Part shown: piece after piece, positions 1-64,000 of the stretch
How the letters are laid out: each line of letters starts with the position of its first letter
How positions within the stretch are numbered: the first letter of the stretch is position 1
Assembly: GCA_021818475.1 (NCBI GenBank)
Contig: JAKADZ010000002.1
Coordinates: forward strand, 536-64,535
Direction: 5' to 3'
Source: Nanobdellota archaeon
GTDB lineage: Archaea; Nanobdellota; Nanobdellia; Pacearchaeales; GW2011-AR1
Length of the DNA stretch: 64,000 nucleotides
Program-made: the position numbers and the translations under genes
Notes under the pieces: generated by a model
The model's input: the letters and a program-made list of their open reading frames with translations, nothing else
What the model was told of the DNA's origin: nothing
Databases searched by the model: none

Positions 1-23
1 GGAAAGAAATTTCAAAATCTCAA

Positions 24-1142
24 ATGGGGAAAATAAACAGAATTGAATATGAAAATCCAGGAGTACTGACTCCTTATTTTAAATCTCATCCAGCTTATTT
101 TTCTGATTTTGTGGCTTTCCAGCATATGGAATTATGGTTAGACGGTTTATCATTAAAGGATGGAATTTTCTCATTTACAGAATCCAGAATACCTTTAATA
201 ATCAGCTGCAGGCTTGCAGGAAATCGCCAGAAGTTGGGGCCAATCCCTTTTTATCTCGGAAACATCACTTACAATATTTCAGACTTTAATACTTCAGAAA
301 GAATTTCATCAGAAGAAACAGTCATCAAGCCATTTATGACAAAAGGACTGCTGAAACTTTTTGCAGATGAAGGAATAAATTATGGAAATCAAAATTCTCT
401 GTCAATATCAATGCAAAATTCAGATAAAGGAAAATCATTTGAAGTAAGAATTGCAGATGATGAAAAAAAGGTTTATGGAAGATTATTGTTTAAAGCAAGA
501 AATAATTATGAAAATGGCTATGCTGAATCATTAAACTCCGGGGAAGAAAAAGCATTAAGAGAATTTACAAGTAAAAGATGGTTTGAGTTTAATAGAGAAG
601 AAAGTTTTTTGGGGTATGATGGAAATGCAATTGACTTTTCCAAAATTGATGCAACTTCTTTTATTGACGAGGCAAACGGATTCTCTCCAAAAAGAAAAAA
701 TTGGGACTGGATGATTTTTAGTAACAATAGTTTTGGTAATGATATCAGGTTAATCCTTGGAAAAAAATGCAGAAGGGCAGGATTTGATCAGGAAGAATAT
801 GGGCTAGCCAGTTTTTTTATAGACGGAAAATTATACAGAATAAAAGGAAGAGTTAACTTTAATTACGATGTGAATGACTTATCAAAACCATTGGAAGTTT
901 ATATAGATGGTGGAAAAGGCAATCAGGCGGAAATAAAAACAATTTCAGTTGCACCGTTTGTAGAAAAATCCACGCTTGATAAAAAAATAAGTTCAGTAAA
1001 AGTAAACCTGGACCTCCAAAGAGTAATAGCACGAACAATGATTAAAGGAGAAATAAACGGAAGAGAAATAAGCACAATGGGTATAGCTTCTTTTGAAAGC
1101 AATAAGGGAATGGAACGGGGAACAAAATATTTTAATGATTAA
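24..1142 (+). CDS. hypothetical protein (372 aa)
   Basis: Long ORF with only a short antisense competitor; no family motif recognised by eye. Confidence 0.5.
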   Translation: MGKINRIEYENPGVLTPYFKSHPAYFSDFVAFQHMELWLDGLSLKDGIFSFTESRIPLIISCRLAGNRQKLGPIPFYLGNITYNISDFNTSERISSEETVIKPFMTKGLLKLFADEGINYGNQNSLSISMQNSDKGKSFEVRIADDEKKVYGRLLFKARNNYENGYAESLNSGEEKALREFTSKRWFEFNREESFLGYDGNAIDFSKIDATSFIDEANGFSPKRKNWDWMIFSNNSFGNDIRLILGKKCRRAGFDQEEYGLASFFIDGKLYRIKGRVNFNYDVNDLSKPLEVYIDGGKGNQAEIKTISVAPFVEKSTLDKKISSVKVNLDLQRVIARTMIKGEINGREISTMGIASFESNKGMERGTKYFND

Positions 1143-1197
1143 TTCTTAAAATATAAAAACTCAATTTAACTTATTATTTTATGATAATTGAGGTGAA

Positions 1198-1345
1198 CAA
1201 TTTTGTGAATAGAAATTTTTCTCTTTTTAATAAGGGGAAGTTTTCACGAGTACAAAAAAATTTTCCGCTTGGGATGGGAGGGCGGGAATGACGAGTGAAA
1301 ACTTGAGCATGGAAAAGATAAATAAACGAAATTGTAAATTATTAT
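1198..1345 (+). repeat. mosaic intergenic repeat copy (gaatagaaa box, ttttcacgag box, G-rich core gggatgggagggcggg at 1271-1286)
   Basis: Same boxes recur in about 20 spacers of this window. Confidence 0.7.
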
Positions 1346-1349
1346 TGCA

Positions 1350-2036
1350 ATGAAAAAGGTGATTGTTATGAGTCTTGGCGGAAGCCTGATAATTCCGGAC
1401 AATGTCAATGTTAAATTCCTGAAAAATTTCAGAAAAACTATTTTGAAGAATACAGATAAATACAAATTTATAATTGTGTGCGGGGGAGGGAATATTGCAA
1501 GAAAATATATTTCTGCACTTAAAGAAATAAATGCAGATGAAAATCTTCAGAGTTTCGCAGGAATTTCGGCTACGAGGATGAATGCAAGATTTATGTCTTA
1601 CTTTTTCAATCAGGATCAGGAAGTAGGGATACCTCACAAAATGAAAGAACTGAAAAAATATGTAAGGAAATATAATTTTGTTTTTTGCGGGGCGCTTGAA
1701 TATAAACCGCATCAGACTTCAGATTCCACTGCAGCAGAAATTGCAAAAGCATTCAGATGCAATTTTATAAATTTAACCGATGTTTCAGGACTGCATGATA
1801 AAAATCCCAAAGAATTCAAAGATGCAAAATTTATTCCAAAAATTTCATGGAAAGATTTTAACAAAATGGCGAATAAAATAAAATTCAAGCCAGGGCAGCA
1901 TTTTGTCCTCGATCAGCATGCATCTAAAATGATAATGGAAAACAAAATAACTACTTACATTCTAGGAAAAAATATGAACTATTTAGATAACCTCCTGAAA
2001 GGAAAAAAGTTCAAAGGAACAATTATTGCTGAATAG
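1350..2036 (+). CDS. pyrH: UMP kinase, archaeal type (amino-acid-kinase fold)
   Basis: VMSLGGSLI start and IIVCGGGNIARKYI glycine-rich motif; about 226 aa, as in archaeal PyrH. Confidence 0.7.
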   Translation: MKKVIVMSLGGSLIIPDNVNVKFLKNFRKTILKNTDKYKFIIVCGGGNIARKYISALKEINADENLQSFAGISATRMNARFMSYFFNQDQEVGIPHKMKELKKYVRKYNFVFCGALEYKPHQTSDSTAAEIAKAFRCNFINLTDVSGLHDKNPKEFKDAKFIPKISWKDFNKMANKIKFKPGQHFVLDQHASKMIMENKITTYILGKNMNYLDNLLKGKKFKGTIIAE

Positions 2037-2532
2037 GGCTTGTATTTGATACTGCTTGTTTAGGTTTATTCCTGTTTTTTATTAGGAGATAAACAATTAA
2101 TGCAATAACAATAAAAATAATTATTCCGATAATTATCTGAAATGTTGTGCTGACAAAAAAGACTTCTTTATTTGAAGCAGTCTGAGAGGGAGAAGAGAAG
2201 TTATTCTGCTGAGTGGAAATATTATTAGAAGGAGTGGGGGAAGAGAAGTTATTCTGTATTTCAGAAGACGGAATGTTTTCCTGAGTAGGCGGAACAGACT
2301 GATTAGAAATATTTGAAGGAGAATTTAATGGAGGTGAAGGAATTGTTGTTGTAGGGTTAGAACAATCCTGCGGACAGGTTGATGCAGTTTCCCCTGGCTC
2401 ACAAATACCGTCGCCGCACATATTTTGAGTAGTCTGATTAAATGAACCCGCATCAAGACTTGATACTAATGGAGTTATAATTAAGAATATTAAAATTATT
2501 AATTCAATTGGGATTATTTTTATTTTTTTCAT
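2023..2532 (-). CDS. secreted S/T/P-rich protein with C-terminal membrane anchor
   Basis: N-terminal signal peptide, CGDGICEPGETASTCPQDC motif, low-complexity PSPT region, terminal TM helix; its start overlaps the stop of the upstream pilin-like gene. Confidence 0.6.
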   Translation of the reverse strand: MKKIKIIPIELIILIFLIITPLVSSLDAGSFNQTTQNMCGDGICEPGETASTCPQDCSNPTTTIPSPPLNSPSNISNQSVPPTQENIPSSEIQNNFSSPTPSNNISTQQNNFSSPSQTASNKEVFFVSTTFQIIIGIIIFIVIALIVYLLIKNRNKPKQAVSNTSPIQQ

Positions 2533-3689
2533 CTTATATATAAAATAACATTTGCTCTTTCATCATAAGTTTGACATGCACAACAGTGAGATGAAGACGG
2601 ACCTGCTTCACACCAACTATACCAAGCCCCATAAGACCCGCATGATTCACCGTGGCCATAATAGTTCTGATTAGACCACCCCCCATCTGGAGAAGAACAT
2701 CCTGAAGAACCCGTTGTTAAAATAGACCCCCATCCATCATTATAATTATACTTAACATAAAAAGTTTTTCCTGCATTAACATTATCATTCCCCCACTGAT
2801 TTGGATCCGATAAAAGATTATAAATATAAACATCAACAGGGTTTAGAGAATTATACCTGTATTGCTGTGTCCAGTGTCCTCTTGTTATTTTATCTCCGGA
2901 ATTTAAAATTGATTTTATAATTGAATCAGATAATTTAACTGTCGTTGCAGAGTTTGGGTCCAATACCGTTCCCACAGCATTAACATTCCAGCAATTGGAA
3001 GATGGAACTGCACCATTAAAAGAAGGATAATTTGGATTGTTTTCGGGACGGCATACTGCAGCTAAAGTCCATCCGCCCCCATCAGTAGTCATATCACAAT
3101 AAACCTGCATCAGATTATTTCCGTCAGGATTAATCCAGTAAATACCGTCTCCGCGTGAAGCACTCAAAAAACTTTTACAGGAAGTTCCGGGACTTGATTG
3201 GCTGTTAAGAGCATCAGAATTAGCTTTATAAAGGTCATAAGAATCAACTACATTTCCTGTTGTCTCCTGACCGTTTGAGGTAGCAATAGGAGCAATTGAA
3301 ATAGTTTTTATTCCAAATGGACCAAGGTCAGAATAAGGGATTGTAAATGTCTGAGTTCCGAGTTCCTGCAGCGAGGAGGGTTCTTTTATTACCTTGGAAT
3401 TTGTCCCGTCAGAAACAATAAAATTAATTGAGGTTAAATCTCCCTGCCCGGAATTTCGTTGAACTGTAACAGCAACATCCCCGTTAGGTTCAAGATTAAC
3501 ATTCTGCAATTTAAGACTGATGAACATTTGCCCAAATGAAGAACTTGCCTGCTGAGTTCCTGATTTTAGAATATTTGAAACAACAACCCAGACAACTCCG
3601 ATAGCGACGAGAGAAAGAACAATTATTATCAATGTAACAACAATGTCAGAAAGACCTTTTTTATTTCTCAGTTCTCCCCTTTTTTTCAT
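2529..3689 (-). CDS. pilin-like (class III signal peptide) surface protein with fibrinogen-related-like C-terminal domain
   Basis: KKGLSDIVVTLIIIVLSLVAIGVVWVV prepilin-type N-terminus; GIYWINPDG...VYCDMTTDGGGWT matches the fibrinogen C-domain hallmark. Confidence 0.7.
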   Translation of the reverse strand: MKKRGELRNKKGLSDIVVTLIIIVLSLVAIGVVWVVVSNILKSGTQQASSSFGQMFISLKLQNVNLEPNGDVAVTVQRNSGQGDLTSINFIVSDGTNSKVIKEPSSLQELGTQTFTIPYSDLGPFGIKTISIAPIATSNGQETTGNVVDSYDLYKANSDALNSQSSPGTSCKSFLSASRGDGIYWINPDGNNLMQVYCDMTTDGGGWTLAAVCRPENNPNYPSFNGAVPSSNCWNVNAVGTVLDPNSATTVKLSDSIIKSILNSGDKITRGHWTQQYRYNSLNPVDVYIYNLLSDPNQWGNDNVNAGKTFYVKYNYNDGWGSILTTGSSGCSSPDGGWSNQNYYGHGESCGSYGAWYSWCEAGPSSSHCCACQTYDERANVILYIR

Positions 3690-3731
3690 TCTATCAGATA
3701 GTTTTTAATATTTAAAAATTCTATTATAAAA

Positions 3732-4196
3732 ATGAATCAGATAATAATTGAAGAAAATAATTTTGACAGGGCAAGAAAATTAATTAATGAAAATAAAGAA
3801 AAGAAAATAATCTTTTCTTCTGACGATGATGAGATTAACAGAAAAATTCTTGAAAAAGAAAAGATAAATATGCTTTTGTTAAATCAATCAGGAAGAAAAG
3901 ATTTTCAGAAACAAAGAAATTCAGGATTCAATCAGGTTCTTGCAAAACTTGCGAAAAAGAATGAAGTCCTGATCGGAATCAACTTTGATGAAATAATAAA
4001 ATCAGAGGAGAGAGAAAAAGCCAAAATTTTAGCGAGAGTAATGCAGAATATTGAAATTTGCAAAAAAAATAAAGTAAAAATGAAATTTATCACAAAAAAT
4101 CAAAAGAGGAATATTCATGACTTAAAATCATTAGGTTTAGTCTTGGGTATGCCAACATGGATGACGAGCGATTTCGCAATGCCGGAAAAAATTTAG
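3732..4196 (+). CDS. RNase P protein component 3 (Rpp30-like), short form
   Basis: GFNQVLAKLAKKNEVLIGINF...LKSLGLVLGM aligns by eye with archaeal Rpp30 (GIDHVLAKL...LISLGVVIGM); the last about 10 codons are encoded by a repeat element. Confidence 0.65.
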   Translation: MNQIIIEENNFDRARKLINENKEKKIIFSSDDDEINRKILEKEKINMLLLNQSGRKDFQKQRNSGFNQVLAKLAKKNEVLIGINFDEIIKSEEREKAKILARVMQNIEICKKNKVKMKFITKNQKRNIHDLKSLGLVLGMPTWMTSDFAMPEKI

Positions 4197-4277
4197 TTGC
4201 ATTTGCGGGGTCGGGAGCAGAGCGATTTCACGAATGCTTGAAAATTTTTAAATGCAATGAGTGGAGTCGGGAGCAGA
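4166..4277 (+). repeat. two tandem copies of repeat module (gatttcRcgaatgc...aaatttaRntgca...gtcgggagcag)
   Basis: Copy a 4166-4220 and copy b 4220-4277; related to 13150-13210, 18490-18560 and 37430-37490. Confidence 0.7.
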
Positions 4278-4326
4278 AGCAACCTGTAAAAGGAACCTTT
4301 TAATATCCCTTTTCTTTAGAATTAAT

Positions 4327-5841
4327 ATGGCTGTTGCTGAAAAAATAATAGAATCTTTAAGTGCAAATGAGAGGAAAATATTACCTTACCTAAATGAAAA
4401 TATCGAAGAAATCTCGAAGAAATCTCATCTGGACAGGACTTCAGTTTTAAGAGCGTTGGAATATTTAGAAAACAAAGGAATTGTGACATTAAACCATGAA
4501 AAAAAGAAATTTGTGGAATTAGGAGTTAATGGTGCTTTATACAAAAACAAAGGTTTGCCGGAAAGAAGATTATTAAGTTTATTAAACGAAAAAACAATTT
4601 TGAAGCTCGAGGATGCACAAAAACAGAGTCAGCTTTCTGATGATGAATTCAAAGTTTCTCTAGGAGTTCTAAAGAAAAAAGCTCTTGTTGGAATAAGCAA
4701 TGGGAAAATATCACTTTCTGCACGCGGTGATGAAATTTCAAAAAAAAGTCTGGAAGAATTATTTCTGGAATCGCTTCCGATGGAATACAGACTATTAAAA
4801 CCGGAACAATTATTCGCATTAAAATCTCTTGAAAACAGAAGAGACATAATAAGGATAAAGGAAGAAGAATCAGTGGGAGTTAATGTAACAAAAGTAGGAG
4901 AAGAAATAGTAAAATCAGAAAAAAAAGTAGGAGAATTAATTGAAGCAGTTACCCCGCAAATGCTTGAAAAAGAATCGCTATGGAAAGGAAAAAAATTCAG
5001 AAGATATGATGTTACTTCACAATTGCCTTCAATAAATGGTGGCAAAAGGCATTTTGTAAATCAAGCTATTGATTATGCGAGAAAAGTCTGGACAGAGATG
5101 GGATTTCAGGAAATGAACGGGAATATGCTTCAAAGTTCGTTCTGGAATTTCGATGCTTTATTCACTGCACAAGATCACCCAGTAAGAGAAATGCAGGATA
5201 CTTTCTTTGTAAATAAAAAAGCTGAATTGCCGGATAAGAAATTAGTGAAAGCAGTAAAAGACAGTCATGAAAAAGGAGTTGACGGAAGCAAAGGATGGGA
5301 ATATGAATGGAATGAAGAAGAAGCCAAAAAAGTAGTTTTGAGGACACATACGACATGCTTATCCGCAAATACTCTTGGAAAGATGGATAAAAAAAATATT
5401 CCTGTAAAATTTTTCGCAATTGGAAAATGTTTCAGAAATGAAACTGTTGACTGGAGCCATGGGTTTGAATTCAATCAGTCAGAAGGGATAGTCGTCGGAA
5501 AAAATTTAAGTTTCAGAAATCTTCTGGGCTATTTGCAGGAATTTTTCAAAAAAATGGGATTTGAAAAAATTAGATTCCGCCCATCTTATTTCCCTTACAC
5601 AGAGCCAAGTGTAGAGATAGATGTATGGCATCCGGAGAAAAAAATATGGTTTGAACTGGGAGGAGCAGGAATTTTCCGTCCTGAAGTCACAATTCCATTA
5701 TTAGGAGAAAAAATGACAGTCCTTGCATGGGGCCCGGGTTTTGACAGAATGATTATGGATTATTACAACATAAAAGATTTGAGAGGACTTTACAAAAATG
5801 ATTTAAGTAAATTAAGAAAGATGAAATTTTGGATGAAATGA
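4327..5841 (+). CDS. pheS: phenylalanyl-tRNA synthetase alpha subunit
   Basis: Class II motifs FRNE (motif 2) and GPGFDRMIM (motif 3). Start set at ATG 4327 (MAVAEKI) because the upstream GTG extension lies in a repeat. Confidence 0.9.
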   Translation: MAVAEKIIESLSANERKILPYLNENIEEISKKSHLDRTSVLRALEYLENKGIVTLNHEKKKFVELGVNGALYKNKGLPERRLLSLLNEKTILKLEDAQKQSQLSDDEFKVSLGVLKKKALVGISNGKISLSARGDEISKKSLEELFLESLPMEYRLLKPEQLFALKSLENRRDIIRIKEEESVGVNVTKVGEEIVKSEKKVGELIEAVTPQMLEKESLWKGKKFRRYDVTSQLPSINGGKRHFVNQAIDYARKVWTEMGFQEMNGNMLQSSFWNFDALFTAQDHPVREMQDTFFVNKKAELPDKKLVKAVKDSHEKGVDGSKGWEYEWNEEEAKKVVLRTHTTCLSANTLGKMDKKNIPVKFFAIGKCFRNETVDWSHGFEFNQSEGIVVGKNLSFRNLLGYLQEFFKKMGFEKIRFRPSYFPYTEPSVEIDVWHPEKKIWFELGGAGIFRPEVTIPLLGEKMTVLAWGPGFDRMIMDYYNIKDLRGLYKNDLSKLRKMKFWMK

Positions 5842-6239
5842 AAAAACAAACAAACAATGATTGTATATTCTGCAAAATAATTGCAGGAGAAATTCCCGCG
5901 GCAAAACTTTGGGAAGATGAAAAATTTTTTATTTTTTTAGACCAGTCTCCGATAAATCCAGGACACACTTTAGTCATACCAAAGAAACATGCAGATTATC
6001 TTTTCGATTTAAATGAAAAAGAATATGCCGAATTAATGTTAAAGGCAAAAGAAGTTGCAAAAGTTTTGAAAAAGAAAATGGACTGCAAAAGAGTAGGCAT
6101 GGCGGTTGAAGGATTTTTTGTTCCGCATGTTCATGTTCATTTAGTTCCGGAAAATAAAGGGAATGAATTAAATCCTGAGAGGGCAAAACCAATGACTCCC
6201 GAGGAATTAAATAAAATAAAAGAAAGGATTTTGAAATAA
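5838..6239 (+). CDS. HIT-family nucleotide hydrolase
   Basis: CIFCKI start and histidine triad HVHVHLVP; ATGA start/stop overlap with pheS (the ORF track starts at 5829). Confidence 0.85.
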   Translation: MKKQTNNDCIFCKIIAGEIPAAKLWEDEKFFIFLDQSPINPGHTLVIPKKHADYLFDLNEKEYAELMLKAKEVAKVLKKKMDCKRVGMAVEGFFVPHVHVHLVPENKGNELNPERAKPMTPEELNKIKERILK

Positions 6240-6277
6240 AATGATAAAAAATAAAATTTCACAAATTAAAAAAACTT

Positions 6278-6341
6278 TGATTTCCCGAATAGAAAACCTT
6301 TCCCCATGGGTGGGCGGGTGGGAACTAGGAGGTGTCGTCGC
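6278..6341 (+). repeat. mosaic repeat copy with G4 core gggtgggcgggtggg (6308-6322) and junction motif ggaggtgtcgtcgc abutting the pheT ATG
   Basis: cgaatagaaaa...tttcccc...GGGTGGGCGGGTGGG consensus shared with other spacers. Confidence 0.75.
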
Positions 6342-8000
6342 ATGGCTAATGTAACATTTCCGACAAAACAATTTGAAAAAGAAATAGGGAAACTAGATGA
6401 GAAAATGCAAAACAAGATTGCAATGTTCGGAACTCCCTTGGAAAAATTTGATGATAATGAAATAGAAATCGAAGTTTTCCCGAATCGTCCTGACCTGCTT
6501 TCATATCACGGATTCAAGAGAAGTTTCCTTGCATTCTTAGAGAAAAAAACAGGATTAAAAGAGTACAAACTTAACAAACCGGAAAAGGATTTTGTGGTTA
6601 ATATAGACTCATCGGTAAAAGAGGTTCGTCCGTATACAGTTTGTGCAATTGTTAAAGGATTAAAATTTGACGATGATAAAATAAAAGAGTTAATAGACAT
6701 TCAGGAAAAACTGCATTTCACAATCGGAAGGAGAAGAAAAAAATTAGCTATAGGAATTTATCCTCTTGAAAAAATAAAACTTCCAATAACTTTCAAAGCG
6801 CTTGAACCAGATAAAATTAAATTTATCCCGCTTGAGATGGATCGGGAAATGACAGGGTTGCAAATTTTGCAAAAACATCCTACAGGGAGGGAATATGCGC
6901 ATCTTCTTGCAGGAAAAGCAAGATTTCCTATATTTATTGATGCAGAAGAAAAAATACTGAGTATGCCTCCAATCATTAATTCACATTTAACAGGAAAAGT
7001 AACAAATGACACAAAAGAAGTTTTCATCGAATGTTCGGGTTTTGATTTAAATGCGTTAAATAAATGTCTTAATATCATAACCACAAATCTTTCCGAAATG
7101 GGAGGGGAAATTTTCCAGATGGAAATTCGGGAGCATAAAAATAAAAAGATTACCCCTAATTTCACTCCGGATAAAATGAAGATTAGTATTGAAAATGCAA
7201 ATTCTCTTTTGGGGGTAAATCTGAAAGAGAAAGATATCGAAAAATTTTTGACCAAAATGGGATACAACTACAAAAAAGGGGTTGTTGAAGTTGCACCTTG
7301 GAGAACAGATGTCCTTCACGAAGTAGATTTAATAGAAGACATTGCAATTGCATATGGCTATGAAAATTTTATTCCTGAAATTCCCAAGATAACCTCAATA
7401 GGAAAAGAAGACAAAGAATGGATAGTAAAAAGAAAAATTGCGGAGATATTGACAGGATTAAACATTCTGGAAGTTTCAAATTATCATCTAACTTCAAAAA
7501 ATGACCAGTTTAAAAAAATGTCTTTACCGGAAGAAAAATTTATTGAAGTTGAAGAATCAAAAACAGATTATACTATTTTAAGGAAAGACCTAACTCATTA
7601 TTTGCTGAAAATTTTATCAGAGAATGTTGATTCAGAATATCCTCAGAGAATTTTTGAATCCGGAAAAATTTTCAGAGGGTTGGGCAGGCAGGACGAGATA
7701 GGCTCTGACTTGGCTGAAACAGAGAATCTCGCTCTTGCAATTGCTCCTGCAAATTTCACAGAAGTCAGGCAAATATTAGAATATCTTTTCAGAATGCTGA
7801 ATTTGGAAATAAAAATTTCAGAGCCGGAAAAAGCTCCTGGATACCTTATAGAAGGAAGAGTTGCAGAAGTTAAATTAGATGGTAAGCCAATTGGATTTTT
7901 GGGAGAAGTTCATCCAAGAATTTTGAGAAACTGGAAAATAAAAATGCCTGTATCAATCTTTGAAATCAACTTAGAAAATATATTTGAAAAACTAAGTTGA
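6342..8000 (+). CDS. pheT: phenylalanyl-tRNA synthetase beta subunit (archaeal type)
   Basis: Length and MANVTFPTKQF...FPNRPDLLS N-terminus typical of archaeal PheT; follows pheS; the upstream 12 codons of the ORF are repeat-encoded. Confidence 0.9.
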   Translation: MANVTFPTKQFEKEIGKLDEKMQNKIAMFGTPLEKFDDNEIEIEVFPNRPDLLSYHGFKRSFLAFLEKKTGLKEYKLNKPEKDFVVNIDSSVKEVRPYTVCAIVKGLKFDDDKIKELIDIQEKLHFTIGRRRKKLAIGIYPLEKIKLPITFKALEPDKIKFIPLEMDREMTGLQILQKHPTGREYAHLLAGKARFPIFIDAEEKILSMPPIINSHLTGKVTNDTKEVFIECSGFDLNALNKCLNIITTNLSEMGGEIFQMEIREHKNKKITPNFTPDKMKISIENANSLLGVNLKEKDIEKFLTKMGYNYKKGVVEVAPWRTDVLHEVDLIEDIAIAYGYENFIPEIPKITSIGKEDKEWIVKRKIAEILTGLNILEVSNYHLTSKNDQFKKMSLPEEKFIEVEESKTDYTILRKDLTHYLLKILSENVDSEYPQRIFESGKIFRGLGRQDEIGSDLAETENLALAIAPANFTEVRQILEYLFRMLNLEIKISEPEKAPGYLIEGRVAEVKLDGKPIGFLGEVHPRILRNWKIKMPVSIFEINLENIFEKLS

Positions 8001-8029
8001 TTTAAGAAACTTTGATTCAACTTTTTCCT

Positions 8030-8117
8030 GAAGTTGGGTTGCAGGATTTGTGAAAAACCCGCTGGAGGGTTCCATTTCGAAATTAATCTTGAAGAAATTT
8101 TTAAAAAGCTGGAGTAA
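8030..8117 (+). pseudogene. degenerate duplicate of the last about 31 codons of pheT
   Basis: Encodes EVGLQDL-stop, then after a frameshift FEINLEEIFKKLE-stop; the true C-terminus is EVHPRIL...IFEINLENIFEKLS. Confidence 0.7.
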
Positions 8118-8174
8118 TTTTAAAGTGATAACAATATAGAAAGATTTAAATAGATTTATTTTAAATTTATAAAT

Positions 8175-8594
8175 ATGAGTTCATTATTCAGTATAGATTA
8201 TACAGAAAAGACTTTACAGTTAGCAATACGAAATTTTGGAGAAGATAAAGGGAGAGGATTAGTTTATAACCCTAGACAGATTTATTCAAAACTAAATGAA
8301 CTTTCGGAACATTTTTATGAGGAATTTTTTCAACCTGGAGATTTTTCTATTGTTTCTATTAGGACAAGACAAGGACCTGGAGAGTTAGCAAAAATTTTAG
8401 AAAGAGAGTTTGGAGTAGAAAGTAATTTTGGAATTGGGGGAATTCTTGCCCAAATTAATTCAACTTATGAACAAGCAAAAAAGATACTTGATGATTTAAT
8501 TGCAAATCCAAAAAAATATTACGAGTCAGAAGAAGAAAAATTGTTTTTTGGAAAACCAAAAAAGATAAGTCCAATAAGGAAACTTTTGAAATAA
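8175..8594 (+). CDS. hypothetical protein (139 aa)
   Basis: Clean ORF, no motif recognised. Confidence 0.45.
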   Translation: MSSLFSIDYTEKTLQLAIRNFGEDKGRGLVYNPRQIYSKLNELSEHFYEEFFQPGDFSIVSIRTRQGPGELAKILEREFGVESNFGIGGILAQINSTYEQAKKILDDLIANPKKYYESEEEKLFFGKPKKISPIRKLLK

Positions 8595-8629
8595 ATCAGA
8601 TTTTTATATCCCTTTTTCTTTTATTAATT

Positions 8630-9076
8630 ATGAAACAAAAGAAAAAACTTTCTTCCCTAGATTATCTTCTAATTCCGACTGGTTGGGGAAGACAAAGAAA
8701 AAAACGAGCTCTCGAGGAAATTAATTCAGGCAGAAAAGTAAAAAATATGATCATTCTTAATGGAAACGATAGCGAAGAAGATATTTTGTATTTAGGAAAA
8801 ATTCTGAAAAGAAAAGAAAAGATAGGAATCGTGACTTTTCCGTTGCATTTTCAGGAATATAAAGAGATAATAAAGAAAGCACAAAAAGAAAAAAAATTCC
8901 CTAAAGAAATAAGAGTAGAAAATATTGCGACCCAACAAACAATAAAACAATTTATCTACGGTCTTCTTGGACTTGCAGAAGAAAGATTTGACAAAAGGGT
9001 GAATTATGCAAAAAACGAACATGAAAGTCATTTTAAGAAAAAATTAAAAAAATTTCTTAAAAAAATTCTGAAATAA
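8630..9076 (+). CDS. hypothetical protein (148 aa), lysine-rich C-terminus
   Basis: Clean ORF; only a weak DUF218-like impression. Confidence 0.45.
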   Translation: MKQKKKLSSLDYLLIPTGWGRQRKKRALEEINSGRKVKNMIILNGNDSEEDILYLGKILKRKEKIGIVTFPLHFQEYKEIIKKAQKEKKFPKEIRVENIATQQTIKQFIYGLLGLAEERFDKRVNYAKNEHESHFKKKLKKFLKKILK

Positions 9077-9114
9077 TTATTTCCCTGAAAAATAGCAGAA
9101 ATGAAAAATAAAAA

Positions 9115-9639
9115 TTAAGAAATTATTGTTTGGTCTACAAATACTTTTGAATTTTCAAGAAATGATGCATTTTTTTCGTTTTTAACCGTGGTAAAAATTG
9201 CAGTAACATTTCTGCTTCTCAGGTTATTTATTATGTAATGTAAAAATTTAAGTACAGTGTCTTCAGGATGATAAATAAGCAAAGTTGAAAGTGAATCGAA
9301 GATTACACAGTCTATTTTATATTTCAGCAGTGCATTGCATATAACCAGACTCATTTGGGTTAGATTTTCTGCAGAAAAAACAAAACTCACCTGCTTCTCC
9401 TTTATAGAAACTGCTTCATTTGCACTCGAGACAGCATCTATAAAAAAAAATTTCTTCTTGTCAATTTTATTTTTTTCCATCCCTTTAATCAGCTGGAGAT
9501 AGCCTTTATTCAGGCTTACATAACCTATTCTGTTAAATTTTTTTGGCAGTTGTTTGACTAACTTAATCATAGAATCATTATATTTTTCACTTTCAAAAAT
9601 AACCAGTGCAATATCATTTTTATTAAATCCTTTTAACAT
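9115..9639 (-). CDS. KaiC/RecA-fold-like protein with no visible Walker A
   Basis: hhhhDSLSTLL Walker-B-like strand and KaiC-like layout, but no GxxGxGK[ST]; 1 nt downstream of the receiver gene. Confidence 0.5.
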   Translation of the reverse strand: MLKGFNKNDIALVIFESEKYNDSMIKLVKQLPKKFNRIGYVSLNKGYLQLIKGMEKNKIDKKKFFFIDAVSSANEAVSIKEKQVSFVFSAENLTQMSLVICNALLKYKIDCVIFDSLSTLLIYHPEDTVLKFLHYIINNLRSRNVTAIFTTVKNEKNASFLENSKVFVDQTIIS

Positions 9640-9640
9640 T

Positions 9641-10009
9641 TTATTTTAATATTTTTTTAATCCTCTTTTCAAAATCTTCCAGTTCTATCGGTTTAAGAAT
9701 GTAATCTGCAGGCTTTAATTTGTTCATCTCTTCTTTCCCGGATTCAACAACTTGTGCTACTGTAAGAAATACAATTTTTTGGTTTTTTGTTTTTGGATTT
9801 TTTCTTATTTCTTTTACACAATCTATTCCTGACATCCCGGGCATGAATATATCCATAATAACAAGGTCAAATTTTTCATTTTTAAGTAATCTTATTGCTT
9901 CTCTCCCGTCCCTTGCGAGAGCAGATTCAAAGCCCATTCTTTTTATTAAATAACTTATAGAATTACGAATATCTTCCTCATCATCAACAATCAGCACTCT
10001 TTTTTTCAT
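9641..10009 (-). CDS. single-domain response regulator (CheY-like receiver)
   Basis: VLIVDDEED, LVIMDIFMPGMSG (phospho-Asp) and ILKP conserved Lys. Confidence 0.85.
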   Translation of the reverse strand: MKKRVLIVDDEEDIRNSISYLIKRMGFESALARDGREAIRLLKNEKFDLVIMDIFMPGMSGIDCVKEIRKNPKTKNQKIVFLTVAQVVESGKEEMNKLKPADYILKPIELEDFEKRIKKILK

Positions 10010-10050
10010 TTCTGTTAATAGTTGGATTTTTTATAATTTAAATGTTGTGT

Positions 10051-12357
10051 TTATTGAATGGGAAGGGTAAAATAAAAAGTAGTATTTCCCTTAAATTTAC
10101 TCTCTGCCCAAATTTTTCCCCCATGCATCTCAATTATTGTTTTCGAAATATTCAGGCCTAATCCTGTCCCTTTCTTTTTTGTCTCAACTTCTCCAATCTG
10201 CGAAAAGGGTTTGAACAATTTTTCCATATCTTTCTTTTTAATTCCTATTCCATTGTCAGTTACCCGGACAAGAATATTTTTACCTTCTGCTTTTGTACTA
10301 ACTGTCACCCATGGATTATTTGAATTATTAAATTTGATGGCATTATCAATGAGATTGATTAAAACCTGATTAATTTTTTCTGCATCCATTTTTAATTTCG
10401 GCACTTTTCTCAAATTTAATTTTATGTCTACCTTATTTCCCTCCGCTAATGGCTTCATTACTTCGACGCTGTCCCGAATGATTTTATTAATATCTTCCTC
10501 CCGTTTAATTAAAGCCATATTCTGTTTCATCCTGCTCAGATTTAAAATTTGTTCAAGAAGTTGGTTTAATCTTTTTATATTTCTTGAAATAATCCCCAAA
10601 CTTTCCACTTGTCTTTGATTAAGTTTCCCGAGATCTCCCCGCTGAAGACTGTCTGCCTGTATTAAAATTGGAGTGATAGGGGTCTTAATCTCATGAGCAG
10701 TGAGATTTATGAAATCAGATTTCATTTTGTCGAGAGTCTCTAATTGCTTGTAAGAAAATTTAAGCTTCTTTACACTTTCTTCAAGTTCAGATTTGTTGTG
10801 CATTAATTCTTCAGTTCTTATTTTAACTTTTTCTTCTAGCTGCTCCTGATACATCTTCTTTTCGGTTATATCGTGGATTATTATCAAATCTGCATATTTT
10901 CCGCTGTAATTTATTTTTCTCGCATTTAATTCCGCAAATATTTTTTTATTCCCCCTGCCAACAAGGATAGTTTCATATTTTGACGGAACATTCTCTCCCC
11001 TCAATCTTTTTCTATAATTTAAAATTAATTCGGGAATTTTCTCTGGAGAGACAAACTGCATAAAAGATTTACCAATAATTTTTTTCAAATCTAACCCGCT
11101 CATTTTTTCAATTGCATGATTTGCATATTTGATTCTGGTATCCTGGACGATAATAATCCCGTCATTCGCTTTTTCTGAAACAGTCTTGTATTTTTCCTCA
11201 CTTTCTTTTAATTTGTCCTCTGCTCTTTTTCTTCTGTTTATATCTTCCGTATGAACCACAAAATATGCTACCTTTCCGTTTAGGTCTTTCACCACCGCGA
11301 TGCTTAATGCAACCCAGATTATTTCTCCATTTTTATGGATATATCTTTTTTCCAAATATCCATAATCTTTTTTTCCAGAAAGTAAATCCATTGTAAGATT
11401 TTTTGTCTTTTCAACATCCTCGGGATATGTTATCTGAAGGTATGCTTTTGTAAGCAGTTCTTCCTCAGAATACCCGGTAATCCTGCACAATGCTTTATTT
11501 ACCTGAAGCCATTTTCCATCAAGTGCAACCAAAGAAGTTCCTATACCGGAAAATTCGAAAATTTTTCTGAATCTCTCCTCGCTTTCTCTTAATCTGTCTT
11601 CTGTTTCTTTTCTTTTATTTATATTTTCAATGCGGAATAAAAAGTATTTGGGTTTATTATTCGAATCCTTTATCATTGCAATGTTTAGTGCAACCCATAT
11701 TACTCTTCTGTCCTTTGAAACAAATTTCTCTTCAAATGATTCATAATCTTCTTTCCCGGATAAAATTTTTAGAATTGCCTTTTTTGTTTGTTCAGTCTCT
11801 TCTGGAAAGATTAACTGATTGTATGTCTTTTTCAGAAGTTCTTTTTCTGAATATCCCATCATCCTGCACAGGGCTTTATTTACCTGCAAAAATTTTCCGT
11901 CCATTTTTACTATGGCAATTCCCAAAACTGAATGTTCGAAAATTTTTCTGAATCTCTCCTCGCTTTCTCTTAATTTTTCTTCTGCTTCTCTGTCTGCAGT
12001 GATATTTCTAATTCTGCACTGGACTAATTTTTTATAATCTACAGAGTAAACATTTCCTGTCAATTCTACTTCAATTTTCTCCCCGCTTTTTGTCTTTGCA
12101 GATAAACTTTTATAATGAACTTCTTTTTTGGCTTTTAGTTCTCTGAATATTTTTTCGCATCTTTCTTTTTCCCCAAAAAATTTTACATCCCACGGTTTTC
12201 TGCCAATCAAACCCTCCTTTTTATAACCTAAAATTTTAGTTACTGCAGGATTAACATTTTCTATCACACCGGTTTCATAATTTAATAAAAGAATTCCATC
12301 TTGAAAAGTTTCAAACAGTTTTTCAAATCTTAATTTATACTCCTCTTTTTCTTCCAC
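10051..12357 (-). CDS. cytoplasmic sensor histidine kinase with four PAS domains
   Basis: Four PAS-like repeats, H-box LTAHEIKTP, N-box NLIDNAIKF, G1 DNGIGI, G2 GTGLGL; no TM segment. Confidence 0.9.
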   Translation of the reverse strand: MEEKEEYKLRFEKLFETFQDGILLLNYETGVIENVNPAVTKILGYKKEGLIGRKPWDVKFFGEKERCEKIFRELKAKKEVHYKSLSAKTKSGEKIEVELTGNVYSVDYKKLVQCRIRNITADREAEEKLRESEERFRKIFEHSVLGIAIVKMDGKFLQVNKALCRMMGYSEKELLKKTYNQLIFPEETEQTKKAILKILSGKEDYESFEEKFVSKDRRVIWVALNIAMIKDSNNKPKYFLFRIENINKRKETEDRLRESEERFRKIFEFSGIGTSLVALDGKWLQVNKALCRITGYSEEELLTKAYLQITYPEDVEKTKNLTMDLLSGKKDYGYLEKRYIHKNGEIIWVALSIAVVKDLNGKVAYFVVHTEDINRRKRAEDKLKESEEKYKTVSEKANDGIIIVQDTRIKYANHAIEKMSGLDLKKIIGKSFMQFVSPEKIPELILNYRKRLRGENVPSKYETILVGRGNKKIFAELNARKINYSGKYADLIIIHDITEKKMYQEQLEEKVKIRTEELMHNKSELEESVKKLKFSYKQLETLDKMKSDFINLTAHEIKTPITPILIQADSLQRGDLGKLNQRQVESLGIISRNIKRLNQLLEQILNLSRMKQNMALIKREEDINKIIRDSVEVMKPLAEGNKVDIKLNLRKVPKLKMDAEKINQVLINLIDNAIKFNNSNNPWVTVSTKAEGKNILVRVTDNGIGIKKKDMEKLFKPFSQIGEVETKKKGTGLGLNISKTIIEMHGGKIWAESKFKGNTTFYFTLPIQ

Positions 12358-12394
12358 CTTTAATTAATAATAGAACTAACAATTTAAATTTTTC

Positions 12395-12423
12395 TTAAGC
12401 CTGTGCTGAGGATTGGGCCTCAC
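12395..12423 (-). pseudogene. displaced partial copy of the tRNA-Thr 3' end (T-arm-like hairpin plus acceptor strand)
   Basis: ttaagcctgtgctgaggattg is identical to 12486-12506, 91 bp away. Confidence 0.7.
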
Positions 12424-12488
12424 GTTTGCTCGACCTCATTCGTCTAAAAGCCAAATGAAACCACGTTCAATGTTCAATCCTTAATTTT

Positions 12489-12596
12489 AAGCCTGTGCTG
12501 AGGATTGAACTCAGGACCCCCACATTTTTGTATGATTTAAGCAGTAATATAAATTCAATACCAATGTGGTACTCTAACCAACTGAGCTACACAGGC
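12489..12596 (-). tRNA. tRNA-Thr(GGU) with 34-nt intron at 37/38
   Basis: Hand-folded: acceptor GCCTGTG/CACAGGC, D arm GCTC/GAGT, anticodon stem CCACA/TGTGG, loop TTGGTAA, T arm CTGAG-TTCAATC-CTCAG; intron 12525-12558. Confidence 0.75.
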
Positions 12597-12968
12597 GTAT
12601 TTATCAAATGTAGCGAAGGTATTTTAGTTTTTCTACCATTATAGTTTCTCTTTTCTAAAAAGAAACCTATGAGCTACACAGGTGTATTTATTAAAATGTA
12701 GCGAAGGTATTTTAGTTTTTCTACCATTATAGTTTCTCTTTTCTAAAAAGAAACCTATGAGCTACACAGGTGTATTTATCAAATGTAGCGAAGGTATTTT
12801 AGTTTTTCTACCATTATAGTTTCTCTTTTCTAAAAAGAAACCTATGAGCTACACAGGTGTATTTATTAAAATGTAGCGAAGGTATTTTAGTTTTTCTACC
12901 ATTATAGTTTCTCTTTTCTAAAAAGAAACCTATGAGCTACACAGGTGTATTTATTAAAATGTAGCGAA
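12584..12968. repeat. tandem array, 4.4 copies of 87/88 bp: tRNA-Thr nt 1-14 plus about 73 nt of its upstream region
   Basis: Units start at 12584, 12671, 12759, 12846 and 12934. The 87/88-bp variants alternate (tatttatcaaatg vs tatttattaaaatg), giving a 175-bp higher-order period. Confidence 0.95.
12620..12633 (-). promoter_or_regulatory. candidate BRE/TATA (GAAAAAC TAAAATA) at -37 to -24 of tRNA-Thr
   Basis: A/T-rich box at the distance expected for archaeal promoters; repeated in every unit of the upstream array. Confidence 0.35.
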
Positions 12969-13006
12969 TAAATACATTTTAAGCATTTCTACTCTTCTTT
13001 TTTCTA

Positions 13007-13250
13007 AGAAACCAGCTGTTCAAAGAACACAACTTCAATCTTTCTTTTCCCTGTTTCTACCACTGTAGGTTCTTTTTTCAAAGAACCCCATTTTCTACCA
13101 TTATAGTTTCTTTCATTTGGCTCTAACGAATGAAAGTGAACGCGAGAGTTTTCACGAGTGCCGGAAAAAAATTTAACAGCAACAAGTGAGGGCTCGAGGA
13201 AAGTGAACTTTTGTTAAAAGAAACCAGCTGTTCAAAGAACACAACTTCAA
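13007..13250. repeat. perfect 32-nt direct repeat pair (13007-13038 and 13219-13250)
   Basis: agaaaccagctgttcaaagaacacaacttcaa occurs twice, 212 bp apart, flanking hairpin-box and mosaic-repeat modules. Confidence 0.9.
13096..13210 (+). repeat. mosaic repeat copy (tttcatttggctctaacgaatgaaagtgaac + gagagttttcacgagtgccggaaaaaaatttaa)
   Basis: Near-identical to 37428-37470; its left part is an inverted match to 12428-12462. Confidence 0.7.
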
Positions 13251-13287
13251 GTTTTCTACCATTATAGTTTCTTTTGTTAAAAGAAAC

Positions 13288-13569
13288 CTATTTCTTAACT
13301 TTTTTTAAAATCCATAGAACAAGAAGTGCAATTAAAAGAGCAATCGCAACAAATCCGAATGCTATTGTCATAATATAAAAAGTGTTGCTTAAAATGCCGA
13401 GATTAGGCAAAAATCTATACAAAACCAGAAACACCAAAGATAAAGCTACAAAAAGTAATAAATTCTTTACAACCAAAGATGTTTTATTTTTTAAACCATT
13501 AGATTGTGGAGCAGTTCTTCTTGCTCTTCTTACTTTTCTAACTTGTTTCGTCCTCTTTTTTTTTGCCAT
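13288..13569 (-). CDS. small membrane protein with K/R-rich N-terminus (93 aa)
   Basis: Basic N-terminus followed by two hydrophobic helices. Confidence 0.5.
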   Translation of the reverse strand: MAKKKRTKQVRKVRRARRTAPQSNGLKNKTSLVVKNLLLFVALSLVFLVLYRFLPNLGILSNTFYIMTIAFGFVAIALLIALLVLWILKKVKK

Positions 13570-13604
13570 TTATATTATATATTATAAAATATAGTTTATA
13601 AAGA

Positions 13605-13904
13605 TTATCCTGTCTGATTACCTTTCCAGTTCATATGAATTGCATTTGTAGTCAAAATTTTCATATTGTTGAATACAAATCCCAACCAGTTAAAATATAT
13701 TTTAGCTACATTCTCAACATCAGAAATTGAATTTATCGTTATATCCTTCCCCTTGAAAACTTCATTAAAGCTGAAAAAACCAAAGAGAAGAAGTGCAATC
13801 AGGAAAAGGGAAAAAAATTTATGTTTTACTCTTTTTATCTCAAAGATAAAATAAATTGCAATAACTAAAACAATTATTATAAGAAGGGTAATCCCAATAG
13901 CCAT
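13605..13904 (-). CDS. small membrane protein (99 aa)
   Basis: Two predicted TM helices; in the same orientation as the neighbouring gene. Confidence 0.5.
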   Translation of the reverse strand: MAIGITLLIIIVLVIAIYFIFEIKRVKHKFFSLFLIALLLFGFFSFNEVFKGKDITINSISDVENVAKIYFNWLGFVFNNMKILTTNAIHMNWKGNQTG

Positions 13905-13996
13905 GAATAATTAAACAAAAAGATATATAAAAATATTTCTGATGCCCAAGATGATTTTAATCATCGCGCGTCTGACGGTTTCTACAGAGATTTGTT

Positions 13997-14100
13997 TGCA
14001 AATTAAGATGCCCCTCTGCCGAACTCGGGTCGCCACTCATTACAATTATATTTTTTCCGGCACTCGTGAAAACTCTCGGATTTGAATCGGGTTCCCCTCG
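13997..14100 (-). pseudogene. degenerate fragments of the tRNA-Glu 3' half, interleaved with an inverted mosaic-repeat module
   Basis: 14008-14037 and 14078-14097 resemble 14111-14145; 14055-14078 is the reverse complement of cgagagttttcacgagtgccggaa. Confidence 0.55.
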
Positions 14101-14111
14101 TTCAAATAATA

Positions 14112-14305
14112 TGCCCCTGCCGAGATTTGAACTCGGGTCGCCACCGTACTCTAACGAGAGATTGCATTGAGATGCATAGATCTCTCACTCTCATCGAGCT
14201 TAGATCACCTCTCATTAATCGTTTTGAGATCGGATTTTAAATCCTCACTCAATCCACTTTCGCGTTTTGAGAGGGTGGTATCCTTGGCCTCTAGACTACA
14301 GGGGC
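14112..14305 (-). tRNA. tRNA-Glu(CUC) with 121-nt intron at 37/38
   Basis: Exon 1 GCCCCTGTAGTCTAGAGGCCAAGGATACCACCCTCTCA (D arm like the E. coli tRNA-Glu I recall); exon 2 C-GGTGG-CGAC-CCGAG-TTCAAAT-CTCGG-CAGGGGC-A; intron 14147-14267. Confidence 0.7.
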
Positions 14306-14465
14306 ATTTTCTATGCCAATGGAGTATTCAGCAAAATCTTCCTGATTTTAGCCTAGACTATAAAGGCATTTCTTATATCGATATAATTTTATAGACTCTT
14401 AATTTAAAAGAGTTTGCTTCAGCATTCGTAAACTTTTAAAAGTGCAGCAATCCTCTATTTTACAT

Positions 14466-14582
14466 AGCCCCATAGTACAGCGGTCAAGTATATCGGCCTC
14501 TGGAGCTCACGAGAGAGTCGTTCACTCTCTCCGTATAGAACAGAGAGAGCCGGTGACCCAGGTTCGAATCCTGGTGGGGCTA
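14466..14582 (+). tRNA. tRNA-Gln(CUG) with 44-nt intron at 37/38
   Basis: AGCCCCA acceptor, D arm GTAC/GTAT, anticodon stem TCGGC/GCCGG, T arm CCAGG-TTCGAAT-CCTGG; intron 14504-14547. Confidence 0.75.
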
Positions 14583-14651
14583 TGAATAAAAAAGGATGAG
14601 AACCATTGGGTTTTGTTCGGAAAATTTACGAACAAGAAGGAACGAAGTGAA

Positions 14652-14669
14652 CTCCGAATCTGGGGGCTA
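14652..14669 (+). pseudogene. displaced degenerate copy of the tRNA-Gln 3' end
   Basis: ctccgaatctgggggcta resembles ttcgaatcctggtggggcta, which ends 87 bp upstream. Confidence 0.55.
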
Positions 14670-14677
14670 TATATTTA

Positions 14678-15190
14678 ATGGAAAATGAATCAACCATGAG
14701 CACAAATTCAGTAGGAAGATCAAGCGAACGAAACCGGGGGTGTCGTCGCATATCTAAAGAGACTATAGATTTTAATAAGGAACTGTTATTTGGAGAAATA
14801 GGAGCTTTAATAGGAATTCAGTTTGTTGATTTTATCTCCTTATTTTTCTCAATTTCAATAAGTTTAATTCCTCATTTGATAATTCTAGGGGCAATAATCG
14901 GAGGCTCATTATTCTGGATTTCTGCAAGAATTTATTACAAGTCAAAAGAAGGAAATTACTCGGAAAAAAAACTTATAACAGATGTTGAATATTTCGCCCC
15001 TGCTTCAGCAATTTTAACTTTTACTTTTTATTATCCCGCATTATTTTTTTCAACAAAATATTTTCTGATTCATCACAGGCATCTGGAATTCTCCAGCATA
15101 GTTTCGCAGACAATTGCCTTTCTTTTATTTGTGATAGCAATCAACATTTACAGATACGTGCTGTTCAAAGTATTCAGAAAAAAAATATGA
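14678..15190 (+). CDS. membrane protein (170 aa as tracked; true start uncertain)
   Basis: Four hydrophobic helices. The first about 27 codons run through repeat sequence ending in gtgtcgtcgcATA. Confidence 0.5.
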   Translation: MENESTMSTNSVGRSSERNRGCRRISKETIDFNKELLFGEIGALIGIQFVDFISLFFSISISLIPHLIILGAIIGGSLFWISARIYYKSKEGNYSEKKLITDVEYFAPASAILTFTFYYPALFFSTKYFLIHHRHLEFSSIVSQTIAFLLFVIAINIYRYVLFKVFRKKI

Positions 15191-15240
15191 TTTTATTTAT
15201 CCTACGCTAATTATATAAAGCCAATCCTAAAGAGAAAGCT

Positions 15241-15705
15241 ATGACCAGAATAAACTTTATAGACAGTATTCTTTGCGCAACACGGGGTTTGTTCAGGGGG
15301 ATTTCCAGTGAAAGAAATCTAAAAATACAGTTGTTAATAAGTGTGGTGATAATTATTATTTCTCTCCTGGTGGGGATTTCCAAAGTTTATTTGATTACAA
15401 TAATAATAGTTTGTTTTCTGGTGATGATACTTGAATTATTCAACAGAGGTTTTGAGAAACTGATTGATTTGATTTCTCCCGAATATAACAGGGAGTTTGG
15501 GAAAGTAAAAGATGCCATGGCAGGGGTTGTTTTATTGACATTTAGTATGGCAATGATAGTCAGTTTTTTAATTTTATACAACCCGGTAATGAAATTATTA
15601 GAAGAAGCCTCAAAGTTCAGTTGGTTTATCCCTGCGATGGGGGGAAATATAGTTCTGATTTTAGGAATCCTGTCGGCAGTTTATTTAAAAAAACACCAAA
15701 CTTAA
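15241..15705 (+). CDS. dgkA: prokaryotic diacylglycerol/undecaprenol kinase family protein
   Basis: Three-TM layout and the ELFNRGFEKLIDLISPE...KVKDAMAGVVLL motif pattern of DgkA. Confidence 0.7.
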   Translation: MTRINFIDSILCATRGLFRGISSERNLKIQLLISVVIIIISLLVGISKVYLITIIIVCFLVMILELFNRGFEKLIDLISPEYNREFGKVKDAMAGVVLLTFSMAMIVSFLILYNPVMKLLEEASKFSWFIPAMGGNIVLILGILSAVYLKKHQT

Positions 15706-15729
15706 AAAGAATATTCTTCTTTATAATTT

Positions 15730-16782
15730 ATGAATAAAAAGAGGATTCTGCTTCTTAATGTTGGAAGTTCAACTGTCAAATACAGCCTTTTTGAAAATTC
15801 AATTCTGGTAGTATCTGGAACTTATGAAAAACTTGTAACAAAAAATGATTATGAAAATTCTATAAAAAAAATTTTTGAGGAGATAAAAGAAATAGATATA
15901 ATTGCACACAGAATAGTTCACGGCGGAGAATTAAATTATACAGTAAAAATAAATAATGAAGTAAAGGGAAAAATAAAAAAATCTTCAGAGCTCGCTCCTC
16001 TTCATAATCCTCTTGAATTAATGGTAGTGGAATTTTGTGAAAAATACAAAAAACCACAGTATGCCGTTTTTGATACAATGTTTTTTTCTGAAATTCCGGA
16101 AGTAGCAAAGATTTATCCTCTGCCCAAAGAGATAACCAAAAAATATCATATAAGAAGATACGGATTTCACGGATTGTCTCATAAATATGTTTCAAGAAAT
16201 TTAAAAGGAAAAACAATAACCTGCCACCTTGGTTCAGGTTCAAGTATTTCGGCAATTGTAAACGGAAAACCAATTGATACAAGCATGGGATTTACGCCGT
16301 TGGAAGGAATTATGATGGGAACCCGCTCAGGAACAATCGACCCGGGAATAATTTTCTTCCTTGAAAAAAAAGGATACAATATAAGTGAAATATTAACCAA
16401 CAAATCAGGATTAAAAGGAATATCCGGATACAATGATTTCCGGGACATATTATCAAATATGAATAAAGACAAAAATTGCAGACTTGCTTATGAAATATTT
16501 GCATATGAAATAATCAAGACAATAGGTTCTTACGTCGCAGCCATGAACGGGTTAGACAATCTTATTTTCACCGGAGCAATAGGGGAAAATGTTCCAAAAC
16601 TAAGAGAAGATGTTTGTAATAACTTTTCTCATTTAAGGATGAAATTAGACCAAGAAAGAAATAAAAAAAATTCAGAATTAATCTCTGCGAAGAATTCTGC
16701 AGTAAAAGTTTTTGTCAGAAAGACAAATGAAGAAGAAATAATGATTGAAGAAGTTTTAAAAATTTTAAAATACAATAAATAA
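15730..16782 (+). CDS. ackA: acetate/propionate kinase (compact, 350 aa)
   Basis: LLLNVGSSTVKYSLF, HRIVHGG, LAPLHNP, RRYGFHGLSH, MGTRSGTIDPG. Confidence 0.8.
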   Translation: MNKKRILLLNVGSSTVKYSLFENSILVVSGTYEKLVTKNDYENSIKKIFEEIKEIDIIAHRIVHGGELNYTVKINNEVKGKIKKSSELAPLHNPLELMVVEFCEKYKKPQYAVFDTMFFSEIPEVAKIYPLPKEITKKYHIRRYGFHGLSHKYVSRNLKGKTITCHLGSGSSISAIVNGKPIDTSMGFTPLEGIMMGTRSGTIDPGIIFFLEKKGYNISEILTNKSGLKGISGYNDFRDILSNMNKDKNCRLAYEIFAYEIIKTIGSYVAAMNGLDNLIFTGAIGENVPKLREDVCNNFSHLRMKLDQERNKKNSELISAKNSAVKVFVRKTNEEEIMIEEVLKILKYNK

Positions 16783-16835
16783 CATGAAAAAAGTCTCAAT
16801 CAAATATTCCATGAATACAAATTTTTTCCATTCGG

Positions 16836-16925
16836 AGAAGCGAGAGTTTTCACGATTAGAAAATAATTCCCCTTTGGGTGGGAGGGCGGGAATAACGAGG
16901 AAAACTCGAGGCGGGGATAAATAAT
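16836..16925 (+). repeat. mosaic repeat copy with G4 core gggtgggagggcggg (16876-16890), ending at the pduL ATG
   Basis: gagagttttcacgattagaaaa...cccctttGGGTGGGAGGGCGGGaataacgag. Confidence 0.75.
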
Positions 16926-17489
16926 ATGAAAATTTTAACAGAAGTTTCAGCGAGGCATATTCATTTATCAGAAAAAGATTTTGAAAAACTTTTTGGTAAA
17001 GAAAAATTAAATCCCCTGAAGCAGCTTTCTCAACCTGGAGAATTCGCTTCTGATAAAACAGTGGAGCTGATTAATGGAAATAAAAAAATAATGAATGCGA
17101 GGATTCTTGGTCCATTTAGGGAAAATTCACAGGCAGAAATTGCACTGACTGATGCTTATTTATTAAAGCTAAAACCATTGCCAAAAATAAAAGTTTCTGG
17201 AGATTTAGCAGACACAACAAAAATTGAAGTAAGAAGCAAAAAAGCAAAAATAAAAATTCCGTGCATAATCGCACAGAGGCATATTCACATTTCAAAAGAA
17301 GAAGCAAAAAAAATGAAATTAAAAAACAATCAGAGAGTTTCAGTTAAAGTCAAAGGGTTAAGAGAAATTACATTTCATAATATAGTTGTAAGAGTTGATG
17401 AACATTATCGGCTTTCCCTGCATTTAGATACAGACGAGGGAAATGCAGCAGGAATTTTTGGAAAGACATTTGGAGAGTTAGTTAAATAA
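16926..17489 (+). CDS. pduL: PduL-type phosphate acyltransferase
   Basis: Two PduL repeats: SARHIHLSEKDFEKLFG...QPGEFA...ILGPFR and AQRHIHISKEEA. Confidence 0.8.
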   Translation: MKILTEVSARHIHLSEKDFEKLFGKEKLNPLKQLSQPGEFASDKTVELINGNKKIMNARILGPFRENSQAEIALTDAYLLKLKPLPKIKVSGDLADTTKIEVRSKKAKIKIPCIIAQRHIHISKEEAKKMKLKNNQRVSVKVKGLREITFHNIVVRVDEHYRLSLHLDTDEGNAAGIFGKTFGELVK

Positions 17490-17540
17490 AGATTTTTCTA
17501 ATATATTTTTCTCTTTAAAAAAATATTTTCCCAAATAAAA

Positions 17541-17665
17541 AATCTTCCTCTAGGGGGGAGGGACTAGAGGGTAACAATTTCGCGAATAGAAAACTTTCCC
17601 CTTTGGGCGGGCGGGAATAAGTGAAAGAAATTGCGAATTATGAAAATCGAGGCGGAAGGAGTTAA
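17541..17665 (+). repeat. mosaic repeat copy (ggggggagggactagaggg; atttcgcgaatagaaaa...gggcgggcggg)
   Basis: Shared boxes with the other copies. Confidence 0.7.
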
Positions 17666-17710
17666 GCAAAATCACAAATTTAAAAATAGATAATTCTTTG
17701 TAAAAATAAG

Positions 17711-18364
17711 ATGCAACAAAAAAATATAGTGCAAATTATGGAAACCCTTAAACAAGTTTATCCAACTCACACAAAAACAACATTGAATCGAATGAGAGAC
17801 AAACCTGATGCATTCAGAATTTTAATTTCTTGTCTTCTCTCTTTAAGAACGCAGGATAAAAATACAGAAATTGCTTCAAATAATTTATTTGCAGTTGCAG
17901 ATACTCCTGAAGAAATTTTAAAACTTCCTGTGAAAAAATTGGAAAAACTAATTTTCTCATCGGGGCATTATAAAAAAAAGGCGAGAACATTAAAACATGT
18001 TTCTGAAATTATCTTAAAAGATTATAATGGAAAAGTTCCCGACAGAAGAGAAGAACTTGAAAGCATTAAGGGAATCGGCCCGAAAACTGCAAATATAGTT
18101 TTGGCTTTTGCATTCGGGAAAAATGTTCTGCCGATAGACACTCATTGCCATAGAATTCCAAATCGGCTGGGATGGGTAAAAACCAAAACTCCTGTCCAGA
18201 CAGAAATTGAATTGGGAAAAATCCTTCCTGAAAAATACTGGGCAGACTTTAATGCAATTTTCGTCCAGTTTGGAAAAACAATCTGCGTTCCGATTTCTCC
18301 AAAATGTTCTGAATGTCCGATAAGTCAATATTGCCCAAAAATCGGCGTAACAAGAAGAAGATAA
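17711..18364 (+). CDS. nth: endonuclease III
   Basis: HhH-GPD motif IKGIGPKTANIVL and the C-terminal 4Fe-4S Cys cluster CVPISPKCSECPISQYC. Confidence 0.9.
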   Translation: MQQKNIVQIMETLKQVYPTHTKTTLNRMRDKPDAFRILISCLLSLRTQDKNTEIASNNLFAVADTPEEILKLPVKKLEKLIFSSGHYKKKARTLKHVSEIILKDYNGKVPDRREELESIKGIGPKTANIVLAFAFGKNVLPIDTHCHRIPNRLGWVKTKTPVQTEIELGKILPEKYWADFNAIFVQFGKTICVPISPKCSECPISQYCPKIGVTRRR

Positions 18365-18424
18365 AAAAATCAAAAATTCTTTAATAACTTTTATCCCATC
18401 TTTTTTCAAGATTATATCTATCAA

Positions 18425-18625
18425 TAAAAATATGTGAACAAACGAGTGAAATTTTTCCCCATTAACTTTTTTCCTTGGCGAAGAAATCTGGCAGAGCCCG
18501 AGCATTTGCACGAATGCGAGAAAAAATTAAATGCAATGAGTGCGGGTGCGAGTTATTTCGGAGCAATTCATCTCAAAATTTTCTCTGAAAATTTTGCACT
18601 TTTTCCTCTTGAAGAGAAAAATTAA
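18425..18625 (+). repeat. mosaic repeat copy (gtgaaatttttccccattaac module, aaattaaatgcaatgag module, A/T hairpin 18574-18596)
   Basis: Collinear with 27530-27660 apart from an about 60-nt insert. Confidence 0.7.
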
Positions 18626-18706
18626 AACTGGAGAGAAGATAATTCTGAATAACTTAATAGTAGTTACAACCATAAACTATTTAAATTAAAATATTCAGCT
18701 AATTCT

Positions 18707-19405
18707 ATGAATCTGGAAGAAGAAATTAAAGGATTAGAAAGTTTACAAGTTGGAAATGTAGAGAAAGCGATAAGACAAATTGAGGATAGTGAACATGAAA
18801 TTGCAGAGGTATCTTCTGAAGCCGAAACAGGAATTGAAGCAGAAATAAAACTTTACAAAGAGGATATCCGGATAAAACTGCCAAGAATAATTGGAAATAT
18901 TATTTCATTGGGAGATAAGATATGCCGGATAGAAGATGGACATTACTTCTCTACTGAAGGAGATTGGAGTAAATATGATTATCCGACTCTGCATATAAAA
19001 CAAAAAGGAGAATTTGTGCAGGAAGGAAAATGGAGAAAAAGAAATATCTGGGTTGAAAAAAGTATTTCTCTTTTAACAATTGAGTCAATCAAAATAGGGG
19101 GTATAAAATTTGAATTTAATCTATCTGATTGTTCATTAAGAAATATTTCCTTAGGAAGTTATCCTTCAGTTCAAAATTCCTTAGACTTTACGAATGAATA
19201 TTTAAAAATTGTAGAAAAAGGCTTCAGACAAGGAGGAGATTCTGCGTTTAAATATGTACCTCACATATTAAATCTTGTTCCTGAAGGGATTGCAGGGTTA
19301 TATCTTAAAAAAAATGAAGAACAGGCAAAAAAATTAGAGGAAATAAGTCAAGGAGTTAGATTAAGAAACCAAGAAAGAGAAAGTTTAAACATTTCAGATT
19401 TCTAA
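18707..19405 (+). CDS. hypothetical protein (232 aa)
   Basis: Clean ORF, no motif recognised. Confidence 0.5.
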   Translation: MNLEEEIKGLESLQVGNVEKAIRQIEDSEHEIAEVSSEAETGIEAEIKLYKEDIRIKLPRIIGNIISLGDKICRIEDGHYFSTEGDWSKYDYPTLHIKQKGEFVQEGKWRKRNIWVEKSISLLTIESIKIGGIKFEFNLSDCSLRNISLGSYPSVQNSLDFTNEYLKIVEKGFRQGGDSAFKYVPHILNLVPEGIAGLYLKKNEEQAKKLEEISQGVRLRNQERESLNISDF

Positions 19406-19408
19406 ACA

Positions 19409-19891
19409 ATGCAAGACCTAGGAATTTTATTAATAGACATGCAGGAAAAATTCATTTTTGGATTTAATCCTTTCGTCGATGAAAAAGAAAAATCAAGATT
19501 AGTCGAAGCTCAGATTAGATTTTTAGAAGTTACAAAAAAGAAACAAATTCCGGTAGTTGTATTGGAATATAAAAACAGAGGAAAAACAATTCAAAGGATA
19601 CAGGATGCATTAGAAGGAACTGAAAATTATTCTCTGGAAAAATCAAGTCCAAATGGATTTGTTAATCCTGAATTAGATTCATTACTAAAAGAAAAAGGAA
19701 TCAGGAGATTAATTTTGACCGGGATATATTCAGATGATTGTGTTTTGAGAACTGCAGAAGGAGCAAAAAAAGATTTTGAGATATTTACCTGCAAGGAACT
19801 GATGAATCTGCCTTATGAAAGCAGTGTTCGCTGGTATCAGACAAATACAAATTATTCAAAAACAATAGGGGAATTGTTCACAAAAATCTAA
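19409..19891 (+). CDS. isochorismatase/cysteine-hydrolase family protein
   Basis: LLIDMQEKF start and LILTGIYSDDCVLRTA with the catalytic Cys context. Confidence 0.65.
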   Translation: MQDLGILLIDMQEKFIFGFNPFVDEKEKSRLVEAQIRFLEVTKKKQIPVVVLEYKNRGKTIQRIQDALEGTENYSLEKSSPNGFVNPELDSLLKEKGIRRLILTGIYSDDCVLRTAEGAKKDFEIFTCKELMNLPYESSVRWYQTNTNYSKTIGELFTKI

Positions 19892-19981
19892 TTAAAATCT
19901 TTAAAGGCCTCATGTTCACTCGGCCTAAAAGTCTTTTTAAAAAACCGAAGAGCTTTTAAACCAAATTTTTCTATTCCTTTT

Positions 19982-20098
19982 ATGAAAAGAAGCTCACGAA
20001 GATGGAAAAAGAAACGCCAGATGAGATGGAAATGGCAGAGAAAAAGACTTAGAAAGGAAAAGCACAAGAGAAAACTAAGAAGAGAAAAAGCTAAGTAA
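19982..20098 (+). CDS. rpl41e: ribosomal protein L41e-like (38 aa, below the ORF-track cutoff)
   Basis: MKRSSRRWKKKRQMRWKWQRKRLRKEKHKRKLRREKAK is an extreme Arg/Lys peptide resembling L41e. Confidence 0.5.
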   Translation: MKRSSRRWKKKRQMRWKWQRKRLRKEKHKRKLRREKAK

Positions 20099-20224
20099 AT
20101 AGAGTTCTAAAATGATAAAATTAACTGACAGTGCAAGGTATGAAAGCATAAAGTTAAGAGCAGAATTGACAGCAGAAGAGATAAAAAAGATTACAGCCGG
20201 AAAATTCTTAGAGATTCAAGAGGA

Positions 20225-20509
20225 ATGATTGAATATTGTTATGATACTTTAAATCCTCAATCAATTGATTTTACCAGAGCAGCAGAAATATATCATGAGT
20301 TAATGCTCGGAGATTTGGCAGAATTGATGAGAAAAGAAGAAGGATTGAAAACATATAAAAAAAGAGTTAATGATATCAAAGTTTCAAAATCAGTTTTGGA
20401 AAAAATAATAAAACAGGAAGAAATTTCTGAAGAGGAAGCTAAAACATTATCTGATTTTTTCAGTGATTTATCGAAGAGGTGTAAAGAGATTCTTGACGGA
20501 AAGCAATAA
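20225..20509 (+). CDS. hypothetical protein (94 aa)
   Basis: Clean ORF upstream of rfcS. Confidence 0.45.
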   Translation: MIEYCYDTLNPQSIDFTRAAEIYHELMLGDLAELMRKEEGLKTYKKRVNDIKVSKSVLEKIIKQEEISEEEAKTLSDFFSDLSKRCKEILDGKQ

Positions 20510-20560
20510 AACCTTTTTTATCACAATAATATTTATAAGTTAAAATTTAATTCTCTTAAT

Positions 20561-21523
20561 ATGAGCAGCGGAATATGGACAGAGAGGTACCGCCCAATAA
20601 AATTCTCGGAAATTGTCGGGCAGGATAATTCGGTAAAAAGAGTTGAAGCGTTAACAAATTCTATGAATATACCCCATATGCTTTTTGCAGGGCCAGCAGG
20701 AACAGGAAAATCAACTCTTGCATTGATAGTTGTAAAAGAATTATATGGAGAAAATTGGAAGGAGAATTATCTGGAATTAAATGCTTCTGATGAAAGAGGA
20801 ATAAATGTAGTGAGGGAAAAAGTAAAAAATTTCGCAAGAACAAAATCTCTCGGCAACATTCCGTTCAAAATAATATTTCTCGATGAAGCTGATGCGTTAA
20901 CTCCCGAGGCTCAGCAGGCACTAAGAAGAACTATGGAAAATTATTCAACAACCTGCAGATTTATCTTATCATGCAACTATTCAAGCAAAATTATTGACCC
21001 CATTCAGTCACGTTGCGCAATTTTCAAATTTAAATTGCTTGAAAAAAAAGATATTGAAAAAGTAATTGCGAAAATTGCTGAGAAAGAAAATCTCGTGGTA
21101 AAACCCGAAGCAGTCGAAGTTTTATATGAAGGATGCGAGGGAGATTGCAGAAAATGCATAAATATAATGCAGTCAACAGCGTCGATTTCTCCTCTTATAA
21201 CTTCCGAATTAGTTGCAACAATAATCTCAAATACCAAACCAAGGGACATAAAAATTGTTTTGGATTATGCACTTTCAGGAGATTTCCAGAAATCAAAAGA
21301 AAAACTTCTCGATATAATGTTAAGGGAAAGTATTTCAGGTCAGGATGTAATCAAAGCAATTCAGAAAGAAATCTGGAATCTTCCCGTAGAACCTACAATA
21401 AAAGTAAAATTAACAGAAAAAACCGGCGAGATTGAATTCAGGATAATTGAAGGAAGCGATCCTTTTATTCAGCTTCAGTCATTGCTGGCAAGTTTTGTTC
21501 TTGCAGGATTAGGAAGAGAATAA
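20561..21523 (+). CDS. rfcS: replication factor C small subunit
   Basis: WTERYRP, Walker A GPAGTGKST, Walker B FLDEADAL, SRC motif QSRCAIF. Confidence 0.9.
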   Translation: MSSGIWTERYRPIKFSEIVGQDNSVKRVEALTNSMNIPHMLFAGPAGTGKSTLALIVVKELYGENWKENYLELNASDERGINVVREKVKNFARTKSLGNIPFKIIFLDEADALTPEAQQALRRTMENYSTTCRFILSCNYSSKIIDPIQSRCAIFKFKLLEKKDIEKVIAKIAEKENLVVKPEAVEVLYEGCEGDCRKCINIMQSTASISPLITSELVATIISNTKPRDIKIVLDYALSGDFQKSKEKLLDIMLRESISGQDVIKAIQKEIWNLPVEPTIKVKLTEKTGEIEFRIIEGSDPFIQLQSLLASFVLAGLGRE

Positions 21524-21702
21524 TGGAAAAAACATGTTTAAGCAGACTTTTTGGAAGATGTAAAAATTGCCAGAGAGATTATGAGCCAATAACTCCTGCA
21601 CATCCGGTTAATAATTACAGTTGCAGAGACTATTATGAGGTTCATTTTGGGAAATGTGAAGTAATTGATGAATCTCAAAAATATGAAATAAAAAAAGATT
21701 AA
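21523..21702 (+). CDS. small Cys-containing protein (59 aa, below the ORF-track cutoff)
   Basis: taATG overlap with the rfcS stop; CxxC (CKNC) plus two further Cys. Confidence 0.3.
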   Translation: MEKTCLSRLFGRCKNCQRDYEPITPAHPVNNYSCRDYYEVHFGKCEVIDESQKYEIKKD

Positions 21703-21764
21703 AAGAGGAATAAAAAATGATAATTATCCTTGAAGAAAATTTTATTGAGAATATAAAACAAAAA

Positions 21765-21935
21765 ATTTCACGAATAGAATTATTTTTCCCCTTGGGTAGG
21801 CGAGCGATTTCGCAAGGACAAATTTCGGTGGTGGAGGGGTGGATGGCGGAGGATAAAAAATCGAGCGAAGTCGCTAGTTGGGCAGGAATAGATGAGCGAA
21901 ATTTTTTAGGAAAAGGAGATTCAATTTAAAATGAT
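21765..21935 (+). repeat. mosaic repeat copy (atttcacgaatagaa...ccccttgggtaggcgagcgatttcgc...G-rich run)
   Basis: Shared boxes; the 70-aa ORF across it is judged spurious. Confidence 0.7.
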
Positions 21936-21978
21936 AATCAGCCTTGAGCACTATTTTAGTGGGAAATTCAAAACATAC

Positions 21979-22019
21979 ATCGGAGGTATTAGGAACCTTT
22001 GGTTCTTAGTGTAGTCGCA
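21979..22019 (+). repeat. 41-nt hairpin-containing junction element ending in gtgtagtcgca, directly abutting the rfcL ATG
   Basis: Reverse complement of 60249-60289 with 1 mismatch. Confidence 0.85.
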
Positions 22020-23189
22020 ATGATGTGGGTTGAGAAATATCGTCCTAAAAATATAAATGAAATAAAGGGGCAGGATGAAGCAGTTTCTAAGGTAAAGGAA
22101 TTTATAAAAAATTTTGGAAAGGGTAAAAATGCAATAATTTTATATGGTACCCCTGGAACAGGAAAAACAAGTCTGGCATATGCAATAGCAAACGAAGTTG
22201 ATTCAGAAATTTTTGAATTAAATGCTTCAGATTTAAGGAATAAAGAAAGATTAAAAGAAGTATTAAAACCGGCAATAGAGCAAAAGTCTTTGAAGAAAGA
22301 GAATAAAATAGTTTTAGTTGATGAAGTAGACGGAATTTCCGATGAAGATTATGGGGGGCTTCCGCAACTTTTGGAAATAATTGACTCTTCTCCGACGCCG
22401 ATGATAATCACAGCAAATGATATATGGGGAAAGAAGTTTAATACTTTAAGAAAAAAATGCGAAGTTGTTCAGTTAAAGGAAATTAATTATAACAATATAA
22501 AACTAATCCTGCAGAATATCTCTGAAAAAGAAGGAATGAATCTGGATGGCGATTTGTTGACAGAGATTGCAATTAAAGCCAAAGGAGATTTGAGAGCAGC
22601 TATAAATGATTTGCAGACATTATATCAGATGAAAAGTTTTGTCCCGATAATTATAGATGAAAGAAATAAAGAAACAGATATTTTTAACTCATTAAGGAGA
22701 ATATTCAAGGAAAAACCCTCTGAAGAATTGCTGAACATTTTTGATTCAGTAAATATGCCGATAGATGAAATTTTTCTCTGGATGGAAGAAAACATTCCTG
22801 CGGAGTATAAAGGAGAAGAGCTTGCAAGAGCATATGAATTATTGGCAAGAGCGGATATATTCAAGGGAAGAATTTACAAGCAGCAATACTGGAGATTTTT
22901 AGTTTATGAAAACATTTTTCTCAGTTATGGAATTGCCTCGTCAAAAAAAAATCCAAAAGTAGGGTTTACAAGTTATAAAAAACCTGAAAGAATTTTGCAG
23001 ATATGGCTGAATAATCAAAAAACTGCACACAAAAAAACAATCTGCGAGAAATATGCCCAATATGTTCATATAAGCCAGAAACGCGCAATGACAGAATTTC
23101 CCGTGATAAAACAGATTCTGAAATCAAATTTTCAAATTCAAAAAGAATTAAAATTAAATGAAGATGAAATAGGCTATCTGAAAAGATGA
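22020..23189 (+). CDS. rfcL: replication factor C large subunit
   Basis: MMWVEKYRP, Walker A GTPGTGKTS, Walker B LVDEVDG; start set at 22020, after the repeat element. Confidence 0.85.
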   Translation: MMWVEKYRPKNINEIKGQDEAVSKVKEFIKNFGKGKNAIILYGTPGTGKTSLAYAIANEVDSEIFELNASDLRNKERLKEVLKPAIEQKSLKKENKIVLVDEVDGISDEDYGGLPQLLEIIDSSPTPMIITANDIWGKKFNTLRKKCEVVQLKEINYNNIKLILQNISEKEGMNLDGDLLTEIAIKAKGDLRAAINDLQTLYQMKSFVPIIIDERNKETDIFNSLRRIFKEKPSEELLNIFDSVNMPIDEIFLWMEENIPAEYKGEELARAYELLARADIFKGRIYKQQYWRFLVYENIFLSYGIASSKKNPKVGFTSYKKPERILQIWLNNQKTAHKKTICEKYAQYVHISQKRAMTEFPVIKQILKSNFQIQKELKLNEDEIGYLKR

Positions 23190-23214
23190 AATTTATTTGT
23201 AGGGAATTAATTTT

Positions 23215-23330
23215 TTATAGTTTGTGAATAGAATTTTCTATAATTTATTTATGAAATAATTCAATTACTTATTTTTAAAAAAGAGGGGATAACTTTGCCC
23301 TTGGGTGGGCGGGTGGAACAGGGTTAAAAA
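23215..23330 (+). repeat. mosaic repeat copy with core gggtgggcgggtgg (23303-23316)
   Basis: tttgtgaatagaa...ctttgcccttGGGTGGGCGGGTGG, lying between convergent genes. Confidence 0.7.
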
Positions 23331-23333
23331 AAT

Positions 23334-24566
23334 TTAAATCAAACTTCCTTGTCCGTACATTGTCTTTGCATAATCTCTTAATTCTTCTGCTTTGTCAGTT
23401 TTTTCCCAGGTAAAATATTCTAATCCATCTTTTTCATAAGGTTTTCTGCCAAAATGCCCATATGCTGAAGTCGGAAAGAATATAGGATTTTTCAATTTCA
23501 AATATTCAATTGCTAATCCAGGTCTTAAAGGAAAATTTTCTCTTACTAAATTTTCTAAATCTTCGTCAGCAATCTTTCCTGTCCCGTAACTGTCAACCAT
23601 TAGATTATTTGGTTCAGCAACTCCAATAGTATATGCTAATTGAACTAAACATCTGTCAGCTAATCCTGATGCAACAATATTTTTTGCAATATGTCTTGCC
23701 ATATAAGCTCCGCTTCTATCAACTTTAGAAGGATCTTTTCCTGAAAATGCACCTCCACCGTGATTCCCCTCGACAAATCCGCCATAACTGTCAACAATTA
23801 TTTTTCTTCCTGTCAATCCAGTATCTCCATGAGGTCCGCCGATTACAAATCTCCCTGTTCCATTTAATAAAAATTGAGTTGGGTCATTAAGGTTTAGTGT
23901 GGCTAAATATTTTTGTGGAATTGCTTTTTTAACAACTTCTTCAATAATTCCCTCCCTTAATCTTTCATCAGAAACATCTTCATCATGTTGAGCAGCGAGG
24001 GTGAAATTTTTCAAAGCAACAGGTTGATGGTCTCTGTAAACCACAGTAACCTGAGATTTTCCATCAGGACGTAAAAACTCCAAGGCTCCTGACTTTCTTA
24101 CTTCTGCAAGTTTTTCTGCTAATCTATGCGCAAGATAAATCGGCATAGGCATTAATTCAGGAGTATCCCTGTTTGCATAACCATACATCATTCCCTGATC
24201 TCCTGCTCCCTGATCTTTAGCATCTCTTTGTGAAACTCCCTGAGAAATATCTGGGGATTGAGAATGAACAACGTTCAGCACTGCCATTGATTCAAAATCT
24301 AATCCGTAATTAGGGTTTGTGTATCCTATTCCTTTTGCAACTCCTCTTGCAAGCTCTTGAAAATCAGTGTAACCTTTCGTGGTAATTTCTCCTCCAACCA
24401 AAATCATTCCTGTTGTAGCATAACATTCACATGCAACTCGGCTGTCTCTATCTTGTCTTAAAACATCATCAAGCACAGCATCAGAAAGTCTGTCACAAAG
24501 CTTGTCTGGATGTCCTTCAGTTACTGATTCTGCAGAAATGGTATAATCACTTCTCATAATTAACAA
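23334..24566 (-). CDS. metK: S-adenosylmethionine synthetase, bacterial/eukaryotic type
   Basis: GHPDKLCD, GEITT, GAGDQGMMYGYA, GGGAFSGKDPSKVDRS. Confidence 0.9.
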   Translation of the reverse strand: MLIMRSDYTISAESVTEGHPDKLCDRLSDAVLDDVLRQDRDSRVACECYATTGMILVGGEITTKGYTDFQELARGVAKGIGYTNPNYGLDFESMAVLNVVHSQSPDISQGVSQRDAKDQGAGDQGMMYGYANRDTPELMPMPIYLAHRLAEKLAEVRKSGALEFLRPDGKSQVTVVYRDHQPVALKNFTLAAQHDEDVSDERLREGIIEEVVKKAIPQKYLATLNLNDPTQFLLNGTGRFVIGGPHGDTGLTGRKIIVDSYGGFVEGNHGGGAFSGKDPSKVDRSGAYMARHIAKNIVASGLADRCLVQLAYTIGVAEPNNLMVDSYGTGKIADEDLENLVRENFPLRPGLAIEYLKLKNPIFFPTSAYGHFGRKPYEKDGLEYFTWEKTDKAEELRDYAKTMYGQGSLI

Positions 24567-24622
24567 AAAAATAATTAGTTTATAAATTAAATGTAGGATT
24601 AAAATATATTTTTAAAAAGATA

Positions 24623-25072
24623 TTATAAAATTTCAAAATCAACTCTCATAGAATGTTCATGAAGATGAAATCCGAATTTTTTATAAAAACCGAGGTTGTT
24701 ATCATTGCAATCAAGAATTAATTTGTAGCATTTTTCTTTTTTTGCACGGAAGATAATTTCATTTATTATTTTAGTTGCAATTCCGTTTCCTTCATATCCT
24801 TTTCTAACTGCAACATCCTCAAGATGCCCGACTTTTCCTCCCCCATGAGTAAATTTTTGTTCAATTAGCAATTTTGCTGTCCCAATTATTTTCCCGTCAG
24901 ATGTTTTAGCGATATAAACAATCACTCCATGAGATTTAATAATGCCAAAAATATTTTTCAGTTCATCAAGATTCAAATTTTTTACTTCGCTTAAATTTGT
25001 AAGAGTTTCAAGAAAACCATTTTTATCTTTTTCTAAATCCTCTTTTGTCAGCTCTTTAATTTCATAATCCAC
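24623..25072 (-). CDS. GNAT-family N-acetyltransferase
   Basis: VAVRKGYEGNGIATKII acetyl-CoA-binding motif; 149 aa. Confidence 0.8.
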   Translation of the reverse strand: MDYEIKELTKEDLEKDKNGFLETLTNLSEVKNLNLDELKNIFGIIKSHGVIVYIAKTSDGKIIGTAKLLIEQKFTHGGGKVGHLEDVAVRKGYEGNGIATKIINEIIFRAKKEKCYKLILDCNDNNLGFYKKFGFHLHEHSMRVDFEIL

Positions 25073-25134
25073 AAAATTAAGCTAAAAAATAAATTTAAAT
25101 AATTTATTAAGGATCAGTCTTGAATAGTATTTTA

Positions 25135-25222
25135 AAGGGAAACTCGAGCGCGAGCGATTTCACGAATAGAAAATTTTTTCCATTCGGGCGGGGGGGCGGG
25201 AGTAGATTAGCGAAATTGCAAG
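25135..25222 (+). repeat. mosaic repeat copy with G4 core gggcgggggggcggg (25186-25200)
   Basis: gcgatttcacgaatagaaaa...cattcGGGCGGGGGGGCGGG; lies between two minus-strand genes. Confidence 0.75.
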
Positions 25223-25999
25223 TTATAATATCTGAAAATCAACTCTTAGTCTTATCTTACTGGGAGATAATTCACCTGCGCGTTTTACCTCAAGGAGTTT
25301 AATGCTTTTTTTTGCTTTTTTCGCCTCGCTCCAGATTTTTTCTTTCACGTCATCAATTTCATCTTCCTTGCAGAAATCGTAATAATAAATTCTCGTTCCT
25401 TTTTTGCATAATTTAAATGCTTCACTCAAAAAAGTTTCTTTCAGCTGCGGACGCGGCATAACAATAACATCAAACTTCTGTTTTAACTTAGTGGAAATTT
25501 TCTTGGCGTCTCCTGAAACTAATTCAACTTTATCTTTAAGTTTATTTAATTTAATATTAAGCTCGGCATATTTATTCGCTTCGCGATTTATCTCATTTGA
25601 ATAAACTTTTTTTGCGGGGGAATTTTTTGCAATAACAATTGAGAACGGCGCAACTCCAGCGAACATTACTAAAACAGTTTCATCTTTTTTTATCATAGAA
25701 GCTATTTCTTTTCTCTCATTGCTCAATCGCGGGGAAAAATAAGTTTTGTCTATATTAAACCTGAAAACACATCCATTTTCCTTATACAAAACCTCTTTAG
25801 TGTTCTCTCCTGCAATAAATTTTGTGGATATTTTTCTAAGTCTTCCTTTTATTTTTCCAATTTTCTCAAGAACGGTCCTTATCCCTTTTTGCTCTTTCAA
25901 AATTTTCTCTGCAAATTTTTTCTTGTCTTTCTGCTTAAAATCTTCAGGAAATTTCACAAGCGCAATATTCCCAAGTAAATCATATGAATGAATTGCCAT
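25223..25999 (-). CDS. trm5: tRNA (guanine37-N1)-methyltransferase Trm5 / Met-10+ family
   Basis: YDLLGNIALVKF, FSPRLSNER, VLVMFAGVAPFSI, DVIVMPRP. Confidence 0.75.
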   Translation of the reverse strand: MAIHSYDLLGNIALVKFPEDFKQKDKKKFAEKILKEQKGIRTVLEKIGKIKGRLRKISTKFIAGENTKEVLYKENGCVFRFNIDKTYFSPRLSNERKEIASMIKKDETVLVMFAGVAPFSIVIAKNSPAKKVYSNEINREANKYAELNIKLNKLKDKVELVSGDAKKISTKLKQKFDVIVMPRPQLKETFLSEAFKLCKKGTRIYYYDFCKEDEIDDVKEKIWSEAKKAKKSIKLLEVKRAGELSPSKIRLRVDFQIL

Positions 26000-26037
26000 A
26001 AAAGAAATAAAGAAATTGAATTATTAAATTATTCTAA

Positions 26038-26865
26038 TTATCTCGATTCTTCAACACTTCTTGCAGTTCTCATCGCTTCTTCAGCTTCAACCCTCGCAGC
26101 TTCAGCCTGAGCTCTTCTTATATCATTGCCTATTCTCCACATCCAATTTCTGAACTTACTGTTGAAAATAACAATTAATAACACCACCAAGAAAACTACA
26201 AGCATTATTATAATTGGTAAGGTTAATCCTAATTGAATCTGACCGCTAGCTAGTCCAGATATTAATTTGTAAATTAAGACTACAAGAAAAAACAACCACA
26301 AAAAGACTTCGAGCATAATTTTAGGAACACTCATTTGTCTGACTTTTTCATTGGATAAAAGCATTGCTGAAACAAACAGCATAATCATGAAAGGGATGAT
26401 AAAAGTAAGGGTAATTCCTAATGCGTCATAACTTGTTAAAATTGTAAAAACTTCAGAAGGAGTGATATATGCAGTAGCCAAAAAACTAACCGGAATTGCA
26501 ATTAAAGCTTGGAATACTCCTGAAGGAGGAAACTTAGCAAAACTTAATGCTCCCCAAATCAAACCGGTAAGCATAATCCAGAATAAATATTTAGCAATGT
26601 TAATATCTAGTTGTCCTGCACTCCATTGGGTAAATAAATCAGAAACAAAACTTGTTCCTGCACCCAGCGTCGGACTTGAAGAAGAACCAGAAAATGCATC
26701 AGCATTTCCCGAAATAACTTCACCGGTATGAGTAGCAAAACTTACTACAGTGATAAAAGCGATAACTGCAATTAATAAAAGAAGAGGAAAAAATTTACGA
26801 AGATAGGATGAAAAACTTTTTGATTTAACCGAATGAATCTGCCTCTTTTTACTTACTTTCTTCAT
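26038..26865 (-). CDS. polytopic membrane protein (275 aa)
   Basis: About 6 hydrophobic helices and a charged helical C-terminus. Confidence 0.5.
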   Translation of the reverse strand: MKKVSKKRQIHSVKSKSFSSYLRKFFPLLLLIAVIAFITVVSFATHTGEVISGNADAFSGSSSSPTLGAGTSFVSDLFTQWSAGQLDINIAKYLFWIMLTGLIWGALSFAKFPPSGVFQALIAIPVSFLATAYITPSEVFTILTSYDALGITLTFIIPFMIMLFVSAMLLSNEKVRQMSVPKIMLEVFLWLFFLVVLIYKLISGLASGQIQLGLTLPIIIMLVVFLVVLLIVIFNSKFRNWMWRIGNDIRRAQAEAARVEAEEAMRTARSVEESR

Positions 26866-26947
26866 AATAGGAAAATAACCCTTCCTAATTTATAAATGTT
26901 TTTATAATTTAGAATAAACAAAAATTTAAATAAACAGTTTCTTTATT

Positions 26948-27484
26948 TTGGATATGAAAAAAGAGCTGACAGGAATATTAATTTTTTTCCTTGCAATTAG
27001 TTTTGTAAGCGCAGCAACATTAAGCGATTTGTTAAATCAAATAGATGAATCAACTTTGGTATTATATGCAATTTTTATTGTGTCTTTTGTATTGTTATTT
27101 TTCTCATTAAATAAATTCTTCAAGGAAAACAGAACAACCTCAGGAATTATTGCCGCAGCAATTTCTCTGCTGTTAGTTTATTTTGTAAATAAAAACGGAA
27201 TTGATGTATCAGGATTTCTTTATGATTTAGGGGTTTCTTCAGATGCCCTTATGACAATCCTTCCATTAGTTATTCTTGGCGGGATAGTTATTGCGATAAT
27301 TAAACTAGCAAAAAATTCACTTTTAGTCATCGGAGGAGCTTTAATATTTGCAAGTTTCTTTGTGTATGCGGAAACTCTTTTGTTGGTCGTAGGAATAACC
27401 TTAGTAATAATAAGATTTTTGATTCCCAAAGGAAAATGGGAAATGAAAAAAGATAAGAACAAAGATAAGGGCGCAGGAATTTAA
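26948..27484 (+). CDS. membrane protein (178 aa)
   Basis: Signal/anchor plus about 4 TM helices; divergent from the previous gene. Confidence 0.5.
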   Translation: MDMKKELTGILIFFLAISFVSAATLSDLLNQIDESTLVLYAIFIVSFVLLFFSLNKFFKENRTTSGIIAAAISLLLVYFVNKNGIDVSGFLYDLGVSSDALMTILPLVILGGIVIAIIKLAKNSLLVIGGALIFASFFVYAETLLLVVGITLVIIRFLIPKGKWEMKKDKNKDKGAGI

Positions 27485-27529
27485 TAAAAATTTCATTAAT
27501 TCTTTTTGTAAATTATATGTATCAGCAAA

Positions 27530-27673
27530 GACTATATGAACAAATGTGTTAAAATTTTTCCTCATTAATTTATTTTTTAAGTGAAGAAATCTGCCGAATG
27601 GCGATTTCGGAGCAATTCATCTCAAAAATTTCTGAAAGAAATTTTTGCAATTTTCCCAAGGGATGGTCGGGAG
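27530..27673 (+). repeat. mosaic repeat copy (ttaaaatttttcctcattaat module, atttcggagcaattcatctc, A/T hairpin 27623-27647)
   Basis: Collinear with 18425-18625. Confidence 0.7.
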
Positions 27674-27824
27674 TTAAGAAACCGATTAGGTGTTCGTCAT
27701 CAGCCATGAGCAGTCTCTCAAAGGGAAAAGCTATTAAGAAGAACCGTTTAGGTGTTCGTCATCAGCCATGAGCAGTATCTTAAAGGGAGAAGCTATTAAG
27801 AAGAACCGATTAGGTTCGTCTTAG
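27674..27824. repeat. 2.5 tandem copies of a 60-62-nt unit running into the fen1 stop codon
   Basis: Units start at 27674, 27734 and 27796 (ttaagaaRaaccgWttaggtgttcgtcatcagccatgagcagt...aaaggga); related to 58611-58719. Confidence 0.9.
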
Positions 27825-28861
27825 AACCAGCTATCCAGCCCCATTTGTTTGTTTCTCTCTGTAATTTCTCTTAATCGTTCAAGCTGCTTCTGAACTCTGT
27901 CATCTGAAAAGTCATGTTCCTCAACTAAAATTTCCCTTATCTTTTTCTCATTAACTTTTGTAAATTTAAAAAGAGAATTTGAAACATCGGGCTTGTGAAA
28001 TAATTCAAAAATAACTCTCCAGTCAAATTTATCCTCTTCAGAAAGATTATTCATCTGTTCTTTAACGCTGTCAAAAATTAAAATCGGCTGCTTAAATCGT
28101 TTAACAATTTGCAGTGCTTTTTTCTGCCCTATTCCGGGAATTCCTTTTGGATTATAATCAGTTCCGACTAAAATTCCAAGGCAAATCAGCTGGTCAAGAT
28201 TTATTTCAAGATAATTCAAAACTTTTTCAAGTTCAATAATTTCTGGCTTGACTTCCATCCAGCCGCTTATTGTTTTTCTTTTTTTTGCAAGAGTTAAATT
28301 TCGAATTAGTCTTGGAGCTCCGAATAGCAAACTGTCATAATCCTGGCTTGCTGCTGCAAAAATTCCCTCGCGTATCCTCGCCAAATGTGCTGCCTGTGCT
28401 TCGCCTTCTCCGGGAGCCTGAACAACTGCAATCCCCATAGCTTCCAGAAGCTCCTTGCTCTCTCTGATTATTTCATCGTTAATTCTTACTAACTGACTGC
28501 TGTATCTTTTCATTCCTTCAATGTCTTCCTCACCCTTCGCTTCTTCATATCTTCCCTTGGCAATTTCTCTGACTCCTTCTCTCTCCCTGAATGTTTTGTA
28601 TTTCATCTCCGGTGGTTTTCCGTCAAAGACGTAAACTAATTTTATTCCATGTTCGAGCAGAGTTATATTCCTGTAAAAAATTCCTGAAAGGTGGCTTGTA
28701 ATTCTTTGTTTCTTATCCATCAGCGGAGTCCCGTCAATCTGCCTTATGCTTGAAAGAAATTGATAAATTGTGTTAAACGCATCAACGCAGATTACTTTGC
28801 CTTTTAATTCAGAAATCTCAATTTCTCTTCGCGGAATTATCTCTCTGATGCTTAGCCCCAT
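27821..28861 (-). CDS. fen1: flap endonuclease 1
   Basis: MGLSIREIIP...VCVDAFNTIYQFL N-domain, GEGEAQAA I-domain, helix-3-turn-helix region. Confidence 0.9.
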   Translation of the reverse strand: MGLSIREIIPRREIEISELKGKVICVDAFNTIYQFLSSIRQIDGTPLMDKKQRITSHLSGIFYRNITLLEHGIKLVYVFDGKPPEMKYKTFREREGVREIAKGRYEEAKGEEDIEGMKRYSSQLVRINDEIIRESKELLEAMGIAVVQAPGEGEAQAAHLARIREGIFAAASQDYDSLLFGAPRLIRNLTLAKKRKTISGWMEVKPEIIELEKVLNYLEINLDQLICLGILVGTDYNPKGIPGIGQKKALQIVKRFKQPILIFDSVKEQMNNLSEEDKFDWRVIFELFHKPDVSNSLFKFTKVNEKKIREILVEEHDFSDDRVQKQLERLREITERNKQMGLDSWF

Positions 28862-28892
28862 ATAAAATTAATGTATAAGAAATATAAATATC

Positions 28893-29126
28893 TTATTGAT
28901 TTTCCTCTTTCTCTCTTCTTATCTTATAATACATCTTGTGGATTCTTGTCCATTCTTCAAGGGAAAGATTTTCTATTCTTGCCCGGTAAATCGCCCGGTC
29001 AACTAATTCCATCCCTATTCCCCCGCTTGAATCCTGATCAGGGTCATAACCAAAAAATTCATTTTCAAAGTCAACATCCTCTGAGATTGGAAGTTTCCTT
29101 TCTGAGATAGGCAATGAATACTCCAT
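28893..29126 (-). CDS. hypothetical acidic protein (77 aa)
   Basis: Co-directional with fen1; preferred over the overlapping plus-strand ORF on composition. Confidence 0.4.
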   Translation of the reverse strand: MEYSLPISERKLPISEDVDFENEFFGYDPDQDSSGGIGMELVDRAIYRARIENLSLEEWTRIHKMYYKIRREKEENQ

Positions 29127-29197
29127 CGAAAAATGACTAAAAAAGACTATATAAATTATCTCTTAAGCTTTAAATAATTCGGATACTATTTATTATC

Positions 29198-31639
29198 ATG
29201 AAAATAGAGTTCATCCCGATAAGTTATGATTATTTTGATTTTGAAGGAAGAAATTATGCACAAATAATCGGACGGGACAAAAACGGCAAAAGAGTATGCC
29301 TGATAGATTCGTGTGATGTTTATTTCTGGGCAATTTTAGAGGAGGGAGTAAAAGAAAAAGAAATTGAAAAATTAAGGGAAAAAATAGAAAAAATAAAACT
29401 GGACGAGAAAGGAAGAAAAACTAAAGTTGAAAAGACAGAAGTTCATGAAAAAAATTTCCTTGGGAAAAAAGTAAAGGCAATAAAAATATTTGCGACAAAT
29501 TACAAGGATTTGCACGGAATCGCAGATAAGATGGGCATGCCTGAAATTGAAAAACGAAGAGGATATGACCTTGGGTTTATAACTCATTACATTATTGAAA
29601 AAAAATTAAATCCTCTTTTGTGGTATGAAATTTCCGGGGAAACTTTAGAAGCGATGGAATTTGGAGGAATAGAAAATGCACTTGATGTGGACTTATGTTT
29701 AAAGGTAAAAACAATAAATCCCTTAAAAAAAGATGAGTTTCAGAAAAAAGTTCTTGCATTTGATATTGAAGCAGATGAATTAAAAATTGGCGATGGAGAA
29801 ATTCTTATGGTTTCTCTCGTCGGAGACAATTTCAAAAAAGTTATAACATGGAAGAAAAATATTCCTCTTCCTTATGTTGAATATGTCAAGGATGAAGCAG
29901 AGCTGATAGAAAAATTTGTGGAAACAGTAAAAAAAATTTCACCGGATTTTTTAGTCGGATATTTTTCAGACGGATTTGATATGCCTTATCTGAAAGCGAG
30001 AGCCGAAAAATACAGGATTAAATTAAGTCTTGGACTTGATGGAAGCCAGCCGAAGTTCTCAAGAGGAGTAATGACCACTGCAAAAATTGAAGGAATTGCC
30101 CACATCGATTTGCTGAGATTTATTGAAACTGCTTATTCACAGTATATGTCATCTGAAACTTTGTCTTTAAATGAAGTTGCCCATGAATTTTTAGGGGAAT
30201 CGAAAAAAGATTTTGAATTCAGGCATTCATCGAAGATAAAAGAAAATGAATGGGAAAAATATTTTGAGTATAATCTTCATGACTCAGTTTTAACTTACAA
30301 AATTTTCGAAAAAATTTGGCCTGACCTTTTGGAATTTACAAGGATTATGCACGAGCCGGTTTTTGATGTTTCCAGAAATGGCATGTCAACAAATGTTGAG
30401 GATTATGTAATCCATAATCTTGACAAGTTTAACGAAATTCCTGAAAAAAGGCCGACTTACGACGAGATTGGCGAGAGGCAGAAGAGAGGAAAATATGAAG
30501 GAGCGTTCGTATTCCAGCCTGAGCCCGGGCTTTACGAAGACATTGCAATTTTTGATTTCACGAGCAGTTACGGAAGTGTAATTGTCACATACAATCTGTC
30601 AAAATCTACATTTTTAGAAAAACCCGAAAAAGAAAGCTACAGCATAGAAATAGAAAATAAAAAAGTTTATTTCAGCAAAAAAAGCGGGTTTTTCCCGGAG
30701 ATGCTAAAAGAAATTATAGAAAAAAGAAGGCAATACAAGGAAGAATTAAAAATCAAGCCTGATGCAATAAAAAAAGCGAGGAGCAACGCATTCAAACTTT
30801 TAGCAAATGCTTCTTATGGTTACCTTGGATTTTTTGGGGCAAGATATTATTGCGAAGAAGCAGCCGCAGCAACAGCAGCATTTGCACGCGAAGCAATAAA
30901 AAACATCATTGACAAAATTGACAAGGAAGGATACAAAACGATTTATTCTGACACAGATTCAATTGCATTTCTTCTTGGAAAAAGAACAAAAGAAGACGCG
31001 AAAAAATTCCTAAAAAAATTAAACTCAGAACTTCCAGGAATAATGGAACTGGAACTTGAAGATTTTTACAAAAGGGGAATTTGGGTTACAAAAAGAACAG
31101 GAGAATTTGGAGCAAAGAAAAAATATGCGCTGATAAATTATGAAGACAAATTGAAAATCCGCGGCTTTGAAACTGTGCGAAGAGACTGGTGCAATCTTGC
31201 AAGAGAAACACAGAATAAAGTTTTGAGATTAATTCTTGGAGAAGGAAATGAAAAGAAAGCATTTGATTACATAAAAAAGATAGTTAAGGAAGTAAAAGAA
31301 AGAAAAGTTGAGCTGAAAGAAATGACAATAAAAACACAGCTGAAAAAACCAATCAGCGAATACAAAGCCATCTCCCCCCACGTCATTGCTGCCAAAAAAA
31401 TGATTGATAAAGAGATGCCTGTTGATATGGGAAGCCTTATTGAATATTACATTGCTGAAACAAAAGAAAAAACAAAATTAATCCGCGAGAAAGTAAAACT
31501 TCCTGATGAAAAAGGAGAATACAACATTGAATATTATCTGAAGCATCAGATTCTTCCTGCAGTTGAAAATATAATGCAGGTTTTCAACGTGGATGTAAAT
31601 ACAATTTTAGAAAGCAAAAAGCAAAAAACTTTGTTTTAA
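29198..31639 (+). CDS. polB: family B DNA polymerase
   Basis: Exo I FDIEAD, motif A region, SxYGYLGF, motif C YSDTDS, KKKYA. Confidence 0.9.
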   Translation: MKIEFIPISYDYFDFEGRNYAQIIGRDKNGKRVCLIDSCDVYFWAILEEGVKEKEIEKLREKIEKIKLDEKGRKTKVEKTEVHEKNFLGKKVKAIKIFATNYKDLHGIADKMGMPEIEKRRGYDLGFITHYIIEKKLNPLLWYEISGETLEAMEFGGIENALDVDLCLKVKTINPLKKDEFQKKVLAFDIEADELKIGDGEILMVSLVGDNFKKVITWKKNIPLPYVEYVKDEAELIEKFVETVKKISPDFLVGYFSDGFDMPYLKARAEKYRIKLSLGLDGSQPKFSRGVMTTAKIEGIAHIDLLRFIETAYSQYMSSETLSLNEVAHEFLGESKKDFEFRHSSKIKENEWEKYFEYNLHDSVLTYKIFEKIWPDLLEFTRIMHEPVFDVSRNGMSTNVEDYVIHNLDKFNEIPEKRPTYDEIGERQKRGKYEGAFVFQPEPGLYEDIAIFDFTSSYGSVIVTYNLSKSTFLEKPEKESYSIEIENKKVYFSKKSGFFPEMLKEIIEKRRQYKEELKIKPDAIKKARSNAFKLLANASYGYLGFFGARYYCEEAAAATAAFAREAIKNIIDKIDKEGYKTIYSDTDSIAFLLGKRTKEDAKKFLKKLNSELPGIMELELEDFYKRGIWVTKRTGEFGAKKKYALINYEDKLKIRGFETVRRDWCNLARETQNKVLRLILGEGNEKKAFDYIKKIVKEVKERKVELKEMTIKTQLKKPISEYKAISPHVIAAKKMIDKEMPVDMGSLIEYYIAETKEKTKLIREKVKLPDEKGEYNIEYYLKHQILPAVENIMQVFNVDVNTILESKKQKTLF

Positions 31640-32151
31640 ACTGCTTCTTCTGCCAAAGAAATAAATTCTTCAGTAACCTTAAGAGAACTGGCTAATTTTT
31701 TAAGATAGTCTATTTTTTCTGGGCTTAATGAACCCATTTTTTCTCTCAATTTTTTCTCATTCTCTGCCCAATGTTTATTAAGGTAATCATTCATTTTAAA
31801 ATCAATAATTTGATCTCTTGACTTCATCTCCAAATCAGTTACTCTCTGAACAATGTCTCTTTTTGCTCGGTTAAGCAAATCAACACGGTTGTTCCCTCCG
31901 ATATTTTTTGGAATTTGTCTTGTTACCTGAAAAGTTCCGTTTGGCAGATATTGTCTTGTGTATATATTAAGCTGGTTTCCTGAAGCATCCAAAACAATTT
32001 CCCCTTTTTCAAAAATAATTCTCTGAACCAAAGGAGAATCGTAAATTATCTTTTTTATGCTTCGTACCTGTGAGTATAATGGACTTTCTCTAGGCAATGT
32101 TCTGTTTGCATAAACTAATGTTTCCATGTTTTCCATAGCATTTTTCTTCAA
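31636..32151 (-). CDS. hypothetical protein (171 aa)
   Basis: Clean ORF convergent with polB. Confidence 0.45.
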   Translation of the reverse strand: MKKNAMENMETLVYANRTLPRESPLYSQVRSIKKIIYDSPLVQRIIFEKGEIVLDASGNQLNIYTRQYLPNGTFQVTRQIPKNIGGNNRVDLLNRAKRDIVQRVTDLEMKSRDQIIDFKMNDYLNKHWAENEKKLREKMGSLSPEKIDYLKKLASSLKVTEEFISLAEEAV

Positions 32152-32236
32152 TCATACTATATAAATGTTATGTTATTTGCCATTCTTTAGGGGTTACAAA
32201 GATAAGGTTTAAAAATAATGAATTTATCAAAGGAAT

Positions 32237-32848
32237 ATGAATCACAACTATCAAAGTGTTAAAGAAACATTAGCAGAACAAGTAGTAGGAATTGACGAAA
32301 GTTATATTGGGAAAGCGTTAAGGGAATACGGATTGGAAGAGTTTCCAGAAGCAGGATTAAGTGATATTGGATTAAGCAAGTTAGTAAAAACTGCAACAGA
32401 TATTTATCACAGTGAGATAGATTTAACTCCAAGGAAACCAGTAAAAGGAAATTTGCCTGTTCCTAAAGTTAAAAAAGAAAAAGAGAGGAGTTTAGAAGCT
32501 CAAATTCTTAAGAAAGAGACTCCAAAAGTTGCGAGAGGAATTTTAAAAACAATAACTTATCCAACTATTGGAATTACTTTTTTATTTCCCACCATGTACA
32601 AAAAAGTATTGTCTACCGCTAAAGACACCGAAGCCTTTGAAAACTTAACTACCTTTGGAGCAGTAGTGGAAACTATTGGAATGTATTTTATTTTAGCCAA
32701 TACAAACCCCAAATTAATTCCATATGCAATTGCAACTCAGCTATTTACAAATATTGTAAGTGGAGGTTATGAAATTGTTAAGTCTATTTCTGGTTATTTA
32801 AAAAAAAATAAATGTAATGAATATTCAGAACCCCATATTATAGATTAA
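32237..32848 (+). CDS. membrane protein, paralog A (203 aa)
   Basis: Soluble N-terminal part, then TM helices; NPKLIPYAIATQLFTNIVSGGYEIVKS is shared with the next gene. Confidence 0.5.
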   Translation: MNHNYQSVKETLAEQVVGIDESYIGKALREYGLEEFPEAGLSDIGLSKLVKTATDIYHSEIDLTPRKPVKGNLPVPKVKKEKERSLEAQILKKETPKVARGILKTITYPTIGITFLFPTMYKKVLSTAKDTEAFENLTTFGAVVETIGMYFILANTNPKLIPYAIATQLFTNIVSGGYEIVKSISGYLKKNKCNEYSEPHIID

Positions 32849-32864
32849 AAATATCAAAATTAAA

Positions 32865-33800
32865 ATGAATCAAGAATTAACAGCAAGATTAGAATATAGC
32901 GAACAGGATGCAAATGCAATATTTAGCAGAATGCTTGGAAGAAAATATGAAATGCCGAAAGGATTTGTCGATGTAAAATATGCAAAACCAGACGTTGTTG
33001 CAGGATTGCAATATCTTTGCGGAGATGAAGAACTTGCCCAGATAAGTGTTGAATGCTATGATGCAGAAAAAAGAGCAGGATTTGTTGAAGAAGCAGCTGC
33101 AAAAGTTAAGGAGATAACTCAATCTCAAAGTTTAGAAACAAAAGTAAGAAAATCAAAAATAGGAGGAATTAAATCATTTTGTTATGGATTAACAAGCCAG
33201 TTTATAATCCCTACCCTTTTTTATAAAGCTGGAGATGTTAAAGGATGGCCGTTACTTATTGGAACAGTAATTGGAGTCTCTGGGAGTATTATTGGATACA
33301 AATCCCTAATCTACACAAATTCAAAATTAATTCCATATGTTTTAGGAACTCAAATAATTACAAATATCGCAAGTGGAATTTACGAAACTGTTAGAGCGAA
33401 AAGAAAAAGAAAAGAGGAAGAAGATAAAGAAAAAGAGCAAATAAGAATGAGTCAAATGAATGAAGAAGAAGAAAGAAAATTTATCTCTGAAAAAATTGAT
33501 GAGTGGGCAGAAGAGTTTAGAAATGGAGTAGATAGAAAAATTCCAAAAAATGTTAGGGGGCTTAGAGAATTATGTTATAAGACAAATTCATGTCAAGAAT
33601 GCGAATTTTCATTATGTGAATATTTTAGGGGAAATTCAGATAAGAAATATGAACTAACCGAAGAAGAATTAGAAAATATGAATGAAAAAATAAAAAGGGG
33701 GGAAATATCTCATGCCGAGAGAGCTCATTTAATGTATGTTGCTGCACGAAATCTCTCAATTTTTAAAAAAATTGAAAAACCCCGAAAAACAAAAACCTAA
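32865..33800 (+). CDS. membrane protein, paralog B, with charged and Cys-rich C-terminal extension (311 aa)
   Basis: NSKLIPYVLGTQIITNIASGIYETVRA matches paralog A; C-terminal CYKTNSCQECEFSLC. Confidence 0.5.
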   Translation: MNQELTARLEYSEQDANAIFSRMLGRKYEMPKGFVDVKYAKPDVVAGLQYLCGDEELAQISVECYDAEKRAGFVEEAAAKVKEITQSQSLETKVRKSKIGGIKSFCYGLTSQFIIPTLFYKAGDVKGWPLLIGTVIGVSGSIIGYKSLIYTNSKLIPYVLGTQIITNIASGIYETVRAKRKRKEEEDKEKEQIRMSQMNEEEERKFISEKIDEWAEEFRNGVDRKIPKNVRGLRELCYKTNSCQECEFSLCEYFRGNSDKKYELTEEELENMNEKIKRGEISHAERAHLMYVAARNLSIFKKIEKPRKTKT

Positions 33801-33920
33801 TTTTCTCGGAGAAGAGGGAACTAGGAAAAAATGTTATCATGATTGCAATGTATGCAGTAAGAGTTATTGTTCTTTTTCGAAAAGGTAATCTCTCATAAAT
33901 ATCTAACCAAAAAATAGTAT

Positions 33921-34145
33921 AGACCTTGCTCGCTGACGCTCGCTTTTTCAATCCTCTTTTTCAACCGAACAAAACTTTTTTATTAGTTAAAATCCGCGTT
34001 AAAATTCTCTTCCGACATTAACAATTTTTCATCGGAAATTTCATCTTGTCCGAAGGCAGATGAAATTTCAATCAATCTCAAAAAATTCTTTCAGAATTTT
34101 TTGCAATTTTTCCTACGGAAGCAAATTTCGAACTAATCCAAACTC
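33921..34145 (+). repeat. composite about 225-nt mosaic element (ttgctcgctgacgctc box, hairpin 34035-34069, A/T hairpin 34079-34103)
   Basis: Collinear with 40570-40840 and 43561-43860. Confidence 0.8.
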
Positions 34146-34173
34146 ATAAAAACTAAGATTTTCTCTTTTTATT

Positions 34174-35199
34174 ATGCCTAAAAAAACTTACGAGCCAAAG
34201 CCTTTATTCCTTGAAAGAATGAAAGAACTTCTTGGGAAAGATTTTGATGCTTATATGGAAATTCTGAAGCACGAGCCTGTTCGTTCGTTTAGATGCAATA
34301 CTCTTAAAATTTCCCCGGAAAATCTAAAAAAAAGATTAGAGGAAAAAGGATGGAAAATAAAAATTCCTTTTGAAAAATATCCTGAGATTATGATTGTCGA
34401 AGGTAAATATGATAATAAAATTCCGTCGGGGGCGGGCGGGCGGGATGAGAAGAATAATAAATCCAAATTAATTGACTTAGAGCCGGGAGAATTAGGGCGC
34501 TCAATTGAACATTTGCTTGGATATTATTACATTCAGGAAATTGCAAGCATGCTGCCTGTTTTAGTTTTAGAGCCAAAACCAGAAGAAAGAGTTCTTGATT
34601 TATGCGCTTCCCCTGGAAGCAAGACGACACAAATCGCTGCACGAATGCAAAACTCAGGATTGCTGATTGCAAATGAAGTTAAATTCGGAAGAATAAAAAT
34701 TCTCGCGGCAAATCTTGAAAGATGCGGGGTTATGAATACAATAATCACAAGAAAAGACGGAATTGCTTTATGCAAAAGATTCAAGGATGAAAATTTCTTA
34801 TTCGACAAAATACTTTTAGATGCCCCATGCTCAGGAGAGGGAACAATAAGAAGCACTCCGCGAACTCTTGAAATGTGGAATATAAATACGATTAAACAAC
34901 TTTCAAATCTGCAGAAATCTTTAATTTCATCAGCAATTGAAATTCTAAAACCAAACGGAACATTAATTTATTCTACATGCACGCATGCACCTGAAGAGGA
35001 TGAAGAAATTGTTGATTTCGCTCTGAAAAATTTTAATGTTGAAGTAGAAAAAATAGAACTGCCTCTTAAAACAAGTCCTGGAATTGTTAGGTGGGAAGAG
35101 AAAGAATACGCCGAAGATGTAAAATATTCCTGCAGGGTTTATCCTCAGTTGGCTGATACTGAGGGATTTTTCATTGCAAAGATAAGGAAATTAAAATGA
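34174..35199 (+). CDS. NOL1/NOP2/Sun-family RNA m5C methyltransferase
   Basis: DLCASPGSKTT (SAM), DAPCSGEGT and YSTCT catalytic Cys motifs; contains an in-frame G-rich repeat core at 34428-34444. Confidence 0.85.
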   Translation: MPKKTYEPKPLFLERMKELLGKDFDAYMEILKHEPVRSFRCNTLKISPENLKKRLEEKGWKIKIPFEKYPEIMIVEGKYDNKIPSGAGGRDEKNNKSKLIDLEPGELGRSIEHLLGYYYIQEIASMLPVLVLEPKPEERVLDLCASPGSKTTQIAARMQNSGLLIANEVKFGRIKILAANLERCGVMNTIITRKDGIALCKRFKDENFLFDKILLDAPCSGEGTIRSTPRTLEMWNINTIKQLSNLQKSLISSAIEILKPNGTLIYSTCTHAPEEDEEIVDFALKNFNVEVEKIELPLKTSPGIVRWEEKEYAEDVKYSCRVYPQLADTEGFFIAKIRKLK

Positions 35200-35681
35200 T
35201 ACCGATAAAAGTATTAAATAAAAACGAGAAAGAAAAATTCATTAAGCAGCTTAATGAGCAGTTTGGAATAAAAGAAGTAAAAGATAATATTGCTAAATTT
35301 GGCAAGGAAAGAATTATTTTGTTTTCTGCAGGAATTTCAGAAAAAGAAATCCAGACCTTGGATAGATTCGGAAGAGTTGAGGGGGTCGGTGTTTATTTTG
35401 CAAAAATTGACGAAAAAACCAATGATTTAAGATTAAGCATCGAAGGAACCCAATTACTAAAAAATCAGATAACGAAAAATATTTTCGAGCTTGATGAAAA
35501 ACAGGCAGAGCAGTGGATGATGGGGCAGGACCTGAATATTACAACAGGAAAAAAAGGTTTCTTTGTAATAAAGTTTAAAGGAGATTTCCTCGGAACAGGG
35601 AAAATTTCGGAAAACAAAATTTCAAATTTCATCCCTAAAAGCCGAAGGCTGAGATATAAAGAATCAGTTAAATTATCTTAA
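35196..35681 (+). CDS. Nip7-like / PUA-domain RNA-binding protein
   Basis: ATGA overlap with the methylase; pattern GVYFAKI...EQWMMGQDL...FFVIKFKGDFLGTGK. Confidence 0.45.
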   Translation: MIPIKVLNKNEKEKFIKQLNEQFGIKEVKDNIAKFGKERIILFSAGISEKEIQTLDRFGRVEGVGVYFAKIDEKTNDLRLSIEGTQLLKNQITKNIFELDEKQAEQWMMGQDLNITTGKKGFFVIKFKGDFLGTGKISENKISNFIPKSRRLRYKESVKLS

Positions 35682-35728
35682 CTAAAGAGTAGTGAAAGAT
35701 TTATAAAGATTAGAGCATACATATTTTT

Positions 35729-36364
35729 ATGAGTTTAATAAAAGAAACTAAATCAATAAGAAAGTTGCATCCGGTGGAATTTTCAGATTCAAAAATCGGA
35801 GAAGCAGAAATATTAAGTGATTTCGATAAAACAGAAATTAGTGAAGAAAGTGCGTATAGTGAAGTTTTTGCTTATCTGCGAAATAGACCGGATATTTCTT
35901 TATTAAAGAACATAATCTCCACATATGTTCGTTATAAAAGAACAGGTGATGTTAAAGATTTCTATTCCTTATTTCATGGTTGTCCGGTAGAAGTTCTTGA
36001 TCAGATAGCCCTAAAGCTTCATCAAAGGCAGGAATGGGAAGAATTAATGCAGAAAGAAAGAATAAAGAAAGTCGGAATTGTCAGCAGGAATAACAAAAGA
36101 ATAATCCAAAAATTTATAGAGAACCCAAAACATCCGGGATTGGAATTAAGTATAGTTGCTGCAAATATTCCTGAAATAAAAGATGGAATTTATACGGGAA
36201 AAGTTGAAGTGATAGTTAATAATGAAAATTTATCCACATTTATTTCAGACAAAGGGTACATTTGCAGAAATGAAGAAAGAAGGATAGTGGAAAAAGATGA
36301 AGGCATACGGTCTGAATCAAAAAGAAATGGATTTTATATATGTTGGAGAAAAAAAATTTTTTAA
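35729..36364 (+). CDS. hypothetical protein (211 aa)
   Basis: Clean ORF, no motif recognised. Confidence 0.45.
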   Translation: MSLIKETKSIRKLHPVEFSDSKIGEAEILSDFDKTEISEESAYSEVFAYLRNRPDISLLKNIISTYVRYKRTGDVKDFYSLFHGCPVEVLDQIALKLHQRQEWEELMQKERIKKVGIVSRNNKRIIQKFIENPKHPGLELSIVAANIPEIKDGIYTGKVEVIVNNENLSTFISDKGYICRNEERRIVEKDEGIRSESKRNGFYICWRKKIF

Positions 36365-36416
36365 ATTAAAAGGGGGAAATACAAATATTTTAAATCTCAG
36401 GAATTTTTAAAATAAG

Positions 36417-37310
36417 ATGAATCTCTCACAAAAACAAAAAATTCTGAAAGCAGGGGAAATAGCGAAAACTGTCAGGGAATATGCTCGGACAATTGTAAAA
36501 AAGGACGTTCCTCTTTTGGAGATTGCAGAAAAAATAGAAGCAAAAATAATTGAGCTTGGTGGCAAGCCTGCCTTTCCAACTAACCTTTCAATAAATGAAA
36601 TTGCCGCACATTATACTCCTGCTTATAATGATGAAACTAAAGCGGAAGGTCTGATAAAAGTGGATATGGGAGTTCACATTGACGGATGGATTGCAGATTT
36701 CACTTTTTCATTAGATTTGGAAAATAATCCGGAAAATAAAAAATTAATTGAAGCGTCGGAAAAAGCATTGCAAAATGCAATCGAGAAGGCAAAACAAAAA
36801 AGTTCTCTCGGAGAAATAGGGAAAGCAATTCAGGAAACCATTGAATCTTACGGGGCTTCGCCGATAATAAATCTCACAGGACATGAAATGGATGAATATG
36901 ACCTTCATGCAGGACTTGCAATTCTTAATATTACGAATAAAAATTCAGAAAAACTGCCAGAAGGATTGTACGCAATCGAACCTTTCACAACAAAAGGCAG
37001 CGGGAAAATTCATGAGGGAAAACCCTCCGGAATTTATCAATTAACAAATGATAAAAATGTAAGAAATCCTGAGGCAAGAAAAGTTTTGAATTTTATAATT
37101 GAAGAATACAAAACTTTACCGTTCTGTTCAAGATGGCTCGTAAAAAAATTAGGCGTTAAGGCTTTATTTTCTTTAAGACAGCTGGAAGAAAATGGAAATT
37201 TATATCAATATCCCCAGTTAGTGGAAATTTCAAAAAGCAAAGTTGCTCAGGCAGAAGACACCATTCTCGTAGAGAACAATGAAGTAATTGTTACAAGTGG
37301 GGTTCTTTGA
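36417..37310 (+). CDS. map: methionine aminopeptidase, type 2 (archaeal)
   Basis: AAHYTP, VDMGVHIDGWIADFTF, GHEM and the pita-bread metal ligand pattern. Confidence 0.85.
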   Translation: MNLSQKQKILKAGEIAKTVREYARTIVKKDVPLLEIAEKIEAKIIELGGKPAFPTNLSINEIAAHYTPAYNDETKAEGLIKVDMGVHIDGWIADFTFSLDLENNPENKKLIEASEKALQNAIEKAKQKSSLGEIGKAIQETIESYGASPIINLTGHEMDEYDLHAGLAILNITNKNSEKLPEGLYAIEPFTTKGSGKIHEGKPSGIYQLTNDKNVRNPEARKVLNFIIEEYKTLPFCSRWLVKKLGVKALFSLRQLEENGNLYQYPQLVEISKSKVAQAEDTILVENNEVIVTSGVL

Positions 37311-37394
37311 GGAAGAAAGAGTCTACAATGGTAGAAATAAGAAAAATAATTTATAATTTTTTCTCTTCTTTTTAAAAGATAACTTCCTTCAAAA

Positions 37395-37505
37395 ATTTCG
37401 CAAATAAAAAAACTTTTCCTTCGGGGAGGCGAGAGTTTTCACGAGTGCCGGAAAAAAATTTAAATGCAACGAGGGGGGCTCGAGTTGGGCGGGAATGATG
37501 GAATA
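37395..37505 (+). repeat. mosaic repeat copy (gagagttttcacgagtgccggaaaaaaatttaaatgcaacgag...gttgggcggg)
   Basis: Near-identical stretch to 13140-13185. Confidence 0.75.
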
Positions 37506-37544
37506 AAATTATAAATTTTTAAACCAAAATTAATAATAATTTGA

Positions 37545-37772
37545 ATGGCAAGAGAGTCAAAATTAATTAAAATACTTAAAGGAATTTCATCAGCGGTAAT
37601 TGGTTCAGTTGCAGGAGGATTCCTGGCTTACAATCTTTATACACCTGGAACATTAAATATTAGTCAAGAAAAATATACCCTTGTGGGTTTTATAGCGGGG
37701 GGAATGATGGGAGCATATCTCTACTATGAAAGTTTAGAAAAGAAAAAATCCAATTCAGAAAAGATGGAATGA
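37545..37772 (+). CDS. small membrane protein (75 aa)
   Basis: Two Gly-rich hydrophobic helices. Confidence 0.4.
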   Translation: MARESKLIKILKGISSAVIGSVAGGFLAYNLYTPGTLNISQEKYTLVGFIAGGMMGAYLYYESLEKKKSNSEKME

Positions 37773-37839
37773 TTAAGATAAACTAACTGTAATCCTTTTA
37801 TTACTAATACTCATAATTAGCGTTAAATTTTCTCTATTA

Positions 37840-37875
37840 ACATTTTTCCCTCGGGGGTGGGCGGGAATTTTAATG
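37840..37875 (+). repeat. short mosaic repeat core (tttttccctcGGGGGTGGGCGGGaatttt)
   Basis: Same core as the other copies; lies between convergent genes. Confidence 0.65.
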
Positions 37876-37895
37876 ATTAAAAACAAAAAAATAAT

Positions 37896-38111
37896 TTATT
37901 TTTTAGATAAACCTTTAGCTATATAACGAAAAGCCAATCTTGCTAATCCTCGGTCAATCTTTAAAGATTCCTCTTCTGAAAATTCTTTTGGATTATCTAA
38001 ATAATAATCTAAATTCCAAATTGCTTTAGCAACATTTTCTGGTTTATTCCCTTGGAGATAGTTCTCAAAAGTCGTTATTGCTTCCAAAGTCTTCTCATAT
38101 TGTTCGCTCAT
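37896..38111 (-). CDS. hypothetical protein (71 aa)
   Basis: Only ORF in this spacer. Confidence 0.4.
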   Translation of the reverse strand: MSEQYEKTLEAITTFENYLQGNKPENVAKAIWNLDYYLDNPKEFSEEESLKIDRGLARLAFRYIAKGLSKK

Positions 38112-38412
38112 ATTTTTTAACTATTAATTTCCTTTATAATAATTTATATTATCAAATGAATAGATTTTATTTTCCTCTAAATAAATTAACCACTCTTTAA
38201 GAATTATAATTATTTAAAAATAAAAAGAGCCTCATTTCTTTAATATTAATTTAAACGTCAAATAGATTAAATTAATATTTCGCCGATGAGGCTTTTTCTA
38301 GTTAATTAGTCGGAAGTGTATCAAATATTTAAACATTTCGTTGAAAAAAGATACATTTCCAATTTGCTTAGCAAATAAATTATACAAGATACAAAGGAGG
38401 AAAAAACAAAAG

Positions 38413-39507
38413 ATGGTATTAGATTTTGCAAAAGAAGCAATAGATAACGCAAGCACACACAGTATCAACTTCGATGAATTGAAAGCTGGAAAAGCTAACA
38501 TAAAAGTAGTTGGTGCTGGAGGAATGGGTTGTAATGCAATCACCTGGCTTTTCAACAAAGGAATCAGCGGAGCAACTGTTTATGCAGTTAACACTGATGC
38601 TCTTCACCTTAGCGTTTCAAAATCTGACGAGAAAATTCTTATAGGGAAAGAATTGACAAGAGGATTGGGATGCGGTGGTATGCCACAAAAAGGAAGAGAA
38701 GCAGCAAAAGAAGCTTTAGCTGAACTTAAGAAAGCTGTTGGCGGTGCAGATATGGTTTTCGTCGTTGCAGGAATGGGCGGCGGAACAGGAACAGGCTCTT
38801 CTCCGGTAATTGCTCAAATTGCCAAAGAATCAGGAGCAGTTGTTATAGGGGTTGTCACAATGCCTTTCGAATCTGAAAGAGCAAGAATTGACAAAGCTGA
38901 ATTCGGATTGCAGGAGTTAAGAGATGTTACAGATACAACAATCGTTCTTGACAATAACAGACTTGTTGACATTGCAGGACAATTGCCAATTGAACAGGCA
39001 TTTGCTGTTGCTAATGAATTAATAAGTACAATGGTCAAGGGAATTGTTGAGACAATCACATTACCAAGCTTGATTAATCTAGATTATGCAGATGTTTCAG
39101 CCATAATGAAAGATGGCGGAGTTGCAGTTATCGGAATCGGAGAAGCAGACACACAGAACAAAGTTATGGAAGCTGTTCAGCAGGCTCTTACACATCCTCT
39201 ACTTGACGTGGATTACAAAGGGGCTACTGGTGCTTTGATACATGTAACATGCGGACCGGATTTGAAATTGGAAGAATTCGACTTAATCGGAAGAATTGTT
39301 TCTGAAAACTTGAACCCGGAAGCAAATGTAATTATTGGGGCAAGAATCAGCAAAGACTTCAACGGAAAAGTCAGAGTCATAACAATAATGACTGGTGTTA
39401 AATCTCCATACGTCCTTGGTAAAGATTTAGATGAATTCTCATCTTCATCACAGGGCAGAGCTCCAACAAAAGAAATGTCTGACTTAGGAATCGAAGTTTG
39501 GAGATAA
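38413..39507 (+). CDS. ftsZ: cell division protein FtsZ
   Basis: Tubulin signature GGGTGTG (AGMGGGTGTGSSPV). Start set at ATG 38413, downstream of the ggagg at 38396-38400; the ORF track begins at 38341. Confidence 0.9.
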   Translation: MVLDFAKEAIDNASTHSINFDELKAGKANIKVVGAGGMGCNAITWLFNKGISGATVYAVNTDALHLSVSKSDEKILIGKELTRGLGCGGMPQKGREAAKEALAELKKAVGGADMVFVVAGMGGGTGTGSSPVIAQIAKESGAVVIGVVTMPFESERARIDKAEFGLQELRDVTDTTIVLDNNRLVDIAGQLPIEQAFAVANELISTMVKGIVETITLPSLINLDYADVSAIMKDGGVAVIGIGEADTQNKVMEAVQQALTHPLLDVDYKGATGALIHVTCGPDLKLEEFDLIGRIVSENLNPEANVIIGARISKDFNGKVRVITIMTGVKSPYVLGKDLDEFSSSSQGRAPTKEMSDLGIEVWR

Positions 39508-39566
39508 ATAGGGTATTATTTTATTTTTATTTTCCCTTTTATTTTTTATAAACTAATTTTGAATTT

Positions 39567-39953
39567 TTATAGAACTCTTTTAAGCCACCTTAATTTTTTT
39601 TCATTTTCTTTTATATTTTTTATTTCTTCCTGCTCAGCTTGTTCAGCAAATCTTCTTCTTAAATTAAAATAAGTTTCCATTAAAAGAGGGGAATAATCCT
39701 GATTAAGACTGTTAAAATAATCAGTAGAATATCCATCCGGAGCATTAAGAGAAAGTTCACAAATTTCATGGTGATTACTCAACTGTTTAGAATAACTCAA
39801 TCTCAGGGTAAAATCCTTGATTTTCAAAGAATAACTGGTTAACTCAAAAAGCGCATTATGTTCTGACAAAGTTTCAATTCTGTCGAGATTGGTTTTCCTG
39901 AACCTTTGCACAGCTCTTTTCAGAACATCATTTTCAAGTTGTTTATTTATCAT
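39567..39953 (-). CDS. hypothetical protein (128 aa)
   Basis: Clean ORF. Confidence 0.45.
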   Translation of the reverse strand: MINKQLENDVLKRAVQRFRKTNLDRIETLSEHNALFELTSYSLKIKDFTLRLSYSKQLSNHHEICELSLNAPDGYSTDYFNSLNQDYSPLLMETYFNLRRRFAEQAEQEEIKNIKENEKKLRWLKRVL

Positions 39954-39982
39954 AAAAAGGAAGAAATCAATTGATTTATAAA

Positions 39983-40540
39983 TTATTCTGTTGAATGAAT
40001 TTTTTTCATTTTTACATTGCCGTAAGAATTGAAATATAAAATTCTGTTAAGATCAATTTTAGCTACTCTTGTTCTTAGCGTTTCCGCATTATAACCTATA
40101 GGGAATATTGCTTCAATATTAACATTTTCAGGAATGCCTAATACTTTTTTTACCTGTTCTTCAACAAATTTCCCTACCCAGCAGGTAGATAATCCCGATT
40201 CAGTTATTTTAAGAAGAAAATTTTCTATTGCCGCCCCTGCCTGTTGTCTTGAATAAACCTTTCCAGCCTCCCCGAACAAATTAACAGTCCTTGAAGGGTC
40301 AGAACATGCAACAACAACGTATTTTGATTCAGACACAAAATTTTGATGACATGATTCAGTTATTTCTTTTATCTTTTCTTCATCATCAATAAGAATAAAT
40401 TTTAAGGTATAATTATTTCCTGCCATTGGCGCAAAACGCGCAGAATCGATGCACTCAATAATAGTTCTCCAGTCAGGTTTTTTTTTCAGATTAAATTTCC
40501 TGACGCTTTTTCTCTTTTGAATTGCTGAATCTAATTCCAT
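39983..40540 (-). CDS. nitroreductase-family protein
   Basis: IQKRKSVRKF...APMAGNNYTLKFILI N-terminal motif; about 185 aa. Confidence 0.75.
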   Translation of the reverse strand: MELDSAIQKRKSVRKFNLKKKPDWRTIIECIDSARFAPMAGNNYTLKFILIDDEEKIKEITESCHQNFVSESKYVVVACSDPSRTVNLFGEAGKVYSRQQAGAAIENFLLKITESGLSTCWVGKFVEEQVKKVLGIPENVNIEAIFPIGYNAETLRTRVAKIDLNRILYFNSYGNVKMKKIHSTE

Positions 40541-40569
40541 AAATTATCAATGAAAAGGAATTATAAAAA

Positions 40570-40840
40570 TGTTTTGGACATTTATTACTCGCTGATGCTC
40601 GCTTTTATTATCACCTCTTTTTCGATAGCATTTGTAAATTTTCTAATCTTCATGGATTTTTACGGCAATAACAAATTCTCATTGGAAATTTTTTCTTCAC
40701 GCGAACGAAGTGAGTGTGCGACGGAAAATTCCTGTTTCCAGTCTTCGAAGACAGGAAAAATTTCATTTATCTCAAAAAATTTTGAAAGAATTTTTTGCAA
40801 ATTCTTCCTCGGGGGGTTGGGATGAGTTGTATCAAGAATC
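40570..40840 (+). repeat. composite mosaic element (ttactcgctgatgctc box, hairpin 40724-40764, A/T hairpin 40773-40797, ggggggttggg)
   Basis: Collinear with 33921-34145 and 43561-43860; the 91-aa ORF across it is judged spurious. Confidence 0.8.
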
Positions 40841-40845
40841 AATAA

Positions 40846-41874
40846 TTAAATTTTCTCACACAAAATAGCTTCATTATTTTTTTCATTCATAAATAAATTA
40901 ATTTCTTTTTTCCCCTCAAGCTGTTTCTCATAGAAATTTCTTATTTTCCAATAATCTTTTGGGTCAACAGTATATCGCAAAATTGCTTTCCCTGCGCCGA
41001 TTTTTTTTAATTCAGAAAGAATTTCTTTTTCATTGTTTCTGCAAATTTTTATGATTCTATAAGGGGAGATAAAATAAGATTTCTTCTCATTATCTGAAAA
41101 TAGAAGAGGCTTGTTTAATTCTAAAACAGAAGCATTTAATTTAGATGCAAGTTCATCAATAAGCCCTGAAAGAATAATCGTCGGATCAATAGAATAAAGA
41201 TATTTGAAATTTTTTGCAGAATTAATTTTTTGGGAGTTTATTTTCTTATCAGATTGAATAATTTTCTCTTTTGAAGGAAGAGCAATAGCAGATTTTTCGC
41301 AGGTTTTCAATTCATAAAAATATAATGTAAGCCTGTTTAATTGCTCTTTTAATGAGATAAATTCCTCTTCAAAATCAAATTTTTTTCTCAATTCTTCAAG
41401 CCCTTTTGTATAAGGAGGAATTTCGATTGCAATTTTTTTTGCCATGGGAAGATAAAATTTTAAAATTTCCACAACAGGTGGTTTAATTTTATCCAAAGTT
41501 CTTTCAGACTCTTCTGGTCTTTCAGTGTCAAAGAAGATTATATCAGGAGATTCCTTTGATATTTTTTGTATTACACTTTTATTTAGCGCGTCTCCGTTTA
41601 TGACTTCAACATTATTTATCCTCAATTTTTTTATGTTGTCACTTAATATTTTTGCCCTGCTTTTGTCAAGCTCAACTGCAATTACTTTTTTGCATTTTCT
41701 TGAAAAAGCAATTGTCTGTGCTCCGATTCCTGCTCCGAGCTCAACTAATAAATTGCATTTTAATTTTTCAGCGCGGTAATTTGCAACATCTCGCGGCGTC
41801 GCGAATTTCAAAAATTCCTTTGGAATTTTCAGTTTCTCCTGAAAAATAAGCGGCTGTTTTTTTAGTCTTGGCAT
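40846..41874 (-). CDS. class I SAM-dependent methyltransferase (342 aa)
   Basis: LVELGAGIGAQTIAF motif I, VIAVELD motif II, INGDAL; substrate unknown. Confidence 0.6.
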   Translation of the reverse strand: MPRLKKQPLIFQEKLKIPKEFLKFATPRDVANYRAEKLKCNLLVELGAGIGAQTIAFSRKCKKVIAVELDKSRAKILSDNIKKLRINNVEVINGDALNKSVIQKISKESPDIIFFDTERPEESERTLDKIKPPVVEILKFYLPMAKKIAIEIPPYTKGLEELRKKFDFEEEFISLKEQLNRLTLYFYELKTCEKSAIALPSKEKIIQSDKKINSQKINSAKNFKYLYSIDPTIILSGLIDELASKLNASVLELNKPLLFSDNEKKSYFISPYRIIKICRNNEKEILSELKKIGAGKAILRYTVDPKDYWKIRNFYEKQLEGKKEINLFMNEKNNEAILCEKI

Positions 41875-41924
41875 GATTATTTTAGTTGGATTAAATTTAT
41901 AAATTAAACTTTTCTTAATTCGTT

Positions 41925-42086
41925 ATGGCAACATATCCACCAGATCCAAGAAAAAGGAAACTTGATTATAACATAGCACAAAATATCTATGACGACTTTG
42001 TGAAAGCTTGCAGTAGAAAGGGATTTGCACCACAGGTTATCATAGAAAAAATGATGGCTAAGTTCAATGAAACAGGACAGGTTTAA
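41925..42086 (+). CDS. small protein (53 aa, below the ORF-track cutoff)
   Basis: MATYPPDPRKRKLDYNIAQNIYDDFVKACSRKGF...; a ribbon-helix-helix-like impression only. Confidence 0.3.
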   Translation: MATYPPDPRKRKLDYNIAQNIYDDFVKACSRKGFAPQVIIEKMMAKFNETGQV

Positions 42087-42349
42087 TTATTAATTTCTTG
42101 GGCATCTAATTTTGATTTTACTATTAACGCTTGTTCTCTTGACAAGTAATAAATTTCTCCAGAAACAATTTTATTGGAAGTAAATGCTTTTAGTGCAATA
42201 GCATATTCAACACAACGAGGATGATAAAATTCGTTATCTCCCATCCAAGCTACTTTTCCTATCCTTATAGGTCTTTTACATTCGGGATTAGCACAGACTA
42301 ATTCCAATTCTTTCTCTTTTCTTTTTTTCATCAAATCAATCAGTCTCAT
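42083..42349 (-). CDS. hypothetical protein with CxxC...C motif (88 aa)
   Basis: ORF starts 5 nt from the tRNA-Asn 3' end. Confidence 0.4.
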   Translation of the reverse strand: MRLIDLMKKRKEKELELVCANPECKRPIRIGKVAWMGDNEFYHPRCVEYAIALKAFTSNKIVSGEIYYLSREQALIVKSKLDAQEINN

Positions 42350-42353
42350 AAAG

Positions 42354-42426
42354 CGTCTCGTATAGGACTCGAACCTATGACCCCCTGATTAACAGTCAGG
42401 TGCTCTACCAACTGAGCTAACGAGAC
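42354..42426 (-). tRNA. tRNA-Asn(GUU), no intron
   Basis: GTCTCGT-TA-GCTC-AGTTGGTA-GAGC-A-CCTGA-CTGTTAA-TCAGG-GGGTC-ATAGG-TTCGAGT-CCTAT-ACGAGAC-G. Confidence 0.9.
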
Positions 42427-42515
42427 ATTATGACCTAGTTAGCGAATGAATGCATTAAGCATTTCTACCATTGTAGTTTCTTTCTTCTCAAAGAAACCCA
42501 GTGAGCTAACGAGAC
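42427..42515 (-). repeat. hairpin-box element plus duplicated tRNA-Asn 5' fragment
   Basis: gagctaacgagac is repeated at 42503-42515, 89 bp from 42414-42426. Between them (minus strand) lies GGTTTCTTTGAGAAGAAAGAAAC-TACAATGGTAGAAA. Confidence 0.85.
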
Positions 42516-42548
42516 ACAATTAGAAAAATTTTTTCGATTATTTAAAGG

Positions 42549-43085
42549 TTATTCTTTAACTTTTTTAGTGGATTTTTTCTTTTTTTGTTCTTTTAATCCC
42601 AAGTCTAAAATAGGCTGAGCTTTGTGCTTTTCAAGGAAAGCGTAAACATTCGCCTGTTTGCTTCCCTGAATTATTGAAACAACCGCATCATGGGCATTTT
42701 TAATAAGTTCGGGAGAGCCGATTATCCCGACTTCATTATTTTTTATCTGGAAAAAACATTCAGTCAATTCGCTTAAAGTCCTGAAAGTTCTTCCGCTGCT
42801 GCCGATTATCCTCGCACGGATTCGGTCTAAATCTTTCCTGTGAGTGTAATTTTTTATGCTCAAAGTTTCAAACATAAAATCTTCAGTCTTTATTAAGAAT
42901 GCAGACGAAAGAGGAAATCCAAAATTCAAAGCATCAATAATCATCTCCCCGATGTATTCATCTTCAGCATTTCCCTCTATGATGATTTCATTTCCTTTCG
43001 GAATAATTTTTAGGTTTAGCATTTTTTCCAGTTTGGTTTTGTTCTCAGTAATTTTAGAAGAGTTATCAACAATTATAGTTTTCAT
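42549..43085 (-). CDS. KH-domain RNA-binding protein (Dim2/Pno1-like)
   Basis: Two KH-like modules; IIGSSGRTFRTLSELT has the GxxG-type loop. Confidence 0.65.
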   Translation of the reverse strand: MKTIIVDNSSKITENKTKLEKMLNLKIIPKGNEIIIEGNAEDEYIGEMIIDALNFGFPLSSAFLIKTEDFMFETLSIKNYTHRKDLDRIRARIIGSSGRTFRTLSELTECFFQIKNNEVGIIGSPELIKNAHDAVVSIIQGSKQANVYAFLEKHKAQPILDLGLKEQKKKKSTKKVKE

Positions 43086-43118
43086 GATTTTATTAAAGAG
43101 TTTTAAGATTTTAAATTT

Positions 43119-43472
43119 TTAGAATTCAGAATTTTCAGTTTTTAAATAGCCGTTTCTCTTAAGCCATTCAATTTGATTCGGTTTGTATTTCAAAATTATA
43201 TCTCCTTTATTTTTGTCTAATTCCCACAATTCAACAAGAACAACATCTTTTGGACGAAGCCATAATGCCCTTTTTAATCTCCCGGGAACACGGCAGTTTC
43301 GTATTTTGCCGTCGAGGCAATTAACCATCATTTTATTCCCCCCGAATCTTTGTTCAATAATTCCAATTACCTGTCTGTCTCCTCTCGGTAATGGAGCCCG
43401 TGTAACAGGCTGATTTTCATTGCCTTCATTATTTCCATCTTCATTAAAATCTTCAAATTCTTCGTCTGTCAT
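43119..43472 (-). CDS. eif1a: translation initiation factor 1A
   Basis: S1-like OB: CLDGKIRNCRVPGRLKRALWLRPKDVVLVELW. Confidence 0.85.
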   Translation of the reverse strand: MTDEEFEDFNEDGNNEGNENQPVTRAPLPRGDRQVIGIIEQRFGGNKMMVNCLDGKIRNCRVPGRLKRALWLRPKDVVLVELWELDKNKGDIILKYKPNQIEWLKRNGYLKTENSEF

Positions 43473-43560
43473 ACTTATTCTCGGTAAAATGTGTTTATAA
43501 AACTAAGGATTTTCTGATTTTCAAAAAATTATTAAAATAATTTCAAGAATACAAATTTGT

Positions 43561-43860
43561 TTAACATTTTATATTGCTCGCTGACGCTCACTTTATTATC
43601 CCCTCTTTTTTAGTAGAATAAGCCGTTTTAACAATTGAACTCTGCATTAATCTCTTTCGACATTAACAATTTTCATAGGAAATTTTTCCTTGTTAGAAGA
43701 CAGAAAAAATTTCAATTAATTTGCAAGCGATTCTGAAGCGAGCACAGATTATTTTCTTCAAAAAGAGAATTTTCACGAATAGAAATTAATTCCTCTTAGG
43801 GCGGGAATAAATGAACGAGGTCGCGAGCTGGACAGGGAACAGATGCAAATAAGAAGTAAA
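43561..43860 (+). repeat. composite mosaic element (ttgctcgctgacgctc box, hairpin 43679-43713, ttttcacgaatagaaa...agggcggg)
   Basis: Collinear with 33921-34145 and 40570-40840. Confidence 0.8.
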
Positions 43861-43873
43861 TAATAAACTAAAA

Positions 43874-44173
43874 TCACAATAGAACTAAAACAACAGGAAT
43901 TCCCTGGATTCTCACTATTCCTTCTTCAATTATTATGCCCGCTTCCAAGGAAAGTCTGACCGAATTTTCCCCGACAATATAAAATGTCGCATCTTCCTTA
44001 GACATTTTTTTAATTATATCAACCGCTTTTTTATCATCAACATCTTCACCAAGAAAAAAATTCTCCCTGACATCAAGCTGCAATTTTCCCTCTTCAAATT
44101 TTTTTCCGATCAAATCATTATCGCAAACAGAAACCATATCTCTCTGCGACTTCATTATCTTAATAAATACCAT
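43874..44173 (-). CDS. DUF424-like conserved archaeal protein (99 aa)
   Basis: VSVCDNDLIGKKFEEGKLQLDV...FYIVGENSV pattern. Confidence 0.5.
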   Translation of the reverse strand: MVFIKIMKSQRDMVSVCDNDLIGKKFEEGKLQLDVRENFFLGEDVDDKKAVDIIKKMSKEDATFYIVGENSVRLSLEAGIIIEEGIVRIQGIPVVLVLL

Positions 44174-44203
44174 AAAAAAATAAAAATAAAAGAATTAATA
44201 AAT

Positions 44204-44350
44204 TTATTTCTTACCCATCATTCTGCAGACAGTTGTTCCGCATACGGGGCATTTTCCTTTCATCATTGTTGTCCCTCTTGCAGTTTTGCTTTCTTTTCCG
44301 TCTTTCATCTGCACTGTTTTCTTGCACTTAACGCAATAAGCTTCTACCAT
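44204..44350 (-). CDS. small zinc-ribbon protein (48 aa, below the ORF-track cutoff)
   Basis: MVEAYCVKCKKTVQM...GKCPVCGTTVCRMMGKK has two CxxC pairs. Confidence 0.45.
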   Translation of the reverse strand: MVEAYCVKCKKTVQMKDGKESKTARGTTMMKGKCPVCGTTVCRMMGKK

Positions 44351-44495
44351 TTTTACCTCCAAGTTTTAATTATCCAAATTCTATGAATCTGTTAATCAAT
44401 AAAGATTAATATCACTTTTAAAGGTTACGACGATTATATTTTACTTCTAACAGAATGTTTTGCTCTAATCTACTTCTGGAGATTATTGAAAAACA

Positions 44496-44903
44496 TTAAA
44501 TCTTGCTACGGACAGAATGTTTTGCTCCGCACGCCATGCATTTTACAAAAGACAATCTGTCTTCTTTTACAAGCTCGGTATCAGGTTTTCCGCATTGCTG
44601 GCACAGAACAAATTCTTTTACATACTGTTCAATTTTCTGATTTATCTTCGAACTTGGAACAGTCATATTCAGAACAAGTCTGTCGCCTTCTTTCTGTCCT
44701 GAAACTGCAAGCTCTCTAAGTAAAAATTTCTGAAAATGCTCGGGATTTCTTCTCAAAAAAGATGCAACCTGATAGAAATTAGTAAGAATAGTTTTCTTTC
44801 CTTCAAAATGCCCTTCTATTTTCGGAATTTCAAATCTTTCCCCGGAATTCTCTGTTTTTTTTACTTTTCCGTAAGCTTCATTTAATAATTGTTCATAATC
44901 CAT
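44496..44903 (-). CDS. eif2b: translation initiation factor 2 beta subunit
   Basis: C-terminal zinc ribbon CQQCGKPDT...CMACGA. Start taken at MDYEQLL; the ORF track starts 5 codons earlier, at 44918. Confidence 0.85.
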   Translation of the reverse strand: MDYEQLLNEAYGKVKKTENSGERFEIPKIEGHFEGKKTILTNFYQVASFLRRNPEHFQKFLLRELAVSGQKEGDRLVLNMTVPSSKINQKIEQYVKEFVLCQQCGKPDTELVKEDRLSFVKCMACGAKHSVRSKI

Positions 44904-44953
44904 ATTTAAAAAGAACAAGATAGCTTTATAAAATTATTTGACGATTATATTAT

Positions 44954-45532
44954 ATGCAAAAGAGGACAAAAAAAGAAAAAATATCCGGAAGAAAATTAGC
45001 ATTGACGATTATCCTCGGAGTTTTTATATCAATCATGCTTATCACTTTGTTTAATTTAATCGTTACCTATTTTTATGAAGAGCCAAAATATAATGATTTC
45101 TGCGGAGCAATGGCAAATTCTTATCCGGTAAAACTGGGGGCAAATCAATGTTTAAACTGCACTATTTCTCCTGAACTGCAGGAAGAAGTAAACAATTGCA
45201 CAAGAGAAAATGGAATTCCAATTTACAATTATAATGACCAAGGATGTTCAGTCTCATTAAAAGAATGTAATCAATGCAATAGCCAATTCGAAAATGCAAA
45301 TCAGGTTTATAACAGAAATACTTTTTTCATTTATGCAGCAATAGGTTTTGTTTTAATTGTAATCGGATTATTTGTCTCGGAATTATTAATTCAGATAATA
45401 ACTCTGCCTGCAGGAGCATTTTTAGTGATTGAATCAGCAGTAAAAAATTTTGATAATAAATTGTATATAATAATTACTTTCACGATGCTGATAATCGCAG
45501 CAGTTTATTTGGCGTTAAAAAAGCTGAGATAA
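44954..45532 (+). CDS. membrane protein with Cys-rich extracytoplasmic loop (192 aa)
   Basis: N-terminal TM, about 8 Cys in the middle, two C-terminal TM helices. Confidence 0.5.
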   Translation: MQKRTKKEKISGRKLALTIILGVFISIMLITLFNLIVTYFYEEPKYNDFCGAMANSYPVKLGANQCLNCTISPELQEEVNNCTRENGIPIYNYNDQGCSVSLKECNQCNSQFENANQVYNRNTFFIYAAIGFVLIVIGLFVSELLIQIITLPAGAFLVIESAVKNFDNKLYIIITFTMLIIAAVYLALKKLR

Positions 45533-45540
45533 AAATTAAA

Positions 45541-45650
45541 TTTTTTTCTCATTAACTTATCTTCTAGCGAAGCCAAGCGATTTCGCGAATAGAAATTAAT
45601 TCCTCTTTGGGTGGGCGGGAGGGGAAATGAGCGAAATCGTAGAAAGATAA
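45541..45650 (+). repeat. mosaic repeat copy with G4 core gggtgggcgggagggg (45609-45624)
   Basis: ttttttctcattaactt...gcgatttcgcgaatagaaa...tctttGGGTGGGCGGGAGGGG...gagcgaaatcg. Confidence 0.75.
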
Positions 45651-45673
45651 AATTTTAATTTATATCAGAAATT

Positions 45674-46300
45674 TCATCCCAGCCACCTAATCTTTCCGGG
45701 TCTTGGTTCAAAGATTATTCCCTCTTCCAATAATCTTTTTATTTCAGAATTTATTATGTCAGGTGAAACTTCTCTCAAATCCATTATTATCTTATCCATT
45801 TCAATCCCCCCATCTTTCTCTGATTCTTTTATTATATCCAGTATTTTATCTTTAAGTGCGACAATCTGCTCCTTTGCTAAAGGTTTCATATTCCTGCTGT
45901 TTTCTTTTTCAATTTCAAGTTTTCTTATGAGCAAATATTTTGCATCCTGGGGTTTTATTATTTCAGGGGAAATGTAAGTTTCATTGTTAAAATTTCTCAA
46001 AACACCAATTACCAGGACAGTCTGACCCTGGGTAATTTCTCTGAATTTTCCTGCATCGTCTCCAAAGCATTTTAACTTAATCTGCCCGCTTCCGTCGTCT
46101 AATGTAAAAAAAATGTATTTTCTTTCACCGTCACTTTCATACTTATCAATTATGTTTCCGATGATATTAACTCTTACAACTTTTTTGTCTCTTAGCTCAA
46201 GAAAAGAAAATTTTTCCGCATCAAGAATAGGTTTACCTAGAAGAAGTTCCCCAATTCTTAATTTGTATGCAACATTTCGTTTGTATTGTTCATCGACCAT
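45674..46300 (-). CDS. RPA32/Stn1-like OB-fold protein with C-terminal winged helix
   Basis: OB pattern VVRVNIIGNII...FFTLDDGSGQIKLKCF...VLVIGVLRNF and a C-terminal wH-like segment; adjacent to mcm. Confidence 0.55.
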   Translation of the reverse strand: MVDEQYKRNVAYKLRIGELLLGKPILDAEKFSFLELRDKKVVRVNIIGNIIDKYESDGERKYIFFTLDDGSGQIKLKCFGDDAGKFREITQGQTVLVIGVLRNFNNETYISPEIIKPQDAKYLLIRKLEIEKENSRNMKPLAKEQIVALKDKILDIIKESEKDGGIEMDKIIMDLREVSPDIINSEIKRLLEEGIIFEPRPGKIRWLG

Positions 46301-46352
46301 TTTCTCTTTTAATAATTGAAAAAAATAAAAAGAGTTTTTAAAGATTTATGAA

Positions 46353-48542
46353 TTAATTTGTTCTCTGAACATAACCTCTCTTCGGGCTGAAAATTTCCCC
46401 CTGTGAACTGAGTCTGTTAATCGATTCTTCAATTTCCAATGAATCCATTTTCCCTTCAAGCTCTTTTTCAATTTCTTCTATTGGAATCATTTTGCCTATC
46501 CGATTTTCTAATTCAAGAATTATGTCTCTGACGCCGAGAATTTTTCCTCTTTGTGATGCAGAAAATTTGCCTGAAATTCTGTCGATATCAAAAGTTTTTG
46601 ATTCATAATCATAACCAACCTGCATCAGATAATATTTCATGAGTTCGATTGCTTTTCGGGCATCTTCTCCGGTTACTTTTTTGCTCAGTCTCATTTTAGC
46701 GCATGCTTCGGACATTCTGATTAATGCCTGCAGCTGTCTGGCGGAAATAGGAATAGGACGCAGTCCTCCTTCGGATGCAATAGGCTTGTTTCTGAGTTCA
46801 ACATAAAATTCTTTTATTTCTTTTATTGCTTCATCAGATAATTCAGGTCTTATTCTCTGTTTTGCATAAGCAACATATTTTCTGAATAATTCTCGCGGGA
46901 TAAGCATGCCTTCACCTTCCTGTCGGTGTTCATGCAGAACATGTTCTGCAATCTGTTCGTCCTTCATTCTGTCAGGGATATCCCTTAAAGTAAATATTAT
47001 ATCAAATCTGTTAATCAACGTTGGGGGCAAATCAATTTGCTGTGCAATAGGCTGTGAAGGATCGAAACGTCCGAATTTAGGATTTGCTGCAGCAAGAACA
47101 CTAGTTTCTGCTTTCAGGCTCGCCTGTACATTAGCTTTTGAAATTGTTACTGTCTGCTGTTCCATCGCTTCGTGCATCGCGCTTCTGTCATTAGGATCCA
47201 TTTTTTCAAGTTCATCAACGCAGACTAACCCTTTGTGCGCCAATACCATCGCTCCGGCCTCAAGACTCCATCCTTTAAGATATTCATCTCTTACAACAGT
47301 GGCAGTAAGTCCTGCGCCTGATGCAGATTTTCCGACGACATACCTTCCTTTGGGAGAAATATTAGCCATAAATCCTAAAGTAACCGACTTCGCTACTCCG
47401 GGATCTCCTATAAGAAGAATGTGAATGTCTCCTCTGTTTTTCTGTCCGTCTTTATGTGTTTTTTGAACACCGCTGAATAATTGCAGGACTAAAGATTTTT
47501 TTATTTCTTCATATCCCCAGATACTTGGTGTTACGCTTCTCGCCAGATTTTCAAAAAGCATAGGGTCCTGGGAAAGTTCCATAATTTGCCTTTCATCTTC
47601 GTCAGTAATATCAAGTTCTTCAAAAGTTTCTTCCATAGGAATAACATTATTTGCTTCAACAGCCAATTCGAACCTCGTTGACAAACCTCCTGTCTGAAGT
47701 GGGATGGGAACTTCTTTCAAAACCCCGATAACTTTTATTCTGCTTCCGGGAGTCGTTTTCTCTTCCATCTTCGGTTCAACTAAATCTTCTTTTACAAAAA
47801 CATTCATCCTCTTAGGCTGTTCTCCTCCTGTTAAAGATTCAGGTGCTTCTTCGACAACTAATCTCTGAGTATCAACCATTTCTTTGCTTAATAATTTAAA
47901 TCCTGCTCTTCTTCCGCATGAGCATCTTGAAGGTTCCCTGAATTTTTTTTCGATTTGCAGGACAGACATTACTGTTCCGCACGAAGGGCATTCAAATTTG
48001 GCATTTACAACCTGAGGACGTACGTCAGAAGCCTGTCTTATTATTCCCTCAATTACAATCATCTCGTTTAAGTTTCTGGAACGAATGTTTCTCACTTTCA
48101 TCTCAAGCGACTTAGGAACATTAACTAATCTGACTCTCGCATTATGTATCATTCCTGTCTCTTCAACAGCTAATTCAATAAGCTCCAGAGTTTCCTCAGG
48201 ATTTGATATTATTTCCTCAGAAAGTCTGTTTGAAAATTCTGTGAGGTTAATAAAATCCAAACTAACAACATTAGAACCCTTTCTGACTGATTTCCCCATT
48301 TCTTTTTTGTAGAAATCGAAAAATTTTTTTGCTTCAATTAATAATTCTTCTCTCTTTGAAGATTCCCCTTTATTTTTATTATAATCAGAAGAATAATTCT
48401 GTTTTGAAACAGGTTCAGAACTTTCAACTCTCCCAGTTCCAGACTCCGCTTGCATATCACTGTCCTCACCTCCGCGAAATCGCTCATCCTCGCCGATTTC
48501 TGAAGCAAAATTATCAAACTCTCTATCTTCCCCGAATCCCAT
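46353..48542 (-). CDS. mcm: MCM replicative helicase
   Basis: Zn motif CPSCG...CSCG, Walker A GDPGVAKS, Walker B CVDELEKM, Arg finger NRFDIIF; no intein. Confidence 0.9.
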   Translation of the reverse strand: MGFGEDREFDNFASEIGEDERFRGGEDSDMQAESGTGRVESSEPVSKQNYSSDYNKNKGESSKREELLIEAKKFFDFYKKEMGKSVRKGSNVVSLDFINLTEFSNRLSEEIISNPEETLELIELAVEETGMIHNARVRLVNVPKSLEMKVRNIRSRNLNEMIVIEGIIRQASDVRPQVVNAKFECPSCGTVMSVLQIEKKFREPSRCSCGRRAGFKLLSKEMVDTQRLVVEEAPESLTGGEQPKRMNVFVKEDLVEPKMEEKTTPGSRIKVIGVLKEVPIPLQTGGLSTRFELAVEANNVIPMEETFEELDITDEDERQIMELSQDPMLFENLARSVTPSIWGYEEIKKSLVLQLFSGVQKTHKDGQKNRGDIHILLIGDPGVAKSVTLGFMANISPKGRYVVGKSASGAGLTATVVRDEYLKGWSLEAGAMVLAHKGLVCVDELEKMDPNDRSAMHEAMEQQTVTISKANVQASLKAETSVLAAANPKFGRFDPSQPIAQQIDLPPTLINRFDIIFTLRDIPDRMKDEQIAEHVLHEHRQEGEGMLIPRELFRKYVAYAKQRIRPELSDEAIKEIKEFYVELRNKPIASEGGLRPIPISARQLQALIRMSEACAKMRLSKKVTGEDARKAIELMKYYLMQVGYDYESKTFDIDRISGKFSASQRGKILGVRDIILELENRIGKMIPIEEIEKELEGKMDSLEIEESINRLSSQGEIFSPKRGYVQRTN

Positions 48543-48623
48543 ATTTAAAAAAATAACAACCTGTTTATATTGATTTCTATAATATTAAAGAAAGATAAAA
48601 GAGATTATAAAAATAAAAAAAAT

Positions 48624-48863
48624 TTAATCTCTTTTTAAAACTCTGATAAATAACAAAACTGCTACCAAAGCAGTTGCTAATCCCATTATAACATCAACAA
48701 CTCTTGCAACAGCCACATCATTGAAAAGCTGTGTAAAACTAGCCAAAAATATTCCGACAGTCATTCCTGTAACTCCCCAAATAAAAGCAAAAGCTATCAT
48801 AAGGATTAATACAACTTTTACGAATGCATTTGGAATAAATTCAGCTTCACCTTTTTGATTCAT
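48624..48863 (-). CDS. small two-TM membrane protein (79 aa)
   Basis: Last gene of the co-directional surface cluster. Confidence 0.45.
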   Translation of the reverse strand: MNQKGEAEFIPNAFVKVVLILMIAFAFIWGVTGMTVGIFLASFTQLFNDVAVARVVDVIMGLATALVAVLLFIRVLKRD

Positions 48864-48885
48864 TTTTTACCTCCTTTTTGATAGT

Positions 48886-50874
48886 TTATAATTTATTATG
48901 CACTAAAATATTATCTGCATAATAATAATGATAATTATCTATTTCCAGATTATAAGTAATTTGGGGGTCATAAACTTTTTTAATACTTGTAATGATAACC
49001 TTTTCTCCAGAAGAATTGATTAAATAATCACCAACTTTAGCATTTCCGATTTCAGTAAGATGACCATTAACAATTATTGGATGATTAGGAGTTACTTCCA
49101 AATATCCATTAATTAATAGATAGTAATTTCCCATTTCATAAGGATTATGTTCAAATGTCTTTGAAACCCTTGAAATTACTTGTTTCTTAGTTAATTCATT
49201 ATAACTTACAACTTTATCCCCTACTTTTACATCTTCAATATTTTTCAAACTGCCATCTGCCATTAATACTTTAGTTCCAGCTAAGAAACAAGCTTGCACT
49301 CCAACAACATAAGCTTGACTATATTGAATTCCCCCGTTTCCTTTCTTTCCAGTACCAACACTTACCGTAGGATCAGGTGTGGTTGGGGTAGTAGTAGCAG
49401 AAGAGATTAAATTGGATTCGTAACTAGTTGGAACAGTGATAGCTGGAAGGACAACCCCCCCTAATGAAGCACCAGCCTGACTATTTAAAGAAGCATATGT
49501 AGTTGCATCAACTGAAGTATATTGTATGGTTCCATCAGGATTAGTACCTGTTGCTACCAGATATAGAGGGGATGAAACTGTAGTAGGACTTGTAGTAGTC
49601 GTGGTAGTCGTGGTAGTCGTGGTAGTCGTAGTAGTTGATGGAGTGGTGGAAGTTGCTGGAGTTGATGAAATACCTGTAGAACCTGGTGCAGCATTACATC
49701 CTGGTCCAGAAGTACAACCTTGATTAACTATTGGAGTATAGACAGTAACTACTTGTGGCGGGGTGTAGGATGGAATAACCAAAGGAGTTAGGGCGATAGT
49801 TGGTGTAGCAGAAGGTAGAATAGGGTCAATTAAGCCGACAGAGGGTAATTCAGAAATTGGAGTCGGAATAAATCCTGGTGTAGGCTGACCCCCGTAAGGA
49901 TTTACATAACCATAACTAGGGGTAGTAGTACTAACAGCAGGAAGGATAGCTCCATGAGGGGAATTTGTTCCTCCAGTTTGTGAAGAAGAGGGATTGTAGC
50001 AACCAGCTCCCAAATAACATGCTTTAACTGTTCCGGGAGTTGGGTCTCCAAAAAAATTATTATTACATGGAGCAGAAGGAGAAGTAGCAACTATTGTATT
50101 AAAATTATTATTCGCGCCGTATGAAACAAACCATGTTCCTGAAGGAATATTACAGGTTCCCCCCTCATCTGCGCATTTTGTGCATCCTGAAACCTGAATA
50201 TCACAAGGTGAATGAGACACATTCGGAGCAAATGTTATAGCAGCAAGAAATTCTCCTGAACTCCCAAGAGGAATAAAATAATCATTGTTAGGGTTAGAAT
50301 TATGCAGTTGGTAACAAACAGAATTCATCATAATTTTATTAGAATAATCCTGTGGTTTGAGTTCATAACAAAGCCCTCGAATTCCTGCTTTTTGACATTG
50401 AGCTTCAGTTCTAAAACCAGAACCGTGAATTGGGAGATGCACATCAGAATTGGGAGTAACAACTATTGAAGAAGTTACATCATTAAAATTATTATTGACA
50501 AAACAATCATCATTGGAAGATAAAGTCAGGAGATTTCCCTGAAAATTATCATCCGAATATAACTCAACAGTATAACCTGAACTAACTTTAATTGAAGATA
50601 AATCATTATCTTTTATTCCCAAAGCCTGCAACTGACTGAGAGAATAAGCTCCCGGATATAATCCAACCGAATATCCCCCATAACTACAGTCCTGATAAAC
50701 TGTTACAGGAGCTAATATAGATGTAACTGAAGTTGTAGTAGTTGAAGTTGAAGTTGACTTATCAACATTAGACCCAGGAGTAACTCCAGCAGCAGGAGAT
50801 ATAGCCAAAGGAACTAAAAAAAATAAGAATACAAAGCTGATAACTAAAACAGGCAGTATTTTTTGATTGTTCAT
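48886..50874 (-). CDS. secreted protein: signal peptide, beta-gamma-crystallin-like domain, Cys-rich region, S/T/P linker with Thr15 run, C-terminal Hint (intein-like) domain
   Basis: Hint at 48889-49290: CFLAGTKVLMADG (block A), TPNHP (block B), terminal ILVHN followed only by KL. Crystallin-like region: YQDCSYGGYS...DLSSIKV...LYSDDNFQG...VTSSIVV. Confidence 0.75.
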   Translation of the reverse strand: MNNQKILPVLVISFVFLFFLVPLAISPAAGVTPGSNVDKSTSTSTTTTSVTSILAPVTVYQDCSYGGYSVGLYPGAYSLSQLQALGIKDNDLSSIKVSSGYTVELYSDDNFQGNLLTLSSNDDCFVNNNFNDVTSSIVVTPNSDVHLPIHGSGFRTEAQCQKAGIRGLCYELKPQDYSNKIMMNSVCYQLHNSNPNNDYFIPLGSSGEFLAAITFAPNVSHSPCDIQVSGCTKCADEGGTCNIPSGTWFVSYGANNNFNTIVATSPSAPCNNNFFGDPTPGTVKACYLGAGCYNPSSSQTGGTNSPHGAILPAVSTTTPSYGYVNPYGGQPTPGFIPTPISELPSVGLIDPILPSATPTIALTPLVIPSYTPPQVVTVYTPIVNQGCTSGPGCNAAPGSTGISSTPATSTTPSTTTTTTTTTTTTTTTSPTTVSSPLYLVATGTNPDGTIQYTSVDATTYASLNSQAGASLGGVVLPAITVPTSYESNLISSATTTPTTPDPTVSVGTGKKGNGGIQYSQAYVVGVQACFLAGTKVLMADGSLKNIEDVKVGDKVVSYNELTKKQVISRVSKTFEHNPYEMGNYYLLINGYLEVTPNHPIIVNGHLTEIGNAKVGDYLINSSGEKVIITSIKKVYDPQITYNLEIDNYHYYYADNILVHNKL

Positions 50875-50875
50875 T

Positions 50876-51565
50876 TTATCCGCATTTAACCTTTAAATCA
50901 TCAATTTCTTTTTGTTGCTCTTTTATAGCTTCAACCAAAACTCCGACGAGATTTCCATATTCAACAGATTTTAATCCGGTAACTTCATTGGTTGAAACTA
51001 ATTGAGGATAAACTTTTTCAACATCTTGAGCAATTAAACCCACATCTGCTCTTCCGTCGGATTTCCAGTTAAATGAAACTCCCTGAAGTTGCTCTACTTT
51101 AGATAATGCATCCTGAAGTTCACTGATGTTAGTTTTTAATGATCTGTCTGAAGTATAAAGAAAAGCAGTGCCTGATATGTAATTAGCAGAAAGATTTCCG
51201 CCTATTGCAACATTTCCATTTATACTGGTAAGCAAATTCTTGCTCCAGTCAGTAGGTGCAATCAAAAGTTGTGTTCCTGTTTTAGGTTCAATATAAATTT
51301 GACCAGTTGGATTGTATAAACCCCACATTTCTAATTTTGTCTGTCCATAAGTTGAAGAGGAACCTGGGCAGGTTGAAGCGTCACATGTAGAAAATAATTC
51401 CTGATTAACACCTGCACTAAAATCAATTTGAGCCGCAGAATGTCCCGGATTTGGAACAGCTGCATAAACTCCTGCTGCAACTAATGCAATAATTCCCAAA
51501 GTAATTAAAAAGTAAATAGCTTTATTAGACAAACTAGTCTTTTTTAACCCCTTTTTATTCACCAT
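50876..51565 (-). CDS. signal-anchored protein with C-terminal peptidase-S74 (intramolecular chaperone) domain
   Basis: YTSDRSLKTNI (Ser-Lys dyad context), GVSFNWK, VGLIAQDVEKVYPQLV, VEYGNLVGVLVEAIKEQQKEIDDL. Confidence 0.7.
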   Translation of the reverse strand: MVNKKGLKKTSLSNKAIYFLITLGIIALVAAGVYAAVPNPGHSAAQIDFSAGVNQELFSTCDASTCPGSSSTYGQTKLEMWGLYNPTGQIYIEPKTGTQLLIAPTDWSKNLLTSINGNVAIGGNLSANYISGTAFLYTSDRSLKTNISELQDALSKVEQLQGVSFNWKSDGRADVGLIAQDVEKVYPQLVSTNEVTGLKSVEYGNLVGVLVEAIKEQQKEIDDLKVKCG

Positions 51566-51616
51566 ATCGAATATAAGAATGAAGGGTTTTTAAATATTTT
51601 TATTATTTTAAGAAAA

Positions 51617-52147
51617 TTAATTGAATTCTGTTTTCTTTTTCAGTTTTCTGAGGAGAAAAATTAAAATTACAATTAATAACAATGGAAGGAAATAAAAAAT
51701 TTTTCCGTATGAAATTTCGTCTGTTGTTTTTCCTGTTAAAGATAAAAATTTTTCTCCGTTGACATTCAGTTCAATCCATGCTCCAATTCCATATGAAGAA
51801 TTATTTAATTTGTACATCAAAGCACCATAATAATTCCCGCTGTTTTTTGAAGAAATGCAGATGGGATAAGTTCCTGATTTTATTTCTGAAGGAATCTGCG
51901 GATAAATCCCAAGGCTGTCCGAGGAAATTTTATAATCAATCAAATTTTTGCTGTTTTCATTGCTCCATTTTATTTCCCCGTTGAAAATGCGGTAATCATC
52001 TCCCAAAAGGGTAAAATTCCTGCAGACGATTTCATTTGTTTTTTCAGAAATTTTTATTGTTCCTGGGGAAATACCAAGAGTTAATGCAGAAAAAAAGTGA
52101 AGGAAAAAAATTATTAAAATAAAAGCGAAGAAAAATATTTTTTTCAT
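51617..52147 (-). CDS. secreted protein with C-terminal TM anchor (176 aa)
   Basis: Signal peptide, beta-rich body, terminal hydrophobic helix plus KKK. Confidence 0.5.
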   Translation of the reverse strand: MKKIFFFAFILIIFFLHFFSALTLGISPGTIKISEKTNEIVCRNFTLLGDDYRIFNGEIKWSNENSKNLIDYKISSDSLGIYPQIPSEIKSGTYPICISSKNSGNYYGALMYKLNNSSYGIGAWIELNVNGEKFLSLTGKTTDEISYGKIFYFLPLLLIVILIFLLRKLKKKTEFN

Positions 52148-52185
52148 CTAATCAGTTTTTTGAATTAATATTTAAAAATTTAGAT

Positions 52186-52692
52186 TCATGCAGGCATGAC
52201 CCAGAGAATTAAGTTTGTTGAAAGGTTTAATCCACTGGTTATTGTATCAGGGTAATCCGTCAAATCAAGTTTAATGCAGGAATTATATTGATCACCATCT
52301 CCTCCCCTGTAAGTGGTTGGGGGATTTAAAGTCGAAGAAGTCAAATTATGACTGCGATAATAAGTAACATTATGCCAGGTAGAACAATCATCATCTGTAG
52401 CAAATTCGAGATAATCAAAGATTTTATCTGCATTTTCTTCTAAAATCGGGCTCAGTTTTAAGTCTAAATCCCCGACATTTTTAATAGTGATATTTTTTGA
52501 AATAGTTTCGTAACCTGCAGTTGTTTCCCCAAGATTAATATTATTCGGAAAAATTTCTATCATCGCAGTTGGCTGGGAAATATTAACTGAAACTGTTAAA
52601 CTTGAATTGGTATATGTATCAGCGCTTCCGGATGAGCAAAAGTAAGTCATAGAGAAGAGTAAGAAAAAAATCACAACCCCTTTTTTATTCAT
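52186..52692 (-). CDS. secreted protein (168 aa)
   Basis: Signal peptide; ITIKNVGDLDLKL beta-sandwich-like pattern. Confidence 0.5.
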   Translation of the reverse strand: MNKKGVVIFFLLFSMTYFCSSGSADTYTNSSLTVSVNISQPTAMIEIFPNNINLGETTAGYETISKNITIKNVGDLDLKLSPILEENADKIFDYLEFATDDDCSTWHNVTYYRSHNLTSSTLNPPTTYRGGDGDQYNSCIKLDLTDYPDTITSGLNLSTNLILWVMPA

Positions 52693-52745
52693 TAAAAAAA
52701 ATTAGTAATAATTATTTTTAAATTTTATTGCAGAAAAAAATAGAC

Positions 52746-53306
52746 TTATTGCTGGTAATTTTTCAAAGCTTCCTTAACATTTTTCAGAAGCTGAGTCATG
52801 CTGTTTTCAAGCTGTTCCTTATTTTTTGTTCCTGTGCAGACAAGTTTCCCGTTGCTGAAAAGAAGGAATGTTGCATTTGGTTCAATTAATTTGTAAACTA
52901 AACCGGGGAATTGTTCAGGTTCATATTCTGTATTTTGCATTTCTAAAGCCAAAAAATTAAGGTTCAATTTTAAATTGATTGTCCCTGAAGCCACAATATT
53001 CTGAACAGTTATTTTTGGTTTAGTGGTAATTTTAACATTTATTTTTTTCAGTTGTTTTATAACCGCATCAATAACCTGTCTTACCTGAAGGATTGATTTC
53101 GTCCCTGTGCAGACTAAATTTCCCGAAGAGAAAACAAGAACAGCTGACTTTGGTTCTTTAATTCTCAAAACTAAGCCTGGAAAAGTTTCAGGATTATATT
53201 CAGTATTCGGCTGTGTTCTTGCCAATTTAGTCAGTGGAACAGGTTTCCCAAGAGAAGCAGTAGCGACGATATTTTGAATTTTGTAATTGCTTGCTGAAGT
53301 AGCCAT
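52746..53306 (-). CDS. tbp: TATA-box binding protein
   Basis: Two direct repeats (IQNIVATASL... and VQNIVASGTI...), each with FPGLV...LVF/LLFSxGKLVCTG. Confidence 0.9.
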   Translation of the reverse strand: MATSASNYKIQNIVATASLGKPVPLTKLARTQPNTEYNPETFPGLVLRIKEPKSAVLVFSSGNLVCTGTKSILQVRQVIDAVIKQLKKINVKITTKPKITVQNIVASGTINLKLNLNFLALEMQNTEYEPEQFPGLVYKLIEPNATFLLFSNGKLVCTGTKNKEQLENSMTQLLKNVKEALKNYQQ

Positions 53307-53349
53307 GAATATAATTAGAAAAATTCCTTTATAAAGCTATTTAAAAGCC

Positions 53350-55053
53350 TTATCCGTACTGCCAGTTTCGTTTTTGGTTCTCAAAATCCTTTTCAACTTC
53401 TTTCAGCGACGTTATTTCAGACAATGGCTTGTCAGGGCGAAGTGCGGTAAATCTCGGAAATCTCAATGCAAAACCTGAAGAATAGGTCGGAGATTTCTGA
53501 ATTTCCTGATATGTAACTGCAACAACAATCTTCGGTTTTATTTTCACTTCTTTCCCTTTCTCCTCGGTAATTAAAGGTTTTATTTTCTCAGTTAATTCCT
53601 CAAAAGAAACACCTTCATCCTTTTTTTCCTTAAACCCGGTTCCCACTTTTCCTATCTCTAAAAATTTATCTCCGCTTCTGCAGGAAAGAATAAAACTTGA
53701 AATCCATCCCGAACGTTTTCCGGTCCCATATTCTCCTCCGGTAATTACCAAATCAAAATCTCTTTCTTCGGGCTTTATTTTAATCATATTGCCGACTCTC
53801 TTTCCGGGATCATAAGGAGCATCAAGATTTTTCATCATTACTCCTTCCTGATTATCTTTCAGCGCCTGTTTGTAAAATGCTTCGGCCTTCTTTTCATCGT
53901 CGGTAATTATTTGTTTGGAGGAAATTATTTTGTAAGGCTGATTTTTTACTATTTCTCTGACAAGTTTGCTTCTCTTCGCAAATGATTCTTCCAATAAAGA
54001 TTTTCCGTTATAAAAAAGGATATCGAAAATATTTAATTCAACAGGAAGTTCGTTCTGAATTTTTTCAATGTCATATTTTCTTTTTATTCGCTGGCTGATG
54101 CTTTGAAAGGGCTTGTATTCTTTTGTCTTGCTGTCAAAACCAACTGCTTCAGAATCAAGAATAAAAGAATCTCCCTTGACATATTTTTTTATATAATCAA
54201 CAACTTCAGGAAATTGTTTTGTTACATTCTCAAGTCTCCTCGTGAACAACGCAACATCATTTCCTTTTTTATGAATTAACAATCTGAATCCGTCATATTT
54301 ATATTCTAAAGCCGCAGGTTTACCGACGATTTCAAATCCTTCTTTTATAGTCTTTGCTTTTTGTGCAAGCATTACTTTAATCGGTTTGCCGATTTCAACT
54401 TTCAGTTTGCTTAACTCTCCAATTTTTCTTTTCTTAACGATATCAAAAACTTCAGCCAAATCATTTGTTTTATTGATTGCATCCTGAATTTTTTCAGCGA
54501 ATTCTTTTCTGCCTTCGAAAAAAGCGTTTAACATCGCATCTCGTATTGTGCTTTCCTTGATTCCTATTCTCAAATCCCCAATTAATGTTCTGACTATGTA
54601 AAGAGATTCCACAGGTGAAGCAGAAGTAAGCAGTTCAGTTATCAGAGAAATTTTTTTGTCGACTGTCCCTTTCCCTTCAAGTTCAGGAAGTTTTCGCATA
54701 TTTTCCAAAACTTTTTCAGTTGTTAATATATGGCTTTGCAAAGTTATCTGTTTTTTATTTTTTGTAAGTTTTTCAGCAACTTTGCCCAAATCTCCGATAG
54801 ATTTCCATTCAGAAACAACTTTATCACTATTGACTCCGGTGGCTTTTGAAATTGCTTTAATCACAAGCTGATTGCTTATTCCAATTTTTTTCTCATTATA
54901 TTCTGGATAAATATCTCCCAGCAGTAAATACAAAACATCACGGTCAGATTCAGAAAGTTCTTTCAAAAATTTAGAAAGAATATCAGTTTTCTCCAGGCGT
55001 TTTGTTGTTGAAGAAAGAGATTCATAAAGTTCTGCTAATTTCAAATACCTCAT
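53350..55053 (-). CDS. lig: ATP-dependent DNA ligase
   Basis: Motif I EYKYDGFR, LDSEAV, MMKNL, and EGVMMK / KIKP motif V-VI context. Confidence 0.9.
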   Translation of the reverse strand: MRYLKLAELYESLSSTTKRLEKTDILSKFLKELSESDRDVLYLLLGDIYPEYNEKKIGISNQLVIKAISKATGVNSDKVVSEWKSIGDLGKVAEKLTKNKKQITLQSHILTTEKVLENMRKLPELEGKGTVDKKISLITELLTSASPVESLYIVRTLIGDLRIGIKESTIRDAMLNAFFEGRKEFAEKIQDAINKTNDLAEVFDIVKKRKIGELSKLKVEIGKPIKVMLAQKAKTIKEGFEIVGKPAALEYKYDGFRLLIHKKGNDVALFTRRLENVTKQFPEVVDYIKKYVKGDSFILDSEAVGFDSKTKEYKPFQSISQRIKRKYDIEKIQNELPVELNIFDILFYNGKSLLEESFAKRSKLVREIVKNQPYKIISSKQIITDDEKKAEAFYKQALKDNQEGVMMKNLDAPYDPGKRVGNMIKIKPEERDFDLVITGGEYGTGKRSGWISSFILSCRSGDKFLEIGKVGTGFKEKKDEGVSFEELTEKIKPLITEEKGKEVKIKPKIVVAVTYQEIQKSPTYSSGFALRFPRFTALRPDKPLSEITSLKEVEKDFENQKRNWQYG

Positions 55054-55104
55054 GCCAAAAATATTCCTCTTATTAATTCTTTTTTAATAAATAAATTTAT
55101 AGAT

Positions 55105-55150
55105 AAAAAAATTTTCCTCTGGGGCAGGCGGGCGGGGACGAAAGGAGGAT
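55105..55150 (+). repeat. short mosaic repeat core (attttcctctGGGGCAGGCGGGCGGGG)
   Basis: Same core; lies between two minus-strand genes. Confidence 0.65.
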
Positions 55151-55211
55151 TTGATATTCCCTCTTGGTAAAGATAATTCATAAAAATAATTAAGAAAAAT
55201 AACTTTTTAAT

Positions 55212-55589
55212 TTATTTGCTTTTCCAAAGTCCGTGAATATTGCAATACCCTCTTGATTTAACCTTTTTATTTTTTAGAGGGAATGAAATTTCAGGAGACT
55301 CACCAGGTTTCAAAAATTTTCTTGATTCTCCTTTTTCAGTGGAGATTTCAATCCATTCAATATGATGTTCTTCGGTCATGGGATGAGGAACAGAGCCAAC
55401 TTTCACATTTACTCCTTCTTTATTTTCTTCAATAACAGGAACATGTTTTTCACTTCCGACGTCTTTATTTTTTTCTTCCATTAATTTCATAGGCTGTCCG
55501 CAGCATACCAAAGTCCCGACTCCGTCGTGGATAACTTCAATTATGTTTCCGCAAACTTCACATTTGTAAATTTCTCTTTTTTTTGTCAT
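55212..55589 (-). CDS. dfx: desulfoferrodoxin (2Fe superoxide reductase)
   Basis: Desulforedoxin CEVCGN...CCG; SOR centre HVP...EEHHIEWIE...CNIHGLW. Confidence 0.85.
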   Translation of the reverse strand: MTKKREIYKCEVCGNIIEVIHDGVGTLVCCGQPMKLMEEKNKDVGSEKHVPVIEENKEGVNVKVGSVPHPMTEEHHIEWIEISTEKGESRKFLKPGESPEISFPLKNKKVKSRGYCNIHGLWKSK

Positions 55590-56167
55590 TAGTATGTCTC
55601 CTCAAATAATTCATAATAAGCCTGAGGATGCTTGCATGCAGGGCAACTCTTGGGAGCTTCTTTTCCCTCGTGAATATATCCGCAGTTTCTGCACTTCCAT
55701 CTTACAATCTTTTCTCTCTTAAAAACTTTTCCTGATTTAAGATTCTCCAATAATTTTCTGTATCTCTTCTCATGTTTCTCCTCAACTTCTGCAATTTCTC
55801 TGAAAGAATCTGCAATTTCCTTAAATCCTTCCTGTCTCGCAATTTTTTCAAATTCAGGATAAAGTTTTCCCCACTCTAATTTTTCCCCCTCGGCAGCTGC
55901 AAAAAGATTTTCTTTTGTTGTTCCTATTTTTCCTGCAGGATATTCGGCAGTAATCCCCAAAAGCTCGCCGCCTAATTTTTCTAAGTATTCAAAAAAAATC
56001 TGTGCATGCTCTTTTTCATTATCAGCAGTTTCCTGGAATATTCCTGAAATTTGTTCAAAACCTTCTTTCTTGGCAACAGAAGCAAAATAGGTATAACGAT
56101 TTCTCGCCTGACTTTCGCCGGCAAATGCCTTCAATAAATTTTTAGCAGTTTCACTCCCCTTTAGCAT
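55589..56167 (-). CDS. rbr: rubrerythrin
   Basis: FAGESQARNRY, EKEHA, C-terminal rubredoxin WKCRNCG...CPACKHP. Start trimmed to MLKGSETAKNL; the ORF track extends to 56254. Confidence 0.85.
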   Translation of the reverse strand: MLKGSETAKNLLKAFAGESQARNRYTYFASVAKKEGFEQISGIFQETADNEKEHAQIFFEYLEKLGGELLGITAEYPAGKIGTTKENLFAAAEGEKLEWGKLYPEFEKIARQEGFKEIADSFREIAEVEEKHEKRYRKLLENLKSGKVFKREKIVRWKCRNCGYIHEGKEAPKSCPACKHPQAYYELFEETY

Positions 56168-56242
56168 AATATATAATAAAAAAACAAGTTTAAATAATTT
56201 TAGATGAGGTAAATTTAAATAATCAGATTTTATCAAAAAACC

Positions 56243-56638
56243 ATGAATAAACACAAATTAACCCCCGAAAGTAATGCAATGAGAAAATTTAATTCTCATT
56301 ATGTTAGTGAAGTCCAGACGCCCATTGGGCACATTCTTTCAGTGATTGTAGAAGAATTAAAAGTTGAAAAACCAAACTTAAAAAAAATAGTTGATGAGAT
56401 AAATAACTATATTTTTCAGAGTGGGAATGGTCATGCAAAAATTAGATCTATCAATGATAAAATATGTGAAGGAGACAAAGTTCACTGGGGAATCGGCCAT
56501 TATTTAACTGGCCTTAATTTAGAGTATGAAGAAGAAACTAGAATTCAAGAAAGAGTGCAGGAAGAACTAAGAGGAATAATCCCTGAAGACAGAATATTCG
56601 AAAAAGATGGAACTTTTGCAAGGTATCATTCAAATTAA
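56243..56638 (+). CDS. hypothetical protein (131 aa)
   Basis: Clean ORF. Confidence 0.4.
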   Translation: MNKHKLTPESNAMRKFNSHYVSEVQTPIGHILSVIVEELKVEKPNLKKIVDEINNYIFQSGNGHAKIRSINDKICEGDKVHWGIGHYLTGLNLEYEEETRIQERVQEELRGIIPEDRIFEKDGTFARYHSN

Positions 56639-56829
56639 TCGTAACCATTCTTTATATCTTCGTCTTCTTCATAGGCCCCATTAGTTTCCTGAATATTCTC
56701 CAAATAAGTAGGATAAACTTCTCTTCTCAAAAATTGGATAATTGATTTATTATTGGTCTCTAAGCCTTTCTTCAATATTCGTTCCAACTTGCTTACTTCC
56801 ATCAATGCCAATTCCGAGGAAAAACTCAT
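56635..56829 (-). CDS. hypothetical protein (64 aa)
   Basis: Short ORF, co-directional with the next genes. Confidence 0.35.
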   Translation of the reverse strand: MSFSSELALMEVSKLERILKKGLETNNKSIIQFLRREVYPTYLENIQETNGAYEEDEDIKNGYD

Positions 56830-56875
56830 ATAAAATAGAAGAGAATAGAAAATATAAAGTTATGTTATACTCTAA

Positions 56876-57160
56876 TTATCTCGCTAAAATTTCATCAATC
56901 TCTTTTTGATTAAGAATATCATATTTCCCATCCCAGCCTTTTATTTCTCCCTCGCCAGATTCATTATTTCCTATTGCAAGAATATAGGATTTTTTTATTA
57001 ATTTTGCCAAACTTTTTAACCCATAAAGAAAATGAACTAAAACTTCATCTTTGTAAACTTCGGTTATGTTATCAATAACTATTTCATTCGGCTCTCCGCC
57101 ATTATAATTAAATCCAAATGCGATGTAATCTCCTTTTGTTAAAGAATCAACTGTTCTCAT
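56876..57160 (-). CDS. hypothetical protein (94 aa)
   Basis: Its start overlaps the rpl15e stop by 1 nt. Confidence 0.4.
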   Translation of the reverse strand: MRTVDSLTKGDYIAFGFNYNGGEPNEIVIDNITEVYKDEVLVHFLYGLKSLAKLIKKSYILAIGNNESGEGEIKGWDGKYDILNQKEIDEILAR

Positions 57161-57675
57161 TAACTTCTTAATCCTCTTGATTTCTTCGCAGCAGAAGTCA
57201 ATCCTCTCAATGCTCTTTTTTTATTTTCAGGTCTGCAAACCCAATTAACAGTCTTGTCGTTTTGAATCTCTGGTCTTTGAGGGTCAACAAGAATAACTTC
57301 ATAAAAATAATTTATTCCGTCTTTTCCGATTTGATAAGAGTTTAAAACTTCAAGATTTGTAAATTTCTTTGCGGCTCTTTGTTCTGCAATCCATTTGTAA
57401 TTCATCTTCAAATTTTTGTTAGTATGCATTCTTACGCTTCTTCTTCCAGCATTGGGTCTTGGTCTTTTGTGCCCCCCTCTCTTTATTCTTACTCTAACTA
57501 CAATAAATCCTGTTTTATCTTTATATCCAAGTGCCCTGGCCCTGTCTAATCTCAAAGGTTTTTCAACTTTAGTAAAAACTTCTCCATGTCTCCATTCAAT
57601 CATTCTTTTCCTAAGAGTTTCTACATCTGGTTTTTTCCAGGCTTCTCTTATAAAGTGATATAACCCATTAGCCAT
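57160..57675 (-). CDS. rpl15e: ribosomal protein L15e
   Basis: YHFIREAWKKP...MIEWRHGEVFTKVEKPLRLDRARALGYK. Confidence 0.9.
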   Translation of the reverse strand: MANGLYHFIREAWKKPDVETLRKRMIEWRHGEVFTKVEKPLRLDRARALGYKDKTGFIVVRVRIKRGGHKRPRPNAGRRSVRMHTNKNLKMNYKWIAEQRAAKKFTNLEVLNSYQIGKDGINYFYEVILVDPQRPEIQNDKTVNWVCRPENKKRALRGLTSAAKKSRGLRS

Positions 57676-57715
57676 GATTTATTTAGAAAAAGTCTATTTT
57701 TAAAGGTTGGGGTTA

Positions 57716-58093
57716 TCAATAATGGGGGTTATGGAAAAAACCAGCATGAGGTGGAACTTTTCTGTATTTCTTTTTTATCAGGAATCTCCAGATTATACTT
57801 ACTAAAGAACCTACGCCAATAACAGTAAGCATTATAGTCACCTGATTAATCTGATTAAGACGGTCAAAGGACAATAGAATTGCAAGAATAACTAAGAAAA
57901 TATACCAGAAAACAGTAAGGAAATACCAGTCAAGAATCTCGATAAGTTCAAATTTCCATTTCTTCTGTTTATGTCTATAAAGCCAGTTTTGAACATAAAA
58001 ATGAATTGGGTCCATCGGAGTAGGAAGGAAAGAACCCATAATTGCTCCGAGTAAATATTTCCATACATCACCTGCAAAAAAAGCATTAACCAT
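57716..58093 (-). CDS. membrane protein (125 aa)
   Basis: Three or four hydrophobic helices. Confidence 0.45.
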   Translation of the reverse strand: MVNAFFAGDVWKYLLGAIMGSFLPTPMDPIHFYVQNWLYRHKQKKWKFELIEILDWYFLTVFWYIFLVILAILLSFDRLNQINQVTIMLTVIGVGSLVSIIWRFLIKKKYRKVPPHAGFFHNPHY

Positions 58094-58157
58094 GAATTAA
58101 AATAAAGATGATAACTTTTAAATAACTTCCTTTCATCAATTTTTGATAAGCAATGAG

Positions 58158-58275
58158 GAGGCTGTAGCTCAGCCAGGTTAGAGCACTGCTCTGATAGACT
58201 CAAACAAGTTTGGTTTGCCGAGTTCGTTTGACTTCAGCAAGGCAGGGGTCCACAGTTCAAATCTGTGCAGCCTCA
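58158..58275 (+). tRNA. tRNA-Ile(GAU) with 43-nt intron at 37/38
   Basis: GAGGCTG/CAGCCTC acceptor, anticodon stem CTGCT/GGCAG, loop CTGATAA, T arm CACAG-TTCAAAT-CTGTG; intron 58197-58239. Confidence 0.75.
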
Positions 58276-58284
58276 TCTTCCAAT

Positions 58285-58610
58285 CGAAGATTGGATTTAT
58301 TTCTAGATTTGAACAGCGATCTCGCGAGTGTCGGAAATTTAGTTTTCTTTTACACGTTAGTTTTTCTTTCTGCATTTCTGTGCAGAATGGGCGGGATTCC
58401 ACTCGCACTTTTTCTAAAAGAAAAACCACACAACAAGAGAGGTCGGGAGGCGTCGTTCATTTATCACCTCTTTTTTAAAATGCACTACAAACATAACACC
58501 CCCTAAATTTTTCTCCAATAATTAATTTCCAGCGAAGTGCCTTAACAAAGTTGGCGCGGAGCAATCAATCAAAAAAATTCATAGAATTTTTTTGCAAATT
58601 TTTTAAAAAA
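58285..58610 (+). repeat. mosaic repeat region (gcgatctcgcgagtgtcggaaattta, aatgggcggg, gcggagcaatcaatc, A/T hairpin 58570-58594)
   Basis: Same modules as the other spacers; all ORFs across it are judged spurious. Confidence 0.7.
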
Positions 58611-58719
58611 TTATTAGGCTTAACCCTCTCTCAAGGGAGATGTTGATAAGAAGACCGATTATTGTTATTAGGCTTAACCCTCTCTCAAAGGAAAGTTTGA
58701 TAAAGAAAACGATTAGTTG
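58611..58719. repeat. two tandem copies of a 54-55-nt unit ending 3 nt from the uppS stop
   Basis: ttattaggcttaaccctctctcaaRgga...gataaRaaRaMcgatta, twice; related to 27674-27824. Confidence 0.9.
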
Positions 58720-58722
58720 TCT

Positions 58723-59385
58723 TTATTTACCAAATCTTCTTTCTCTATTTTCAAACTCTTCAATTGCATTTTTCAAATCTTCTTTTGTAAACTCAGGCCA
58801 CATTTTATCAAAGAAAATCCATTCACTATAAACAGATTGCCATGGAAGGAAATTGCTTGTCCTTCTCTCTCCGCCAGTCCTTATTATTAAGTCAACATCA
58901 TCTTCAAGCCATAAACTTTTTTTGAAATTCTCCTCGTTAATTTGTTTTCTTTCTCTTAAAAGTTTTTTAACTGCAGCAAGAATTTCCTGTCTTCCCCCAT
59001 ATGCAACTGCAAAATTTATCTGGTAATTATCATAATCTTTTGTTTTTTCTTCGAGCTCTTTCATTATTTCCTGAAGTTTTTTATTCAGCAATTTTCTTTC
59101 GCCTATAAATTTTATTTTTATTTTATTTTCTTTTATTCTCCTATCTTTTCCAAGTCTTGAAAATTCTTTCTCAAATAATTTCATAAGAAAATTAACTTCT
59201 TCCTTTGAACGTTTGAAATTTTCAACTGAAAAGGCATAAAGGGTAATCTCTTTTATATCAAGCTCCTTGCACCAATTAAGAAGAGCCTCAACATTTTTTG
59301 CGCCTTCTTCATGCCCTTTCCATGGCTGTTGTTTATTTTTCTTTGCAAACCTTCTGTTTCCGTCGAGAATTATTCCTATATGCAT
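58723..59385 (-). CDS. uppS: cis-prenyltransferase (undecaprenyl-diphosphate synthase family)
   Basis: HIGIILDGNRRFA, TLYAFSVENFKR, IRTGGERRTSNFLPWQ. Confidence 0.85.
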   Translation of the reverse strand: MHIGIILDGNRRFAKKNKQQPWKGHEEGAKNVEALLNWCKELDIKEITLYAFSVENFKRSKEEVNFLMKLFEKEFSRLGKDRRIKENKIKIKFIGERKLLNKKLQEIMKELEEKTKDYDNYQINFAVAYGGRQEILAAVKKLLRERKQINEENFKKSLWLEDDVDLIIRTGGERRTSNFLPWQSVYSEWIFFDKMWPEFTKEDLKNAIEEFENRERRFGK

Positions 59386-59433
59386 TTAAAATAAAACCTC
59401 CATTTTTTTAAAAGTTTAGAGGCAGAATTCATT

Positions 59434-60102
59434 TTAATTTTTGATACCTAATTCGAGAACTAATTTTCCGTCAGAAAGACCATAATTTTTTATTGGGAGA
59501 TTTATCGGGATAACCTTAGTATAAGCTTTCTCTTTCCCTATTGCTTTTATCTCTATGCTGCTTTCAAGTTTAGTGATAGAAATATCTTCAATGGATTTAA
59601 CACCGGGCATTTCAATTTCATAAACTAATTTATTTGACAGCCGTCTTATGCTTGTCTTTGGTTCCTCTCTTTTCAGTTCTGAAAATTTTTTAATTTTCTC
59701 TTTGGTAAATGCTTTTTTCGCTGCTTTTTCAGACTCTTTTTCAGGTTTTATATTAGAATTTCCCATCGGTGCGACTTTTATTTTAGGGGCGCCATTTCCA
59801 AAAGTAGAAATGCTTATGCTTATTCCGTCACGTTTTACTTTTTTCTCCTTTCCCTGTGAAAGCTCTTGTTTCATCTGGTCTTCAAATTCTTTGCTGAGAT
59901 TTTTTACAAGGGAATTAAAGAGAGCATTAAATCCAAAAGGGAGTTTCATCTCATTTGCCAAGGGTATAAAATCATTTTTACCTAACATGCCAAAATCCGC
60001 TTCATTTTCAGAATCTTTTCTGTCTCCGCAATACGGGCAAAAGCTATATTTTTCATCGATTTTATTTCCGCATTTTTCGCATTTTTTCTTTTTGATAAAC
60101 AT
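59434..60102 (-). CDS. zinc-ribbon plus Hsp20/alpha-crystallin-like protein
   Basis: N-terminal CEKCG...CPYCG; C-terminal YEIEMPGVKSIEDISI...DGKLVLEL beta-sandwich pattern. Confidence 0.5.
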   Translation of the reverse strand: MFIKKKKCEKCGNKIDEKYSFCPYCGDRKDSENEADFGMLGKNDFIPLANEMKLPFGFNALFNSLVKNLSKEFEDQMKQELSQGKEKKVKRDGISISISTFGNGAPKIKVAPMGNSNIKPEKESEKAAKKAFTKEKIKKFSELKREEPKTSIRRLSNKLVYEIEMPGVKSIEDISITKLESSIEIKAIGKEKAYTKVIPINLPIKNYGLSDGKLVLELGIKN

Positions 60103-60176
60103 TTTAAATTGTATAAAACCCTAATAAATTAAGATTAAATCCATTTAAATAATTTTGGTAGGGAATATCCATAAAA

Positions 60177-60247
60177 TGCGCGATCCGGGAATTGAACCCG
60201 GCCCACAAGATTGGGAATCTTATATTCTGCCGATAAACTAACCGCGC
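60177..60247 (-). tRNA. tRNA-Gly(CCC), no intron
   Basis: GCGCGGT/ATCGCGC acceptor, anticodon arm TAAGA-TTCCCAA-TCTTG, T arm CCGGG-TTCAATT-CCCGG. Confidence 0.85.
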
Positions 60248-60248
60248 A

Positions 60249-60289
60249 TGCGACGACACTAAGAACCAAAGGTTCCTAATACCTCCGAT
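60249..60289 (-). repeat. 41-nt junction element (reverse complement of 21979-22019) ending 1 nt from tRNA-Gly +1
   Basis: 40/41 identity with the copy abutting the rfcL ATG. Confidence 0.85.
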
Positions 60290-60386
60290 TTATTTTCGCT
60301 CGAATTTCCCTTTAAATTAGGATCAAGCCTGATTTTAAAAATATCTATTTATAAAAATATAAAAACTTTATTGGGGTGGTATTCTA

Positions 60387-61979
60387 ATGAAAAAATTTTA
60401 CATCACGACACCAATTTATTATCCCAATGATATCCCCCATATAGGACATGCATATACAACTGTAGCTGCAGATGTGATTGCAAGATGGCATAAATTATCC
60501 GGGGAAAAAGTAAGATTTCTCACTGGGACAGATGAACATGGAAAAAAAATTCAGGATACAGCAGAAAAGAAAGGAAAAACTCCAAAAGAGTTCGTGGATG
60601 AATTAATCCCAAAATTTAAAGATGCCTGGAAAAAATTAGGAATAAATTATGACCGGTTTATAAGAACGACAGATAAAGATCATGAAAAAGTAGTGCAGGA
60701 AATTTTACAGAAAGTTTATGATAAAAAAGAGATTTACCTCGGAGAGTATGAAGGTTATTATTGCACCGGATGTGAAGCATATTACACTGAAAAAGACTTA
60801 GAAGAGGGATGCTGCCCGATACATAAAACAAAAATCGAAAAATTAAAAGAACCTAGTTATTTTTTCAGATTAAGTAAATACCAAAAAAAACTTCTTGAAT
60901 TTTATAAAAAAAATCCTGATTTTATTTCTCCAGATTTCAGGAAGAAAGAAATAATAAACAGGGTAAAAGAAGGTTTGGAAGATTTAAGCATTTCAAGAAC
61001 AAGTTTTGATTGGGGAATTCAGCTTCCATTCGACAAGAAACATGTTTGTTATGTCTGGTTTGATGCATTGTTAAATTATTATTCCGGGGCAGATGGATTC
61101 TGGCCTGCCGATGTTCATCTTGTCGGAAAAGATATTTTGTGGTTCCATTCTGTAATCTGGCCTGCGATGCTATTGTCTGCAGAAATTGAACTTCCAAAGA
61201 AAGTTTTCGCACATGGCTGGTGGACTTTCAACAACGAAAAAATTTCAAAATCACGGGGGAAAGTAATAAACGTCGACGAATTAATTTCAATAGCCGGAGT
61301 TGATGCAGTGAGATATTTTTTATTCAGGGAAACTCCTTTCGGGGAAGACGGGGATTTTTCAGAGAAAGCATTAATTGAAAGATACAATAATGAACTTGCA
61401 GACAAATTAGGAAATTTAGTTTCAAGAGTTGCAGCCCTTATAGAAAAATATGGTTTGGAAAAAACAGAATTAAAAAAATTACCTAATGAGATTATTACGG
61501 ATTTAAAAAAAGAAAAAGGTTTTTTGACAAGAGGTATAATAATTAATACCAAAGCGATTGATATCTCTGAAAAAATATATAATTGGGGAATTATTTACCC
61601 TCATACCAATAAAAAAGATTATCATCCCAATAGTCTAAATGAATTACTTAATGCTTTACTAATAGAGATTGAAAAAAATTTCAATGAATTGAAAATAGAT
61701 AAGGCACTGAATGAAATTTTTTCTTTTATTGATTCCTGCAATGAATATATTCAGGCAAAAAAACCGTGGGAAACTCATGATAAAAAAGTTCTTTATGAAC
61801 TTGCAGATTCCATAAAAGCAATCGCAATTTTAATTTCCCCGTTCATTCCCGAATCAGCTGAAAAAATTGCAAAGCAATTTGGATTTGAGATAAAATATGA
61901 AAATATAAATAAGCCCTTAAATGACAAAGTAAAAATTAAAAAAGAAGAAGTTCTATTCAAAAAAATAGAAGTTAAATAA
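60387..61979 (+). CDS. metG: methionyl-tRNA synthetase (catalytic plus anticodon-binding core)
   Basis: HIGH-type PHIGHAY, KISKS (KMSKS), CxxC knuckle CTGCEAYY...CCPIH. Confidence 0.9.
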   Translation: MKKFYITTPIYYPNDIPHIGHAYTTVAADVIARWHKLSGEKVRFLTGTDEHGKKIQDTAEKKGKTPKEFVDELIPKFKDAWKKLGINYDRFIRTTDKDHEKVVQEILQKVYDKKEIYLGEYEGYYCTGCEAYYTEKDLEEGCCPIHKTKIEKLKEPSYFFRLSKYQKKLLEFYKKNPDFISPDFRKKEIINRVKEGLEDLSISRTSFDWGIQLPFDKKHVCYVWFDALLNYYSGADGFWPADVHLVGKDILWFHSVIWPAMLLSAEIELPKKVFAHGWWTFNNEKISKSRGKVINVDELISIAGVDAVRYFLFRETPFGEDGDFSEKALIERYNNELADKLGNLVSRVAALIEKYGLEKTELKKLPNEIITDLKKEKGFLTRGIIINTKAIDISEKIYNWGIIYPHTNKKDYHPNSLNELLNALLIEIEKNFNELKIDKALNEIFSFIDSCNEYIQAKKPWETHDKKVLYELADSIKAIAILISPFIPESAEKIAKQFGFEIKYENINKPLNDKVKIKKEEVLFKKIEVK

Positions 61980-61980
61980 A

Positions 61981-62328
61981 ATGGAAGGAATACAAAACAT
62001 TGCGGAATTTTCAGACTGGGAAAAAATTGATTTGCGGGTTGCAGAAATTATTAATGTTGAAGAAATTGAAAATGCAGACAAATTATGGAAATTAAAAATT
62101 GACGTCGGGGAATTGGGCGGGAGAACAATCTGCGCGGGAATAAAAGCATTTTATACAAAAAAAGAATTGATGAATAAAAAAATAATTTATTTCTCAAATT
62201 TGAAACCCAGGAAATTAAAAGGAGTTGAAAGCCAAGGTATGCTTTTAGCCGCATCAAATGAAGACCATTCAAAAGTTGTTTTAATTGCTCCCGAAAAAGA
62301 AATTGAAAATGGGTCTAAGATTGGATAA
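61981..62328 (+). CDS. free-standing tRNA-binding domain (Trbp111/MetRS C-terminal-like)
   Basis: IDLRVAEIINVEEIENADKLWKLKIDVG...LKPRKLKGVESQGMLLAAS. Confidence 0.8.
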   Translation: MEGIQNIAEFSDWEKIDLRVAEIINVEEIENADKLWKLKIDVGELGGRTICAGIKAFYTKKELMNKKIIYFSNLKPRKLKGVESQGMLLAASNEDHSKVVLIAPEKEIENGSKIG

Positions 62329-62358
62329 AATTTTAAACCCACAAAGATTATTAAAATT

Positions 62359-63465
62359 ATGAATAATAAAAAGAGGATAAACAAAAAAGGTTTGTCAGAT
62401 ATTGTCGTCACATTAATAATAATTGTTCTCTCTCTTGTTGCCATCGGCGTTGTTTGGGTTGTTGTTTCTAATATTTTGAAATCGGGAACCCAACAGGCAA
62501 GTTTTCAGTTCGGAACTTTATTTTTAGATTTAAAAATTGATAAGGTTTTAGTTGACTCAAGCGGGAATTATCAGGTGACAGTCTCAAGGGGCGCCGGGCA
62601 GGGAGAGTTGACAGGAGTAGATTTTGTTTTTTCCGACGGAACAAATAGCCAGGTAGTAAAAGAAAGCACTTCAATTCAGGAATTAGGAAGCCAGACATTT
62701 ACTTTCTCTCCTTCCGATTTAGGGCAGGTTTCAATTGTTAAAGAAATTGACATTGCTCCTGTTTTAAATTCCGGGGGAACAGACCAGATTGGCAGCAAAG
62801 TTGATTCAAAGATATTTTTAGCTAAAGACATAATTCAAAATCTTGGGGGAGTTTCATGGTGGAGATTGAATGGAGATGCAAGTGATGAATTTGGAAATAA
62901 TCCAGGAACAATAGTAGGAAGTTTAAGTTTTGTTCAGGGAAGAGCAGGACAGGCAGCAAGTTTTGACGGAACCTACAAATATATTCGTGCAAGTTCAGTT
63001 AACAATTTGCCTTTAGGAAATTCTCCCAGAACGATGTTGGTTTGGATTAAACCTGCAGGTTACCCGGACCCTTCTTATAATGGAATAATAGCTTATGGAA
63101 CAATGGGATGCTATGGGGAAGGTTCAATGTTGTCTATTCAAAATAGTGGCAGACTTTCAATGGCATTTTGGTGTAATGATGCGTACCAAGCAGGAACTCC
63201 TGCCAACATTAATCAATGGAATCAGGTTGCATTTACTTATGACGGAGGAACAACAGTCAAATTTTATATGAATGGGGCATTTGCAGACACAGAATCAATT
63301 AGTTATGGACAACCGGCAGCAACGCTAAACGGTCCGTTGAGAATAGGCTGCACAGATGACCCCGGAAGATGTTTCAATGGGCAGATAGAAGATGCAATGA
63401 TTTTCAACAGAGCATTAACTGCAGGTCAGATACAAGCATTGTATAATTTAGATTTAAGCCAATAA
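62359..63465 (+). CDS. pilin-like (class III signal peptide) surface protein with LamG/concanavalin-like lectin domain
   Basis: N-terminus identical to that of 2529-3689; WWRLNGDASDEFGNN...WNQVAFTYDGGTTVKFYMNG...FNGQIEDAMIFNRALTAGQIQALY. Confidence 0.75.
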   Translation: MNNKKRINKKGLSDIVVTLIIIVLSLVAIGVVWVVVSNILKSGTQQASFQFGTLFLDLKIDKVLVDSSGNYQVTVSRGAGQGELTGVDFVFSDGTNSQVVKESTSIQELGSQTFTFSPSDLGQVSIVKEIDIAPVLNSGGTDQIGSKVDSKIFLAKDIIQNLGGVSWWRLNGDASDEFGNNPGTIVGSLSFVQGRAGQAASFDGTYKYIRASSVNNLPLGNSPRTMLVWIKPAGYPDPSYNGIIAYGTMGCYGEGSMLSIQNSGRLSMAFWCNDAYQAGTPANINQWNQVAFTYDGGTTVKFYMNGAFADTESISYGQPAATLNGPLRIGCTDDPGRCFNGQIEDAMIFNRALTAGQIQALYNLDLSQ

Positions 63466-63720
63466 AGAATATTTTTCTTCCAAATCTTGTGAAGAAATAG
63501 AAAGAGTTTTCATCTCACTTGAATCTTCATTTCTGTCATTTATTATAAAATAAAGTTGTTTAGTATGCCTGTCGTTATAAAGCCTAATTTCTCTCCGGAA
63601 TACACTGGGGAGAAGAGGCGGAACTTGGTCTAATCGCCTTAAATGTTCTTCTTTAAGCAAAAAAGTATCTAAATCCTTGCGGAGAAGAGAATCCATCGGC
63701 AGGAGATAAAGAGTTTCCAT
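63454..63720 (-). CDS. hypothetical protein (88 aa from METLYLL)
   Basis: Start trimmed to remove the 74-nt overlap with the upstream MinD-like gene. Confidence 0.35.
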   Translation of the reverse strand: METLYLLPMDSLLRKDLDTFLLKEEHLRRLDQVPPLLPSVFRREIRLYNDRHTKQLYFIINDRNEDSSEMKTLSISSQDLEEKYSLLA

Positions 63721-63721
63721 T

Positions 63722-64000
63722 TTATTTCTTTTTTCTCTTCCTGAAAACTTTTTCCCAAAGATGTTCCTTGTCTTTTTTAGAATTGTATTGAACATTCAGC
63801 AATTTAGCTGCAATTTCTTTGTAAGCCCTTGATGCATTGCTTTTGGGGTGAGTATGAACAACGGCATCTTTCAGGCTCAATGATTCCTGCACAGAAATAT
63901 CTTCTGGAACCATGCCCAAAATTGGAGCTTCAAGCATCTCCTTTACAGTTTCTGGCTGCATTTCGATATCATTCTTTTTTACTCTTGTAACAATCACACC
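63722..64000 (-). CDS. MinD/ParA-family ATPase, C-terminal part (truncated by the window edge)
   Basis: IVTRV...LGMVPEDISVQESLSLKDAVVHTHPKSNASRAYKEIAAKL. Confidence 0.6.
   Translation of the reverse strand, partial: GVIVTRVKKNDIEMQPETVKEMLEAPILGMVPEDISVQESLSLKDAVVHTHPKSNASRAYKEIAAKLLNVQYNSKKDKEHLWEKVFRKRKKK

Follow-up and report, generated by a model that had tools for sequence, protein, structure and literature searches.

DPANN archaea presumably live attached to other cells, and few of the molecules that make this contact are known. In the 64-kb stretch of DNA analyzed here (the window), one gene encodes a 386-aa protein that opens like an archaeal prepilin and ends in a fibrinogen/intelectin-like domain, hereafter the head. 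The locus thus raises the question of what such a protein does at the cell surface, with what it works, and where its head came from. The answer we favor, with reasonable though not strong confidence, is that this protein is a type IV pilin-like adhesin of modular build, equipped with a dedicated partner, from a tiny, symbiotic-type DPANN archaeon of the Woese-/Pacearchaeota type. Together, the two proteins probably form the sticky end of a type IV pilus.

A conserved gene pair on the minus strand

The gene for the 386-aa protein (2529..3689, minus strand) is an ORF with 273 homologues, and the full-length AF2 model of its product has a pLDDT of 81.7. The N-terminal sequence is MKKRGELRNKKGLSDIVVTLIIIVLSLVAIGVVWVV, and the protein is built, in order, of a class III signal, an alpha-1 helix, a beta-sandwich, and the head. 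A second gene (2023..2532, minus strand), recognized by its ORF, its sequence features, and its family of relatives, encodes a 169-aa bitopic membrane protein, the partner. An earlier note, made from the sequence alone, had described a two-gene operon at this site. Both ORFs are present on the minus strand, the start of the partner overlaps the stop of the pilin-like gene by 4 nt (ATGA), and the pair and its overlap recur in relatives; the two genes are a conserved pair that is probably co-translated.

Upstream, the pilin-like gene shares a 42-nt divergent intergenic region with the gene for RNase P p30. This region contains a TATA-box-like TTTAAATA (3709..3716, minus strand), read from the sequence ∼23 nt upstream of the ATG, from which position the mRNA would be leaderless or have a very short leader. 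The locus was not seen in three small metatranscriptomes of the same study, a null result that is uninformative because the RNA runs are small and kept as contigs only. Archaeal markers in the window include two intron-containing tRNAs, an archaeal MCM, and RNase P p30, and the nearest relatives of the protein come from Woese-, Pace-, and Nanoarchaeota MAGs.

The N-terminal module is related to archaeal type IV pilins

Residues 1-12 (MKKRGELRNKKG; 3654..3689, minus strand) make up a leader peptide with a predicted prepilin-peptidase site after G12 (KKG|LSD). K11-G12|L13-S14 is followed by the hydrophobic H-domain DIVVTLIIIVLSLVAIGVVWVVV, which agrees with the pattern for class III signals, [KR][GA]|x plus an H-domain of ∼20 residues; the FlaFind-type rule for such signals is [KR]G|hydrophobic (PMC4371748). 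G12 and S14 are invariant in alignment A4. We infer that the prepilin is cleaved after G12, where a class III signal peptidase would remove the 12-residue leader. The H-domain and alpha-1 helix (residues 13-52; 3534..3653, minus strand) are modeled by AF2 as a helix from residue 15 to 52 that would pack in a filament core. A beta-sandwich follows as the pilin globular domain (residues 53-157; 3219..3533, minus strand), with AF2 strands between residues 59 and 152 and a pLDDT of about 85-96. The prepilin-type N-terminus and the beta-rich middle domain that the earlier note had read from the sequence are both recovered here.

The family profile matches the archaeal type IV pilus (T4P) subunit of Pyrobaculum calidifontis (8fk7_A) at E=1.1e-7 with alignment A1 and at E=9.7e-4 with A4, and residues 13-52 align to the N-terminus of this subunit. 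A part of the 8fk7 match falls in the hydrophobic helix, a region that inflates scores. When aligned with hhalign to the 192-aa operon pilin of a Pacearchaeota-type contig (L090, see below), the pilin module gave 97.3% and E=2e-11 over 96 columns. By profile comparison, the N-terminal module is homologous to archaeal type IV pilins and the homology reaches past the helix. Pfam Pilin_N (PF07790) had no match at E<10 in the 386-aa protein, and 4 of 15 relatives matched it below threshold (best E 0.051).

Relatives place the pair inside a filament operon

In the window, the gene pair stands among housekeeping genes. Among 20 neighboring, secreted, or polytopic proteins of the 64 kb, Pfam recognized neither T2SSE nor T2SSF nor an A24 peptidase, and a 275-aa six-TM protein at 26038-26865 had no Pfam match. 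Two Pacearchaeota-type contigs (L090 and L091) carry an orthologous head (about 60% identical) and the partner inside a complete type IV filament operon. On the same strand, this operon encodes a T2SSE ATPase (E=1.9e-34) and a T2SSF platform protein, and four more of its genes have class III signals; these operons encode small head-less pilins as well. The Aenigmatarchaeota orthologue has a T2SSE gene at a distance of about 4 kb.

Our working model is as follows. The hydrophobic alpha-1 helix would keep the protein in the membrane before assembly, and a type IV filament machine consisting of an ATPase and a platform protein, encoded outside the window, would build it into a pilus. The helix would then lie in the filament core while the beta-sandwich holds the disulfide-rich head outside, the head-bearing subunit being most likely at the tip or a minor subunit.

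The class III signal could have a different purpose. Many archaeal proteins bear such a signal without forming part of a filament, as is the case for the sugar-binding proteins of the bindosome (PMC3047682). The signal and alpha-1 helix would then serve as a mere anchor, either for single molecules or within a short pseudopilus, with the beta-sandwich lifting the head above the membrane or S-layer, the partner as a co-anchor, and no long adhesive pilus. The housekeeping surroundings and a window in which no assembly machinery was recognized would suit such an arrangement, as would the weak NCBIfam similarities to UpsA and BasC (E 0.1-1), the precedent of archaeal substrate-binding proteins with class III signals (PMC4371748, PMC3047682), and the partner, itself a membrane-anchored surface protein. 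We nevertheless consider this arrangement unlikely. Orthologous heads and partner occur within full filament operons next to several small pilins, the pilin module shares homology with the filament subunit 8fk7 and, past the helix, with an operon pilin, and the adhesion pilins of Haloferax volcanii are likewise encoded away from the machinery (PMC4371748). Incorporation into a pilus is the reading that we carry forward.

A paralogue carries the same pilin module with another head

A 368-aa paralogue near the other end of the window (62359..63465, plus strand) consists of the same pilin module and a Concanavalin A-like/LamG head (Laminin_G_3, PF13385, E=4e-25), and it has no partner gene. The two proteins are 63% identical over residues 1-150, and a 41-aa N-terminal run is identical. 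Since 18 of the 41 codons differ synonymously, this run appears to be under purifying selection; recent gene conversion between the paralogues is ruled out by the same differences. Heads and pilin modules are also exchanged among relatives. The same N-module is borne with FReD-like (fibrinogen-related domain), LamG (PF13385, in many relatives), and other heads, and the same head sits on a different pilin module in P0019 and P0022. Because the paralogue shares an identical alpha-1 helix and bears a LamG/ConA-type head, the same filament could present alternative heads.

This organization resembles that of H. volcanii PilA1-6, which have a conserved H-domain and genes away from the machinery (PMC4371748). 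More broadly, PilA1-6 and the Sulfolobus bindosome and Ups proteins are paralogous class III proteins with near-identical H-domains that are encoded away from the assembly genes and act in adhesion or surface binding (PMC4371748; PMC3047682). They differ from the 386-aa protein in that the pilins lack a large grafted lectin-like head and the bindosome proteins are solute receptors of ABC transporters.

Each of PilA1-6 can serve as major pilin (PMC4371748), which raises the prospect that both head-bearing paralogues polymerize along the whole filament and that the pilus is coated, not tipped, with fibrinogen-like and LamG heads. The identical H-domain of the paralogues under purifying selection parallels that of PilA1-6. 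The metagenome depth over the alpha-1 coding segment (3534..3653) is ∼280x against a background of 37x, and such a high community depth suggests many pilins of this kind. Moreover, an extra C-terminal domain could be tolerated because the globular domain of archaeal T4P, to judge from the 8fk7-type architecture, faces outward. Against these points, the head (229 aa) is bulky for a pilin domain of ∼105 aa, modular pilins built like this are minor and tip-located in bacteria (PMC9934059), and the small head-less pilins of the L090 and L091 operons are better candidates for the shaft. We therefore rate a role as major pilin as quite improbable and retain the tip or minor subunit.

A close parallel to such a subunit is found in Streptococcus sanguinis, whose modular pilins sit at the tip of the pilus and act in adhesion (PMC9934059, PMC8179133). 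PilC, which bears a ConA-like lectin module, and PilB, which bears a vWA module, likewise combine a class III signal, a short pilin moiety, and a C-terminal module, and S. sanguinis has several modular pilins with different heads, as does the present archaeon, whose paralogue bears a ConA/LamG-type head. The differences lie in the parts. The archaeal protein has an archaeal-type KG|L signal, a beta-sandwich pilin domain where the bacterial proteins have an alpha-beta roll, and a fibrinogen/intelectin-like head. We found no described archaeal or DPANN fibrinogen-like pilin in the open-access literature, and the locus would extend the idea of modular pilins from Gram-positive bacteria to archaea.

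The partner goes with the head

The partner consists of an N-terminal hydrophobic signal, a 4-Cys mini-domain (CGDGICEPGE...CPQDC), a linker rich in Ser, Thr, Pro, and Asn with seven N-x-S/T sequons, a TM helix, and a basic tail. The earlier note had described the downstream gene in much the same terms, and the motif, the hydrophobic signal, the S/T/P-rich stretch, and the membrane anchor are all present. The motif C-G-D-x2-C-x3-E-x4-C-P-x-D-C (residues 39-57; 2362..2418, minus strand) is invariant in the partner alignment A2 at C39, G40, D41, C44, E48, C53, P54, D56, and C57. Also invariant is FF125-126, which precedes the C-terminal TM anchor (residues ∼131-151; 2080..2142, minus strand) that was placed from the sequence and A2. 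Pfam and NCBIfam gave the partner no identity, as the matches (RIFIN, podoplanin, and TMEM154) were compositional and below threshold.

The partner family consists of 24 proteins, and their contigs coincide with those of the FReD-headed pilins. It is the fibrinogen-like head, not the pilin module, that the partner goes with. It adjoins the head gene in seven of eight FReD-headed contexts and is found with two different pilin N-modules, and it is absent after LamG-headed pilins; the Aenigmatarchaeota orthologue has no partner. A small dedicated partner is again reminiscent of S. sanguinis, in which PilA stabilizes PilC, with the distinction that the archaeal partner is not a pilin: it is bitopic, with a Sec-type signal and an anchor at its C-terminus. 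We propose that the co-translated, membrane-anchored, probably glycosylated partner with its 4-Cys mini-domain is specific to the fibrinogen-like head and helps with assembly, docking, or presentation.

The head shares subdomain A with fibrinogen-related and intelectin domains

The head comprises residues 158-386 (229 aa with 10 Cys; 2532..3218, minus strand), and its AF2 domain model has a pTM of 0.85. Near its start, residues 168-212 read GTSCKSFLSASRGDGIYWINPDGNNLMQVYCDMTTDGGGWTLAAV, and within them lies a ∼40-aa GGGWT unit (residues 170-209, SC..GDGIY..VYCDMTTDGGGWTL; 3063..3182, minus strand) that corresponds to subdomain A of FReDs and has the Cys pair conserved there, C171/C198. The YCDM..GGGWT motif to which the earlier note had drawn attention is present well beyond chance. 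NCBIfam NF040941 (GGGWT_bact, 46 positions) scores 57.5 bits against a curated cut-off of 30 (E=1e-15), with residues 177-209 matching model positions 10-45, and the family profile matches solved FReDs and intelectins at E-values down to 3e-14. The 386-aa protein is by score a member of NF040941, whose annotation covers 46 residues only and states no function; the pilin fusion and the partner gene are outside it. The Pfam Fibrinogen_C profile (PF00147), a search that the earlier note had suggested as a check, scores 26.4 bits against a gathering score of 22 (E=7.4e-6), and the match is restricted to the motif region (residues 178-209, profile positions 13-45, that is, 33 of 221).

C198 and G206 are invariant and S170-C171 nearly so among 66 sequences, while both subdomain A cysteines, C171 and C198, are invariant in the head alignment A3. 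This alignment has 35 invariant columns, 10 Cys positions among them, and shows motifs of the head's own, GWSN and CE..PS.SH.C. In comparison with solved FReDs, the A3 profile aligns over profile positions ∼5-80 only, and longer alignments to FReDs or intelectins add no score past the motif; the A3 alignments to 4wmo, 4wmq, and 7e1e stop at positions 61-78, and second-domain alignments score 1-2 bits. Residues 201-386 alone had no Pfam match at E<10. Sequence similarity thus ends after ∼50-70 residues, which correspond to subdomain A and the first B strands, and no B- or P-subdomain signature or Ca2+/acetyl-site residue was detectable in the A3 profile against solved FReDs.

The predicted fold points to the same superfamily. 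Foldseek retrieved 138 PDB matches for the head at E<1e-3, all of them FReDs or intelectins, with a loose likeness (TMq 0.40-0.48, under the ∼0.5 that would mark a shared fold; rmsd 8-10 Å, ∼250 aligned columns). The head shares subdomain A, the Cys pair, and the YCDM..GGGWT strand with animal FReDs (ficolins, FIBCD1, tachylectin 5A, tenascins, and angiopoietins), and its topology retrieves only the FReD/intelectin superfamily, but the TM of 0.40-0.46, the rmsd of 8-10 Å, the 10 cysteines, and the GWSN and CE..PS.SH.C motifs set it apart. The X-type lectins, human ITLN1 and Xenopus XEEL, come nearest: no other sequence E-values are as good as theirs (1.2e-11 to 3e-14), their alignment extends furthest past GGGWTL (…LAAVCRPENN…C W vs …LVASVHENN…DRW), and they give the top query-normalized TM (0.46-0.48) at 14-17% overall identity; the intelectin-specific Ca2+/exocyclic-diol region is not aligned in the head. 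The head is therefore a divergent relative of FReDs and intelectins. The structural comparison that the earlier note had proposed accordingly retrieves the expected superfamily at low TM. As outcomes that would count against its reading, that note had named a similarity confined to the short motif with a different predicted fold, or the lack of a significant profile match; a significant match exists, yet the similarity is confined to the motif region.

What the head may bind

In the favored model, the ligand of the head would be exposed on the surface of another cell or on a substrate, and a glycan is plausible by analogy. The earlier note had taken YCDM..GGGWT for the core of a glycan-binding domain. 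To judge from the alignments, the motif marks the structural A-subdomain and not a glycan-binding site, and the ligand-binding P-subdomain of FReDs is without a sequence counterpart in the head. The FReD ligand site cannot be recognized because there is no sequence similarity past the first ∼70 residues, and given the missing P-subdomain counterpart and the loose fold match (TM 0.40-0.48), glycan binding is an analogy rather than a result. Of the glycan-binding adhesive pilus that had been proposed, the pilus link is supported, by the orthologous pairs in T2SSE/T2SSF operons, and the glycan binding is not.

It is possible, if doubtful, that the head is not a lectin and serves in protein-protein contact or oligomerization, its target being a protein or the 4-Cys mini-domain of the partner, much as angiopoietin FReDs recognize Tie2, as knobs dock into fibrinogen holes, and as collagen trimerizes through its C-propeptide. 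Angiopoietins and fibrinogen, which bind proteins or peptides, are among the leading fold matches, Pfam COLFI matches the 386-aa protein and relatives weakly, the carbohydrate/Ca2+ site of FReDs is not recognizable, and the partner co-occurs specifically with this head. On the other hand, lectins give the best sequence matches (XEEL, intelectin-1, a serum lectin, and FIBCD1, with XEEL, intelectin, and FIBCD1 at 3e-14 to 4e-12), the sister head borne by this pilin module in the paralogue is a lectin-type ConA/LamG domain, and phage tail-fibre-like proteins, a class in which glycan binding is common, have the head domain at their tip.

In a further and improbable reading, the pair would be a self-contained recognition cassette in which the head is a lectin and the sequon-rich, mucin-like partner its cognate glycoprotein ligand or docking site, serving specific contact of DPANN cells with a host or with kin, with LamG heads as other specificities. 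If this were true, the FReD/intelectin fold would have begun as a prokaryotic or phage fibre-tip adhesin. The locus offers testable candidates for cell contact, namely a pilin with an exchangeable lectin-like head, a head-specific partner, and a pilus operon in relatives.

Distribution and origin of the GGGWT unit

YCDM..GGGWT is best known from animal FReDs and Pfam Fibrinogen_C scores above threshold, which would be in keeping with a recent horizontal gain of an animal domain by the archaeon; the earlier note had called the motif unexpected in an archaeon and raised the matter of a horizontal origin. We reject such a gain as extremely improbable. The motif is present at no fewer than 548 loci in prokaryotic species-representative genomes from many bacterial and archaeal phyla, many of them DPANN, and 12,334 clusters at 50% identity match the profile. 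It has a dedicated NCBIfam model, under which close relatives in Pace-, Diaphero-, and Aenigmatarchaeota and in Patescibacteria are already named. The gene order RNase P p30 | pilin | partner | amino acid kinase is kept in relatives down to 39% identity, and because of this conserved synteny beside housekeeping genes a recent transfer is disfavored. In addition, the GC3 of the locus (0.25-0.27) is in line with the 33% GC genome, and the likeness to animal proteins covers only ∼50-70 residues, the region alignable across kingdoms being limited to ∼50. The notion of GGGWT as an animal signature is thereby corrected.

The full 222-position head is a far smaller family, with about 30 of the top 150 clusters. 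By comparison, giant proteins contain as many as 15 copies of the GGGWT unit, and patescibacterial epibiont surface proteins carry Fibrinogen C and ConA domains (PMC13059738). At a locus of a cultured Geomonas (L032), no intact ORF of ≥120 aa covered the match, for which reason it was left aside; a deltaproteobacterial tail-fibre-like protein (L028) was informative and has the domain as its end. The domain also occurs in an amoebozoan and in cyanophage tail-fibre-like proteins. The latter, the fibrinogen C-terminal domain or tail-fibre-like proteins of P-SSM4, S-ShM2, and S-CAM8, are the closest predicted structures to the head in the viral library (TMq 0.45-0.53, E about 4e-6, identity 13-17%). 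In them, the domain is borne at the distal end of a phage fibre and not on a pilin, and a receptor-binding tip is the suggested analogy, both functions being putative. These cases show the fibrinogen-like A-subdomain unit as a widely used fibre-tip module of bacteria, archaea, phages, and protists.

Gene pair and genomic setting

An ORF scan places the gene for a 386-aa pilin-like protein at 2529..3689 and the gene for its 169-aa partner at 2023..2532, both on the minus strand, with a 4-base overlap of ATGA. All of the sequence strings that the earlier note had cited for the two proteins are present. The N-terminus of the 386-aa protein reads MKKRGELRNKKG, followed after the predicted cleavage point by LSDIVVTLIIIVLSLVAIGVVWVV, and residues 170-209 read SC-x9-GDGIYWINPDGNNLMQVYCDMTTDGGGWTL. 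The partner consists of a hydrophobic N-terminal signal, CGDGICEPGETASTCPQDC, a Ser/Thr/Pro/Asn-rich stretch that contains seven N-x-S/T sequons, and a TM helix with a basic tail.

The window is archaeal DNA, based on an archaeal MCM, the RNase P p30 subunit, and two intron-containing tRNA genes of 117-118 nt on the plus strand (14466-14582 and 58158-58275), both of which were assigned introns because Rfam detects them and ARAGORN misses them. The G+C content is ∼33%. Among the matches listed, the genomes nearest to the locus are MAGs of Woese-, Pace- and Nanoarchaeota, and mine-drainage metagenomes contain the locus as well.

Sequence and predicted fold of the head domain

The C-terminal head (residues 158-386) was searched against a fibrinogen_C profile, as had been proposed earlier, and the result was above threshold over a short stretch: Pfam Fibrinogen_C gave 26.4 bits (gathering score 22), limited to residues 178-209, or profile positions 13-45 of 221. 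The dedicated NCBIfam model NF040941 'GGGWT_bact', which has 46 positions, scored 57.5 bits (cut-off 30, E=1e-15). A single-sequence search of solved structures returned a serum lectin, XEEL, intelectin-1, and FIBCD1 at the top, all at residues ∼170-218. These matches improved to E=3e-14 with the 66-sequence family profile A1, and with the head-only profile A3 the alignable part stops at profile position ∼55-80. For the rest of the head (∼150 residues), no sequence relative was detected in the PDB or Pfam, despite which this remainder is strongly conserved inside the family; A3 contains 35 invariant columns, ten Cys positions among them, plus a GWSN motif and CE..P...H.C. The profile evidence for the head is significant but short.

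The AF2 predictions are fairly confident for both the full-length protein (pLDDT 81.7) and the head alone (pTM 0.85). Foldseek retrieved 94 PDB matches at E<1e-3 with the full model and 138 with the head alone, every one a FReD (fibrinogen-related domain) or intelectin, and the highest query-normalized TM belonged to intelectin-1. In this structural comparison, of the kind that the earlier note had suggested, the ∼250-column alignments have TM values of 0.40-0.48 with an rmsd of 8-10 Å. In a viral library, the nearest models were cyanophage 'fibrinogen C-terminal domain'/tail-fibre-like proteins (query-normalized TM 0.45-0.53). We read the profiles and models as placing the head within the fibrinogen-like/intelectin superfamily, as one of its divergent branches. 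Subdomain A, including the Cys pair C171/C198, is common to both, the core sheet probably so, and the Cys-rich distal part is the head's own.

FReDs consist of three subdomains, A, B, and P, with the Ca2+ and ligand pocket located in P. The YCDM..GGGWT string, previously described as the hallmark core of glycan-binding domains, is therefore a mark of structure and not the site at which sugar binds. Lectin activity of the head is suggested by analogy; that it binds protein instead of glycan is a less favored possibility, which cuts across the other readings of this protein.

Distribution and origin of the head domain

A scan for YCDM[TS][TS][DN][GD]G in one genome per prokaryotic species returned at least 548 confirmed loci. 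The matches listed include bacterial loci from Myxococcota, Planctomycetota, Patescibacteria, Auribacterota, Pseudoalteromonas, and Geomonas and archaeal loci from DPANN lineages, Thermoplasmatota, and Methanosarcinales. Archaeal relatives already carry the NCBI name 'fibrinogen-like YCDxxxxGGGW domain-containing protein'. In addition, relatives at 57%, 44% (two cases), and 39% identity retain the gene succession RNase P p30, pilin, partner, amino acid kinase, and the GC3 of the pilin gene (0.25-0.27) fits the host genome. Taken together, the broad prokaryotic spread, the kept gene order, and the host-like GC3 indicate that the domain is neither unexpected in an archaeon, as had been claimed, nor a recent import from animals; the latter origin we consider highly improbable.

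When 1.84 billion representatives were searched exhaustively by HMM, 12,334 clusters matched at E<=1e-3. The majority of the top matches are giant proteins in which just the first ∼50 positions recur, in 3-15 copies. The ∼50-aa SC..YCDM..GGGWT unit occurs in tandem or dispersed in proteins of 1,000-8,000 aa (P0121-P0125 and others), at least one of which, P0122 of the amoebozoan Phalansterium solitarium, has EGF and Sushi domains alongside. This multi-copy occurrence suggests that the unit behaves as an independent mini-domain and not merely as the beginning of a FReD. The entire 222-position head was found in only ∼30 of the best 150 of the 12,334 clusters, the bacterial proteins P0083 and P0126 included. 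A tail-fibre-like protein of a deltaproteobacterium carries the domain at its end.

The partner protein

We found 24 partner homologues of 100-280 aa, on contigs that coincide with those of FReD-headed pilins. In their alignment (A2), the motif C-G-D-x2-C-x3-E-x4-C-P-x-D-C and an FF pair are invariant; the linker between them is variable and of low complexity, and a TM helix with a basic tail comes last. In line with the two-gene operon proposed previously, the gene next to the head is the partner in 7 of the 8 contexts examined, with a 4-nt overlap in four. Two of the seven partner-bearing contexts use the other pilin module, and the partner was not found after either of the two LamG-headed pilins examined; the partner therefore goes with the head and not with the pilin module. 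It was also not found beside the Aenigmatarchaeota orthologue. The partner might assist in assembly, provide a dock at the membrane, or itself be a glycosylated ligand.

It should be noted that most partner homologues (L083, L084, L090, and L092 contigs) have a Ca2+-loop-like D-[FIL]-[DN]-G-D-G-[VI]-D-D-G-E-Q just ahead of the Cys motif, and in three of them the signal h-region ends in a Cys. Neither feature is present in the window partner (LDAGSFNQTTQN).

The pilin module and filament operons of relatives

The N-terminal pilin module (residues 1-157) matches the archaeal class III signal rule, in which [KR]G and the cleavage point are followed by an H-domain (PMC4371748), and its AF2 model consists of a helix (15-52) and a beta-sandwich (59-152), in agreement with the prepilin-type N-terminus described in the earlier note. 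Family profiles matched chain 8fk7_A, a type IV pilus subunit of the archaeon Pyrobaculum calidifontis, with E=1.1e-7 (A1) and 1e-3 (A4), and Pfam Pilin_N did not match the module.

No type IV filament machinery was recognized within the 64-kb window in Pfam scans of 20 neighbouring, secreted, or polytopic proteins; an operon context comes from relatives. On two long Pacearchaeota-type contigs, the same head (∼60% identical) is located on a different pilin module within a complete, one-strand type IV filament operon (L090 4397-11302; L091 4406-11305). The operon contains five class-III-signal genes, of which one bears the fibrinogen-like head, the partner homologue directly downstream of that gene, a T2SSF platform protein, a T2SSE ATPase (E=1.9e-34) with a PilB3-like C-terminus, and a small coiled-coil gene; a P-type cation ATPase lies upstream. 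The 192-aa pilin of this operon is a homologue of the window pilin module, with an alignment of 96 columns that extends into the beta domain (hhalign 97.3%, E=2e-11). In an Aenigmatarchaeota genome, the distance between the orthologue and a T2SSE gene is ∼4 kb.

Our current hypothesis, which we consider moderately probable, is that a type IV filament system takes up the 386-aa protein as a prepilin-type subunit, that this subunit would present a disulfide-rich, fibrinogen/intelectin-like head for attachment, and that the head-specific membrane partner would act alongside it. A bindosome-like display with no filament appears unlikely, given that orthologous heads and the partner sit in the complete L090/L091 operon. 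Less likely still is that the protein is a major pilin that coats the filament.

Paralogue and exchange of heads

A second gene in the window (62359..63465, plus strand) encodes a 368-aa pilin-like paralogue, in which the same pilin module (63% identity across 150 residues) is joined to a Laminin_G_3/ConA-like head (E=4e-25). It comes directly after the MetRS genes, and no partner gene follows it. The paralogues have in common an identical 41-residue run that spans the predicted cleavage site and the alpha-1 helix, and 18 of the 41 codons are synonymously different, which points to purifying selection and rules out gene conversion. An identical run is expected if both subunits must fit one filament core or machinery. 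The situation parallels that of PilA1-6 of H. volcanii, which have a conserved H-domain in common and are encoded apart from the machinery (PMC4371748).

Homologues combine the N-module with a FReD-like head, a LamG head, or some other head, and the head occurs on two kinds of pilin module. This arrangement of a pilin module with an exchangeable C-terminal head is the 'modular pilin' design known from S. sanguinis PilB and PilC, the latter of which has a ConA-like lectin module, binds glycans, and belongs to a tip complex stabilized by PilA (PMC9934059). A patescibacterial epibiont has been noted to have fibrinogen C and ConA domains in its surface proteins (PMC13059738), and a 2026 preprint on archaeal type IV filament (TFF) systems mentions class III signal proteins that are adhesin-like or galactose-binding, without this family. 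The name of the head domain and the modular-pilin concept are thus already known; searches of the open-access literature returned no account of a fibrinogen-like modular pilin in archaea or of its partner.

The DNA depth of the locus in the mine-drainage metagenome is ∼37x and uniform apart from spikes, reaching ∼280x at the part coding for the alpha-1 helix and ∼75x at the YCDM-GGGWT motif and the C-terminal Cys cluster. Assembly word depth is raised at 3471-3637, 2970-3136, and 2469-2635. Contig breaks coincide with the spikes, which together indicate that many related pilin/head genes are present in the same community.

Other loci in the window

A 275-aa protein with ∼six TM helices (26038-26865, minus strand) was considered as a prepilin peptidase; it had no Pfam match at E<0.01 and the assignment was not confirmed. 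At 48886-52692 (minus strand), four secreted or membrane proteins are clustered beside the MCM gene. One, of 662 aa, has a pretoxin-HINT/Hint domain at its C-terminus and weak matches to beta/gamma-crystallin; another, of 229 aa, combines an N-terminal KKGL..TM segment with a Peptidase_S74 domain (endosialidase/tail-fibre intramolecular chaperone); the other two have signal peptides and belong to no family. The four might make up a further surface or contact-dependent system. Lastly, a signaling trio at 9115-12357 (minus strand) encodes a 174-aa KaiC-like/DUF7504 protein, a response regulator of 122 aa, and a histidine kinase of 768 aa that contains four PAS domains, a sensory investment that is uncommon in a small-genome DPANN archaeon.

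Follow-up and report, generated by a model that had tools for sequence, protein, structure and literature searches.

Why should an AT-rich archaeal genome carry, in one spacer after another, runs of guanines spaced as in a canonical G-quadruplex (G4)? The question is raised by positions 6278-6341 of the stretch analyzed here, which read ...gatttcccgaatagaaaacctttccccatGGGTGGGCGGGTGGGaactaggaggtgtcgtcgcATG; this stretch, 64,000 nucleotides of a Nanobdellota contig with a GC content of 31-35%, is referred to below as the window. Every core sequence listed in the initial annotation is present at its given position, and the excess over compositional chance that it asserted is borne out by counts on both strands against shuffled sequence. 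The canonical motif, defined by a regular expression of four G3+ tracts with N1-7 loops, occurs seven times on the plus strand and never on the minus strand, against about 0.08 expected (shuffle mean 0.075). With at most one mismatch, GGGNGGGNGGGNGGG has eight matches, all on the plus strand, where dinucleotide shuffles predict 0.01. The cores were described as intergenic, which is true of most; the one at 34428 lies inside an ORF for an RsmB/F-type methyltransferase (34174-35199) and is without the shared flanking context. That context, cgaatagaaaa..ttcccc, had been placed before every core. It is found at 1271 (in a variant form), 6308, 16876, 17605, 25186, 43799 and 45609, while the cores at 23303, 37853 and 55121 retain its TTCC part only. 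A sequence at 58391 that had been counted as a related core is at most a decayed relative, missed by the family profile described below. The reported placement of cores upstream of pyrH, pheT, pduL and nth is correct, at distances of 20-94 nt.

Each intergenic G core is the center of a larger repeat unit, 65-75 nt long when intact, in which a 10-bp inverted-repeat stem closes a purine box, a T/C tract and the G core. The order of the intact unit is a 5' arm (for example GCGATTTCGC, AAGTTTTCAC or CAATTTCGC), the purine box GAATAGAAA, which sits inside the stem, 3-6 nt, TTCC(CC), 2-4 nt, the G core GGGnGGGnGGGnGGG, AAT..GA, and the complementary 3' arm. The four GGG tracts of the core are spaced by one or two free nucleotides, and the core can be read as a tandem 8-mer, GGGyGGGr x2. 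Repeat finding in the window groups 12 copies in one family (D2/D4). An nhmmer profile built from nine copies returns 14 matches in the window at a cut-off of E<0.01, all of them on the plus strand and 13 of them non-coding; the best minus-strand match reaches E=0.013. The flanking inverted repeat, the long or nested copies at 21759-21907 and 37391-37510, and the single strand shared by all copies are features absent from the initial annotation.

Intact short-form copies, all on the plus strand, are found at 1238-1304 (stem AAGTTTTCAC/GTGAAAACTT, core GGGATGGGAGGGCGGG, fold z -4.1), at 16841-16910 in the ackA/pduL spacer (E 1.3e-18), at 25154-25219 between the minus-strand genes for GNAT and Trm5b (E 1.6e-17), and at 45577-45640 in a convergent spacer (stem GCGATTTCGC/GCGAAATCG, core GGGTGGGCGGGAGGGG, fold z -3.65). 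The plus-strand copy at 6279-6342 (nhmmer E 2.7e-15) comprises the 5' arm GATTTCCC, the GAATAGAAA box, TTTCCCC and GGGTGGGCGGGTGGG, and is without a 3' arm; its 3' end is a module, GGAGGTGTCGTCGCA, that holds a Shine-Dalgarno sequence and reaches the first base of the pheT ATG at 6342-6344. Derivatives of the unit fall into truncated copies, stem-less short cores and long forms. Truncation has left two G tracts and no 3' arm in the plus-strand copy at 43770-43814 (E 5.6e-13), flanked by the minus-strand genes for aIF-1A and DUF424, and three G tracts in the plus-strand short-form copy at 17575-17633, in the pduL/nth spacer. Stem-less short cores on the plus strand are located at 23291-23323 (TTTGCCCTTGGGTGGGCGGGTGGAACAGGG, in the convergent RFC-L/metK spacer), 37841-37867 (TTTTTCCCTCGGGGGTGGGCGGGAA, E 4.6e-4), 55109-55138 (TTTTCCTCTGGGGCAGGCGGGCGGGGA, between the minus-strand genes for DNA ligase and desulfoferrodoxin, E 7.4e-6) and 40799-40826, where a degenerate core, TTCTTCCTCGGGGGGTTGGGATGAG, is placed where a second repeat family has its 3' end; a core similar to the last lies at 27648-27673.

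Long forms carry a hairpin element between G tracts 2 and 3, and are found at 21759-21907, 37391-37510, L048:12282-12415 and L072:18950-19050, the L numbers denoting contigs other than the window. The inserted hairpin is either of type A (CGAGAGTTTTCACGAGTGCCGGAAAAAAATTTAAATGCAACGAG...CTCGAG) or a degenerate member of the family itself, alike in stem and junction. The latter is the case at 21759-21907 (plus strand, outer stem AAAAAATTTCAC/GCGAAATTTTTT), where a 77-nt family member (21801-21877) occupies the middle of the G core between the flanks TTGGGTAGG and TTGGGCAGG. In the plus-strand copy at 37391-37510, a type A hairpin (37430-37484) lies between GGGGAGG and TTGGGCGGGAAT. A solo type A hairpin occurs at 13143-13198 on the plus strand with a perfect 10-nt direct repeat, GAAAGTGAAC, on both sides, and its sister copies are at 18499-18552 and 4220-4273 on the plus strand and at 14023-14080 on the minus strand. 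The canonical G4 motif is present in six intergenic copies of the window and in L048a, L056a, L056b, L078a and L074; the truncated copies (17575 and 43770), most short cores and the long forms are without it.

For 13 copies drawn from five contigs (the window, L048, L056, L072 and L078), the stem was examined with both arms anchored at conserved junctions. Complementarity is found in 74% of cells versus 66.6% in shuffles (0/500), and compensatory changes affect 7 of the 13 stem pairs, among them double changes from C-G to U-A in L078 and from A-U to U-A in the 1238 copy. The covariation score is 0.269, against 0.157 in shuffled alignments and 0.04-0.16 in slid registers, and the outermost pairs vary in sequence among copies with complementarity kept. 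Within ten intact copies from five contigs (the window, L048, L056, L074 and L078), the tract guanines are invariant at 120 of 120 positions, 12 per copy, and the three loops of the G core vary in base (C/T/A/G) and in length (1-2 nt). Invariant tracts with variable loops would be expected were a G4, or at minimum a GGGN periodicity, maintained, and in this respect the earlier description of the motifs as G4-capable is supported. A second helix predicted by RNAalifold between the T/C tract and the G tracts (P2, TTCCC-GGGAA) has no compensatory change. By our own reading of the stems, made without a tool count, A.C mismatches are about as frequent as G.U; nothing therefore singles out the plus strand as RNA.

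With a G4 term included, ViennaRNA predicts a three-layer G4 in five intact window copies, preferred by approximately 20-30 kcal/mol, and the flanking stem encloses the predicted G4 in four of the five; the copy around 6308, which is without a 3' arm, adopts a different pairing. In these predictions, the three-layer structure is unavailable to copies with fewer tracts. A G4 is plausible as the core fold of the element; as a regulator of pyrH, pheT, pduL or nth it is not. The GA...GA junctions were considered as a K-turn or as part of an H/ACA or C/D sRNA, and rejected: their strand layout does not fit a K-turn and the C/D and ACA boxes are absent. A bulge-helix-bulge, as in tRNA introns, is not found at the base of the stem. 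Rfam 15, searched across the whole window at gathering threshold, returned four tRNA genes only, and E-value scans of 16700-17750, 40400-45800 and 12300-14700 gave no relevant match. Comparisons with viral contigs and BLAST searches against phages and plasmids returned nothing relevant to the element. A pattern scan of contigs from other genomes matched 46 loci, one match each, in unrelated and mostly GC-rich genomes, and these matches were set aside as chance (L018 was checked).

All 13 non-coding profile matches lie on the plus strand (two-sided P about 2e-4), irrespective of the genes around them; three of the 13 are flanked by minus-strand genes and three by convergent ORFs. Plus-strand copies are found between plus-strand genes (1238, 6279, 16841, 17575, 21759 and 37391), between convergent ORFs (23291, 37841 and 45577, the minus-strand neighbor of the 37841 copy being an unannotated 71-aa ORF at 37896-38111) and between minus-strand genes (25154, 43770, 55109, 40799 and the L072 copy); one plus-strand copy flanked by minus-strand genes lies a short way past the window. 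Five copies run antisense to the genes on either side, and six face no downstream gene on their own strand. A single strand per contig is also used in L056 (four copies), L048 (two) and L078 (two to three). This single-strand polarity extends over at least 74 kb whatever the direction of the genes: the orientation of the element follows the strand of the chromosome, not the genes. GC skew at third codon positions has a replication-type component of 0.000, and thus offers no asymmetry to which the polarity could be anchored. The same skew analysis gave a weak excess of A over T (0.074), which is uninformative.

The genes next to the copies are functionally unrelated, and include pyrH, pheT, pduL, nth and those for RFC, Trm5b, aIF-1A and a ligase. 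The combination of a consistent class of downstream gene with sense orientation, by which a riboswitch or other cis-regulatory element would be recognized, was not found among them. Nor did we find the fixed place and orientation, kept in orthologues, that would mark a G4 regulator: the corresponding junctions in L062, L063, L064, L069, L074 and L078 are without copies. Both pyrH and nth retain a TATA box downstream of the element, and the copies before pheT and pduL are intercistronic and followed by a Shine-Dalgarno sequence. For the sense copies of pheT, pduL, the RPA gene of L056, L048a and L078a, a Shine-Dalgarno sequence and ATG follow 10-40 nt downstream. The copy at 37391-37510, which has a T run at its end, lies 50-90 nt downstream of a box that is also found ahead of tRNA genes. 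No consistent promoter was found upstream of the copies. The sequence CGAATAGAAAA was considered as a BRE/TATA element with a transcription start in the G run, and rejected; real promoters in the window are TTTATAAA/TTTAAATA boxes 25-35 nt before the ATG, a G-rich initially melted region would be unfavorable, and in six spacers there is no gene for such a promoter to face.

To compare the same spacers among relatives, syntenic loci were fetched via homologues of RFC-L and RPA, at 76-93% protein identity. The elements are mostly missing from these spacers. The HIT-pheT junction is about 100 nt long with its element in the window and is a gene overlap with no spacer in L063. Between pduL and nth, the window has 221 nt where L062 has 8 nt, L074 has 22 nt and L064 has an overlap. 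The junction between GNAT and Trm5b measures 150 nt versus 39 nt in L064, and that between aIF1A and DUF424 measures 401 nt versus 37-40 nt in L078 and L079. Upstream of RFC-L, the window carries a composite of about 315 nt, and L069 has 3 nt after a small ORF; the composite at 21759-21907 is missing in L069, whose RFC-L is 93% identical. One clean pair of filled and empty sites is provided by L056 and L078, whose RPA proteins are 93% identical. The empty site of L078 reads ...catattttatttttct|tagcaATG, and the filled site of L056 has an insertion of ~131 nt between the RPA promoter and the ATG, which contains an intact element and ends in AGGAG before the ATG. Density is uneven as well, with no copy in 17-21 kb of L079 and L064 versus about one per 5 kb in the window.

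Some short cores are nevertheless shared between relatives. In relatives at 80-93% identity, L069 has one at the same spacer as 23291 and L076 at the same spacer as 27648; L074 carries a copy of the 6279 type downstream of nth, at the same spacer; and L078 and L056 have a short core in common downstream of RPA. The cores shared with L069, L076 and L074 indicate that some members of the family are either old or a feature of the host. The spacer at 23190-23333 is 98.6% identical to that of L069, and the third codon positions of RFC-L are 66% identical. We considered purifying selection on this spacer and rejected it, as it lies in a mosaic block of high identity about 360 nt long that indicates a recombination tract.

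Traces of repeated insertion are found within the copies themselves. By our own reading of the sequence, eight copies, alike in orientation, directly follow the first G run of an older copy; nesting is thus common on this reading, and neither its relative point nor its orientation varies. The intact copies at 1238 and 16841 and the three-tract copy at 17575 each have the 5' half of an older copy before them and its remnants after them: the half-units occupy 1201-1237, 16809-16840 and 17526-17562, and the decayed copy around 1238 has outer arms, read by eye, of about CAATTTTG ... CGAAATTG. Unlinked loci at 13142, 37429 and 14051 have common pieces of 28-35 nt at 100% identity, and 21799-21888 matches L072 over 90 nt at 95.6% identity, a sign of recent duplication. 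The perfect direct repeat around 13143-13198 has a null probability of about 0.0014, and the 8/9 direct repeat TTGGGTAGG/TTGGGCAGG around 21801-21877 one of about 0.009; for 13 of 15 copies tested, target duplication is not above the null. The 8/9 repeat at 21801 could also be nothing more than the tandem 8-mer already contained in the G core of the host copy. No transposase, RAYT, TnpB or integrase gene was found in the window or in the Pfam-annotated loci of relatives, approximately 130 kb of distinct sequence. As expected of a MITE, the element is small, non-coding, multi-copy and polymorphic for insertion, and its terminal inverted repeats are supplied by the 10-bp stem at the ends, although the outer pairs of this stem vary and covary, in contrast to terminal repeats bound by a transposase. 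The strand-specific orientation expected of IS200/IS605-derived or REP-RAYT elements is likewise found, with 13 of 13 non-coding profile matches on the plus strand; a Y1/HUH or TnpB gene is absent from the window and the Pfam-annotated loci of relatives, and no GTAG-type motif was found 5' of the palindrome, the conserved box being GAATAGAAA, inside the stem.

These results lead us to regard the G cores, with slightly better than even confidence, as the conserved center of a non-coding, non-autonomous mobile repeat family of the MITE/REP type that has recently colonized intergenic spacers. The initial annotation had allowed that the motif might be part of a decayed mobile element, neither preferring particular positions nor conserved in related genomes. 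This is largely what we find, except that decay alone does not describe the element: the G tracts are its best-conserved part. Movement would be provided in trans by a hypothetical enzyme encoded elsewhere in the genome, and the substrate would be one folded strand, consisting of the stem and the G-tract core, which is probably a parallel G4. A single folded strand is suggested as substrate because of the strand polarity, the orientation-specific self-homing into the G core, and the conservation of structure rather than of terminal sequence. Such a substrate would resemble the hairpins of IS200/IS605 TnpA, REP/RAYT and integron attC, and would account at once for the strict polarity and for the homing, in one orientation, into the G cores of existing copies. 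Effects on genes would be secondary, with insertions lengthening spacers and splitting formerly overlapping gene pairs, and sense copies would become 5'-UTR or intercistronic RNA, with a Shine-Dalgarno sequence just before the start at pheT, pduL and L056 RPA. Against a mobile repeat stand the short cores shared with relatives, the target duplications not above the null at most copies, the absence of a transposase gene from the sequence covered, and an interior (box and G tracts) conserved over the ends together with covarying outer pairs, which are more typical of a structured RNA or a single-strand substrate than of transposase-bound repeats. Selection, and not the mechanism of insertion, could also have produced the polarity.

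The covarying stem, with its conserved junction box and G tracts, is also what a structured-RNA family would display, whether of small RNAs or of cis-acting 5'-UTR or intercistronic modules, whose spread at the DNA level would be incidental. The stem would then close a G4, or a switch between the C tract and the G tracts, which a protein would read or which would tune translation. We treat this as a serious rival of rather low probability. Its appeal lies further in the variable hairpin at a single permissive point in the middle of the G core, a long form that recurs in L048 (12282-12415), in the many sense copies followed after 10-40 nt by a Shine-Dalgarno sequence and ATG, in the copy at 37391-37510 with its tRNA-type upstream box and T-run end, and in a G4-enabled fold that is strongly favored in the ViennaRNA predictions. 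A structured RNA would explain why the stem covaries and why the hairpin is optional. It would not explain five copies that are antisense to both neighbors, nor the lineage-specific presence of elements that are missing from the same spacers of close relatives. The neighboring genes have no common function, A.C mismatches are about as common as G.U on our reading, the pairing of T/C and G tracts is without compensatory change, and neither an Rfam match nor a consistent upstream promoter was found.

The absolute polarity, kept for at least 74 kb whichever way the genes run, would also suit a replication-polar DNA signal of the host, in which the short core serves as a G4 site for recombination, priming or the replication fork and the hairpins are parasites that target it. 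Stem-less short cores at the same spacers in L069 and L076, the one shared by L078 and L056 downstream of RPA, and the entry of hairpin elements into G cores in one orientation are consistent with this. We nonetheless consider it quite improbable: density is uneven among close relatives, from none in 17-21 kb (L079 and L064) to about one per 5 kb, the third-position GC skew has no replication-type asymmetry, and neither an origin nor a terminus is in view. Chi, KOPS and other known polar signals are far shorter and simpler than this element. Less probable still, to the point that we give it very little credence, is the reading of the initial annotation, in which each core is an independent DNA or RNA G-quadruplex regulating the gene 30-100 nt downstream. 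Four copies do lie 20-94 nt upstream of pyrH, pheT, pduL and nth, and the cores match the canonical G4 sequence. However, the cores are part of a longer repeat whose position and orientation relative to genes are not fixed, the typical promoter is a TTTATAAA-type box that pyrH and nth keep downstream of the element, and for six copies the strand that carries them has no gene downstream. In relatives, these genes are mostly without the motif, the truncated and long copies are without four G3 tracts, and nested insertions and target-site duplications are found among the copies. Regulation by independent cores is largely refuted by the comparative sequence data.

If the G cores do belong to a mobile repeat family, it has points in common with several known systems. 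Prokaryotic MITEs include Correia/NEMIS in Neisseria and the archaeal MITEs of Sulfolobus and haloarchaea. Like these, the element described here is short (55-150 nt), non-coding and intergenic with inverted-repeat ends, has many diverged copies and fragments, nesting, presence or absence among relatives and, at two copies, 9-10-bp direct repeats, and its sense copies are probably co-transcribed with their neighbors and may supply expression signals. Unlike MITEs, its copies all lie on one strand, its interior is more conserved than its ends, the arms of its stem covary, most copies have no detectable target duplication, and no parent insertion sequence or transposase was found. Very high densities of MITEs have been reported in some DPANN genomes (PMC11602168), and because of that survey a MITE-rich DPANN genome would not be new in kind.

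A hairpin with a short conserved motif as its unit is shared with the ends of IS200/IS605 elements, with their PATE/MITE derivatives and with REP/BIME-RAYT systems, and so are the orientation bias toward one strand, the many copies in spacers and the insertion into existing repeats. Families of the IS200/IS605 and REP types insert into the lagging-strand template. Unlike them, the present element has no GTAG-type 5' tetranucleotide, has one enclosing stem instead of separate left-end and right-end hairpins, and has a G-tract core, and no Y1/HUH or TnpB gene was seen; two of its copies carry 9-10-bp direct repeats, which IS200/IS605 does not make. Integron attC sites similarly act as folded single-strand hairpins in which structure is conserved over sequence and which share one orientation along the DNA; here, in contrast, neither an integrase nor cassette arrays were found, and core housekeeping genes on both strands lie between the copies. 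The likeness to IS200/IS605, REP/RAYT and attC is functional only: the defining features of those families (a GTAG motif, a Y1 enzyme and insertion without duplications) were not recognized for the element in the sequence covered. The G4 of Neisseria pilE, G3TG3TTG3TG3, initiates recombination at a single host locus of fixed position. It resembles the present core in its four G3 tracts with loops of 1-2 nt, its location on one specific strand and its intergenic setting, and differs in that the core here is part of a multi-copy element, is held in a hairpin and varies in genomic position. A G4 that promotes recombination, as at pilE, may be a possible route for copying the element. As far as we could find, there is no earlier description of a G-tract-cored, hairpin-enclosed, strand-polar and self-nesting element.

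Among small prokaryotic repeats, the element is unusual in three respects: its conservation is highest in a four-tract G core with free loops, its strand polarity is strict whatever the gene direction, and it reinserts into the center of its own G core. A more specific proposal, which we advance tentatively and regard as doubtful, is that the hairpin-enclosed G4 is the recognition structure of an undescribed single-strand- and orientation-specific integration system of DPANN archaea that homes into the central loop of its own G core, or else marks a new and abundant class of G4-containing structured RNA. If either holds true, the invariant GGG tracts, with their free loops, would provide the first comparative signature, natural and family-wide, of a selected G4 fold in an archaeal mobile or structured element. 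If the mobile-repeat reading itself is right, it corrects a tempting interpretation, since one proliferating repeat, and not many regulators, can yield a striking G4 excess in an AT-rich genome. The three unusual properties would make the family a natural system in which to ask whether archaeal G4s form and are read in vivo. The family could further reveal how mobile DNA is acquired and tolerated in tiny DPANN genomes that have almost no insertion sequences, the conversion of leaderless or overlapping genes to leadered ones included.

In the host, the genes pheT and pyrH and those for RFC and aIF-1A are of archaeal type, and homologues of RFC-L are labeled Pacearchaeota or Nanoarchaeia. Together with the tRNA introns, these features point to a Pacearchaeota-like DPANN archaeon as the host. 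Ordinary promoters in the window are TTTATAAA/TTTAAATA boxes 25-35 nt upstream of the ATG, a spacing that suggests that mRNAs are mostly leaderless. Two of the four tRNA genes at Rfam gathering score have introns of about 44 nt, and a fifth, intron-containing tRNA gene at 12490-12596 was seen in the Rfam E-value scan only.

Comparison of the region 20473-23830 with L069, a locus from a relative whose RFC-L protein is 93% identical, uncovered a mosaic of DNA identity. The RFC-S gene is 96-100% identical between the two and RFC-L 70-90%, while the segment 23172-23531 returns to 95-100% and the sequence beyond it falls to 65-80%. This mosaic pattern across 20473-23830 indicates that related populations have recently undergone homologous recombination.

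Most of the long spacers of the window are occupied by a second composite repeat family of ~200-350 nt, found on the + strand throughout (18365-18706, 27485-27700, 33920-34173, 40600-40845, 43560-43770 and 58440-58640, as well as 12700-12892 of the related locus L072). A copy is assembled from the module AAATTTTTCCyCATTAAC, hairpins that may or may not be present, the palindrome CAAAAATTTCTGAAAGAAATTTTTG and a tail of the form TTTTCC...GGG, which is similar to the G core of the hairpin repeat; TTATCACCTCTTTTTT often precedes it. The sole minus-strand likeness to the 5' half of the G-core element (CAAGAATAGAAAATCTTTCCCTTGAAG; nhmmer E 0.013) lies at 28959-28993 (-), and may represent either the decayed remains of a copy in reverse orientation or a fortuitous match. 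Downstream of FEN1, at 27680-27803, a 62-nt unit (AACCGATTAGGTGTTCGTCATCAGCCATGAGCAG...) is duplicated in tandem with 94% identity, with related pieces near 58600-58700 and in L072 at 12640-12700.

A longer tandem array, of four copies of an 88-nt unit that are 96-100% identical, spans 12583-13020. The unit comprises the 5' end of the adjoining intron-containing tRNA gene (12490-12596, minus strand) together with the region upstream of that gene, and its 31-nt box TTTTCTACCATTATAGTTTC... recurs in more diverged copies after the array (13053-13282). The array region is assembled differently between samples (L066 vs the window). A two-hairpin box with the consensus GGGTTyCTTTGAGrAGAAAGAnnCTACAATGGTAGAAAT has seven copies within 12629-13282, and others at 42461-42499 (-), 37300-37345 (+) and, in locus L056, ~2225-2265, where it is placed after the RPA gene. 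The box is located ~35 nt upstream of tRNA-Asn and likewise of the 12.5-kb tRNA; it is also found immediately after the M24 peptidase stop codon, with the long-form G-core element at 37391 lying 50-90 nt downstream of the box. It may act as a promoter-upstream element or as a terminator.

Manual reading of ~14100-14306 (-) identified a probable tRNA gene, with acceptor GCCCCTG...CAGGGGCA and an intron of ~125 nt, for which neither ARAGORN nor Rfam returned a call. The adjoining 14009-14100 (-) is a degenerate copy of the 3' half of this gene, and within it, at 14023-14080, sits the one type-A hairpin element that lies on the minus strand.

A 48-nt sequence occurs in inverted orientation at 21972-22019 (+) and 60249-60296 (-) with 94% identity; one of the two ends one base short of the tRNA-Gly 5' end, the other directly ahead of the start codon of RFC-L. 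The core motif of this sequence, GGAGGT joined to GTGTCGTCGCA with an optional intervening hairpin ATTAGGAACCTTTGGTTCTTAG, has further copies at 6328-6342 and 14736-14750; one copy ends on the first base of the start codon of pheT, and the motif is also found within the 5' part of ORF 14678-15190. The 48-nt sequence has the appearance of a movable Shine-Dalgarno or leader module.

Among the protein-coding genes, those with Laminin_G_3 domains at 2529-3689 (-) and 62359-63465 (+) are inverted paralogues 59 kb apart, sharing stretches of 124-128 nt that are 73-84% identical. A 662-aa protein encoded at 48886-50874 (-) carries a Hint/pretoxin-HINT domain at its C-terminal end. The MCM gene of the window encodes 729 aa and has no intein; that of a relative (L079, 4959-9836) encodes 1625 aa, including two inteins with LAGLIDADG domains.

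Follow-up and report, generated by a model that had tools for sequence, protein, structure and literature searches.

A polymorphic tandem array upstream of an archaeal tRNA-Thr gene and a dispersed hairpin family associated with duplicated tRNA 5' ends

The tRNA-Thr(GGU) locus and its array

On the minus strand of the 64-kb window (the whole stretch of DNA that was analysed), a tRNA-Thr(GGU) gene occupies 12490..12596 and is interrupted at the canonical position 37/38 by a 33-nt intron (12526-12558); its spliced form matches the intronless tRNA-Thr(GGU) of another MAG (L027). The gene is detected by the Rfam model RF00005 in E-value mode (53.7 bits), and is recovered neither by ARAGORN in default mode nor by Rfam in gathering mode. 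With Rfam 15, tRNAs were the only families returned, whether 12000-14800 was searched at E<=1 or the entire window at the gathering score.

Immediately upstream of the gene, on the same strand, lie four extra units of 87/88 bp (12583-12968), each composed of a hairpin, the box CTATAATGGTAGAAA, a TATA-like box, the motif TTCGCTACA and tRNA nt 1-14. Tandem Repeats Finder resolves the array at a period of 88 (4.4 copies, 97% matches, score 737) and of 175 (2.2 copies, 98%, score 749), and TGAGCTACACAGG occurs in it five times at spacings of 87, 88, 87 and 88, against a chance expectation of 0. The tandem array described in the first-pass annotation is thus borne out; unit-by-unit inspection also located every motif that it had listed, and confirmed its account of the stub as tRNA nt 1-14 with G1 changed to A. 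As it had likewise stated, the last unit alone continues into the intact tRNA, with G1.

That last unit, U4 (12583..12669, 87 nt, minus strand), carries TTTGAT and consists of the hairpin and box that we call the E1 core (12669-12628), the TATA-like CTAAAATA (12627-12620), TTCGCTACA (12617-12609), the spacer TTTGATAAATAC (12608-12597) and the true tRNA nt 1-14 (12596-12583). Upstream of it on the same strand, U3 (12670..12757, 88 nt) is of the TTTTAAT variant and terminates in the stub ACCTGTGTAGCTCA; U2 (12758..12844, 87 nt) is recombinant, combining the TTTGAT spacer with the A1 stub; and U1 (12845..12932, 88 nt) is again of the TTTTAAT variant with a terminal A1 stub. Each extra unit retains a complete predicted promoter, the 14-nt stub and a T5 run, and TTCGCTACA includes a run complementary to the 5' end of the unit's own tRNA. 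The oldest stub (12946-12933), with TTTTAAT and A1, sits behind an older, partly deleted E1 copy (together 12933..13013, minus strand) with a type-a promoter (GGTTTCTTAGAAAAAAGAAGAGTAGAAATGCTTAAAATGTATTTATTCGCTACA...), which in the allele L001 lies directly upstream of the tRNA, where it would serve as its promoter. Three still more distal copies in the same orientation, found with nhmmer at approximately 13051-13092, 13090-13114 and 13246-13294 (13051..13294, minus strand), bring the upstream stack to four older E1 copies, all in one orientation. The middle one of the three harbours in its hairpin loop a nested 57-nt element of a second type, E2, with the 9-nt direct repeat TTCACTTTC on both sides. 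The 3' side of the gene shows a mirror-image feature (12395..12486, minus strand), a 71-nt insert followed by a 21-nt copy of the tRNA 3' end, such that 12395-12415 directly repeats 12487-12507 (family D7); the insert contains AGGATTGAAC, complementary to the T-arm, and an E2-type hairpin. Two other readings of the array were discarded: it is not CRISPR-like, as the whole 87/88-nt unit repeats with only 2 variant positions and no unique spacers, and a small ORF (ATGGGTTTC..., a potential 21-aa peptide) is shifted in reading frame between copies by steps in hairpin-arm length.

The comparison with related genomes that the first-pass annotation had called for reveals near-identical contigs from other samples with 0 (L001) or 2 (L002) extra units, against the 4 of the window. 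Adding one 175-bp block to the L002 allele yields the window, in agreement with the growth by a two-unit block that had been read from the alternating unit lengths. Copy number differs in this way among samples of one mine-drainage study. An assembly artefact, with a short-read assembler looping through the repeat of a locus that truly has one unit, might be suggested by the origin of the contigs in k=141 MEGAHIT-type assemblies, by a 175-bp period only slightly greater than k, and by the finding of three copy numbers in three assemblies. Nevertheless, we hold this to be very improbable. The array unitigs stand at 3.3-4.2x the depth of the single-copy flanks in four independent runs, and two of these (X1 and X3) show sequence unique to U2 at the depth of a single copy; it is absent from the other two (X2 and X4). 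The 0-unit and 2-unit alleles each have junction sequences that the others lack and are therefore real variants; in particular, the L001 junction is absent from the array form, so that L001 cannot be the product of array collapse at k>=21. Moreover, a different tRNA, in an unrelated MAG and a JGI metagenome, also has an array, of two units. The exact copy number, coming from short-read assemblies, is supported but not proven by the unitig depth and the U2-specific sequence.

The E1 family and the recurrent layout at tRNA genes

The hairpin and box of the array unit, E1, are not local to the array but constitute a dispersed element conserved across the lineage. The 19-mer GAAACTAYAATGGTAGAAA is present at 73 loci, about 59 of them with the hairpin, in 29 DPANN MAGs (Woese-, Pace- and Nanoarchaeota), and the window itself contains 9 copies of E1 where 0.04 would be expected by chance. 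The stem of approximately 11-17 bp, GGGTTTCTTT...AAAGAAAC, reaches into the box CTAYAATGGTAGAAA; in the alignment, 100% of its cells are paired and two pairs show compensatory changes (G-C to A-U and U-A to G-C). A small CTAC/GTAG hairpin within the box is fully paired too, without double changes, and the longer stem is the better supported of the two. The tRNA-linked forms add a TATA-like box and the motif TTCGCTA. Their subtypes sort by genome rather than by tRNA, a sign that cassettes have spread within genomes: tRNA-Lys(CTT) differs in type between two MAGs (b versus a), the Ile and Arg genes of one MAG both have type a, as do the tRNA-Asn gene and the distal tRNA-Thr copy of the window. 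Not all copies are linked to tRNAs, as one on the plus strand (37291..37342) covers the final codons of a methionine aminopeptidase gene (36417-37310). The distances from E1 to downstream ORF starts show no sharp peak.

Two possible roles were rejected for this family. Although it contains CTACAGTGGTAGAAAC, which we take to be similar to the cores of replication-origin ORB boxes, the copies are dispersed, many per genome, and all directed at downstream genes. Neither is E1 a universal tRNA promoter module, as an E1 box is lacking upstream of three further tRNA genes of the window (Gln, Ala and Gly) and of 30 tRNAs among the collected loci. Our searches of the literature on the motif and on DPANN tRNA repeats found no description, and the arrangement detailed below seems to have gone undescribed so far.

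At about 18 loci, representing about 11 tRNA species, the same order recurs: an old promoter, a stub of nt 1-14/15, E1, a TATA-like box, the complementary run, a variable spacer and the intact tRNA. A single-copy instance is the tRNA-Asn gene of the window (42353-42426; layout 42426..42516, minus strand), where a 15-nt stub, TGTCTCGTTAGCTCA (42516-42502), stands behind the old TTTAAATA promoter and is followed by E1, a type-a promoter, GCTAAC, a spacer and the intact tRNA; this layout is fixed in all related contigs, without polymorphism. Old canonical TATA boxes persist upstream of the stubs here and in L018, and some stubs, such as that of L058, have no recognisable upstream promoter. The duplication, with its break site in the 5' D-loop, spans 13-17 nt at tRNA loci, starting at -3 to +1 and always ending at A14/G15. 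Its modal length is 14-16 nt and its overall range 11-17 nt, with 35 nt at the tRNA-Thr locus of the window. At a leaderless protein gene (L045), it is 11-13 nt long and starts at the start codon, where transcription is predicted to begin. Stubs also occur beside unrelated short inserts (L032, L036 and the tRNA-Glu gene of the window); hence, it may be the tRNA gene itself, and not E1, that determines the break at nt 14/15.

The spacing is comparably regular. In most tRNA-linked loci the end of the box lies 31-36 nt before +1, and therefore the TATA-like 8-mer ends 22-28 nt before the tRNA +1 in 11 of 16 loci, with cassette-free tRNAs mostly at 23-28 nt. In U4, CTAAAATA ends 23 nt before +1, as in the cassette-free tRNA promoters of these genomes, which upholds the earlier remark that its TATA-like box is at the right distance. 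On sequence grounds, an A/T-rich 8-mer is thus found where an archaeal promoter (BRE/TATA) would be expected to have one. Downstream, the complementary run repeats nt 3-11 of the tRNA that it precedes in reverse complement, and is contiguous with the GCTA of the cassette. Exact complementarity extends over 5-11 nt at E1-linked tRNAs versus at most 6 nt at 30 control tRNAs, and averages 6.8 nt in cognate versus 4.5 nt in non-cognate pairings; the runs are contiguous and of varying length, with complementarity falling off with distance from GCTA. Between MAGs, the stub, cassette and complementary run are kept at tRNA-Thr and tRNA-Glu, and the spacers are wholly different.

Several local explanations of the layout were rejected. 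Slippage at the microhomology between the D-loop TGG and the TGGG at the start of E1 does not fit stubs that end at A14/G15 whatever the length of the D-loop. A tRNA intron or split tRNA is incompatible with the complete tRNA that follows the insert at stub loci, beginning from nt 1 and not from nt 15. Likewise, a bulge-helix-bulge is not supported, as the junction sequences are by inspection not complementary and the folds of the stub loci contain no such motif.

Origin of the cassette and of the array

On balance, we favour an explanation in which E1 acts as a portable promoter cassette: it would insert some 14 nt downstream of a transcription start, the 5' end of the gene would be regenerated in the process, and the array would be a recent tandem amplification that followed. 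Under this proposal, for which the architecture of the loci is our argument, E1 would arrive directly after nt 14/15 of a tRNA gene and the old promoter would keep a stub of 14-17 nt starting at the old transcription start. As the intact gene would then stand behind the TATA-like box of the cassette at the usual distance, the cassette is predicted to be its working promoter; the complementary run at the junction would be a templated (snap-back) scar of the insertion or its repair. At the array locus, a type-b cassette would have entered a gene that already had an older type-a cassette, creating 35-bp direct repeats (TTCGCTAC...GCTCA). Unequal homologous recombination or replication slippage, initially between these repeats and next between whole units, could have given rise to the 0-, 2- and 4-unit alleles, the last growth step being the gain of the 175-bp two-unit block. 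Repeated entry at one site would also produce a stack such as that of the four same-orientation upstream copies. The extra units probably fire short dead-end transcripts or read through, and the array as such may be neutral. Among the readings put forward in the first-pass annotation, the 'scar of repeated recombination at the tRNA 5' end' comes closest to this scenario, but the dispersed family, the recurrence of the layout (in the window, at tRNA-Asn) and the complementary run had escaped it. The three metatranscriptomes of the same study contain no reads from this organism or region. Against the proposal, close relatives yielded no true empty site, that is, a tRNA gene without any cassette, and no enzyme that might move E1 is encoded by the window ORFs surveyed below.

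What might have moved E1 was considered in terms of transposition and of integration. In the former case, a non-autonomous transposon would be mobilised in trans by an enzyme making staggered cuts of about 14-15 bp, in the manner of a casposon integrase, at the conserved D-arm target TAGCTCA^G; the stub would represent the duplicated target site, and arrays would build up as further copies entered the restored target in tandem. Casposons do show 14-15-bp duplications, a preference for tRNA genes and tandem stacking, as their target is regenerated, and E1 may be likened in these respects to both them and CRISPR repeat duplication: its duplications cluster at 14-17 bp with an invariant end at A14/G15, and older copies are stacked upstream of the tRNA. 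We nonetheless judge this origin to be improbable. Only the left end of the element (TGGGTTTC) is conserved; the right end differs from locus to locus, with 10-45 nt of unrelated spacer before the duplicated copy, and contains no reverse complement of the left end such as a MITE would have. The duplication is not of fixed length (13-17 nt at tRNAs, 11 nt, or at most 13 nt, in L045, 35 nt at the tRNA-Thr array), and most intergenic copies have no flanking repeat. Given the lack of terminal inverted repeats, the variable right border and duplications of 11-17 or 35 nt, E1 fits no classical transposase signature. Further, the four array units are identical and the recombinant U2 points to recombination rather than four insertions. 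Unlike casposons, E1 is accompanied in the 64-kb window by neither Cas1 nor polymerase genes and its target is the 5' D-loop instead of the 3' end; unlike both casposon and CRISPR stacks, its 'spacers' are identical and a variable filler adjoins the duplicated copy. Among the 50 window ORFs of at least 120 aa, Pfam searches detected no Cas1, integrase, transposase or reverse transcriptase, and the precomputed Pfam hits of the array's neighbours include none of these either.

The same gene inventory bears on the second possibility, in which the layout is the remnant of site-specific integration: the tyrosine integrase of a plasmid or virus, recombining in the 5' portion of the tRNA gene, would have brought in a replacement promoter together with nt 1-14, and deletion of the body would have left attL and attR about 73 nt apart, with repeated integrations or att recombination building the array. 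Direct repeats of part of a tRNA do bound the insert, as is classic for integrated archaeal elements, and the 21-nt direct repeat at the 3' end of the same gene is of a kind with this; the closest class of kin would be the tRNA fragments left by SSV/pNOB8-type integrases. In Caldiarchaeum subterraneum, a 5' fragment of tRNA-Thr(GGU) lies 1.8 kb upstream of the gene with a recombinase-bearing element in between (PMC3293823), and the two loci share both the partial copy upstream of the intact one and heterogeneity within the population. In contrast to the 1.8 kb with a recombinase, the intervening DNA of the array locus is a non-coding 73 nt that belongs to a dispersed hairpin family, with a junction run complementary to the tRNA. 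The inserts measure 30-100 nt at all of the approximately 18 loci, with no kilobase-scale body or integrase, and a scan for a viral or plasmid attP among 2.9 million viral contigs gave only chance matches without the hairpin. The complementary run, moreover, changes with the tRNA even though one subtype serves different tRNAs, and an element with such a run cannot carry a fixed att core. Hence, this origin too seems to us rather unlikely.

A different possibility is that the layout is not a scar but a selected structured RNA leader or folded single strand, a three-way junction that regulates tRNA maturation or expression, with the complementary run pairing with the stub or with the real tRNA 5' end and the array multiplying a functional module or decoy. 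Single-strand folding of four different loci predicts the same junction (Z-scores -2.6 to -4.7), in which stub nt 4-11 pair with the complementary run to form the closing stem and the two other arms are the E1 hairpin and a hairpin that covers the TATA-like box. The retention of stub, cassette and run amid wholly different spacers is in keeping with this, and the lasting identity of stubs and tRNA, next to flanking spacers in which change has reached saturation, may indeed mark the stubs as selected or functional rather than as scars. The presence of RNase P (p30 subunit, 3732-4196) means that long leaders could be processed. Against these points, the decay of complementarity away from GCTA is more like a templated scar than a uniformly selected helix, several stubs lack a recognisable upstream promoter, the T5-T7 runs in many E1 hairpins should terminate archaeal transcription, the spread of copy number within a single population (0 to 4) suggests that the array is under little selection or none, and Rfam offers no match. 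We thus consider a selected structure of this kind improbable.

Returning to the portable cassette, a more specific and rather doubtful version of it would make E1 a non-autonomous mobile promoter of a new kind in DPANN archaea, with entry anchored to transcription and sealed by snap-back synthesis. It would land at the downstream edge of the initially transcribed region, around +14/15, of highly expressed genes, those for tRNAs and, in at least one case, a leaderless protein gene. Between start and break the sequence would be regenerated, possibly by copying of the transcript or with limits set by the initiation bubble, and the junction closed by synthesis primed on the universal tRNA motif TAGC. 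Successive entries would shift older promoters upstream into stacked copies and arrays, and the E2 family would act as the mirror image at tRNA 3' ends via the T-loop motif GTTC.

Parallels and implications

Beyond mobile elements proper, E1 is reminiscent of the bacterial REP/BIME and the Correia elements of Neisseria, which are also short, non-coding, intergenic hairpin repeats with many copies per genome and, as predicted for E1, can supply transcription signals to neighbouring genes. It differs from them in being archaeal, conserved nearly base for base across orders, devoid of inverted termini or a fixed short duplication, and tied to a second copy of the 14-17 nucleotides with which transcription of its target gene begins. 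The junctions, in turn, recall snap-back insertions at sites of microhomology-mediated end joining, with an inverted copy contiguous with a 4-nt microhomology (GCTA/TAGC) and variable filler, and the array recalls those formed by unequal crossing-over, in which alleles differ by whole units and one unit is recombinant. General repair outcomes, however, involve no defined family, and leave unexplained the use of the same cassette and break point at many tRNAs.

If the cassette proposal is correct, a small conserved cassette would routinely take the place of tRNA gene promoters in the Woese-, Pace- and Nanoarchaeota, a large lineage of which little is understood, and the exchange would leave a recognisable scar in the form of a 14-nt stub and an inverted copy. 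E1 would then be a concrete candidate promoter for organisms that are without genetics, and the combination of stub and cassette an easily scored marker in population genomics. The break at nt 14/15, the duplication from the transcription start and the templated inverted run would together outline a repair or insertion pathway that can be searched for elsewhere. There are also consequences for annotation, in which stubs, and tRNAs with introns and cassettes, are overlooked or mis-called. The label given by ARAGORN to the tRNA-Thr(GGU) gene is tRNA-Phe(AAA), and in L029 and L051 an E1 copy resides inside a canonical anticodon intron.

Anatomy and copy-number alleles of the tRNA-Thr array

The tandem 87/88-bp array described in the first-pass annotation stands far above chance: over 12583-12968, Tandem Repeats Finder returns a period of 88 (4.4 copies, 97% matches) and, for the same span, one of 175 (2.2 copies, 98% matches), while five copies of the 13-mer TGAGCTACACAGG, against 0 expected by chance, follow one another at spacings of 87, 88, 87 and 88. 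Read on the tRNA strand, an older promoter comes first with stub0 (ACCTGTGTAGCTCA), the oldest stub of the tRNA 5' end, followed by the extra units U1 (88 nt), U2 (87 nt), U3 (88 nt) and U4 (87 nt), the final 14 nt of U4 being the true tRNA nucleotides 1-14. Variation among the units is limited to two sites, namely the spacer (TTTTAAT versus TTTGAT) and tRNA position 1 (A versus G).

The tRNA gene itself (12490-12596, minus strand) was missed by ARAGORN in default mode and by Rfam at the gathering threshold, and was recovered by Rfam in E-value mode (53.7 bits). With introns allowed, ARAGORN calls a tRNA-Phe(AAA) here because it misplaces the intron; once 33 nt (12526-12558) are excised behind position 37, the resulting ...CCACATTGGTAATGTGG... 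aligns with an intronless tRNA-Thr(GGU) of another metagenome-assembled genome (MAG), and this identifies the gene as tRNA-Thr(GGU). A DNA unitig without exactly these 33 nt is present at about flank depth in three of the four DNA sequencing runs (X1, X3, X4), so that the community, or another part of the genome, contains an intronless tRNA-Thr copy. Given the RNase P p30 subunit homologue at 3732-4196 (plus strand; 36.9 bits, cut-off 35), the organism can probably remove tRNA 5' leaders, unlike Nanoarchaeum equitans.

Near-identical contigs from other samples were retrieved from public assemblies via a 93-aa neighbour protein, the samples belonging to one mine-drainage study. Comparison of the locus among them, as the first-pass annotation had proposed, reveals alleles with zero (contig L001, in which the older promoter directly precedes the tRNA), two (contig L002) and four extra units (the window, as assembled from short reads). 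The L001 junction (…GTATTTATTCGCTACATTTGATAAATACGCC…) has just 12 nt in common with the array form and could not arise by array collapse at k>=21, which marks L001 as a true zero-unit allele. In Logan unitigs of the four runs, array depth is 58-126 versus 11-40 in the flanks (ratio 3.3-4.2). Sequence unique to U2 (TTTGAT with A1, bin 12744-12780) has single-copy depth in X1 and X3, and X2 and X4 lack it; X4 contains an additional low-depth allele with another spacer and without the array. Adding one 175-bp block (U2+U3) to L002 gives the window, and U2 is precisely the recombinant that unequal exchange inside the 9 nt separating the variant positions would produce, so the claimed growth by a two-unit block was right. 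A strict two-adjacent-unit pattern found a single further array in JGI metagenomes, that of the two-unit locus L028; growth to four extra units is thus uncommon.

A dispersed element at tRNA 5' ends

The hairpin and box of the unit belong to a dispersed element, E1, with nine copies in the window versus 0.04 expected: four form part of the array and three more, oriented alike, are stacked just upstream of it (13051-13294); the remaining two lie at 37291-37342 and upstream of tRNA-Asn. The window is ordinary archaeal chromosome, encoding TBP, MCM, PolB, RFC, FEN1, DNA ligase, PheRS, MetRS, FtsZ, L15e, eIF-2beta and RNase P p30. When one genome per species was scanned with GAAACTAYAATGGTAGAAA, 73 loci matched, of which ~59 carry the full element (consensus (A)TGGGTTTCTTTTTTAGAAAAAAAGAAACTACAATGGTAGAAAAA) and come from 29 Woesearchaeota, Pacearchaeota and 'Nanoarchaeota' MAGs; the 14 matches in other phyla, about the chance number, have no hairpin. 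Across 23 distinct copies 100% of stem cells are paired, with double changes at two pairs (G-C to A-U and U-A to G-C), the former tying a TAGG start to CTATAATGG in the window genome and L056.

At tRNA-Asn the arrangement occurs once: an old TTTAAATA promoter, the stub TGTCTCGTTAGCTCA, the hairpin, TACAATGGTAGAAA, TGCTTAATGCATTCATTCGCTAAC, a spacer and the intact tRNA. We searched 69 E1 copies outside the window's own population for repetition, within 200 nt downstream, of the sequence just 5' of the hairpin. All clear repeats proved to be tRNA 5' ends, at ~18 loci and in ~11 tRNA species (Thr, Lys, Glu, Gln, two Ile species, Arg, Asn and three others); the duplicated segment starts at -3 to +1, ends at A14 or G15 and measures 13-17 nt. 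The box ends 31-36 nt before the tRNA +1 at most tRNA-linked loci, and an A/T-rich 8-mer (CTAAAATA, TTAAAATG or TTTAAACC, in three cassette subtypes) lies 22-28 nt before +1 in 11 of 16; in cassette-free tRNA genes of the same loci the 8-mer mostly lies 23-28 nt before +1. Where recognisable (tRNA-Asn, L018), the original TATA box is kept 22-24 nt upstream of the stub; hence the stub represents the gene's original 5' end, with the intact copy now behind the cassette, E1 with its promoter. One protein gene, in L045, has the same pattern: the duplicated ATGGTGATGCA opens with the start codon, at which a leaderless mRNA is predicted to begin and which follows a TTTAAATA box by 21 nt. As the subtypes cluster by genome and not by tRNA, and four older copies are stacked upstream of tRNA-Thr, the distribution argues for repeated within-genome spread rather than a single ancient event.

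Stubs ending at A14/G15 also adjoin E1-unrelated inserts of ~28-37 nt, each with an A/T-rich box, upstream of tRNA-Ala (L032) and tRNA-Glu (L036), so that the break point may be inherent in the tRNA genes of these genomes. Several E1 copies occupy other positions. The copy at 37291-37342 overlaps the 3'-terminal codons of a gene for methionine aminopeptidase (Peptidase_M24; 36417-37310), whose product thus has an element-encoded C-terminus; an upstream ORF in L028 reads through the cassette into the stub; in L029 (1124-1253) and L051 (349-496) E1 sits within canonical anticodon-loop introns of two tRNAs, its start being the 5' splice site; and in L036 and L074 it begins immediately after the tRNA discriminator base.

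Complementary runs and the presumed entry of the cassette

TTCGCTA is conserved among tRNA-linked cassettes, and its GCTA is the complement of the near-universal tRNA T8-A9-G10-C11. The bases after it extend the complement according to the tRNA in question, giving GCTACACA(G) at tRNA-Thr, GCTAAC at tRNA-Asn, GCTATAGG at tRNA-Ile, GAACTATCGG(G) at tRNA-Glu and CTGTACTA at tRNA-Gln. Exact runs measure 5-11 nt at E1-linked tRNAs and do not exceed 6 nt in 30 control tRNAs, with means of 6.8 nt for cognate and 4.5 nt for non-cognate pairings. Because the runs adjoin GCTA, vary in length and precede unrelated spacers, we read them as a templated junction of the snap-back type rather than a uniformly selected helix. 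Alternatively, the stub-cassette-run segment may be under selection: from one MAG to another, tRNA-Thr and tRNA-Glu keep the stub, cassette and run but not the spacers, and folding predicts one three-way junction for the stub-to-run segment common to four loci (z-scores -2.6 to -4.7).

Support is good for amplification by unequal homologous exchange between direct repeats, or by slippage between them, acting first on the 35 bp common to the older type-a promoter and the new type-b unit and then on whole units. Any mechanism for the entry of the cassette must account for a break that always falls at nt 14/15, a duplication starting at the transcription start, an inverted run primed on TAGC, variable filler and the absence of element termini. 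We favour copying from another locus during repair, in which conserved tRNA motifs would serve as microhomology, and keep transposase-type and integrase-type mechanisms as rivals; the 64-kb window contains no recombinase gene. Other identities were ruled out: a CRISPR array, as the units are identical; an intron or split tRNA, as a complete tRNA follows the insert and there is no bulge-helix-bulge motif; and a classical MITE, given the lack of inverted termini and of a fixed duplication. No viral attachment site was found, viral contigs yielding only chance matches; Rfam has no family matching the unit, and the metatranscriptomes of the mine-drainage study contained nothing from this organism.

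Small palindromic repeats that carry promoters are known, as is array growth via unequal exchange. In the literature we found no description of the E1 family or of how nearly identical it is from one DPANN order to another, nor of its coupling to a regenerated copy of the first 14-17 transcribed nucleotides or of the tRNA-specific inverted run. Partial tRNA repeats from integrating elements are known (PMC3293823).

A mirror-image family at tRNA 3' ends and other features

A second dispersed family, E2 (core TTTTCACGAGTGCCGGAAAAAA; 4166-4277, 13135-13200, 14051-14078, 18505-18560, 37430-37490 and 58300-58340), occurs among other places at tRNA 3' ends in mirror-image arrangement, its built-in GAAC complementing the T-loop motif GTTC. 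On the 3' side of tRNA-Thr, 21 nt of the tRNA's 3' end are repeated beyond a 71-nt insert carrying AGGATTGAAC, and comparable features follow tRNA-Glu and tRNA-Ala; just 3' of all three, E2 adjoins runs complementary to each T-arm. The tRNA-Glu(CTC) gene (14111-14306, minus strand; 121-nt intron; flanks 14021-14110 and 14307-14370) is preceded at 47 nt by the degenerate 5' stub GCCTTTATAGTCTAG and followed, behind an E2 element, by a partial copy of its 3' part (GTGGCGACCCGAGTTC...GGCAGAGGGGCA). Elsewhere, one E2 copy is nested in the loop of an E1 hairpin, flanked by a direct repeat of 9 nt; at 4166-4277 E2 stands in tandem. A strain with the same neighbour genes and without tRNA-Thr here (L003; ERZ27237563 k141_583683, 4400-5900) has in its place two tandem E2 copies and an OB-fold (RPA-like) gene of 315 aa, as well as an E1 variant that has a long loop and the compensated box CTATAATGATAG.

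The window also encodes (48886-51565, minus strand) a 662-aa protein with a C-terminal Hint/pretoxin-HINT domain, adjoining a 229-aa Peptidase_S74 (endosialidase chaperone) protein, an unusual pair for a small archaeal genome. Tandem Repeats Finder reports two further repeats, at 27680-27815 (62 nt, 2.2 copies, 93% matches) and 58611-58720 (54 nt, 2 copies, 85% matches).
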